Source of the DNA: Eledone cirrhosa
Taxonomy: Eukaryota
Assembly (NCBI GenBank): GCA_964016885.1
Contig: CAXHJY010000545.1
Coordinates: 1 to 64,000, forward strand
Length of the DNA stretch: 64,000 nt
Direction of reading: 5' to 3'
Part shown: piece after piece, positions 1 through 64,000 of the stretch
How positions within the stretch are numbered: position 1 is the first letter of the stretch
Layout of the letters: each line of letters begins with the position of its first letter
The notes under the pieces: generated by a model
What the model was told of the DNA's origin: nothing
Seen by the model: the letters and a program-made list of their open reading frames with translations, nothing else
The model's database searches: none
Translations under genes and position numbers: made by a program

Positions 1-774
<774 letters not shown>

Positions 775-775
<1 letters not shown>

Positions 776-1628
776 TTGTTATATTTGGGGAGGGTCATAT
801 TTGCGTAATATTGCCAGAATTAATAACAGAACACACTCACTGTTTGGTTGGTTTTCGCTTCTCGCTGTCTTTTATATATATCTGCGATCTAACTTACTCG
901 GTCCTCAATGTTGCCATTGACTGACCGGCGGTCAAAAATAATACAGATACAATATAGACAAACACATATATATATAGTTTACATAATTTACATAAATCTT
1001 TCGTTGCACATCTGCAACATCGTCAGTGGTGTTATATTCATTGTTCCTCCTGTTGTGTTGTATGTCTACGCCATTTTTTTTTGTTCAGTCTGTCTATATA
1101 TTTATTTATTTATTTATTTGCTTGTTTGTTTATCTTATTTTATTTTGTCTTCTTTGCGCATGCGTTTGCGTGTGTGTATAGTGTTATGTGTGATGTGTGA
1201 CTAGTGTGTATAGTGTTGTGTCTGCTGGGTGGCTAGTGTGTGTTTATGTGCTTGTGTATGTATTTATATATCTTATTTTATTTATTTTATTTAATTTACT
1301 TATTTATTTATACTTCTCTTAGGTCAGTGTTGTTTGTTTTGGTGGTGTTGTTGTTGTTCCACTCATTCTTTCTGTTTAGCTTTGGTCTTCTAATTTCTAT
1401 TTCACTGGCCTCTCTGATTTGCCTATCTGCTGGGTCATTCCTATGTTTAGATATTATTCTAATTTCTATGTTGTCTATGTTACCGTCATGTTGTTGTCTA
1501 GCATGTTCGTATAGTACTGACCCGTTTTTTCGTCCTTTTAGTTCCCCCCAGTGTTGGTCTATCCTTTCACCTATGCTACGAGCTGTCTCACCTATGTATG
1601 TTGTTGTCGTGTTTCTGCAAGTACCCTC

Positions 1629-1635
<7 letters not shown>
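775..1635 (-). mobile_element. Penelope-like element family B, 5'-truncated copy (GIY-YIG C-terminus + 3' pLTR)
   Basis: Encodes [28 protein letters not shown]...LNRKNEW; near-identical to 12112-12973; both ends fused to (AT)n. Confidence 0.92.
989..1031 (-). ncRNA. Minimal hammerhead ribozyme-like motif in family B pLTR (second copy 12330-12372)
   Basis: Minus strand CUGACGA-U-GUUGCA(GAUG)UGCAAC-GAAA-GAUU-UA; core and 6-bp stem II clear, stem I weak. Confidence 0.7.
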
Positions 1636-4369
<2,734 letters not shown>

Positions 4370-4586
4370 TTCGTTTCTGAATTTGTTTAGCAAGATTCTT
4401 TATCTGAAATCGTGTGTTGAAACCGATATTGTTATACTTTGGGAGGGTCATGTTGCCAATAAGAAACACACGCACCAGTTGCTTTCACTTCAATTTAATT
4501 TAATATATATTTATAAATTTACAAATTTATAAATTTCTGGTTGGTTGGTTGGTTCCACAACCAGATAGTTGTTTATATATATATAT

Positions 4587-4631
4587 AGTCATAGTTCTTT
4601 CGTCACACACTCTGTGACCTCTTCAGTGACT
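4587..4631 (-). ncRNA. Minimal type I hammerhead ribozyme in family A pLTR
   Basis: AGUCA-CUGAAGA-G-GUCAC(AGAGUGU)GUGAC-GAAA-GAAC-UA-UGACU; 5-bp stems I and II. Confidence 0.85.
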
Positions 4632-4677
4632 GGGGATTTCTTTCTTCGTTTCTGTGCCTTTCCTTTCTTCTATCCTA

Positions 4678-4724
4678 CGCCATTTTGTTTGTGTGTGGGT
4701 TGCGTGCTCAGTTTGCGCATGCGC
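4678..4724 (-). promoter_or_regulatory. Candidate pLTR promoter motifs: YY1-like CGCCATTTT (4678-4686) and NRF1/Ewg-like TGCGCATGCGC (4714-4724)
   Basis: Same motifs in the same order in the otherwise dissimilar family B pLTR (1069-1077, 1155-1164). Confidence 0.55.
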
Positions 4725-4873
4725 CACATCCGGGTGTCTGTGTGTGTTTGTGTTCATTTTTCTATTTTTCTATTTATATTTGTTTGTTTATTTATTTATT
4801 TATTGTTGGTTGGTTGTTTGTTCTATGTGTGTGTGTGTTTTCATTTTGTCTTGTGTGTGTTTTCATTTTGTCC

Positions 4874-7800
4874 TTAATTGTAAGTTGTGATGTTGCTGTT
4901 CCACTCATATTTTCTATTTAATTTTGGTTTTAATTCTTTTATGCTTACTGCCTCTGTAATTTGCCTAAACATTGCGTCTTTCTTGTGTGTGGATTCTATT
5001 TTTATTTCTATGCTCTCTAATTTACCCCTGTGTTCTATCTTAGCATGTTGGTAGAGCACAGATGATTCTTTACTATCTTGGAGGTCTCGCCAGTGTTTAT
5101 TTATTCGTTCCCCTATACTACGAGCTGTCTCACCTATGTACACTATATTTTTGTTTCTACATTGTCCTTCAGTACATCTTATGCTATATACTACATTTCT
5201 AGTTTTACAGTTAATATGGGGGCTTATTTTACAGGTTATACATTTCTTATCTATACATGAGGGTCTTTGGAACGGGTATGTCTTGCTAATAAGTGTTTTT
5301 ACGGAGGTACCAGGTCTTTCTACTATCTTAATATTGAGATTATGTTTCTTTAGGGCCCTTCTAAATTTGTAGGCTAGTTCGCCTCTAGGGGTTGTATTGA
5401 TGAACATTACACTCTGGTATTTATTGCTATCATACCATGAGTTTATTCTATTGGCCTTGTTCTTAGTTCTTTCTATTCTATTCCAAAATTTGCTCCTATA
5501 CAAGGGGCAGGTCCCATTTATGTCATTATTTACCATTTTTTCCCATTTGGTTCTGGCTCCTTTATACACTCTGATTCTATCTCTCTGATTGTAGCCAGAG
5601 AACTGCATACGGTGGATGAAGTGTTGTATGTGTCTCTCTAGTTCTTCGGGGTTGCACATGCGGGACACATTTCTCATCACCCGTATCAAATCCGCAATCA
5701 GTATGTTGATTTTGGTATGGTCCGAAATGGCCGAGTTTCGGTGGATCAGATGTTTGGAAGTCATGGGTTTGGCATAATGGGAATGGAGGATTTGTTTTTG
5801 GTTGTTAATAGTATCTAACCAGAGCTCTGTGTCTAGTACAGGTAATCGATGGTTGGGGTGTCTACTTGGGTAGTCTATAGTAACTCTAATGCTCTGGTGG
5901 ATGGAGTTTGCTATTTGCTGGATGCTTTCCATTGTGTTTTTCTCTGGTTCCTGACTGTTCTTTAGTGGGGGTGTCTTAACTACGATGTTTATATCATCTA
6001 CGTAGCGGGAGTACATTATCAGGGTTAAGCTGTCTTCTAATTGTTCTTTAAGTTTTTGTTTAAGTCTACTGTCCCACCATACCATGAACAAGTTAGCTAT
6101 GTCGCCTGCAATGCTAACACCAATGGCTGCTCCTTCCTCTTGGGCATATGTTTTACCATTAAATTTGAACATATGTTCCTTAAGGGTTAATTTTATGCTG
6201 GCCCCTACCGCATGTGCAATCATTTTCTTCAGTTCATCGTGGTTTTCGGGTGTCCGTATGGCTCTGGTCCACCCGTTCCATCTATCTGTGTGGGTTTTCT
6301 TGGCCATTGAGGTAATGGTAGGTGGTCTGCCTCTTGCTGGTCTTGTAGGGCACAGGTTGCTAAGGTCATAAGTGTCTAGGTAACTATTACTATGGGTAAG
6401 CTTAAGTAGAAGTCCCAGCTCACTGGTATCAATCCCCCGGAACTCAACCTTGCTCTCGCTGATCATTTCGACGCATTTCTCCACAGCAAAATCCACGTCA
6501 ATAGATGGATACAGGGACACAACATCCATACTGCCTATTATGCAGTTTGTTAGGTCCCCAGATCGGTTACCCGCGCCGATTCTGCTGAGGAGGTCCTCCG
6601 TGCTGTCACACACATCTGGGGACATCTCAATGATGGGGCGTATGATCAGGGAGAGGAAGTAGGACAGTCTGTAGTTACTAGCAATGTTAGCCCCACAGAC
6701 TGGCCGTGTTGGTGGTCCCGCGACAGGGTCCCAGCCCGTTTTATGGTCTTTTCGAAGCCCATACAACGCCGGCACGTCATTGTTCCAGGCCTGGAAGTTG
6801 TTGGCAGTCCTTTTGTTGGGCTGCATTATATTTGTCCACATCACCATATGGGCATTGAGGGTTTTTTCTCTATCCTCATGCTCCTGTGGTGTTACCTCTC
6901 TTGTGTTAGTGATGTGGGGTTGCATTGCCTGGATGTACTTTGGCAGGCTGTCAACCGACATTCTGTCAGACTTGTCTGTTGGAAAGCATGCTATCTCTCC
7001 ATTACGCGAGCGCTGCATGAGCTTACGCAAGCCATTTGCAGATTCTTCTCCCAGTTGCTGGGCCTCTATTCTATTATGCTTCTTGCTATACTGTTCTATA
7101 ATATTTCTAAGTTCGGATTTAGCTATACTAAATTGTGCTTCTGTTTGTTCATCGACCTGCGACGGCAACTGCATGCGTTTGTTAAATGGCAAAGTTGTGG
7201 CGTGGACTCGTCGTAGGTCGAATGATTTATCGGAGGGGTTATAAAACGGAGAGTTCCAGGCTGCTGCTTGATGTGTACTAGTGCTATTGTTAGTTGTGTT
7301 GTTTCTATTTCCACCAACAGCAGCAGCCTCAGCTTCATGGTTGTTTCTATGTCTCTCATAATTACTCCTGTCTCTTTCCACTGGCTCAATGTTGTTATCT
7401 ACCCTATTTTGTGTGTCTGTGTGTTCGTCTTGGTTATTCTCTTTGTCCTTAGTCTCCCTACTCCTTTTAATCCTATTACTTTCTCTTATTTCTCTGATTT
7501 CTGTGCTACTGTCATTACTTGTTTTCTGTGTCTGTGTGTTTGTTAAGATTGTAGTGGTGGTGAGAGGCATTGAATGTGTGTGTGTTGTTGTTGTTGATGT
7601 GTGTTGTTGTTGATGTGTGTTGTTGTCTCCGTGTGTGTGTGTGTTATCGTTGTTGTGTGTGTTGTTATTGTTGTTTGTGTTTGCGTGTCTGTTGTTGTTG
7701 TATCTGGGTATGTTGCTGTTGTTGTTGTTGTTGATGTGTGTGTTGTTGTTATTGTTGTCTCCGTGTGTGTTGTTATTGTTGTTTGTGTCTGCGTGTCTGT

Positions 7801-8680
7801 TGTATCTGGGTATGTTGCTATTGTTGGTGTTGTATCTGGGTATGTTGCTATTGTTGTTGTTATTGTTGTTTGTGTCTGTGTGTCTGTTGTTGTTGGGATG
7901 TGTGTTGTATATGTGTGTGCGTATATTGTTGCTTTTGTTTTTGTTTTTGATGCTCCAGCGTAGTTTCGTAAATGATTTTTCTATTTCTGACAGACAACTA
8001 ATCATATTTACCTTCTTGAATGTCGCAAATTTGGGTGGCAGACGTAACACAGACATTTCATTATTATCTATTTTCGTGTTTCCATAAATGTTGGTATTTT
8101 CATTGTTGAACTCTTCAGATAATGAGGTGTCGGCCATGTTGATACCGTCAATTTTGTCGGGATATCTATTGGTATACTCTATAGTATCCCGATTTAGCTT
8201 TGCCTGTTTAAGCCACTTTAATTTTCTGTTAAAGTGCTTATTACATTCTTGAGTAATGTACTGTTCTTCGGGGCGTATAAGGCTTATAAATGTTAGTTTT
8301 TCTGCTGGTGTGGTGATTTTAGATATTTCATCTATTAGGTTACGCTTTAGTTTTTCTTGATTACTTAATTCTCTATAGATCTTCTTTTTTATGTTTAGAA
8401 TTAAAGTTCGTTTTAGCCTATCTGCTTGTTTTTTGGTGAGTTGTAATCTTCTAACGTCGGTATTGATGGTGTTGGTGTAGATTCTAGAAGTGGTGCACAG
8501 TTTTATGAAGTGTAGTTGTCGAGATGTTATGGTTTTTCGTAGACAACAGAACATGGTGGTTTTCAGTATCTTGTTAGCCTGGCTAAGGCTTACGATATTT
8601 CGTTTCTGAATTTGTTTAGCAAGATTCTTTATCTGAAATCGTGTGTTGAAACCGATATTGTTATACTTTGGGAGGGTCAT
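4874..8680 (-). CDS. Penelope-like RT / GIY-YIG endonuclease polyprotein (1268 aa from ATG 8680, MTLPKYNN...)
   Basis: CFPTDKS, LYGLRKDHK, RPVCGA, GSMDVVSLYPSI, GAAIG, SRYVDD, LPVLD, CxxxxCxxC linker, NVVYSIRC...[19 protein letters not shown]; Asn/His/Thr-rich linker. Confidence 0.93.
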   Translation of the reverse strand: MTLPKYNNIGFNTRFQIKNLAKQIQKRNIVSLSQANKILKTTMFCCLRKTITSRQLHFIKLCTTSRIYTNTINTDVRRLQLTKKQADRLKRTLILNIKKKIYRELSNQEKLKRNLIDEISKITTPAEKLTFISLIRPEEQYITQECNKHFNRKLKWLKQAKLNRDTIEYTNRYPDKIDGINMADTSLSEEFNNENTNIYGNTKIDNNEMSVLRLPPKFATFKKVNMISCLSEIEKSFTKLRWSIKNKNKSNNIRTHIYNTHPNNNRHTDTNNNNNNNSNIPRYNTNNSNIPRYNRHADTNNNNNTHGDNNNNNTHINNNNNSNIPRYNNNRHANTNNNNNTHNNDNTHTHGDNNTHQQQHTSTTTTHTHSMPLTTTTILTNTQTQKTSNDSSTEIREIRESNRIKRSRETKDKENNQDEHTDTQNRVDNNIEPVERDRSNYERHRNNHEAEAAAVGGNRNNTTNNSTSTHQAAAWNSPFYNPSDKSFDLRRVHATTLPFNKRMQLPSQVDEQTEAQFSIAKSELRNIIEQYSKKHNRIEAQQLGEESANGLRKLMQRSRNGEIACFPTDKSDRMSVDSLPKYIQAMQPHITNTREVTPQEHEDREKTLNAHMVMWTNIMQPNKRTANNFQAWNNDVPALYGLRKDHKTGWDPVAGPPTRPVCGANIASNYRLSYFLSLIIRPIIEMSPDVCDSTEDLLSRIGAGNRSGDLTNCIIGSMDVVSLYPSIDVDFAVEKCVEMISESKVEFRGIDTSELGLLLKLTHSNSYLDTYDLSNLCPTRPARGRPPTITSMAKKTHTDRWNGWTRAIRTPENHDELKKMIAHAVGASIKLTLKEHMFKFNGKTYAQEEGAAIGVSIAGDIANLFMVWWDSRLKQKLKEQLEDSLTLIMYSRYVDDINIVVKTPPLKNSQEPEKNTMESIQQIANSIHQSIRVTIDYPSRHPNHRLPVLDTELWLDTINNQKQILHSHYAKPMTSKHLIHRNSAISDHTKINILIADLIRVMRNVSRMCNPEELERHIQHFIHRMQFSGYNQRDRIRVYKGARTKWEKMVNNDINGTCPLYRSKFWNRIERTKNKANRINSWYDSNKYQSVMFINTTPRGELAYKFRRALKKHNLNIKIVERPGTSVKTLISKTYPFQRPSCIDKKCITCKISPHINCKTRNVVYSIRCTEGQCRNKNIVYIGETARSIGERINKHWRDLQDSKESSVLYQHAKIEHRGKLESIEIKIESTHKKDAMFRQITEAVSIKELKPKLNRKYEWNSNITTYN

Positions 8681-8813
8681 GTTGCCAATAAGAAACACAC
8701 GCACCAGTTGCTTTCACTTCAATTTAATTTAATATATATTTATAAATTTACAAATTTATAAATTTCTGGTTGGTTGGTTGGTTCCACAACCAGATAGTTG
8801 TTTATATATATAT

Positions 8814-8858
8814 AGTCATAGTTCTTTCGTCACACACTCTGTGACCTCTTCAGTGACT
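8814..8858 (-). ncRNA. Minimal type I hammerhead ribozyme in the upstream family A pLTR, about 135 nt 5' of the ORF ATG
   Basis: Same sequence as 4587-4631. Confidence 0.85.
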
Positions 8859-9100
8859 GGGGATTTCTTTCTTCGTTTCTGTGCCTTTCCTTTCTTCTAT
8901 CCTACGCCATTTTGTTTGTGTGTGGGTTGCGTGCTCAGTTTGCGCATGCGCCACATCCGGGTGTCTGTGTGTGTTTGTGTTCATTTTTCTATTTTTCTAT
9001 TTATATTTGTTTGTTTATTTATTTATTTATTGTTGGTTGGTTGTTTGTTCTATGTGTGTGTGTGTTTTCATTTTGTCTTGTGTGTGTTTTCATTTTGTCC

Positions 9101-10560
9101 TTAATTGTAAGTTGTGATGTTGCTGTTCCACTCATATTTTCTATTTAATTTTGGTTTTAATTCTTTTATGCTTACTGCCTCTGTAATTTGCCTAAACATT
9201 GCGTCTTTCTTGTGTGTGGATTCTATTTTTATTTCTATGCTCTCTAATTTACCCCTGTGTTCTATCTTAGCATGTTGGTAGAGCACAGATGATTCTTTAC
9301 TATCTTGGAGGTCTCGCCAGTGTTCATTTATTCGTTCCCCTATACTACGAGCTGTCTCACCTATGTACACTATATTTTTGTTTCTACATTGTCCTTCAGT
9401 ACATCTTATGCTATATACTACATTTCTAGTTTTACAGTTAATATGGGGGCTTATTTTACAGGTTATACATTTCTTATCTATACATGAGGGTCTTTGGAAC
9501 GGGTATGTCTTGCTAATAAGTGTTTTTACGGAGGTGCCAGGTCTTTCTACTATCTTAATATTGAGATTATGTTTCTTTAGGGCCCTTCTAAATTTGTAGG
9601 CTAGTTCGCCTCTAGGGGTTGTATTGATGAACATTACACTCTGGTATTTATTGCTATCATACCATGAGTTTATTCTATTGGCCTTGTTCTTAGTTCTTTC
9701 TATTCTATTCCAAAATTTGCTCCTATACAAGGGGCAGGTCCCATTTATGTCATTATTTACCATTTTTTCCCATTTGGTTCTGGCTCCTTTATACACTCTG
9801 ATTCTATCTCTCTGATTGTAGCCAGAGAACTGCATACGGTGGATGAAGTGTTGTATGTGTCTCTCTAGTTCTTCGGGGTTGCACATGCGGGACACATTTC
9901 TCATCACCCGTATCAAATCCGCAATCAGTATGTTGATTTTGGTATGGTCCGAAATGGCCGAGTTTCGGTGGATCAGATGTTTGGAAGTCATGGGTTTGGC
10001 ATAATGGGAATGGAGGATTTGTTTTTGGTTGTTAATAGTATCTAACCAGAGCTCTGTGTCTAGTACAGGTAATCGATGGTTGGGGTGTCTACTTGGGTAG
10101 TCTATAGTAACTCTAATGCTCTGGTGGATGGAGTTTGCTATTTGCTGGATGCTTTCCATTGTGTTTTTCTCTGGTTCCTGACTGTTCTTTAGTGGGGGTG
10201 TCTTAACTACGATGTTTATATCATCTACGTAGCGGGAGTACATTATCAGGGTTAAGCTGTCTTCTAATTGTTCTTTAAGTTTTTGTTTAAGTCTACTGTC
10301 CCACCATACCATGAACAAGTTAGCTATGTCGCCTGCAATGCTAACACCAATGGCTGCTCCTTCCTCTTGGGCATATGTTTTACCATTAAATTTGAACATA
10401 TGTTCCTTAAGGGTTAATTTTATGCTGGCCCCTACCGCATGTGCAATCATTTTCTTCAGTTCATCGTGGTTTTCGGGTGTCCGTATGGCTCTGGTCCACC
10501 CGTTCCATCTATCTGTGTGGGTTTTCTTGGCCATTGAGGTAATGGTAGGTGGTCTGCCTC

Positions 10561-10565
<5 letters not shown>
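9101..10565 (-). pseudogene. 5'-truncated family A ORF (RT C-terminal half + GIY-YIG)
   Basis: 477-aa ORF nearly identical to the C-terminus of 4874-8680. Confidence 0.9.
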
Positions 10566-12111
<1,546 letters not shown>

Positions 12112-15100
12112 ATTGTTATATTTGGGGAGGGTCATATTTGCGTAATATTGCCAGAATTAATAACAGAACACACTCACTGTTTGGTTGGTTTTCGCTTCTC
12201 GCTGTCTTTTATATATATATATCTGCGATCTAACTTACTCGGTCCTCAATGTTGCCATTGACTGACCGGCGGTCAAAAATAATACAGATACAATATAGAC
12301 AAACACATATATATATAGTTTACATAATTTACATAAATCTTTCGTTGCACATCTGCAACATCGTCAGTGGTGTTATATTCATTGTTCCTCCTGTTGTGTT
12401 GTATGTCTACGCCATTTTTTTTTGTTCAGTCTGTCTATATATTTATTTATTTATTTGCTTGTTTGTTTATCTTATTTTATTTTGTCTTCTTTGCGCATGC
12501 GTTTGCGTGTGTGTATAGTGTTATGTGTGATGTGTGACTAGTGTGTATAGTGTTGTGTCTGCTGGGTGACTAGTGTGTGTTTATGTGCTTGTGTATGTAT
12601 TTATTTATCTTATTTTATTTATTTTATTTAATTTACTTATTTATTTATACTTCTCTTAGGTCAGTGTTGTTTGTTTTGGTGGTGTTGTTGTTGTTCCACT
12701 CATTCTTTCTGTTTAGCTTTGGTCTTCTAATTTCTATTTCACTGGCCTCTCTGATTTGCCTATCTGCTGGGTCATTCCTATGTTTAGATATTATTCTAAT
12801 TTCTATGTTGTCTATGTTACCGTCATGTTGTTGTCTAGCATGTTCGTATAGTACTGACCCGTTTTTTCGTCCTTTTAGTTCCCCCCAGTGTTGGTCTATC
12901 CTTTCACCTATGCTACGAGCTGTCTCACCTATGTATGTTGTTGTCGTGTTTCTGCAAGTACCCTCTGTACATCTTATGCTATAGACTACGTTTCTAGTTT
13001 TACAGTTTATCCGGGGGTTCACCTTACATATGATACATTTCCTATTGGTACAGTGGGTTTTCTTAAAAGGGTAGGTTTTGCTGATCAGGGATTTTATGGT
13101 GGTTCCTGGCTTTTCTACCACCTTTATTTTTAAGTGGGTCTTTCTCAGGGCCTTTCTACACTGGTTAGCTAATTTCCCTCCAGGGGTGGCGTCCACAAAC
13201 ATGACACTCTGATATCTCTGGTTGTCGTACCACTTATGTCTAGCCCTATCTAAGCTATTCCATGATTTGCTCCTGTATAGTGGGCAAATTCCTTTCATGT
13301 CCAGTTCTATGAGGGTCTTATACTTTTCCATGGCTCCTTCGTATACTCTGACTCTGTCTCTTTGGTTGTAGCCAGAGAACTGCATGCGGTTGATGAAGTG
13401 TTGGATGTGTCCTTCCATTTCTGTTGGGTCGCACATGCTGGACACATTCTTCATCACTCGTACCAAATCTGCGATCAGAATATTAAACTTAGCACTACTG
13501 GACATTGCTGAGTTTTTGAGTATCAGGTATTTGGAGCCATGGGTTAGCATAGTGTGAGTGGAGAATTTGGGCTCTCTCGTCTATAGTGTTAATCCAGAGT
13601 TCTGTGTCTAATACAGGTAGTCTATTGTTAGGGTGTTTGGAAGGGAAGTCTATAGTTACAGTTATACTCTGGTGTATGGAATTAGCTATCTGCTGGATGC
13701 TTTCCATCGTGCTACGTTCTAAATCAAACTTGTTAGTGCTCTCTAGTGGGGGTGTTTCTTATAACTATATTGATATCGTCTACATAACGAGAGTACATGA
13801 TGAGGTCTATGGAGCTTTCATTAAGGAGGAGATCTTTAAGTCTCCTTTCCCATCATACCATGAAAAGGTTGGCAACATCACCAGCTATGCTGACGCCGAT
13901 GGCTGCTCCCTCATTTTGGGTGTAGATTTTCTCATTGAACTTAAATATGTGGCCCTTTAGGGTAGTTTTGATACTAGCCCCTATTGCATGTGCGACCATT
14001 TTTCTTACCTGATCAGTGTTTTGGGGGGTCCGTATAGCTTTGGTCCACCCAATCCACCTTCCTATGGGAGTCTTTTTAGCCATTGAGGTTATGGTGGGGG
14101 GTCTACCTCTTATAGGTCTACTAGGGCAGAAACATCTAAGGTCATGGCTGTCTAGGTAGTCAGTGTCGTAGGTAAGTCTAAGTAGGAGTCCCAGTTCGTC
14201 TGTGTCGACGTCGCAGAACTCCACCTCACTCTCAATGATCATCTCCACACATCTTTTCACAGCAAAATCAATGTTAATGGATGGGTACAGTGACACCACA
14301 TCCATGCTGCCTATTATGCAGTTGGATAGGCTCCTGTTTTTGTTGCACTCACTGATTCTGCTGAGGAGGTCCTCTGTACTTTCACATACATCTGGGGACA
14401 TCTTGATTATGGGGCGTATAACCATTGAGAGGAAGTAGGAGATCCTGTAGTTGCTAGCTATATTAGCTCCGCATACGGGTCTTGTTGGTGGTCCTGTTGT
14501 CGGGTCGTCGACTGTCTTGTGGTCTTTGCGGAGCCCATACAAGGGTGGTATGCCATTGTTAGACGCCTGGAAGTTGTTGGCAGTGCGTCTGCTTGGCTTT
14601 AGGATGTCAGTCCACATCATCATGTGAGCGTTGAGGATTTTTTCTCTCCCATCGTGTGTTAGTTGTGCAACTTCGCTCGTGTTGGTGATGTGGGGTTGCA
14701 TTGCTCGATGTAGTTCGGCATGCTATCTATTGACATCCTACCAGACTTATCTGTGGGTAGACACACTACCTCACCATCCCTTGTGCGCTGCTTGAGGCTA
14801 ACCAAGCCTTCTACAGGTTTTATCCCAAGTTGTTGGGCCTCTGGTCTGCTCTGTCTCATAGTGTACTGTCTACTACTTGTCTAATCTTATTTCTAGCTAT
14901 GGTGAACTGTGCCTCTGTCTCGTCATCTATTTGCTGTGGTATGCAAAACTCTTTATTAAAGGGTAACCGCGTAGAATAGATATTACCCATCTTATATGTT
15001 TTGTCAGCTGGTTGAAAAATAGTTTCTCTAAGGGGTTGTCGTTATTTCTATCGTCATAGTTGTGTGTGTTGCTATTATTGTTATCATGGTGGTTGTTGTT

Positions 15101-15354
15101 GTTTCTATCATTAGCATTAATATTATTATTGTTATGATTGCTAGATGTATTGTTGTTTACTTCACCGTTATTGTTGTTGTTGTTACTGCTATTTCTACCA
15201 TTGTGGTTGTTACTATTAGTATGTTTCTTGTTTTTGTTGTGTTGCTACATGTACTATTCCATTATTACCACTGTGGTTATTGTTGTTGTTGTTGTTCGTA
15301 TTGTTACCGTTATACTACTGTGGTCACTGTTGCTGTGTCTGTGGTTAACGTTTC
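12112..15354 (-). mobile_element. Penelope-like element family B, long 5'-truncated frameshifted copy
   Basis: ORF pieces 14659-14859 (CLPTDKSG), 13853-14701 (RPVCGA, MDVVSLYPS), 13495-13707, 12645-13550 (GIY-YIG); paralogous to family A. Confidence 0.93.
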
Positions 15355-16210
15355 TATATATATATACATATATGTATATGTGTATATATATGTATATGTG
15401 TATATATATACATATATGTATATGTATATATATATACATATATGTATATGTATATATATATACATATATGTATATATATATACATATATGTATATATATG
15501 TATATGTCATATATATATACATATATGTATATATATATACATATATGTATATATATATACATATATGTATATATATGTATATATATATACATATATGTAT
15601 ATATATGTATATATACATATATGTATATATAGTATATATATATACATATATGTATATATATGTATATATATATACATATATGTATATATATGTATATATA
15701 TATACATATATGTATATATATGTATATATATATACATATATGTATATATATGTATATATATATACATATATGTATATATATGTATATATATATACATATA
15801 TGTATATATATGTATATATATATATACATATATTGTATATATATGTATATATATATACATATATGTATATATATGTATATATATATACATATATGTATAT
15901 ATATGTATATATATATACATATATGTATATATATGTATATATATATACATATATGTATATATATGTATATATATATACATATATGTATATATATGTATAT
16001 ATATATATATGTGTATATATATGTATATATGTATATAATGTATATATGTATATATATGTATATATGTATAATATATGTATATATATATACATATATGTAT
16101 ATGTATGTGTATATATATGTATATATGTATATATATATATACATATATGTATATATATGTATATATATATACATATATGTATAATATATGTATATATATA
16201 TACATATATG

Positions 16211-16241
<31 letters not shown>

Positions 16242-18226
16242 TACATTTATGTATATATATATATACATATATGTATATATATATTACATATATGTATATA
16301 TATATACATATATGTATATATATATACATATATGTATATATATATATACATATATGTATATATATATCATATATGTATAATATATATATACATTTATGTA
16401 TATATATATACATATATGTTATATATATATACATATATGTATATATATATACATATATGTATATATATATACATATATGTATATATATATACATATATGT
16501 ATATATATATACATTTATGTATATATATATACATATAGTATATATATATACATATATGTCTATATATATATACATATATGTCTATATAATATATACATAT
16601 ATGTCTATATATATATACATATATGTCTATATATATACATATATGTCTATATATATACATATATGTCTATATATATACATATATGTCTATATATATACAT
16701 ATATGTCTATATATATATCATATATGTATATATATATATACATATATGTATATATATATATACATATATGTCTATATATATACATATATGTCTATATATA
16801 CATATATGTATATATATATATACATATATGTATATATATATATACATATATGTATATATATATATACATATATGTATATATATATATACATATATGTATA
16901 TATATATATATACATATATGTATATATATATATACATATATGTATATATATATATACATAAATGTATATATATATATATACTATATGTATATATATATAC
17001 GTATATCTATATATATGTATATATATATACGTATATCTATATATATGTATATATATATACGTATATCTATATATATGTATATATATATACGTATATCTAT
17101 ATATATGTATATATATATATACGTATATCTATATATATGTATATATATATATACGTATATCTATATATAAGTATATATATATATACGTATATCTATATAT
17201 ATGTATATATATATACGTATATCTATATATATGTATATATATATAGTATATCTATATATATGTATATATATATATACGTATATCTATATATATGTAATTA
17301 TATATATATATATACGTATATCTATAAATGTATATATATATATACGTATATCTATATATATGTATATATATATACGTATATCTATATATATGTATATATA
17401 TATACGTATATCTATATATATGTATATATATATACGTATATCGATATATATGTATATATATATACATATATATCTATATATATGTATATATATATATATG
17501 TATATATATATACATATATATCTATATATATGTATATATATATACATATATATCTATATATATGTATATATATATATACATATATATCTATATATATGTA
17601 TATATATATATACATATATATCTATATATATGTATATATATATACATATATATCTATATATATGTATATATATATATACATATATATCTATATATATGTA
17701 TATATATATACATATATATCTATATATATGTATATATATATATACATATATATCTATATATATGTATATATATATACATATATATCTATATATATGTATA
17801 TATATATACATATATATCTATATATATGTATATATATATACATATATATCTATATATATGTATATTATATATACATATATATCTATATATATGTATATAT
17901 ATATACATATATATCTATATATATGTATATAATATACATATATATCTATATATATGTATATATATATACATATATATCTATATATATGTATATATATATA
18001 CATATATGTCTATATATATGTATATATATATACATATATGTCTATATATATATACATATATGTATATATATATACGTATATGTATATATAATATATATAT
18101 ATATACGTATATCTATATATATATATATACATATATGTATATATATATATATATCTATGTATATATATATATACGTATATGTATATATATATATACATAT
18201 ATGTATATATATATATACATATATGT
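15355..18226. repeat. Degenerate (AT)n array with local higher-order units (CATATATG, TGTCTA, TACGTATATCTA)
   Basis: Direct reading. Confidence 0.97.
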
Positions 18227-18356
18227 TTATACTGCCACTCTAATTCTGTAATGAATGTTGACCCACAATGTTTGAATATGTATCAATGTTTGAATATGTA
18301 TTGGTATGTCTCTCGGCTGAAAAGGAGGTCATATAACTGTCCATGCATTAATAAAT

Positions 18357-18403
18357 TGCTCCGAAGAATCCAAACCTCGGTTTGGAGGAAACAGCTGTAA
18401 GCA
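18357..18403 (+). ncRNA. Variant minimal hammerhead motif (CCGAAGA core) in a ~220-bp insert (18227-18445)
   Basis: UGCU-CCGAAGA-A-UCCAAAC(CUCG)GUUUGGA-G-GAAA-CAGCUG-UA-AGCA; palindromic stem III ACAGCUGU. Confidence 0.7.
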
Positions 18404-18445
18404 CAATAATGTTTTGAACAGTTCTTTGATTCTTATATTTCATAT

Positions 18446-18581
18446 ATGTTATATATATATCTACGTATAAGTATATATATATATATCTACGTATATGTAT
18501 ATATACATATATGTATATGTATATATACATATATGTATATGTATATATACATATATGTATATATATATATATATATATACG

Positions 18582-18615
<34 letters not shown>

Positions 18616-18684
18616 TGTATATATATATACATATATGTGTATATATATATAACATATATGTGTATATATATATCTAAGTATAAG

Positions 18685-18716
<32 letters not shown>

Positions 18717-19105
18717 CGTATATGTATATATATATATATATACGTATATGTATATATATATACATATATGTGTATATATATGTATATATATATATATATA
18801 CGTATATGTATATATATATACATATATGTGTATATATATATACATATATGTATATATATATATACGTATATATATATATATACATATACGTATATATATA
18901 CTATATACATATACGTATATATATATATACATATACGTATATATATATATACATATACGTATATATATATACATATACGTATATATATATACATATACGT
19001 ATATATATATACATTTACGTATATATATATACATATACGTATATATATATATACATATACGTATATATATATATACATATACGTATATATATATATACAT
19101 ATATG

Positions 19106-19139
<34 letters not shown>

Positions 19140-19551
19140 CATATATGTATATATATATATACATATACGTATATATATATATATACATATACGTATATAT
19201 ATATATATACATATACGTATATATATATATACATATATGTATATATATATATACATATATGTATATATATATACATATATGTATATATATATATATATGT
19301 ATATATAAATGTATATATTTATATATGTATATATATGTATATACATATATATATATGTATATATTTATGTATATATTTATATATGTATATATATGTATAT
19401 ATTTATATACATATATGTATATATTTATATACATATATGTATATATTTATATACATATATGTATATATATGTAATACATATATGTATATACATATATGTA
19501 TATATATATATATGTATATATTTATATACATATATATATATATATGTATAT
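18446..19551. repeat. Degenerate (AT)n array with TACGTA variants
   Basis: Direct reading. Confidence 0.97.
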
Positions 19552-20115
19552 ATATGAGAGACGTAAAATAAGAAAATTATAAAATTAACTTACTTACTAA
19601 ATATCACTTCCAACTAAATTAGTTTCTGGAATGGAGTAAATATATTTTCCGAAGAAGAGATAAAGAAACATTCCGTCCTCAGGAAGACTATTCTCATCTA
19701 AGTATCCAGGCAAAGCGTGGACTCTGGAAACTTATTAAAAAATAATTCAGTGGATAGGAAATAGCAAAGCGTGGACTGAATTCCTAGCCATTGAGAAAAT
19801 CACTGCCTCTGCGTCTGTGGCAAATTCAAAAAGAATCAATCACATGACATCGAGGTCAATCAGTGGAAAGTGGTTTGCTAATAAGACAGCGGCCTGCCTG
19901 CTACCATTGCAGCAGTCATGGCCAATATTGCTCGACAAATAATTTGGAGATAATTATAAAGAATTAATATCTAGTAACATATATATACATACAGATGCAT
20001 ATCAATGCTAGCAGATATATAGGTTTTGTCTTAGTAACTTTGTGGTTCAATGCATGGGGTTGCAGAACAATAATATGAGAGACGTAAAATAAGAAAATTA
20101 TAAAATTAACTTACT
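19552..20115 (-). mobile_element. Non-coding ~560-bp insert with ~43-bp terminal direct repeat and hammerhead-like motif (19607-19686); PLE/retrozyme-like
   Basis: atgagagacgtaaaataagaaaattataaaattaacttact at both ends; minus strand CUUC-CUGAGGA-C-GGAAUG...CAUUCC-A-GAAA-CUAAUUUAG-UU-GGAAG. Confidence 0.7.
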
Positions 20116-20134
20116 ATATATATATACGTATATG

Positions 20135-20167
<33 letters not shown>

Positions 20168-20829
20168 GTATATATATATATATATGTATATGTATGTATA
20201 TGTATATGTATATATGTATATGTATATATATATATGTATATGTATATATATATATACGTATATGTATATATATATATATACGTATATATGTATATATATA
20301 TACGTATATATATATATATACGTATATGTATATAATATATATATATATATGTATATATATGTATATATATATATGTATATATATGTATATATATGTATAT
20401 ATATATATGTATATATATGTATATATGTATATATATATATGTATATATATGTATATATATGTATATATATGTATGTATATATATGTATATATATGTATAT
20501 ATATGTATGTATATATATGTATATATATGTATATATATATATGTATATATATATATGTATATATATGTGTATATATATATATGTATATATATATATGTAT
20601 ATATATGTATATATATATATATGTATATATATATGTATATATGTATATATATATATGTATATGTATATATGTATATATGTATATGTATATATGTATATGT
20701 ATATGTATATATGTATATATGTATATGTATATGTATATATATGTATATGTATATGTATATATATGTATATATATGTATATATATATGTATATGTATATAT
20801 ATGTATATGTATATATATGTATATGTATA

Positions 20830-20870
<41 letters not shown>

Positions 20871-21051
20871 ATATGTATATATATGTATATATGTATATGT
20901 ATATATATGTATATGTATATATATGTATATGTATATGTATATATATGTGTATGTATATGTATATATGTATATGTATATATGTATATGTATATGTATATAT
21001 ATATATATATGTATATATATGTATATATATGTATATGTGTATATATATATA

Positions 21052-21098
<47 letters not shown>

Positions 21099-21211
21099 GT
21101 ATATATATATATGTATATATATGTATATATATATATGTATATATATGTATATATATATGTATATATATATATATATGTATATATATGTATATATATATAT
21201 GTATATATATG

Positions 21212-21256
<45 letters not shown>

Positions 21257-21461
21257 GTATATATATATATGTATATATATATATGTATATATATATATGT
21301 ATATATATATATGTATATATATATATGTATATATATGTATATATATATATATGTATATATATATATGTATATATATGTATATATATATATATGTATATAT
21401 ATGTATATATATATATATGTATATATATGTATATATATATATATGTATATATATGTATATG

Positions 21462-21543
<82 letters not shown>

Positions 21544-21544
21544 A

Positions 21545-21608
<64 letters not shown>

Positions 21609-21619
21609 GTATATATATG

Positions 21620-21668
<49 letters not shown>

Positions 21669-21733
21669 GTATATATATGTATATATGTATATGTATATAT
21701 ATATGTATATATATGTGTATATGTATATATATA

Positions 21734-21766
<33 letters not shown>

Positions 21767-21780
21767 ATATATGTATATAA

Positions 21781-21823
<43 letters not shown>

Positions 21824-21874
21824 GTATATATATATGTATATATGTATATATATATATGTATATATATATGTATG

Positions 21875-21909
<35 letters not shown>

Positions 21910-21974
21910 GTATATATACGTATATATATATGTATATATATATATATATATGTATATATACGTATATATATATG

Positions 21975-22013
<39 letters not shown>

Positions 22014-22028
22014 GTATATATATATACG

Positions 22029-22060
<32 letters not shown>

Positions 22061-22073
22061 AATATATATATAC

Positions 22074-22108
<35 letters not shown>

Positions 22109-22121
22109 CATATATATATAC

Positions 22122-22158
<37 letters not shown>

Positions 22159-22243
22159 CATATATATATACATATATACATATATATATACATATATATA
22201 TATATATACATATATATACATATATATATATATATACATATAT

Positions 22244-22274
<31 letters not shown>

Positions 22275-22328
22275 TACGTATATATATATATACGTATATG
22301 TATATATACGTATATATATATATATACG

Positions 22329-22362
<34 letters not shown>

Positions 22363-22534
22363 CGTATATATATATATATATATATATATACGTATATGTA
22401 TATATATATATATATACGTATATGTATATATATATATACGTATATGTATATATATATATATATATATACGTATATGTATATATATATGTGTATATGTATA
22501 TATATATATATATATATATACGTATATGTATATA

Positions 22535-22566
<32 letters not shown>

Positions 22567-23292
22567 CGTATATACGTATATGTATATATATATATATATA
22601 CGTATATACGTATATACGTATATGTATATATATATATATATACGTATATATATATATATATATATGTATATGTATATGTATATATACGTATATGTATATA
22701 TACGTATATGTATATATATATACGTATATATATATATGTATATATGTATGTATGTATATATATATGTATATACGTATATGTATATATGTATGTATATATG
22801 TATATATGTATATATGTATGTATATATATGTATATATGTATATATACGTATATGTATATATATATATATGTATATATGTATATATACGTATATGTATATA
22901 TATATATACGTATATATGTATATATGTATGTATGTATATATATATGTTTATATGTATATATGTATGTATATATATATGTATATATATATGTATATATATA
23001 TGTATATATATATATGTATATATATATGTATATATATATGTATATATATATGTATATATATATGTATATATATATGTATATATATGTATATATATATATG
23101 TATATATGTATATATATATGTATATATATATGTATATATATGTATATATATATGTATATATATATATGTATATGTATATGTATATATGTATATGTATATG
23201 TATATATGTATGTATATATATATGTATATATGTATATATGTATATATATATGTATATATGTATGTATATATGTATATATATATGTATATATG

Positions 23293-23336
<44 letters not shown>

Positions 23337-23502
23337 TATGTATATATATATGTATATATGTATATGTATATGTATATATATATGTATATATATATATGTA
23401 TATATATATGTATATATATATGTATATATATATATATATGTATATATGTATATATGTATATATATATGTATATATGTATATATATATGTATATATATATA
23501 TG

Positions 23503-23545
<43 letters not shown>

Positions 23546-23582
23546 GTATATATATATATATATGTATATATGTATATATATA

Positions 23583-23615
<33 letters not shown>

Positions 23616-23622
23616 ATATATA

Positions 23623-23655
<33 letters not shown>

Positions 23656-23702
23656 ATATATATGTATATATATATATATATGTATATATATACATATATA
23701 TG

Positions 23703-23751
<49 letters not shown>

Positions 23752-23785
23752 GTATATATATATGTATATATATATATATATGTAT

Positions 23786-23835
<50 letters not shown>

Positions 23836-23860
23836 GTATATGTATATATATATGTATATG

Positions 23861-23891
<31 letters not shown>

Positions 23892-24426
23892 GTATATGTA
23901 TATGTATATATATATGTATATATATATGTATATATATATATATGTATATATATATGTATATATATATATATATGTATATATATATGTATATATATATATA
24001 TATGTATATATATATGTATATATATATATATATGTATATATATATGTATATATATATGTATATATATATGTATATATATATATATATGTATATATATATG
24101 TATATATATATATATATGTATATATATATGTATATATATATATATATGTATATATATATGTATATATATATATATATGTATATATATATGTATATATATA
24201 TGTATATGTATATATATGTATATATATGTATATATATGTATATATATATATATGTATATATATGTATATATATATGTATATATATATGTATATATATATG
24301 TATATATATATGTATATATATGTATATATATATATATGTATATATATGTATATATGTATATATATATGTATATATATATGTATATATATATGTATATATG
24401 TATGTATATATGTATATATATGTATA

Positions 24427-24471
<45 letters not shown>

Positions 24472-24514
24472 GTATATATATATGTATATATGTATATATA
24501 TATGTATATATATG

Positions 24515-24545
<31 letters not shown>

Positions 24546-24588
24546 GTATATATATATGTATATATGTATATATATATGTATATATATG

Positions 24589-24619
<31 letters not shown>

Positions 24620-24679
24620 GTGTATATATATATATGTATATATGTATATTATATATGTATATATATATGTATATATATG

Positions 24680-24710
<31 letters not shown>

Positions 24711-25049
24711 GTGTATATATATATATGTATATATGTATATTATATATGTATATTATATATGTATATATGTATATTATATATATATATTATATATATATGT
24801 ATATATATATATATGTATATATGTATATATATATGTATATATGTATATTATATATATATATTATGTATATATGTATATATATATGTATATATGTATATTA
24901 TATATATATATTATGTATATATGTATATATATATGTATATATGTATATTATATATATATATTATATATATATGTATATATATATGTATATATATATGTAT
25001 ATATATATGTATATATATATGTGTATATATATATATATATGTATATATA
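20116..25049. repeat. Degenerate (AT)n array, mainly TATG
   Basis: Direct reading. Confidence 0.97.
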
Positions 25050-25541
25050 TAAAATATTAAACAAATAATGATTAAAACAATGAAACAGTTCCTTATATTA
25101 AACAAAAAAAGTTCATTATTTAACGATCGTTTCTAGGATATATATGTGTTAGAATTGGCATGCATATTCAACAGATCTATGTACAAAATTATACAAAATT
25201 ATACAAACTATCAAGATTAAATATACATACCAAACACACATATATGCCGTCTTCAGAAATAATGAAATATATCATATATATCCTAGAAACGATCGTTAAA
25301 TAATGAACTTTTTTTGTTTAATATAAGGAACTGTTTCATTGTTTTATTCATTATTTGTTTAATATTTTATCTTGACTCTGTATTCCGTTTATCTTTCACC
25401 GAAAGTGATTTTTCATTACATCTCTTCTTTCCATGATGTCCGGAATACATTGAGTTCTTCATACGGATTGGACACTACCGTAAACTCTTGGTAGATTTAT
25501 CTACATATGTCGTAAACTCTTGGTAGATTTATCTACATATG
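25050..25541. mobile_element. Non-coding insert with ~95-bp inverted repeat (about 25050-25146 / 25275-25370) and minus-strand hammerhead (25112-25266); probable inverted pLTR remnant
   Basis: UUCAUUAUUU-CUGAAGA...GAAA-CGAUCG-UU-AAAUAAUGAA (10-bp stem I, palindromic stem III); ~30-bp tandem duplication at the right end. Confidence 0.72.
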
Positions 25542-28200
<2,659 letters not shown>

Positions 28201-28947
28201 GGGCATAGACATGAGCGATGATGCATCTTTTTCTTCACACATCATGAAGGTGGCGACAGCATGTAGACGATTCGCTGGCTGGATCTTGAGGACTTTCCTT
28301 ACAAGAGATCGAGACACCATGTTGACACTGTGGAGGACTTTTGTCCTAAGCCGCCTGGACTACTGCTCCCAGCTGTGGTCACCCCATAGTGTCAAACTAA
28401 CCACAGAGCTTGAGGCAATCCAGCGAAGCTACACCAAGAGGATTGGCAAGATGAGGGAGACAAGCTACTGGGAGAGGCTGAAGGAACTGAACCTCTACTC
28501 CTTGGAGCGAAGACGGGAGAGATACGCAGTGATCTACATGTGGAAAATCCTGGAGGGACTAGCACCAAACTTTGGCATTGGGAGCTGGACCAACCGTCGA
28601 ACAGGACGTCACTGTGTGGTGCCAAAGGTCGCGTCTTCCACATCTAGAATAAGGAGCAGGTATTGCAATAGCCTGGGATTCAAGGGCCCTCAACTCTTCA
28701 ACAGGCTGCCGAGGCTTCTGCGAGACTTGCATGACGTGGAGGTGGATGTCTTTAAGAAACATCTCGACACCTTGTTATCCAGGATCCCGGATGAGCCCAC
28801 AGCAAAACACGAGGGAAACCTAAGGGCAGCAGCAACAAACTCCCTCCTACACCAGTGGCCAACCTATACAGGCTGGAGATAAAATGTGTAGCAACAAGGG
28901 CGGTGCCCCAGCATGGCCTCAGCCGGATGGCTGAAACAGGTAAAAGA
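28201..28947 (+). mobile_element. 5'-truncated CR1-group LINE (ORF2 C-terminus, stop at 28882, plus 3' tail)
   Basis: GWILRTF, SRLDYCSQLWSP, YWERLKELNLYSLERRRERY; tail ggcggtgccccagcatggcc...ggctgaaacaggtaaaaga. Confidence 0.88.
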
Positions 28948-28994
28948 GTATACGTATATGTATATATATATACGTATATGTATATATATATACG

Positions 28995-29028
<34 letters not shown>

Positions 29029-29237
29029 CGTATATATATATATATATACGTATATATATATATATATGTATATATATATACGTATATGTATATATATATA
29101 AATATACGTATATGTATATATATATATACGTATATATATATATACGTATATGTATATATATATATATATACGTATATGTATATATATATATATATACGTA
29201 TATGTATATATATATATATATACGTATATGTATATAT

Positions 29238-29686
29238 ATGGTGGCTGCCAACTCGTTTTCGAGTACGGCCACTACTTTATATCCATGTAGGAGAACCCCT
29301 ACCAATGCGCTGAACGAATGTGACTTTTTAGTCCAGCCAGCGACTTGAAAACTCTGGTACAAACACTACACTTGTGACAATTATTGACACATAGTGCTGG
29401 GCCCATGGTACCATGTGACGACAAGTGCAGAGAGATCTCCAGATATAAAGCAATGCCTGTGCTGTGAAGCTTTTATAGTGAGCAAAGGCACTGCACAAAG
29501 CCAGTCCCACTCTCTTAACCAAGATGATATTTACCAAAAAGAAGAACAATTCAACATCATTGGATACCATCAGGGTTGCAGGTGTTATATCAGAGTTTTC
29601 CTTCTCCTAGAATTCTGCCTTGACAAAGGCTAAGGGGTCATCTCTCCCGGTGATTTTGGATGGCTATTGACTCTTAAGAGCCTCTT
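29238..29686 (-). mobile_element. Non-autonomous retroposon X, copy 1
   Basis: Four similar copies share one fixed end (GCCACCAT + AT repeat) and differ at the other; orientation inferred. Confidence 0.8.
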
Positions 29687-29704
29687 TATATATATATATA
29701 TACG

Positions 29705-29740
<36 letters not shown>

Positions 29741-29776
29741 TACGTATATATATATATACGTATATATATATATACG

Positions 29777-29810
<34 letters not shown>

Positions 29811-30828
29811 TACGTATATATATATATATATATATAGTATATATATATATATATATATACGTATATGTATATGTACATATATATATGTATATGTACATAT
29901 ATATACGTATATGTATATATATATAAATATATGTATATGTATATATATATATGTATATATATATAAATATACGTATATATATATATATGTATATATATAT
30001 AAATATACGTATATGTATATATATATATATGTATATATATATAAATATACGTATATGTATATATATATATATATAAATATACGTATATGTATATATATAT
30101 ATATGTATATATATATAAATATACGTATATGTATATATATATATACGTATATATATATAAATATACGTATATGTATATATATATATATACGTATATGTAT
30201 ATAAATATACGTATATGTATATATATATATACGTATATGTATATATATATAAATATACGTATATGTATATATATATATATGTATATATATATACGTATAT
30301 GTATATATATATAAATATACGTATATATATATAAATATACGTATATGTATATATATAAATATACGTATATGTATATATATATATATGTATATATATATAC
30401 GTATATATATATGTATATATATATACGTATATGTATATATATATATACGTATATGTATATATATATATACGTATATGTATATATATATAAATATACGTAT
30501 ATGTATATATATATATACGTATATGTATATATATATAAATATACGTATATGTATATATATATATATACGTATATGTATATATATATATATATACGTATAT
30601 GTATATATATATATATACGTATATGTATATATATATATATATACGTATATGTATATATATATATATACGTATATGTATATATATATATACGTATATGTAT
30701 ATATATATATACGTATATGTATATATATATATACGTATATGTATATATATATATACGTATATGTATATATATATATGTATGTATATATATATATGTATGT
30801 ATATATATATATATACGTATATATATAT
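29687..30828. repeat. Degenerate (AT)n array with TAAATATACGTA units
   Basis: Direct reading. Confidence 0.97.
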
Positions 30829-31393
30829 ATTGTTATACTTTGGGAGAGTCATGTTGCCAATAAGAAACACACGCACCAGTTGCTTTCACAATTTATTATA
30901 TATTTATAAATTTACAAGTTTATAAATTTATAAATTTCTGGTTGGTTGGTTGGTTCCACAACCAGATAGTTGTTTATATATAGTCATAGTCCTTTCGTCA
31001 CACACTCTGTGACCTCTTCAGTGACTAAGGATTCCTTTCTTTGTTTCTGTGCCTCTCCTTTCTTCTGTCCTACGCCATTTTGTTTCTGTGTGTGTGTTGT
31101 GTGCTCAGTCTCCGCATGCGCCACATCCGGGTGTCTGTGTGTGTTTATATTCATTTATTTATTTGTTTATTTATTTACTTATTTACATGTTACTGGTAAA
31201 TTAGAGAACATAGAAATAAAAATAGAATCTACACACAGAAAAGATGCAATGTTTAGACAAATTACAGAGGCAATAAACATAAAAGAATTACAACCAAAAT
31301 TTAATAGAAAATATGAGTGGAACAGCAACATCACAACTTACAATTAAGGACAAAATGAAACCACACACACACATAGAACAAACAACCAACCAG
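30829..31393 (-). mobile_element. Family A pLTR fragment (30829-31191, hammerhead 30982-31026) joined to an inverted GIY-YIG C-terminal fragment (31195-31393, +)
   Basis: Matches the family A 3' end; + strand encodes GKLENIEIKIESTHRKDAMF...YEWNSNITTYN. Confidence 0.9.
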
Positions 31394-32017
31394 TGCTGAT
31401 GAAACATTTTCCACATCATGCAGATAATATAACGCCCACGGCGACGTTGGAGTGAGTAAAATTTCAGCTTTTCTAGTCGACCCCAGTAGTCAAGGTCTGA
31501 CATGCCATCTATCTTTTTCGTGATTGCCCTTTGGGAAGCTTCAAGTCTCATGATACTTTGTTTCGTGTGGGGAGACCACAGTGGACAACAGTATTCAAGG
31601 TGTGGTCGGGCAAAAGTGGAGAAGAGAAGGATAATGGTGTGGGAATCTCTCGACTGGAAGGTTCTGAGGATCCAGGAACACATTCTGCGGGCCATGTCAA
31701 CTTTGCTGCTTATCTGCGTGGCCCTGCTTATGTTGCTGTCCACGGTTACTCCCAAGTCTCTGATGTTGTTAGATGCCACGAGAGTTTCACCGGAGGGAAG
31801 GGAGTACGGGAGTTTCACAGTATCCTCTTTTCCAAAGTGGATCAGTTCAAATTCGTCTTCGTTCAGTAACATGTTGTTCTTTTCCGCCCATTGGGTAACA
31901 GACTGAAGGCTTATCCGGTCAGCCACGCCATTGATGACCTTTTGATGCTTGGAATCATCAGCGAAAATTCTAATGTTGCTGTGTTTGATGATGTCAGTGA
32001 TGTCATTAATATAGATG
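31394..32017 (-). mobile_element. CR1-group LINE RT fragment, a different family from 28201
   Basis: IYINDI, IFADDSK, RDLGV, WILRTF, RPHLEYCCPLWSP, YSLQRRR. Confidence 0.88.
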
Positions 32018-32131
32018 ATGTATATATATATACATACATACATATATGTATATATATATACATACATACATACATATATATATATGCATACATACATATA
32101 TATATACATACATACAAACATATATCTATAC

Positions 32132-32740
32132 ATGGTGGCTGCCAACTCGTTTTCGAGTACGGCCACTACTTTATATCCATGTAGGAGAACCCCTACCGAA
32201 GCGCTAAACAAGTGTGACTTTTTAGTCCAGCCAGCGACTTGAAAACTCTGGTACAAACACTACACTTGTGACAATTATTGACACATAGTGCTGGGCCCAT
32301 GGTCCCATGTGACGACAAATGCAGAGAGATCTCCAGATATAAAGCAATGCCTGTGCCGTGAAGCTTTTATAGTGAGTAAAGGCACTGCACAAAGCCAGTC
32401 CCACTCTCTTAACCAAGATGATATTTACCAAAAAGAAGAACAAGTCAGCATCATTGGATACCATCAGGGTTGCAGGTGTTATATCAGAGTTTTCCTTCTA
32501 GAATTCTGCCTTGACAAAGGCTAAGGGATCATCTCTCCCGGTGATTTTGGATGGCCATTGACTCTTAAGAGCTCCTTTGCCCTTTGACAGGTTTTGTTTT
32601 TAGTCCCGCAGGATGTCCAAAGTCACCCTCCTCGCCAAGAAACCTTGGTGGGGTTGCCAGTTTAGTCGCCAACGACCCGACCATGAGACAGGTTGTACTG
32701 GGATACATGTTACCAATAGCACCAACTGGTGACCTGACAT
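32132..32740 (-). mobile_element. Non-autonomous retroposon X, copy 2 (longest)
   Basis: Colinear with copy 1 and about 160 bp longer. Confidence 0.8.
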
Positions 32741-32816
32741 ATCTATACATACATACATATATACATACATATATACATACATACTTACACACACACACAC
32801 ACACATACATACATAT

Positions 32817-32905
<89 letters not shown>

Positions 32906-33107
32906 TGTAAAATAAAGTTAAATAAAAAGTCAAATGATTAAAAGTTAGCTTCGTTTATACATATATGTATGTTTATATATATATATGTATGTATGTATAT
33001 ATATATACATATATGTAAAATAAAGTTAAATAAAAAGTCAAATGATTAAAAGTTAGCTTCGTTTATACATATATGTATGTATATATGTATGTATGTATGT
33101 ATATATA

Positions 33108-33657
33108 TCGGGTCGTTGGCGACTAAACTGGCAACCCTACCAAGGTTTCTTGGTGAGGAGGGTGAGTTTGGACATCTGGCAGGACTAAAAACAAAGCCTG
33201 TCAAAGGGCAAAGGAGCTCTTAAGAGTCAATGGCCATCCAAAATCACCGGGAGAGATGATCCCTTAGCCTTTGTCAAGGCAGAATTCTAGAAGGAAAACT
33301 CTGATATAACACCTGCAACCCTGATGGTATCCAATGATGTTGACTTGTTCTTCTTTTTGGTAAATATCATCTTGTTTAAGAGAGTGGGACTGGCTTTTTG
33401 CAGTGCCTTTTTTTCACTATAAAAGCTTCACGGCACAGGCATTGCTTTATATCTGAAGATCTCTCTGCACTTCTCGTCACATGGTACCATGGACCCAGCA
33501 CTATGTGTCAGTAATTGTCACAAGTGTAGTGTTTGTACCAGAGTTTTCAAGTCCCTGGCTGGACTAAAAAGTGACACTCGTTCAGCGCATCGGTAGGGGT
33601 TCTCCTGCATGGATATAAAGTAGTGGCCGTCCTCGAAAACGAGTTGGTAGCCACCAT
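33108..33657 (+). mobile_element. Non-autonomous retroposon X, copy 3 (inverted relative to copy 2)
   Basis: Diverged reverse complement of 32132-32680. Confidence 0.8.
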
Positions 33658-33730
33658 ATATATATACATATATGTATGTATGTATGTATATATATATACA
33701 TATATGTATATATATATACATATATGTATG

Positions 33731-34139
33731 TTTTCTCTTTCTCTTAATTTCGATTATAATGTTTTGACCGGCCACCTTCCTGGTGGCAAGGTTGTAAAAG
33801 AAAAGAAATTGTCATCCCTTGAATCGCAAGAATGTTTTACAAATTTTGAAGGTGCCAGCTATCGCAGCCATCTGCAGACTATGAATTAGGGAGCTGCGTT
33901 TTTTGTCCGCAAATCCAAGTTCAGTCATACTTTGGTCCAAGCGGGTTGGTATATAACCCGTAGCTCCAATAATCATGGGTATGAAGCTAAAGGTGTATCT
34001 TGGATACTGGATTTGTTAACTCCTCATCAATGGTCCGGAGATGTCATCCTTCTCCTGTATTTTTCTGACAACGTTTACATCAAGTGGGCAGCTGATCTCC
34101 ACAACAGAACACGTTTTCAATGTGTGGTCCCAAACTACA

Positions 34140-34143
<4 letters not shown>
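33731..34143 (-). mobile_element. Short 5'-truncated R4/Dong copy (RLE C-terminus + 3' UTR)
   Basis: Matches 35807-36219 with substitutions; same 3' end. Confidence 0.9.
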
Positions 34144-34170
<27 letters not shown>

Positions 34171-34326
34171 TATATATATATACATATATATATGTATGTA
34201 TGTATGTATATATATATATACATATATGTATATATATATATATATACATATATGTATATATATATACATATATGTATATATATATATATACATATATGTA
34301 TGTATGTATATATATATACATGTATG

Positions 34327-34371
<45 letters not shown>

Positions 34372-34850
34372 ATATATATACATGTATGTATGTATATATA
34401 TATATACATGTATGTATGTATGTATGTATGTATGTATGTATGTATATATATATGTATGTATATATATATACATGTATATATATATATATATACATATATG
34501 TATGTATATATATATACATGTATATATATATATATATACATATATGTATATATATATATATACATATATGTATGTATATATATATACATGTATGTATGTA
34601 TGTATATATATATACATGTATGTATGTATATATATATACATGTATGTATGTATGTATATATATATACATGTATGTATGTATGTATATATATATGTATGTA
34701 TGTATATATATATGTATGTATGTATATATATATACATGTATGTATGTATGTATATATATATGTATGTATATATATATATATACATGTATGTATGTATGTA
34801 ATTATATATACATGTATGTATGTATATATATATACATGTATGTATGTATA

Positions 34851-34883
<33 letters not shown>

Positions 34884-35246
34884 ATATATATACATGTATG
34901 TATGTATATATATATACATGTATGTATGTATATATATATACATGTATGTATGTATATATATATACATGTATGTATGTATATATATATACATGTATGTATG
35001 TATATATATATACATGTATGTATGTATATATATATATATACATGTATGTATGTATGTATGTATATATACATGTATGTATGTATGTATGTATATATATATA
35101 CATGTATGTATGTATGTATATATATATACATGTATGTATGTATGTATATATATATACATGTATGTATGTATGTATATATACATGTATGTATGTATGTATA
35201 TATACACATGTATGTATGTATGTATATATATATATGTATATATATG

Positions 35247-35277
<31 letters not shown>

Positions 35278-35638
35278 GTATGTATATATATATGTATGTA
35301 TGTATATATATATATATGTATGTATATATATATATATGTATGTATATATATATATATGTATGTATATATATATATATATATGTATGTATATGTATGTATG
35401 TATGTATATGTATGTATGTATATATATATATGTATGTATATATATATGTATGTATATATATATATGTATGTATATATATATATGTATGTATATATGTATG
35501 TATGTATATATATATGTATGTATATATATATGTATGTATATATATATGTATGTATATATATATGTATGTATATATATATGTATGTATATATATATGTATG
35601 TATGTATGTATGTATATATGTATGTATGTATGTATGTA

Positions 35639-35674
<36 letters not shown>

Positions 35675-35806
35675 TGTATATATATATGTATGTATGTATG
35701 TATGTATATATATATGTATGTATATATATATGTATGTATATATATATGTATGTATATATATATGTATGTATATATATATGTATGTATATATGTATGTATG
35801 TATATG
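34144..35806. repeat. (AT)n / (TATG)n compound microsatellite
   Basis: Direct reading. Confidence 0.97.
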
Positions 35807-38800
35807 TTTTCTCTTTCTCTTAATTTCGAGTATATTTTTTTGACCGGCCACCTTCCTGGTGGCAAGGTTGTAAAAGAAAAGAAATTGTCATCCCTTGAAT
35901 CGCAAGAATGTTTTGCATATTTTGAAGGTGCCAGCTATCGCAGCCATTTGTAGACTATGAATTAGGGAGCTGCGCTTTTTGTCCGCAAATCCAAGTTCGG
36001 TCATACTTTGGTCCAAGCGGGTTGGTATATAACCCGTAGCACCAATAATGATGGGTATGAAGCTAAAGGTGTATCTTGGATACTGGATTTGTAAGCTCCT
36101 CATCAATGGTCCGTAGATGTCCTCCTTCTCCTGTATTTTTCTGACAACGTTTACATCAAGTGGGCAGCTGATCTCCACAACAGAACACGTTTTCAATGTG
36201 TGGTCCCAAACTACAATATCAGGCCGGTTGTGCTTTAATTTGGTGGCAGTTTTTATTTTCAGGTTCCACCAGTATTCCTTAGTGCCATCTGTCTCAATAT
36301 ATTCTTCCTCGTTTGTTGTTAATTTTGTTTTCCGAAGTGCGTTCCAGATAGTTCTAGCTATCCCATCGTGTCTCATGGGGAGGTAGTAGCGAGATGACAT
36401 TCTTTCGCAGCTGGCAACAATGTGGCTTACATCCTCGATCTTTGTTTTACATAGCCTACATTTATTGTCAGCTGCTGGCCCTCCTCTTTTGTGCAGCAGA
36501 TATTTGGTAGGGAGTTCTTGTTCCTGTATTGCATAGAGATATCCCTCAAGGTGTGATGTCATAAACTTGTCGGAACTCCATGCCAGGCTTTTTGAGTGGT
36601 TTATCCCCTCTATGGTCTGTGTTTTACGCCTCAAGTATCCATGCACAACTTTCTCTGTAAATTGGTCAATTTTTTTTTCTTGTTTGAACATTGAATAGGA
36701 TCTTCCGATTTCTCTGGGTGAGAGATTTATATCAGGCTTTATTCCATATCTCTCCTCCAGATCAGTCGCTATTCTAATGATATTTCTTTTTTCATGCTCA
36801 TAAACCTGAGCAAGATGGTCGCCAACCTTTTTCCTCTGTTGAAGGTGTTGCTTCAGTGTTACTATCCGGGTCTCATATGTTGTTAATATTGATTTTAGAC
36901 CCCGGCCACCTTCCTTGCGTGAGAAGTATAGCCTATCCACATCACCATTGATGTTAAAGTTCCCAGTAACACTGAGAAGTTTACGAGTTCTAACATCCAT
37001 CTCACTTAGTTCTTGCAATGACCAGTTCAGTAGGCCAAATGTTGGCGTTATAATTGGCACAGCATAGGTATTGTGGGCAATGTATTTGTTGTATGCTGAC
37101 AGTTCTGATGACCATATTTTTTTTACTCTTCTGAGGTATTCAGTTCTGGTTCTCTCCTTATTTATGGGTCCATCATATCTGACATTCTCATCCTGTCCAA
37201 GATATCTGTAGTTGTCACCTGACTGCAGAGGTTGTATTGTCAGGCCGTTCATATCTAGATTTCTAGAGGAGGGCACAGCTCTTCCACGTTTTACTGCCAA
37301 ATATGCACACTTGGACTCACCAAATTTCATTTTGATGTCGGTTGAAAATTGTGTAATGAGGTCCAATTGTTTCTTGATGTCATTGATATTTGGCCCATAC
37401 AACTTCAGGTCATCAACAAAGAAAAGATGGGAGATACTTCTGGGCCCACTTCTTTGTCCACCTTGTTTCCTGAGTAGGTAAGATAGTGGATTCAGTGAGA
37501 GAACGAAGAGTAGTACTGACAAGCTACCACCCTGAAAGATGCCCTTCTGGTAATGTATCCTATCAGTCTTAACCTGCTCCTTCTCACCTCTAAGGATCAA
37601 ATTGGTGTACCAGTTCTTGGTCAGGCGTTCAACAGCAGCTACTAATGGTTGTGGGACTTTAGCTAACTGTAAAGCCTTAATAATCCACCCATGAGGTACA
37701 CTATCAAATGCTTTTTGATAGTCCAGCCACACGACAGTCATGTTTCTGCGATTCTTTGTTGTTTTTTCCTGAATCATTTTGTTAGTTAGTAGGTGATCTA
37801 TGCAACCCCACACCTCCCTCTTTCCACCAGCTTGCTCAGGTGTTATGATGTTGTTGGTAGCACAGTGATCCTGTAAGAACAGGTTAAGGCACCCAGTATA
37901 TAATTTATACATGATGTTTTGGCAGGCAATTGGGCGGTAATTTTTAGCAAGGGTGGTTTGGCTATTTTTGGGAATGAGGAGAGTAGTGGCAGTTGATAAC
38001 CATCTGGGCAGTTCTTGTGTGCCCTTAATGGTTTCTGTAAACAGCCGTATGAGATCTTGCCGATAGAAAGTGAAATTCTTCAACCAGTATCCTGTAATGA
38101 GGTCTGGGCCTGGCGATTTCCTATTCGACATTTTCTGTAGAGCTGTTTCCAGTATTGACCCATCTATGTCATATTGTTTTGTCTGGACATGTTGGCAGTA
38201 GTCCTGTTCCAGTTGTTTTAGCCAATTAGCTTGTCTGTTGAATCCGTCATCCGTTTCCCATACAGATCTCCAGTAGTTCTCAACCTGTTCTTTTGAAGGG
38301 GTGTCGTTTACAGGGATTGAGCTTTTGCCACCGAAGCTGCGATAAACTGATTTAGGATCTCTGGCAAACAATCTATTTAGCACTTGTCGTTTATGGGCTG
38401 TTGACTTATATTTTAGTCTTTCTGTTGTAGCTGTGAGTTGTTGTTTCAACTGGTGTAATTTGGAGTTCAAAGTTTTAAATTTGGTATCTCCAAATCGTCT
38501 CTCTAACTTTTTCTTTAGGTCTTCCTGGTGTCGTGTGAAGTTTCTCTCTATGTTGCATTTCATAACGACTGCGATGTGTGAGATACTTCGTCTCAGGGAC
38601 AAAATTTTGGTTTTTAAATTTCGCATCCACGCTGGTTCAGGCTTTCTGTTTGTATCTTGATTGCGTGGTTTTAGATGTGTGTTATATGATAGCAATGTGA
38701 CAGCTGAAACATATAACAAAACATTGAGCGTTTCAAATGTCGTTTCTACACCTTTAGATCGTATAGCCTTCAGATAATTGCCAGCTATTTCGTTCACCGC

Positions 38801-39175
38801 TTCCAATTCCAATTTAGTGGGTTCTTTACTGACTCTAGTGTTGTATGGTCTGTCACTCACATTAAGGCTGTGTATCTCTTGAAACATATCGTTCCATATC
38901 ACTTGTAGGGTGCCCACAAGTTTTTGGTGCTCTGTTTGTTCAGTAGAGTCATGAATTGCAGCCTCGTTGTTGATGTGGTGACAATTACTACTAGAGTCAG
39001 CTGACCTTTCTCGCTGTTCTTCAGTGGAAGTGGGATGGATTTCAGCAAAATTGTTGGTGAGCTGTTCACTGTTAGATTTAGCCGGCCATTCTCTTTGTCT
39101 GTCAGTGGAGGTGGGGTGGTTGTCTACAAGGGCTGTATTTGTAGTATCACTCGATTCCGTTAGATGTATCAATTT
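35807..39175 (-). mobile_element. R4/Dong-clade non-LTR retrotransposon, 5'-truncated
   Basis: Open RT-CCHC-RLE frame and ~80-bp 3' UTR, flanked by TATG-rich arrays. Confidence 0.92.
35888..39175 (-). CDS. RT + CCHC zinc knuckle + restriction-like endonuclease (about 1095 aa, native start missing)
   Basis: [55 protein letters not shown]...HIVASC, RHD, RPDIVV...EISCP. Confidence 0.9.
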
Positions 39176-39397
39176 ATATGTATGTATATATGTATGTATG
39201 TATATATGTATGTATGTATATATGTATATATATATATATGTATGTATATATGTATGTATATATATATGTATGTATATATATATGTATGTATATATATATG
39301 TATGTATATATATATATGTATGTATATATATATATGTATGTATATGTATGTATATATATATATGTATATATATATATGTATATATATATATGTATGT

Positions 39398-39431
<34 letters not shown>

Positions 39432-39433
39432 GT

Positions 39434-39499
<66 letters not shown>

Positions 39500-39727
39500 G
39501 TATATATATGTATGTATGTATATATATGTATGTATGTATATATATGTATGTATGTATATATATATATATATGTATATATATGTATGTATGTATATATATA
39601 TATATATACATGTATGTATGTATATATATACATATATACATATATGTATATATATACATATATATATGTATGTATGTATGTATATATACATGTATGTATG
39701 TATATATATATATATATGTATGTATAC

Positions 39728-42700
39728 ATATTGTTATACTTTAGGAGGGTCATGTTGCCAATAAGAAACACACGCACCAGTTGCTTTCACTTCAATTTAT
39801 TATATATTTATAAATTTATAAATTGACAAATCTACAAACTTATAAATTTCTGGTTGGTTGGTTGGTTCCACAACCAGATAGTTGTTTATATATAGTCATA
39901 GTCCTTTCGTCACACACTCTGTGACCTCTTCAGTGACTGGGGATTCCTTTCTTTGTTTCTGTGCCTTTCCTTTCTTCTGTCCTACGCCATTTTGTTTCTG
40001 TGTGTGCTCAGTTTGCGCATGCGCCACATCCGGGTGTCTGTGTGTGTTTGTGTTCATTTATCTATCTGTTTATTTATTTACATGTTGTTGGTTGGTTGTT
40101 TGTTCTATGTGTGTGTGTGTGTTTTCATTTTGTCCTTAATTGTAAGTTATGATGTTGCTGTTCCACTCATATTTTCTATTTAATTTTGGTTGTAATTCTT
40201 TTATGCTTACTGCCTCTGTAATTTGCCTAAACATTGCATCTTTTCTGTGTGTGGATTCTATTTTTATTTCTATGTTCTCTAATTTACCCTTGTGTTCTAT
40301 CTTAGCATGTTGGTAGAGTACAGATGATTCTTTATTATCTTGAAGGTCTCGCCAGTGTTCATTTATCCGTTCCCCTATGCTACGAGCTGTCTCACCTATG
40401 TACACTATATTTTTGTTTCTACATTGTCCTTCAGTACATCTTATGCTATACACCACATTTCTAGTTTTACAGTTAATATGGGGGCTTATTTTACAGGTTA
40501 TACATTTCTTATCTATACATGAGGGTCTTTGAAACGGGTATATCTTGCTAATAAGTGTTTTTACGGAGGTACCTGGTCTTTCTACTATCTTAATATTGAG
40601 TTTATGATTATTTAGGGCCCTTCTAAATTTGTAGGCTAGTTCGCCTCTAGGGGTTGTATTGATGAACATTACACTCTGGTATTTATTGCTATCATACCAT
40701 GAGTTTATTCTATTGGCCTTATTCCTAGTTCTTTCTATTCTATTCCAAAATTTGCTCCTATACAGGGGGCAGGTCCCATTTGTGTCATTATTTACCATTT
40801 TTTCCCATTTGGTTCTGGCTCCTCTATACACACTGATTCTATCTCTCTGATTGTAGCCAGTGAACTGCATACGGTGGATGAAGTGTTGTACATGTCTCTC
40901 TAGTTCTTCGGGGTTGCACATGCGGGACACATTTCTCATCACGCGTACCAAATCCGCAATCAGTATGTTGATTTTGGTATGGTCCGAAATGGCCGAGTTT
41001 CGGTGGATCAGATGTTTAGAAGTCATGGGTTTGGCGTAATGGGAATGGAGGATTTGTTTTTGGTTGTTAATGGTATCTAACCAGAGCTTTTTATCTAGTA
41101 CAGGTAATCGATGGTTGGGGTGTCTACTTGGGTAGTCTATAGTAACTCTAATGCTCTGGTGGATGGAGTTTGCTATTTGCTGGATGCTTTCCATTGTGTT
41201 TTTTTCTAGTTCCTGACTGTTCTTTAGTGGGGGTGTCTTAACTACGATGTTTATATCATCTACGTAGCGGGTGTACATTATCAGGGTTAAGCTGTCTTCT
41301 AATTGTTCATTAAGTTTTTGTTTAAGTCTACTGTCCCACCATACCATGAATAAGTTAGCTATGTCGCCTGCAATGCTAACACCAATGGCTGCTCCTTCCT
41401 CTTGGGCATATGTTTTCCTTAAGGGTTAATTTTATGCTGGCCCCTACCGCATGTGCAATCATTTTCTTCAGTTCATCGTGATTTTCGGGTGTCCGTATGG
41501 CTCTGGTCCACCCGTTCCATCTATCTGTGTGGGTTTTCTTGGCCATTGAGCTAATGGTAGGTGGTCTGCCTCTTGTTGGTCTTGTAGGGCACAGGTTGCT
41601 AAGGTCATAAGTGTCTAGGTAACTATTACTATGGGTAAGCTTAATTAGAAGTCCCAGCTCACTGGTATCAATCCCACGGAACTCAACCTTGTTCTCGCTG
41701 ATCATTTCTACGCATTTCTCCACAGCAAAATCCACGTCAATAGATGGATACAGGGACACAACATCCATACTGCCTATTATGCAGTTTGTTAGGTCCCCAG
41801 ATCGGTTACCCTCGCCGATTCTGCTGAGGAGGTCCTCCGTGCTGTCACATACATCTGGGGACATCTCAATGATGGGGCGTATGATCAGGGAGAGGAAGTA
41901 GGACAGTCTGTAGTTACTAGCAATGTTAGCTCCACAGACTGGCCGTGTTGGTGGTCCCGCGACAGGCTCACAGCCCGTTTTATGGTCTTTTCGAAGCCCA
42001 TACAACGCCGGCACGTCATTGTTCCAGGCCTGGAAGTTGTTGGCAGTCCTTTTGTTGGGCTGCATTATATTCGTCCACATCACCATATGGGCATTGAGGG
42101 CTTTTTCTCTATCCTCATGCTCCTGTGGTGTTACCTCTCTTGTGTTAGTGATGTGGGGTTGCATTGCCTGGATGTAGTTTGGCAGGCTGTCAACCGACAT
42201 TCTGCCAGACTTGTCTGTTGGAAAGCATGCTATCTCTCCATTACGTGAGCGCTGCATGAGCTTACGCAAGCCATTTGCAGATTTTTCTCCCAGTTGCTGG
42301 GCCTCTATTCTATTATGCTTCTTGCTATACTGTTCTATAATATTTCTAAGTTCGGATCTAGCTATACTAAATTGTACTTCTGTTTGTTCATCGACCTGCG
42401 ACGGCAACTGCGTGCGTTTGTTAAATGGTAAAGTCGTGGCGTGGACTCGTCGCAGGTCGAATGATTTATCGGAGGGATTATAAAACGGAGAGTTCCAGGC
42501 TGCTGCTTTATGTGTACTAGTGCTATTGTTATTGTTAGTTGTGTTGTTTCTATTTCTATTTCCACCAACAGCCTCATGGTTGTTTCTATGTCTCTCATAA
42601 TTACTCCTGTCTCTTTCCACTGGCTCAATGTTGTTATCTACCTTATTTTGTGTGTCTGTGTGTTCGTCTTGGTTATTCTCTTTGTCCTTAGTCTCCCATC

Positions 42701-43583
42701 TCCTTTTCTTTTTAATCTTATTACTTTCCCTTATTTCTCTGATTTCTGTGCTACTGTCATTACTTGTTTTCTGTGTCTGTGTGTTTGTTAAGATTGTGGT
42801 GGTGGTGAGAGGCATTGAATGCGTGTGTGTTGTTGTTGTTGATGTGTGCTGTTGTTGATGTGTGTGTTGTTGTTATTGTTGTTTGTGTCTGTGTGTCTGT
42901 TGTTGTTGGGATGTGTGTTGTATATGTGTGTGTGTATATTGTTGCTTTTGTTTTTGATGCTCCAGTGTAGTTTTGTAAATGATTTTTCTATTTCTGACAG
43001 ACAACTAATCATATTTACCTTCTTGAATGTCGCAAATTTCGGCGGCAGACATAACACAGACATTTCATCATTATCTATTTTTGCGTTCCCATATATGTTG
43101 GTGTTTTTGTTGTTGAACTCTTCTGATAATGAGGTGTCGGCCATGTTGATACCGTCAATTTTGTCGGGATATCTATTGGTATACTCTATAGTATCCTGAT
43201 TTAGTTTCCTGTTAAAGTGCTTATCACATTCTTGAGTAATGTACTGTTCTTCAGGGCTTATAAGGCTTATAAATATTAGTTTCTCTCTTGGTTTGGTGAT
43301 CCTAGCTATTTCTTGTATTAGGTTACGCTTTTGTTTTTCTTGATTACTTAATTCTCTATAGATCTTCTTTTTTCTGTTTAGAATTAATGTTCGTTTTAGC
43401 CTATCTGCTTGTTTTTTGGTGAGTTGTAATCTTCTAACGTCGGTATTGATGGTGTTGGTGTAGATTCTGGACGAGGCACACAGCTTTATGAAGTATAGTT
43501 GTCGAGATGTTATGGTTTTTCGTAGACAACAGAACATGGTGGTTTTCAGTATCTTGTTAGCAAGGCTAAGGCTTACGATATTT
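39728..43583 (-). mobile_element. Family A near-full-length frameshifted copy (hammerhead 39894-39938)
   Basis: ORF pieces 42788-43537, 41376-42815, 40136-41347; ~23-bp deletion between catatgtt repeats near 41410; shorter Asn/His linker. Confidence 0.93.
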
Positions 43584-44794
43584 GGTACGGGTGATGAGAA
43601 ATGTGTCCCGCATGTGCAACCCCGAAGAACTAGAGAGACACATACAACACTTCATCCACCGTATGCAGTTCTCTGGCTACAATCAGAGAGATAGAATCAG
43701 AGTGTATACAGGAGCCAGAACCAAATGGGAAAAAATGGTAAATAATGACATAAATGGGACCTGCCCCTTGTATAAGAGCAAATTTTGGAATAGAATAGGA
43801 ACAAGGCCAATAGGCCTGATATAGGCCTGGTATGATAGCAATAAATACCAGAGTGTAATATTCATCAATACAACCCCTAGAGGCGAACTAGTCTACAAAT
43901 TTAGAAGGGCCCTAAATAAATATAAACTCAATATTAAGATAGTAGAAAGACCAGGTACCTCCGTAAAAACACATATTAGCAAGACATACCCGTTCCAAAG
44001 ACCCCCATGTATAGATAAGAAATGTATAACCTGTAAAATAAGCCCCCATGTTAACTGTAAAACTAGAAATGTAGTGTATAGCATAAGATGTACTGAAGGA
44101 CAATGTAGAAACAAAAATATAGTGTACATAGGTGAGACAGCTCGTAGTATAGGGGAACGGATAAATGAACACTGGCGAGACCTTCAAGATAATAAAGAAT
44201 CATCTGTATTCTACCAACATGCTAAAATAGAACACAAGGGTAAATTAGAGAACATAGATATAAAAATAGAATCCACACACAGAAAAGATGCAATGTTTAC
44301 GCAAATTACAGAGGCAGTAAGCATAAAAGAATTACAACCAAAATTAAATAGAAAATATGAGTGGAACAGCAACATCACAACTTACAATTAAGGACAAAAT
44401 GAAAACACACACACACATAGAACAAACAACCAACCAATAACATGTAAATAAATAAACAAATAGATAAATGAACACACACACACACAGACACCCGGATGTG
44501 GCGCGTGCGCAAACTGATCACACAACACACACACAGAAAGAAAATGGCGTAGGACAGAAGAAAGGAGAGGCACAGAAACAAAGAAAGGAATCCCCAGTCA
44601 CTGAAGAGGTCACAGAGTGTGTGACGAAAGGACTATGACTATATATAAACAACTATCTGGTTGTGGAACCAACCAACCAGAAATTTATAAATTTGTCGAT
44701 TTGTAAATTTATAAATATATAATAAATTGAAGTGAAAGCAACAGGTGCGTGTGTTTCTTATTGGCAACATGACCCTCCCAAAGAATAAAAATAT
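43580..44794 (+). mobile_element. Inverted family A 3' segment (thumb, GIY-YIG, pLTR)
   Basis: LVRVMRNVSRM...YIGETARS...YEWNSNITTYN on +; ends ATGACCCTCCCAAAGAATAAAAATATAT. Confidence 0.93.
44596..44640 (+). ncRNA. Minimal type I hammerhead ribozyme
   Basis: AGUCA-CUGAAGA-G-GUCAC(AGAGUGU)GUGAC-GAAA-GGAC-UA-UGACU. Confidence 0.85.
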
Positions 44795-49517
<4,723 letters not shown>

Positions 49518-49518
49518 T

Positions 49519-49572
49519 GTTAGAACACGAAAAGTGTGAAACACAGAATGTTCACTTTTCGTGTTCTAACAT
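49519..49572. repeat. Perfect 19-bp-stem hairpin at the array edge, probable transposon terminus
   Basis: tgttagaacacgaaaagtg - 16 nt - cacttttcgtgttctaaca. Confidence 0.75.
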
Positions 49573-50510
49573 ATATGCGTAGCTTCTCTAAAAATTTTTC
49601 GGGGATAGCCGTGGTGGTGGTGATCGTATGTCATTGGCTAATTTTCAACCAATCAGAGTACCTCTCTCTATATCTCTTCCACTGTTACTTACGCCTGTTT
49701 CTCTCTATCTGTTCCGTCTCTATTTATATCTCTTACTCTTTCGCTTTGCACTCCTCCCCTTCAATACCTCTCTCCCCCTCTCTATATATTTGTTACTCTA
49801 TCGCTGCACGCTCCTCTCCTTCAATATATCAATTACACACGCTTTACACTCCTTTATCCCCAGCGCCCCTATATATACACCCCCCCTCTCCCCCATCTAT
49901 ATTTTAATGTACCGTTGCACCGTGAATATATGTGTCTATATATATATATATACATATATATTGTATATACACATTCATGTATGTGTATACACACTCATGT
50001 ATGTATATACACTGGTTTTATGTGTGTATTGTAAATTTGTACTGTTAAAACACGAAACTAACATTCGATTGACACTTTGATTACCTGTACAGGCAATAGT
50101 TATTAGAATGCTGTTGAAGTGTGTATATATTTTTGGGGGACATCCTGTATATACACACATTATATATAATACAATAAACAGATAAATACACACATATATA
50201 TATGAGCTTATTTAATTATAAATATTGTGAATTTTTAACTCAGTTCAATTATATATATAAATGGCTTCTACAGGACTAGAACTGTTTCATTCGAAAGAAA
50301 TCATCATAATATTGAGAGGGGGGACTAGATAAAATATTTCAAATCAAATGTGTATAAGTTATAAGTTAAAATGTATAAATAGAGACGATAGTGGAGGTAT
50401 ATCTGTTTAGTGGAACAGTAGACGATAGAATTAAATACAGACGAGAATCTCCCTTTAATGAAACAGCAAACGATAGAATTAAGGCAATTTAAATTTTAAG
50501 CATTTGCATT

Positions 50511-50553
50511 TTTGCCTTTCATCGTTACGGGGTCGATAAAATAAAGTACCAGT
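50511..50553 (+). mobile_element. Degenerate SINE central-domain fragment
   Basis: tttgcctttcatc...cggggtcgataaaataaagtaccagt, recalled as the abundant octopus SINE core; similar to 51620-51657. Confidence 0.6.
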
Positions 50554-50921
50554 AATACACTGTCACTAGACGACTTTCAAATTGAATTGTTGGTTCCATT
50601 TCTTTAGTATTTTCAATTGTAGTTATCTACTTAAAAAGCGTTACACGGTTAGAGACATAATTCGTAAGTTATATCTTCCCTATTAAACCATTGCATTATT
50701 TCGCCTACAATAGAACAAAAATGAAATGTTCTTTAAAGAAACAGGAATATAACTTTATAAAAAAAAAAGTTGCATCCGCTTCTTTTATCATTGATAATTT
50801 TTTCGTTTTAATATTAATTGTTTTTTGTAGTTGTTTATATTAAAAATCTTACTGTAATATTTACTTAAACGAAGGCAGACATCTAAACTTATAGATTAAT
50901 CTTGAGCGAAGGACTAGATAA

Positions 50922-50923
<2 letters not shown>

Positions 50924-50988
<65 letters not shown>
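50924..50988. repeat. (CT)n(AT)n compound microsatellite
   Basis: Direct reading. Confidence 0.95.
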
Positions 50989-50989
<1 letters not shown>

Positions 50990-51391
50990 CGAAGAATGAT
51001 AACATTTCAAGCAAAGAGTTTAATTAGGTAATGACTTACAAATTTGTTTCAGTATATAGACAAAGCCTGAAGCGCTAATTATAATAATTAGTTAATAATA
51101 TTACAAAATATATTAATATTATATTAAATATATACTGAAACCAATCAGTTTAGCAGAAAGTTTCCAGACAAGAAACACGCATATTTTGCTATCCTCAAAC
51201 ACGTTTACACATGGCATGAAATATAACTAATCCGAGATGGCTAGGTTTCATCTTCTAACTGGATATACGAAATCCATTATGTCTTGACAACAACATGAGG
51301 TAACATTATGTTATTCACAGACACACTTTGTACACTGTTCCATATCAGAATGTATTTCCTTCGTCACATTCACAAACAGTATCGAAAATAT

Positions 51392-51473
51392 GTTCTTCGG
51401 CAAATAAAAATGTTTTGTTCATAATATTTCAAGTTCTTCGGCAAATAAAAATGTTTTGTTCATAATATTTCAA
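51392..51473. repeat. 41-bp perfect tandem duplication
   Basis: gttcttcggcaaataaaaatgttttgttcataatatttcaa x2. Confidence 0.95.
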
Positions 51474-51529
51474 CTAGCGATTGCTCTACTCCACGCACGA
51501 CCACCATAAATTAATGACCAGCTCAACAC

Positions 51530-51700
51530 AAGTATTGGTAGAGCGTCAGACACCATGCTTTGCAGTATTGTTATGGTCCTTTGCATTCTAAGTTCAAATC
51601 CTGCCGAGGTTAACTTCGACTTTCATACTTACTAATTCGATAAAATAAAGTACCAGTAATGGACTGCCGTAATGGATTTGTGCCGAAAAATAGAAACACT
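51530..51700 (+). mobile_element. Degenerate tRNA-derived SINE
   Basis: A-box-like ttggtagagcg, B-box-like agttcaaatcc, then ctttcat...cgataaaataaagtaccagt. Confidence 0.65.
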
Positions 51701-52254
51701 ATTAATGTGCAATAAGAGCAAAATATAACGACATTGCTCAATTATTTTATCTAATGTTGTAATAACACAAGGAAATGTTGTTTGTGTATTTTTTTTTATA
51801 TTTGCTCATAGGCTTTTACAATTTCGCTCAGCCAACAACTATTAAAAAGTGAGTTGCTTAAGATAACAATTTAATCACAAATTGTTGCTATCTTTTAATA
51901 CACTCCAACAAGTCATCAAATTATGTACAATAAAAACAAATCTTATTAATTTGCTCAGGGAATATAAAGAAAATGTATATACACTGATAATTGCAATTGT
52001 ATGTAAATATTTTGTTTTTGTATTGTATATTTTATGTTTTCTATTATGTATAATATATTGATTTAATATTGATTGTTTTTTGTAGTTGTTTATATTAAAA
52101 GTCTGAAAATATTTTTATACATCTTGCACTAATATTTATAAGATAATTTATAATAACAATTACATAATCTAATTACATTACAACGATAATTTATTATTAA
52201 TATATATCCTGTTTAACTAGAGTTATTACAAGCGTTGCCTTAAAAAAATATTAA

Positions 52255-53209
52255 ACTAGACATGAAAAATGCGCAAGCTCAAAAGTGCCACAGAATGTTA
52301 TAATAAACCTTCAAAAGTGTGGGACTAGAGTTGTTGCTAAAAAATATTGTAATCATTATATATCGTACATTCTGTGGCATCCTTTATAAAAATAGCTTAA
52401 ACCAACGAAGCCTTTATTTTTACGCTATTTCACTTAGTTAATTCTTAGAGTGTAACATATAAAAATAAATACATCTATGTTTAATGTAATAACAGCTATA
52501 AATAATTACGTAATATTATTATCATATACTCATAGTAACAAAATAATTGTGTTGAAACTTAATATGATGCTTATATGAACGATCAAATCTATAATGATAA
52601 TTTCTTAAATATACTAATAGTAAACTAATTTAGTTATCTATTGTTACATTTTCATAGAACTATAATATTAACAATCGTATTGCATTATCAAATTTTTATC
52701 ACTACAAACTTTCATATTGGAATTACCTTAAGCCACTTATTATTACTTCGCTTTCGTACTTTTACAGCTGTAGATATTGCGCTGTATCTTATATCTAATA
52801 TCAATATCTCGTGGTAATTTGCATGAAGTGTAAAATAGGTTTATTAATAACTTTAATATGAAATGTATTATACAGGGCTGCGGAGTCGGCCAAAAATTGA
52901 CTGGCTCCAACTCAGGATCCGATACTCCATTATTTCCTAAATTTCAGCTCCGCAGCTCTGTTATTATATTAATTAATTTATTTTATAGTTGTAAATCATA
53001 TTTTTATGTTACACTCTAAGAATTAACTAAGTGAAATAGCGTAAAAATAAAGGCTTCGTTGGTTTAAGGTATTTTTATAAAGGATGCCACAGAATGTACG
53101 ATATATAATGATTACAATATTTTTTAGCAACAACTCTAGTCCCACACTTTTGAAGGTTTATTATAACATTCTGTGGCACTTTTGAGCTTGCGCATTTTTC
53201 ATGTCTAGT
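52255..53209. mobile_element. ~955-bp non-autonomous element with ~205-bp terminal inverted repeats (52255-52459 / 53005-53209)
   Basis: actagacatgaaaaatgcgcaagctc... mirrored by ...gagcttgcgcatttttcatgtctagt; AT-rich non-coding interior. Confidence 0.85.
52873..52960. mobile_element. 88-bp hAT-type MITE
   Basis: TIRs CAGGGCTGCGGAG / CTCCGCAGCTCTG; 8-bp flanks gtattata / ttattata (7 of 8 match). Confidence 0.7.
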
Positions 53210-53404
53210 ATATATATGTGTATATATATAAATGTATATATGTGTATATATATATATGTGTATATATATATATGTATATATATATATGTGTATATATATA
53301 TGTATAACTTTGAATAACTTTGAAATGTTTTGGCCAGTATTGGCCCAGGCCATGTCTAACTTAATAGCACCACCTGGCGAAGTCTTTCAATTCAGGATTT
53401 GGGC

Positions 53405-53817
53405 ACCCGGGAGAGATGACCCCTTAGCCTTTGTCAAGGCAGAATTCTAGGAGAAGGAAAACTCTGATATAACACCTGCAACCCTGATGGTATCCAATGA
53501 TGTTGACTTGTTCTTCTTTTTGGTAAATATCATCTTGGTTAAGAGAGTGGGACTGGCTTTGTGCAGTGCCTTTGCTCACTATAAAAGCTTCACGGCACAG
53601 GCATTGCTTTATATCTGGAGATCTCTCTGCATTTGTCGTCACATGGTACCATGGGCCCAGCACTATGTGTCAATAATTGTCACAAGTGTAGTGTTTGTAC
53701 CAGAGCTTTCAAGTCGCTGGCTGGACTAAAAAATCACACTCGTTCAGCGCATCAGTAGGGGTTCTCCTACATGGATATAAAGTAGTGGCCGTACTCGAAA
53801 ACGAGTTGGCAGCCACC

Positions 53818-53819
<2 letters not shown>
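53405..53819 (+). mobile_element. Non-autonomous retroposon X, copy 4
   Basis: Reverse complement of 29238-29652; ends GGCAGCCACCAT(AT)n. Confidence 0.8.
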
Positions 53820-53850
<31 letters not shown>

Positions 53851-53934
53851 TATGTGTATATATATATATGTGTATATATATATATATATGTATGTGTATA
53901 TATATATATGTGTATATATATATATATATGTGTG

Positions 53935-53968
<34 letters not shown>

Positions 53969-54055
53969 TATATACATATATGTATATGTATATATATATA
54001 TATATGTATATATATATGTATATGTGTATATATATATATATATATGTGTGTATAT

Positions 54056-54087
<32 letters not shown>

Positions 54088-54290
54088 GTGTATATATATA
54101 CATATATGTATATGTATATATATATATATATGTATATATATACATATATGTATATCTATATATATATGTATATATATACATATATGTATATCTATATATA
54201 TATATGTATATATATACATATATGTATATATATATATGTATATATATACATATATGTATATATATATATATGTATATATATACATATATG

Positions 54291-54321
<31 letters not shown>

Positions 54322-54412
54322 ATATACATATATGTATATATATGTATATATGTATATATATACATATATGTATATATATGTATATATGTATATATATATA
54401 TATACATATATG

Positions 54413-54457
<45 letters not shown>

Positions 54458-54968
54458 GTATATATATACATATATACATATATATGTATATATACATATA
54501 TATGTATATATATATGTATATATACATATATATGTATATATATACATATATACATATATATGTATATATACATATATATGTATATATATGTATATATACA
54601 TATATATGTATATATATGTATATATACATATATATGTATATATATGTATATATACATATATATGTATATATATACATATATACATATATATGTATATATA
54701 CATATATATGTATATATATATGTATATATACATATATATGTATATATATACATATATGTATATGTATATACATATATATATATATATACATATATGTATA
54801 TGTATATACATATATATATATATATACATATATGTATATATATGTATATATATACATATATGTATATATATATATATATACATATATGTATATATATATA
54901 TATACATATATGTATATATATATATATATATACATATATGTATATATATATATATATATACATATATG

Positions 54969-55035
<67 letters not shown>

Positions 55036-55072
55036 GTATATATATGTGTATATATATATATATGTATATATG

Positions 55073-55103
<31 letters not shown>

Positions 55104-55204
55104 GTATATATATATGTATGTATATATATATGTATGTATATATATATGTATGTATATATATATGTATGTATATATATATGTATGTATGTATATATATATG
55201 TATG

Positions 55205-55235
<31 letters not shown>

Positions 55236-55256
55236 GTATGTATATATATATGTATG

Positions 55257-55303
<47 letters not shown>

Positions 55304-55563
55304 GTATGTATATATATATGTATGTATATATATATGTATGTATATATATATGTATGTATATATATATATGTATGTATATATATATGTATGTATATTATAT
55401 ATATATGTATGTATATATATATGTATGTATGTATATATATATGTATGTATATATATATGTATGTATATATATATGTATGTATATATATTATATATGTATG
55501 TATATATATATGTATGTATATATATATGTATGTATATATATATATATGTATGTATATATATAT

Positions 55564-55601
<38 letters not shown>

Positions 55602-56074
55602 TATATATGTATGTATATATATATATATATGTATGTATATATATATGTATGTATATATATATATATGTATGTATTATATATATATATATGTATGTATATA
55701 TATATATATATGTATGTATATATATATATGTATGTATATATATATGTATGTATATATATATATATGTATGTATTATATATATATATATGTATGTATATAT
55801 ATATATATATGTATGTATATATATATGTATGTATTATATATATGTATGTATATATATATATATGTATGTATATATATATATATGTATGTATATATATATG
55901 TATGTATATATATATATATGTATGTATATATATATATATGTATGTATATATATATGTATGTATGTATATATATATATATGTATGTATATATATATGTATG
56001 TATCATTATGTATGTATGTATATATGTATATATGTATGTATGTATATATATATATATGTATGTATATATGTATG

Positions 56075-56106
<32 letters not shown>

Positions 56107-56626
56107 TATATGTATGTATATATATATATGTATGTATATATATATATATGTATGTATATATATATATATGTATGTATATATATATATATGTATGTATATA
56201 TATATATATGTATGTATATATATATATATGTATGTATATATATATGTATGTATATATATATATATGTATGTATATATATATATATATGTATGTATATTAT
56301 ATATATGTATGTATATATTATGTATGTATATATATATATGTATGTATTATATATATGTATGTATATATATATATATGTATGTATATATATATATATGTAT
56401 GTATATATATATATATGTATGTATATATATATATATGTATGTATATATATATATATGTATGTATATATATATATATGTATGTATATATATATATGTATGT
56501 ATATATATATATATATATATGTATGTATATATATATGTATGTATGTATATATATATATATGTATGTATATATATATGTATATATTATATATATATGTATA
56601 TATATGTATATATATATATATATATG

Positions 56627-56680
<54 letters not shown>

Positions 56681-56685
56681 GTATA

Positions 56686-56776
<91 letters not shown>
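53820..56776. repeat. Degenerate (AT)n/(TATG)n array
   Basis: Direct reading. Confidence 0.97.
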
Positions 56777-56778
<2 letters not shown>

Positions 56779-59700
56779 GTAAGTATGCATGTATACGTAC
56801 ATACATATATGTATACAGACGTACAGTAGCATGCACATATATATATATATATACATATATATATACATATGCATACAGGTACACATACATATATGCACGT
56901 ATCAGTTTAGCGGCGCTAACGTCGCTTTGTTCGTTTGTAAACAAACTGAACAGCCTGAATTTATGCCATACGGTGTTAAGGCAACCACGTCACCTTTTTG
57001 TTCAACACTGACACAGGAACGATGTACTAGTTTCAAGCTTGTTAGTTATCATCAGCACCGTTTACCCATCTGCCAGATAGTTGAACGTTCGAAAGTATAT
57101 ACTTTCCTTATGAAAATTAACGGCTGAGCAGCCTAATTTGCATATTGAGTGAGTTAAATCGGTCAGGCATACCGAAAACGATAAATTGAAACAAAATGAA
57201 AACGAAATTTCATTTCTCACTCTTAGTATGGCACTTACTTAAATGTAAGTATGCATGTATACGTACATACATATATGTATACAGACGTACAGTAGCATGC
57301 ACATATATATATATATATACATATATATATACATATGCATACAGGTACACATACATATATGCACGTATCAGTTTAGCGGCGCTAACGTCGCTTTGTTCGT
57401 TTGTAAACAAACTGAACAGCCTGAATTTATGCCATACGGTGTTAAGGCAACCACGTCACCTTTTTGTTCAACACTGACACAGGAACGATGTACTAGTTTC
57501 AAGCTTGTTAGTTATCATCAGCACCGTTTACCCATCTGCCAGATAGTTGAACGTTCGAAAGTATATACTTTCCTTATGAAAATTAACGGCTGAGCAGCCT
57601 AATTTGCATATTGAGTGAGTTAAATCGGTCAGGCATACCGAAAACGATAAATTGAAACAAAATGAAAACGAAATTTCATTTCTCACTCTTAGTATGGCAC
57701 TTACTTAAATGTAAGTATGCATGTATACGTACATACATATATGTATACAGACGTACAGTAGCATGCACATATATATATATATATACATATATATATACAT
57801 ATGCATACAGGTACACATACATATATGCACGTATCAGTTTAGCGGCGCTAACGTCGCTTTGTTCGTTTGTAAACAAACTGAACAGCCTGAATTTATGCCA
57901 TACGGTGTTAAGGCAACCACGTCACCTTTTTGTTCAACACTGACACAGGAACGATGTACTAGTTTCAAGCTTGTTAGTTATCATCAGCACCGTTTACCCA
58001 TCTGCCAGATAGTTGAACGTTCGAAAGTATATACTTTCCTTATGAAAATTAACGGCTGAGCAGCCTAATTTGCATATTGAGTGAGTTAAATCGGTCAGGC
58101 ATACCGAAAACGATAAATTGAAACAAAATGAAAACGAAATTTCATTTCTCACTCTTAGTATGGCACTTACTTAAATGTAAGTATGCATGTATACGTACAT
58201 ACATATATGTATACAGACGTACAGTAGCATGCACATATATATATATATATACATATATATATACATATGCATACAGGTACACATACATATATGCACGTAT
58301 CAGTTTAGCGGCGCTAACGTCGCTTTGTTCGTTTGTAAACAAACTGAACAGCCTGAATTTATGCCATACGGTGTTAAGGCAACCACGTCACCTTTTTGTT
58401 CAACACTGACACAGGAACGATGTACTAGTTTCAAGCTTGTTAGTTATCATCAGCACCGTTTACCCATCTGCCAGATAGTTGAACGTTCGAAAGTATATAC
58501 TTTCCTTATGAAAATTAACGGCTGAGCAGCCTAATTTGCATATTGAGTGAGTTAAATCGGTCAGGCATACCGAAAACGATAAATTGAAACAAAATGAAAA
58601 CGAAATTTCATTTCTCACTCTTAGTATGGCACTTACTTAAATGTAAGTATGCATGTATACGTACATACATATATGTATACAGACGTACAGTAGCATGCAC
58701 ATATATATATATATATACATATATATATACATATGCATACAGGTACACATACATATATGCACGTATCAGTTTAGCGGCGCTAACGTCGCTTTGTTCGTTT
58801 GTAAACAAACTGAACAGCCTGAATTTATGCCATACGGTGTTAAGGCAACCACGTCACCTTTTTGTTCAACACTGACACAGGAACGATGTACTAGTTTCAA
58901 GCTTGTTAGTTATCATCAGCACCGTTTACCCATCTGCCAGATAGTTGAACGTTCGAAAGTATATACTTTCCTTATGAAAATTAACGGCTGAGCAGCCTAA
59001 TTTGCATATTGAGTGAGTTAAATCGGTCAGGCATACCGAAAACGATAAATTGAAACAAAATGAAAACGAAATTTCATTTCTCACTCTTAGTATGGCACTT
59101 ACTTAAATGTAAGTATGCATGTATACGTACATACATATATGTATACAGACGTACAGTAGCATGCACATATATATATATATATACATATATATATACATAT
59201 GCATACAGGTACACATACATATATGCACGTATCAGTTTAGCGGCGCTAACGTCGCTTTGTTCGTTTGTAAACAAACTGAACAGCCTGAATTTATGCCATA
59301 CGGTGTTAAGGCAACCACGTCACCTTTTTGTTCAACACTGACACAGGAACGATGTACTAGTTTCAAGCTTGTTAGTTATCATCAGCACCGTTTACCCATC
59401 TGCCAGATAGTTGAACGTTCGAAAGTATATACTTTCCTTATGAAAATTAACGGCTGAGCAGCCTAATTTGCATATTGAGTGAGTTAAATCGGTCAGGCAT
59501 ACCGAAAACGATAAATTGAAACAAAATGAAAACGAAATTTCATTTCTCACTCTTAGTATGGCACTTACTTAAATGTAAGTATGCATGTATACGTACATAC
59601 ATATATGTATACAGACGTACAGTAGCATGCACATATATATATATATATACATATATATATACATATGCATACAGGTACACATACATATATGCACGTATCA

Positions 59701-62700
59701 GTTTAGCGGCGCTAACGTCGCTTTGTTCGTTTGTAAACAAACTGAACAGCCTGAATTTATGCCATACGGTGTTAAGGCAACCACGTCACCTTTTTGTTCA
59801 ACACTGACACAGGAACGATGTACTAGTTTCAAGCTTGTTAGTTATCATCAGCACCGTTTACCCATCTGCCAGATAGTTGAACGTTCGAAAGTATATACTT
59901 TCCTTATGAAAATTAACGGCTGAGCAGCCTAATTTGCATATTGAGTGAGTTAAATCGGTCAGGCATACCGAAAACGATAAATTGAAACAAAATGAAAACG
60001 AAATTTCATTTCTCACTCTTAGTATGGCACTTACTTAAATGTAAGTATGCATGTATACGTACATACATATATGTATACAGACGTACAGTAGCATGCACAT
60101 ATATATATATATATACATATATATATACATATGCATACAGGTACACATACATATATGCACGTATCAGTTTAGCGGCGCTAACGTCGCTTTGTTCGTTTGT
60201 AAACAAACTGAACAGCCTGAATTTATGCCATACGGTGTTAAGGCAACCACGTCACCTTTTTGTTCAACACTGACACAGGAACGATGTACTAGTTTCAAGC
60301 TTGTTAGTTATCATCAGCACCGTTTACCCATCTGCCAGATAGTTGAACGTTCGAAAGTATATACTTTCCTTATGAAAATTAACGGCTGAGCAGCCTAATT
60401 TGCATATTGAGTGAGTTAAATCGGTCAGGCATACCGAAAACGATAAATTGAAACAAAATGAAAACGAAATTTCATTTCTCACTCTTAGTATGGCACTTAC
60501 TTAAATGTAAGTATGCATGTATACGTACATACATATATGTATACAGACGTACAGTAGCATGCACATATATATATATATATACATATATATATACATATGC
60601 ATACAGGTACACATACATATATGCACGTATCAGTTTAGCGGCGCTAACGTCGCTTTGTTCGTTTGTAAACAAACTGAACAGCCTGAATTTATGCCATACG
60701 GTGTTAAGGCAACCACGTCACCTTTTTGTTCAACACTGACACAGGAACGATGTACTAGTTTCAAGCTTGTTAGTTATCATCAGCACCGTTTACCCATCTG
60801 CCAGATAGTTGAACGTTCGAAAGTATATACTTTCCTTATGAAAATTAACGGCTGAGCAGCCTAATTTGCATATTGAGTGAGTTAAATCGGTCAGGCATAC
60901 CGAAAACGATAAATTGAAACAAAATGAAAACGAAATTTCATTTCTCACTCTTAGTATGGCACTTACTTAAATGTAAGTATGCATGTATACGTACATACAT
61001 ATATGTATACAGACGTACAGTAGCATGCACATATATATATATATATACATATATATATACATATGCATACAGGTACACATACATATATGCACGTATCAGT
61101 TTAGCGGCGCTAACGTCGCTTTGTTCGTTTGTAAACAAACTGAACAGCCTGAATTTATGCCATACGGTGTTAAGGCAACCACGTCACCTTTTTGTTCAAC
61201 ACTGACACAGGAACGATGTACTAGTTTCAAGCTTGTTAGTTATCATCAGCACCGTTTACCCATCTGCCAGATAGTTGAACGTTCGAAAGTATATACTTTC
61301 CTTATGAAAATTAACGGCTGAGCAGCCTAATTTGCATATTGAGTGAGTTAAATCGGTCAGGCATACCGAAAACGATAAATTGAAACAAAATGAAAACGAA
61401 ATTTCATTTCTCACTCTTAGTATGGCACTTACTTAAATGTAAGTATGCATGTATACGTACATACATATATGTATACAGACGTACAGTAGCATGCACATAT
61501 ATATATATATATACATATATATATACATATGCATACAGGTACACATACATATATGCACGTATCAGTTTAGCGGCGCTAACGTCGCTTTGTTCGTTTGTAA
61601 ACAAACTGAACAGCCTGAATTTATGCCATACGGTGTTAAGGCAACCACGTCACCTTTTTGTTCAACACTGACACAGGAACGATGTACTAGTTTCAAGCTT
61701 GTTAGTTATCATCAGCACCGTTTACCCATCTGCCAGATAGTTGAACGTTCGAAAGTATATACTTTCCTTATGAAAATTAACGGCTGAGCAGCCTAATTTG
61801 CATATTGAGTGAGTTAAATCGGTCAGGCATACCGAAAACGATAAATTGAAACAAAATGAAAACGAAATTTCATTTCTCACTCTTAGTATGGCACTTACTT
61901 AAATGTAAGTATGCATGTATACGTACATACATATATGTATACAGACGTACAGTAGCATGCACATATATATATATATATACATATATATATACATATGCAT
62001 ACAGGTACACATACATATATGCACGTATCAGTTTAGCGGCGCTAACGTCGCTTTGTTCGTTTGTAAACAAACTGAACAGCCTGAATTTATGCCATACGGT
62101 GTTAAGGCAACCACGTCACCTTTTTGTTCAACACTGACACAGGAACGATGTACTAGTTTCAAGCTTGTTAGTTATCATCAGCACCGTTTACCCATCTGCC
62201 AGATAGTTGAACGTTCGAAAGTATATACTTTCCTTATGAAAATTAACGGCTGAGCAGCCTAATTTGCATATTGAGTGAGTTAAATCGGTCAGGCATACCG
62301 AAAACGATAAATTGAAACAAAATGAAAACGAAATTTCATTTCTCACTCTTAGTATGGCACTTACTTAAATGTAAGTATGCATGTATACGTACATACATAT
62401 ATGTATACAGACGTACAGTAGCATGCACATATATATATATATATACATATATATATACATATGCATACAGGTACACATACATATATGCACGTATCAGTTT
62501 AGCGGCGCTAACGTCGCTTTGTTCGTTTGTAAACAAACTGAACAGCCTGAATTTATGCCATACGGTGTTAAGGCAACCACGTCACCTTTTTGTTCAACAC
62601 TGACACAGGAACGATGTACTAGTTTCAAGCTTGTTAGTTATCATCAGCACCGTTTACCCATCTGCCAGATAGTTGAACGTTCGAAAGTATATACTTTCCT

Positions 62701-62736
62701 TATGAAAATTAACGGCTGAGCAGCCTAATTTGCATA
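56777..62736 (-). repeat. 466-bp tandem array, about 12.8 apparently identical units, one hammerhead per unit (retrozyme-like satellite)
   Basis: Identical ORF translations recur every 466 bp; hammerhead at 57018-57062 + 466k, k=0-12. Confidence 0.96.
57018..57062 (-). ncRNA. Minimal type I hammerhead ribozyme, first of 13 minus-strand copies
   Basis: AACGGUG-CUGAUGA-UAACUAACAAGCUU-GAAA-CUAG-UA-CAUCGUU; 7-bp stem I, palindromic stem III ACUAGU, weak stem II. Confidence 0.8.
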
Positions 62737-64000
62737 CTTACATTTAAGTAAGTGCCATACTAAGAGTGAGAAATGAAATTTCGTTTTCATTTTGTTTCAA
62801 TTTATCGTTTTCGGTATGCCTGACCGATTTAACTCACTCAATATGCAAATTAGGCTGCTCAGCCGTTAATTTTCATAAGGAAAGTATATACTTTCGAACG
62901 TTCAACTATCTGGCAGATGGGTAAACGGTGCTGATGATAACTAACAAGCTTGAAACTAGTACATCGTTCCTGTGTCAGTGTTGAACAAAAAGGTGACGTG
63001 GTTGCCTTAACACCGTATGGCATAAATTCAGGCTGTTCAGTTTGTTTACAAACGAACAAAGCGACGTTAGCGCCGCTAAACTGATACGTGCATATATGTA
63101 TGTGTACCTGTATGCATATGTATATATATATGTATATATATATATATATGTGCATGCTACTGTACGTCTGTATACATATATGTATGTACGTATACATGCA
63201 TACTTACATTTAAGTAAGTGCCATACTAAGAGTGAGAAATGAAATTTCGTTTTCATTTTGTTTCAATTTATCGTTTTCGGTATGCCTGACCGATTTAACT
63301 CACTCAATATGCAAATTAGGCTGCTCAGCCGTTAATTTTCATAAGGAAAGTATATACTTTCGAACGTTCAACTATCTGGCAGATGGGTAAACGGTGCTGA
63401 TGATAACTAACAAGCTTGAAACTAGTACATCGTTCCTGTGTCAGTGTTGAACAAAAAGGTGACGTGGTTGCCTTAACACCGTATGGCATAAATTCAGGCT
63501 GTTCAGTTTGTTTACAAACGAACAAAGCGACGTTAGCGCCGCTAAACTGATACGTGCATATATGTATGTGTACCTGTATGCATATGTATATATATATGTA
63601 TATATATATATATATGTGCATGCTACTGTACGTCTGTATACATATATGTATGTACGTATACATGCATACTTACATTTAAGTAAGTGCCATACTAAGAGTG
63701 AGAAATGAAATTTCGTTTTCATTTTGTTTCAATTTATCGTTTTCGGTATGCCTGACCGATTTAACTCACTCAATATGCAAATTAGGCTGCTCAGCCGTTA
63801 ATTTTCATAAGGAAAGTATATACTTTCGAACGTTCAACTATCTGGCAGATGGGTAAACGGTGCTGATGATAACTAACAAGCTTGAAACTAGTACATCGTT
63901 CCTGTGTCAGTGTTGAACAAAAAGGTGACGTGGTTGCCTTAACACCGTATGGCATAAATTCAGGCTGTTCAGTTTGTTTACAAACGAACAAAGCGACGTT
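62731..64000 (+). repeat. Inverted arm of the 466-bp array (2.7+ units, runs off window); hammerheads at 62924-62968, 63390-63434, 63856-63900
   Basis: Reverse-complement units; TGCATA microhomology at 62731-62736. Confidence 0.95.

What the first reader, a model, noticed from the sequence alone, without database searches (positions are those of the whole stretch)
56777..64000. Homogeneous 466-bp hammerhead-ribozyme array that looks like a single concatemeric retrozyme insertion into (AT)n
Seen: every unit carries AACGGUG-CUGAUGA...GAAA-CUAG-UA-CAUCGUU, with an intact core and a palindromic stem III. Units look identical. In ribozyme sense the 3' end joins the microsatellite through a short overlap (unit CATACTTACAT|TTAAG becomes CATACTTACAT|ATATAT), like the Penelope-like copies here, and the other end is inverted. 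Known: minimal hammerheads with palindromic stem III act as dimers; hammerhead satellites and non-LTR retrozymes (newt satellite 2, schistosome Sm-alpha, cricket pDo500) yield monomer or circular RNAs and are thought to use PLE enzymes. Inference: a 466-nt self-cleaving, possibly circular RNA was reverse transcribed round and round about 13 times by a microsatellite-targeting PLE RT. I do not recall this being described in cephalopods.
Basis: partly seen in the sequence, partly recalled or inferred. Interest (0 to 1): 0.9.

Follow-up and report, generated by a model that had tools for sequence, protein, structure and literature searches.

The report
Two-armed retrozyme with Penelope insertion footprint
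This is a 10.7-kb block of 23 near-identical 466-base repeats, each carrying a predicted self-cutting (hammerhead) RNA motif and belonging to a family of over 10,000 copies; it sits in the genome with the same two-ended footprint as the resident Penelope-like retrotransposon, and was likely written in one event by such an enzyme copying round a circular RNA, which would be rare genomic support for a proposed but untested step of retrozyme spread.

Summary
The array runs past the window to contig base 67,454: a 12.8-unit minus arm and a 10.1-unit plus arm joined 5'-to-5', both outer ends being ribozyme-sense 3' ends fused to (AT)n. The unit is a non-coding type I hammerhead repeat with at least 10,600 exact ribozyme copies in dispersed short arrays, i.e. 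a non-LTR retrozyme-type family. Its insertions end at two fixed sites 62 nt apart, one per arm (25 of 27 head-to-head end pairs); the genome's young Penelope-like element does the same (sites 60 nt apart, 40 of 46). The two arms of an insertion share rare variants (9 of 34, against 9 of 1,122 cross pairs). All 23 units here carry a stem-II-weakening variant seen in 52 of 10,615 ribozyme copies; no other run of more than two exists in the assembly, so one unit was amplified, most simply by reverse transcription round a circle. Against: 7 of 36 arrays are mosaics; cleavage, RNA and circles are untested; the unit has no detectable homology to the Penelope element. Known kind, new member, with useful mechanistic evidence.

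The parts
56777..62736 (-). Arm 1: 12.8 identical 466-bp units, 13 hammerheads; outer (3') end at unit position 466 ('short' start site A) joined to (AT)n; inner 5' break at unit position 99
62731..64000 (+). Arm 2 (window part): continues to contig base 67,454, 10.1 units, 10 hammerheads; outer (3') end at unit position 62 ('tailed' start site B) joined to (AT)n; inner 5' break at unit position 454
62731..62736 (.). 5'-to-5' inversion junction, 6-nt overlap TGCATA shared by both arms
62744..62805 (+). Unit positions 1-62: the stretch between the two preferred 3' ends, equivalent to the PLE 'tail'
62924..62968 (+). Type I hammerhead motif (one of 23): stem I 7 bp, core CUGAUGA/GAAA, stem II, palindromic ACUAGU stem III, predicted cut after 62961
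   Evidence: activity untested
62940..62940 (+). Unit position 197: A here, G in the family; breaks a G-C pair of stem II; present in all 23 units
63084..63200 (+). AT-rich long hairpin of the unit (length-variable between family members; source of the spurious miRNA-family matches)
53818..56776 (.). (AT)n/(TATG)n target tract on the left; a similar tract of at least 2.6 kb follows the right end
4368..8713 (-). Candidate partner: open 1,279-codon RT + GIY-YIG Penelope-like frame (4874-8713) with its own hammerhead and two 3' ends 60 nt apart; this copy ends at the tailed site (4368)

Best explanation
The array is one very young two-armed insertion of a non-coding hammerhead repeat family (non-LTR retrozyme type) that shows the end structure of Penelope-like elements, and it was likely made when a Penelope-like RT/GIY-YIG enzyme cut an (AT)n tract and copied round a likely circular 466-nt RNA from two start sites. 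Steps: (1, inferred) an array is transcribed and hammerheads, probably as dimers through the palindromic stem III, release a monomer that a host ligase closes; (2, footprint shown, enzyme inferred) both strands of (AT)n are nicked and each 3' end primes with an AT match, one at unit position 466 and the other at 62; (3, inferred) each RT goes round the same template, here about 13 and 10 times, through the ribozyme cut site; (4, shown as structure) the two cDNAs are joined 5'-to-5' in element sense over a 6-nt overlap. The stem-II mismatch may have spared this template from re-cleavage (speculative).
For: Dispersed family, not one satellite: 9,005 and 10,563 exact motif matches on many contigs, controls 2 and 0. 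Two fixed 3' ends fused to ATAT: 1,669 A-ends and 2,153 B-ends. Among the listed ends on C1 up to 168 Mb, 25 of 27 head-to-head neighbours pair A with B (p 3e-6 against independent choice). The resident PLE has 14,142 and 12,373 such ends 60 nt apart and pairs them in 40 of 46; 104 of 104 scored copies are 99-100% identical in protein, nearly all without stops in the stretch. 60 of 64 outer flanks are AT-alternating. Two RT start sites delimiting the tail, cutting of both strands and a predicted dimer are reported for an Anolis PLE (PMC11167929). One template for both arms: rare variants shared in 9 of 34 two-armed insertions against 9 of 1,122 cross pairs; in 5 of 25 resolved A/B insertions neither arm can be a fold-back copy of the other. 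One unit amplified: A197 is in 52 of 10,615 motif copies, 23 of them here, and elsewhere never more than 2 in a row; 10 of 39 sampled insertions of 3 or more units have a rare variant fixed in all covering units. Arrays age star-like: 170 single-unit changes against 24 shared by a subset, in 36 arrays. No 5' break lies at the cut site (0 of 108 within 215-223), so cleaved linear RNA is not the usual template. The circular monomer folds 8 SD below shuffles (3.3 SD without the AT hairpin); no ATG-started frame over 48 codons on the ribozyme strand.
Against: No cleavage, RNA or circle was observed. A197 costs about 6.7 kcal/mol in the modelled ribozyme fold and abolishes the isolated stem II hairpin, and the ribozyme that releases a monomer's 3' end is its own, so excision of this variant may be poor. 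The family closes stem II with U.U (10 of 12 rows unpaired there) where G10.1-C11.1 is called highly conserved (PMC4209133); 8 of 9 Xenopus retrozyme dimers tested did not cleave. 7 of 36 arrays have blocks or periodic variants (period 5 in L018, 3 in L044, 2 in L050 and L076; also 6+3 in L047), which need multimeric or switched templates or later duplication; L024 has arms of two subfamilies. The Anolis work found uncleaved RNA to be the main substrate. The unit shows no significant similarity to the PLE pLTR (best sense-strand matches E 0.02 or worse), so the partner is identified by footprint only. 20 of 25 resolved insertions do not exclude fold-back copying.
Confidence: 0.6

Rival explanations
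1. Same PLE insertion, but the template was an uncleaved linear multimer transcript of a long source array (favoured by a weakened ribozyme); no circle is involved.
For: Mosaic and periodic arrays; no breaks at the cut site; uncleaved RNA was the main substrate for the Anolis PLE; stem II weakened. The C4 copy L015 matches this array for 1,208 of 1,212 bases and could be such a daughter of it.
Against: It needs a source with at least 13 consecutive A197 units; the assembly has none but this array, and linear copying can only shorten arrays, leaving unexplained how a single mutated unit becomes fixed in all units of many insertions.
Confidence: 0.2
2. The RT jumped repeatedly between, or back onto, short linear RNAs (monomers or dimers) and so built the concatemer without a covalent circle.
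For: Blocks of different haplotypes in one arm (L047, L018) show that template changes can occur.
Against: 22 joints here are seamless at every position including the cut site; with over 10,000 family copies, jumps between molecules would bring in G197 units, and none is present.
Confidence: 0.08
3. A short two-armed PLE-type insertion was later expanded at the DNA level (unequal exchange, slippage, arm-to-arm conversion), i.e. a young local satellite.
For: Adjacent-unit sharing in L052 and L076 shows local duplication happens; the flanking microsatellites are kilobases long; this is the model favoured for array growth in the 2026 preprint.
Against: Two oppositely oriented arms would both have to expand with no substitution in 23 units; aged arrays are mostly star-like (e.g. 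L043 10 single, 0 shared; L019 9, 0; L060 8, 0); length does not rise with age (rho -0.12, p 0.47, n 36).
Confidence: 0.07
4. The length or homogeneity of this array on a 98-kb unplaced contig is an assembly or read artefact (fold-back read, collapsed or polished repeat).
For: Unplaced, microsatellite-rich contig; I could not see the junction in public contigs.
Against: The arms differ in end site, break point and flank, unlike a fold-back read; the same design occurs at dozens of chromosomal loci; the rare A197 is retained where polishing would give G; non-G share at this site in run X1 is about 0.66% against 0.49% in the assembly with the array and 0.27% without (rough, and X1 may be the source sample).
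Confidence: 0.05

Closest known systems
Metazoan non-LTR retrozymes (Cervera and de la Pena 2020, PMC7229834; newt satellite 2, mussel, coral, axolotl)
   Same: Non-coding, low-GC tandem units with one type I hammerhead each, thousands of copies, dimers to multimers, weak palindromic helix III, co-occurring PLEs; circle-templated tandem cDNA is their proposed route.
   Different: Unit (466 nt) is at or above the reported 150-450 bp; U.U closes stem II; the two-armed head-to-head design, paired start sites and (AT)n targeting were not in the passages I read; expression and circles are shown there and not here.
Vertebrate retrozymes as pLTR derivatives of PLEs (Li, Clavereau, Pollet 2026, bioRxiv 10.64898/2026.07.22.740005)
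   Same: Concludes retrozymes are non-autonomous PLE partners.
   Different: Its evidence is co-occurrence and pLTR homology, and it leans on local amplification for arrays; here no pLTR homology was found with the one PLE family tested, and the evidence is the insertion footprint and variant sharing. No mollusc among its 35 genomes (31 vertebrates, 3 insects, 1 anthozoan).
EN+ Penelope-like elements (Craig 2021 PMC8557442; Arkhipova 2013 PMC3846280; Frangieh 2024 PMC11167929)
   Same: Tandem plus inverted 5'-truncated copies, a tail at only one end, (TA)n bias, two internal RT start sites.
   Different: The unit encodes nothing; tail is 62 nt rather than 30-40; arms are up to 13-15 units; the one-site-per-arm rule is quantified here.
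Non-autonomous Chlamys elements such as MRC1 (PMC8557442)
   Same: PLE-mobilised, multicopy head-to-tail insertions.
   Different: Those resemble their partner at the 3' end and the clade lacks canonical hammerheads.

Membership tests
non-LTR retrozyme | Type I hammerhead in every tandem unit | tested here: met
   23 of 23 units; core nearly invariant in 264-276 sampled units; covariation 84% paired vs 67% shuffled, 10 of 14 pairs with double changes in 12 selected motifs; no Rfam hit at threshold
non-LTR retrozyme | Short, low-GC, non-coding unit without LTR, PBS or tRNA head | tested here: met
   466 nt, AT-rich; longest ATG frame 48 codons on the ribozyme strand, longer frames on the other strand lie in the AT hairpin region by inspection; no tRNA; PBS and PPT not searched
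non-LTR retrozyme | Many dispersed loci, monomers to multimers | tested here: met
non-LTR retrozyme | Self-cleavage (monomer or dimer) | not testable with these tools
   only modelled; A197 weakens stem II
non-LTR retrozyme | Accumulates as unit-length linear and circular RNA | not testable with these tools
   no run on record as RNA was available
non-LTR retrozyme | Target-site duplication longer than 4 bp when present | tested here: inconclusive
   2 of 32 informative matches vs 5 of 992 cross pairs; (AT)n flanks hide TSDs and the script's end handling was crude
PLE-mobilised non-autonomous element | Two 3' ends delimiting a tail, tail at one end only | tested here: met
PLE-mobilised non-autonomous element | Inverted 5'-truncated partner copy; (TA)n targets | tested here: met
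PLE-mobilised non-autonomous element | Intact, young RT + GIY-YIG element with the same footprint in the genome | tested here: met
   RVT_1 in 9 and GIY-YIG in 5 of 41 homologues, below Pfam cut-offs and none for P0001 itself; clade not determined
pLTR-derived retrozyme (Li 2026 sense) | Sequence homology between the unit and a PLE pLTR | tested here: not met
   blastn against the window's main PLE pLTR and window bases 1-54,000 gave chance-level matches only; other PLE families of the genome not tested
PLE minimal hammerhead (Cervera 2014) | Long helix II (7-8 bp), short helix I, no helix III | tested here: not met
   7-bp stem I, 4-bp stem II, A-U plus C-G helix III with palindromic loop

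The most novel reading that the evidence does not exclude
These arrays are direct genomic records of rolling-circle target-primed reverse transcription: a dimeric Penelope-like enzyme loads one hammerhead circRNA, primes at two sites 62 nt apart with the two nicked strands, and both subunits run round the same circle; the RNA is a sequence-unrelated parasite that mimics the PLE's start-site geometry, periodic mosaics record dimer to pentamer circles, and ribozyme-weakening variants give longer insertions.
Probability: 0.3. Interest if true: 0.78.

Novelty: new member of a known kind. Interest (0 to 1): 0.56.

Why it matters
That animal retrozyme circles are reverse transcribed into tandem cDNA by Penelope-like elements is proposed in print but, in the papers I read, supported only by co-occurrence and homology; how PLEs make their tandem and inverted insertions is called undefined (PMC8557442). 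This genome offers an intact young PLE, at least three hammerhead repeat families and thousands of insertions whose ends, junctions and private variants can be counted, and it names an exact in vitro test: one protein, one 466-nt RNA, two predicted start sites, linear against circular template.

Tried and rejected
Rfam: no family at gathering score; the miRNA matches at E-value level come from the AT hairpin and were set aside. tRNA-derived SINE: none. Sequencing runs: no RNA holder listed; runs of other organisms listed there were not confirmed: X4 and X24 gave nothing laid (the tool says neither is a proof of absence), so no claim of horizontal transfer is made. X8 (kind not on record) holds the unit, only as G197; not usable for expression. 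The junction at 62731-62736 could not be verified in short contigs. Search for a coding partner contiguous with the unit: tblastn of P0001 on loci up to L084 gave PLE pieces in 11 loci and none was seen continuous with a unit in the maps; an older 422-bp relative is also a plain tandem. No shared fold of the tails of unit and PLE was evident. TSD test inconclusive. Junction overlaps: 21 of 54 candidate junctions overlap by 2 nt or more, 14 by 0-1, 19 have gaps; the list includes mis-scored rows (the window's own among them), so it is descriptive only. Fold-back self-priming (PMC3846280) is excluded for 5 of 25 insertions only; 6 of 31 unresolved. P0001 alone matched no Pfam family or solved structure significantly. 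Earlier scan findings: none returned. Sampling: L015-L028 were best hits to this haplotype, L029-L048 20 stretches chosen from the first 100 motif hits on C1 (multi-hit clusters favoured), L049-L067 chosen for having both end types near each other (so not used for the pairing statistic), L069-L084 chosen for A197; three chimeric clusters were dropped from the 39 before the 36-array count.

Full report
Observation. TRF finds 12.8 copies of a 466-bp unit at 56777-62736 with 100% matches and a second array from 62731. The 12 full minus-arm units are identical; the arms overlap by 6 nt at 62731-62736. The window is bases 1-64,000 of a 97,934-base contig in a 3.0-Gb genome. Reading on, the plus arm has 10 ribozymes and ends at 67,454: 10,678 bp in all, with two small indels and no substitution. 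Both outer ends are 3' ends in ribozyme sense and run into kilobases of (AT)n. With unit position 1 at window 62744, the left arm ends at 466 and the right at 62.

The ribozyme. The motif has the type I layout: stem I AACGGUG/CAUCGUU, core CUGAUGA and GAAA, helix III ACUAGU (palindromic), cut predicted after GUA at 62961. Rfam does not call it. In 12 motifs picked by hand from the regular-expression list (this family, older relatives, a 310-bp family, two others) 83.9% of cells pair against 66.9% in shuffles and 10 of 14 pairs change on both sides (relatedness inflates this). The family has AGCU/AGCU as stem II with U.U at its base; this array has A for G at position 197, which raises the modelled fold from -8.1 to -1.4 kcal/mol. 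A helix III of this kind is described as needing a dimer (PMC4209133, passages). Activity is untested.

The family. A 15-mer of the motif occurs 9,005 times, control 2; the 29-mer with G197 10,563 times and with A197 52 times. In 70 further stretches (L015-L084; how they were chosen is under Tried and rejected) copies are short arrays, mostly two arms joined 5'-to-5', flanked by (AT)n, with several subfamilies at about 85-100% identity. It is not one satellite locus.

PLE footprint. Insertions end at two places: 1,669 exact A-ends (position 466) and 2,153 B-ends (position 62) fused to ATAT, controls 1 and 0. Of 27 head-to-head neighbouring ends within 12 kb among the 194 listed for C1, 25 pair A with B. 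The window holds an open 1,279-codon frame with RT and GIY-YIG motifs (homologues score RVT_1 in 9 and GIY-YIG in 5 of 41; profile hits RT structures; best named hit Octopus vulgaris 67%). It is young and abundant, has two ends 60 nt apart in 14,142 and 12,373 copies, and pairs them in 40 of 46. In print, a tail at one end and inverted 5'-truncated copies are PLE hallmarks (PMC8557442, passages; PMC3846280, passages), and an Anolis PLE cuts both strands, starts at two internal sites that delimit the tail and is predicted to be a dimer (PMC11167929, parts 1-2 of 4). The unit has no significant similarity to this PLE's pLTR, so the partner is inferred from footprint only.

One template. Rare variants are shared across arms in 9 of 34 two-armed insertions and 9 of 1,122 cross pairs; L024 is a counter-example with arms from two subfamilies. 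Fold-back copying cannot give 5 of 25 resolved insertions and is not excluded for the other 20; arm lengths correlate (rho 0.50, p 0.011, biased sample).

Circle or line. A197 is in all 23 units; the other 29 copies are two pairs (C4, C2) and singletons. The C4 pair matches this array over 1,208 of 1,212 bases and has exactly two ribozymes, enough to release one monomer; it may be source or daughter. No long A197 source exists in the assembly. Ten of 39 insertions with 3 or more units have a rare variant fixed in all covering units; in 36 arrays single-unit changes outnumber subset-shared ones 170 to 24 and length does not rise with age. None of 108 inner break points lies within 215-223, around the cut site. 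These fit arrays born long from one unit. Against a plain monomer circle, 7 of the 36 arrays show blocks or periods of 2, 3 or 5, the A197 ribozyme may cut poorly, and uncleaved RNA was the main template in vitro for the Anolis element. I put a circular template for this array at about 0.6 and PLE-type insertion at about 0.9.

Reads. No run on record as RNA was listed. In contigs of run X1 the non-G share at position 197 is about 0.66%, nearer the assembly's 0.49% than the 0.27% expected without the array; this is rough and not independent; the junction was not seen.

What is known. Non-LTR retrozymes, their circles and the PLE hypothesis are in PMC7229834 (passages and Discussion), PMC7761336 (passages) and bioRxiv 10.64898/2026.07.22.740005 (parts 1-3 of 5). 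Searches for a cephalopod case or for two-armed, tail-paired retrozyme insertions returned none; the library lacks most subscription papers and no supplements were read. Newt, schistosome and cricket examples are cited there; I did not read the originals.

Verdict. Real; a new member of a known kind, membership met on sequence and genomic features and untested on RNA features. Its value is the footprint evidence for how PLEs prime and how retrozyme arrays are born. Interest 0.56.

Noticed in passing
L078:5188-7978, L031:6134-8501, L017:6505-7974, L076:2713-3713; C1:36482096-36490619: A second hammerhead repeat family, 310-bp unit, 8,664 exact motif matches, same U.U-closed stem II with compensatory changes, same two-armed design, ends at unit positions 171 and 197 (26-nt tail), arms up to 27 units.
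   Followed up: partly
L085-L096 (e.g. C3:214128758-214133330): An older relative of the 466 unit, period 422, about 75% identical, with the same two end sites.
   Followed up: partly
G000 C10:43895533-43907384, C1526:113081-128593; window 4368-12112: The autonomous PLE itself forms full-length tandems (period about 4.28 kb) in the same head-to-head design, so it too may use multimeric or circular templates. A second PLE family about 70% identical lies at window 775-1633 and 12112-14927.
   Followed up: no
window 4368, 8597, 8657, 62805; L078: Start sites of the PLE, the 466 and the 310 units all read AT followed by CG or TT in the template (by inspection); small numbers, may be chance.
   Followed up: no
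L020, L022, L026, L032, L039, L040 flanks: The (AT)n tracts on both sides of an insertion repeat the same locus-specific interruption many times, as if the target tract was amplified during or after insertion.
   Followed up: no
window 7575-7950 (minus): An asparagine/histidine/threonine-rich simple-repeat insert keeps the PLE frame open; N-rich inserts are described for rotifer Penelope elements.
   Followed up: no
window 35888-39733 (minus); 29240-29681, 32134-32680, 33108-33655, 53407-53817: An open 1,281-codon LINE-type frame (RVT_1, zf-RVT) and four 5'-truncated pieces of one repeat, each inserted in (AT)n.
   Followed up: no
loci L015-L084: Many further hammerhead-like motif families appear in the flanks; the genome is rich in them.
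   Followed up: no
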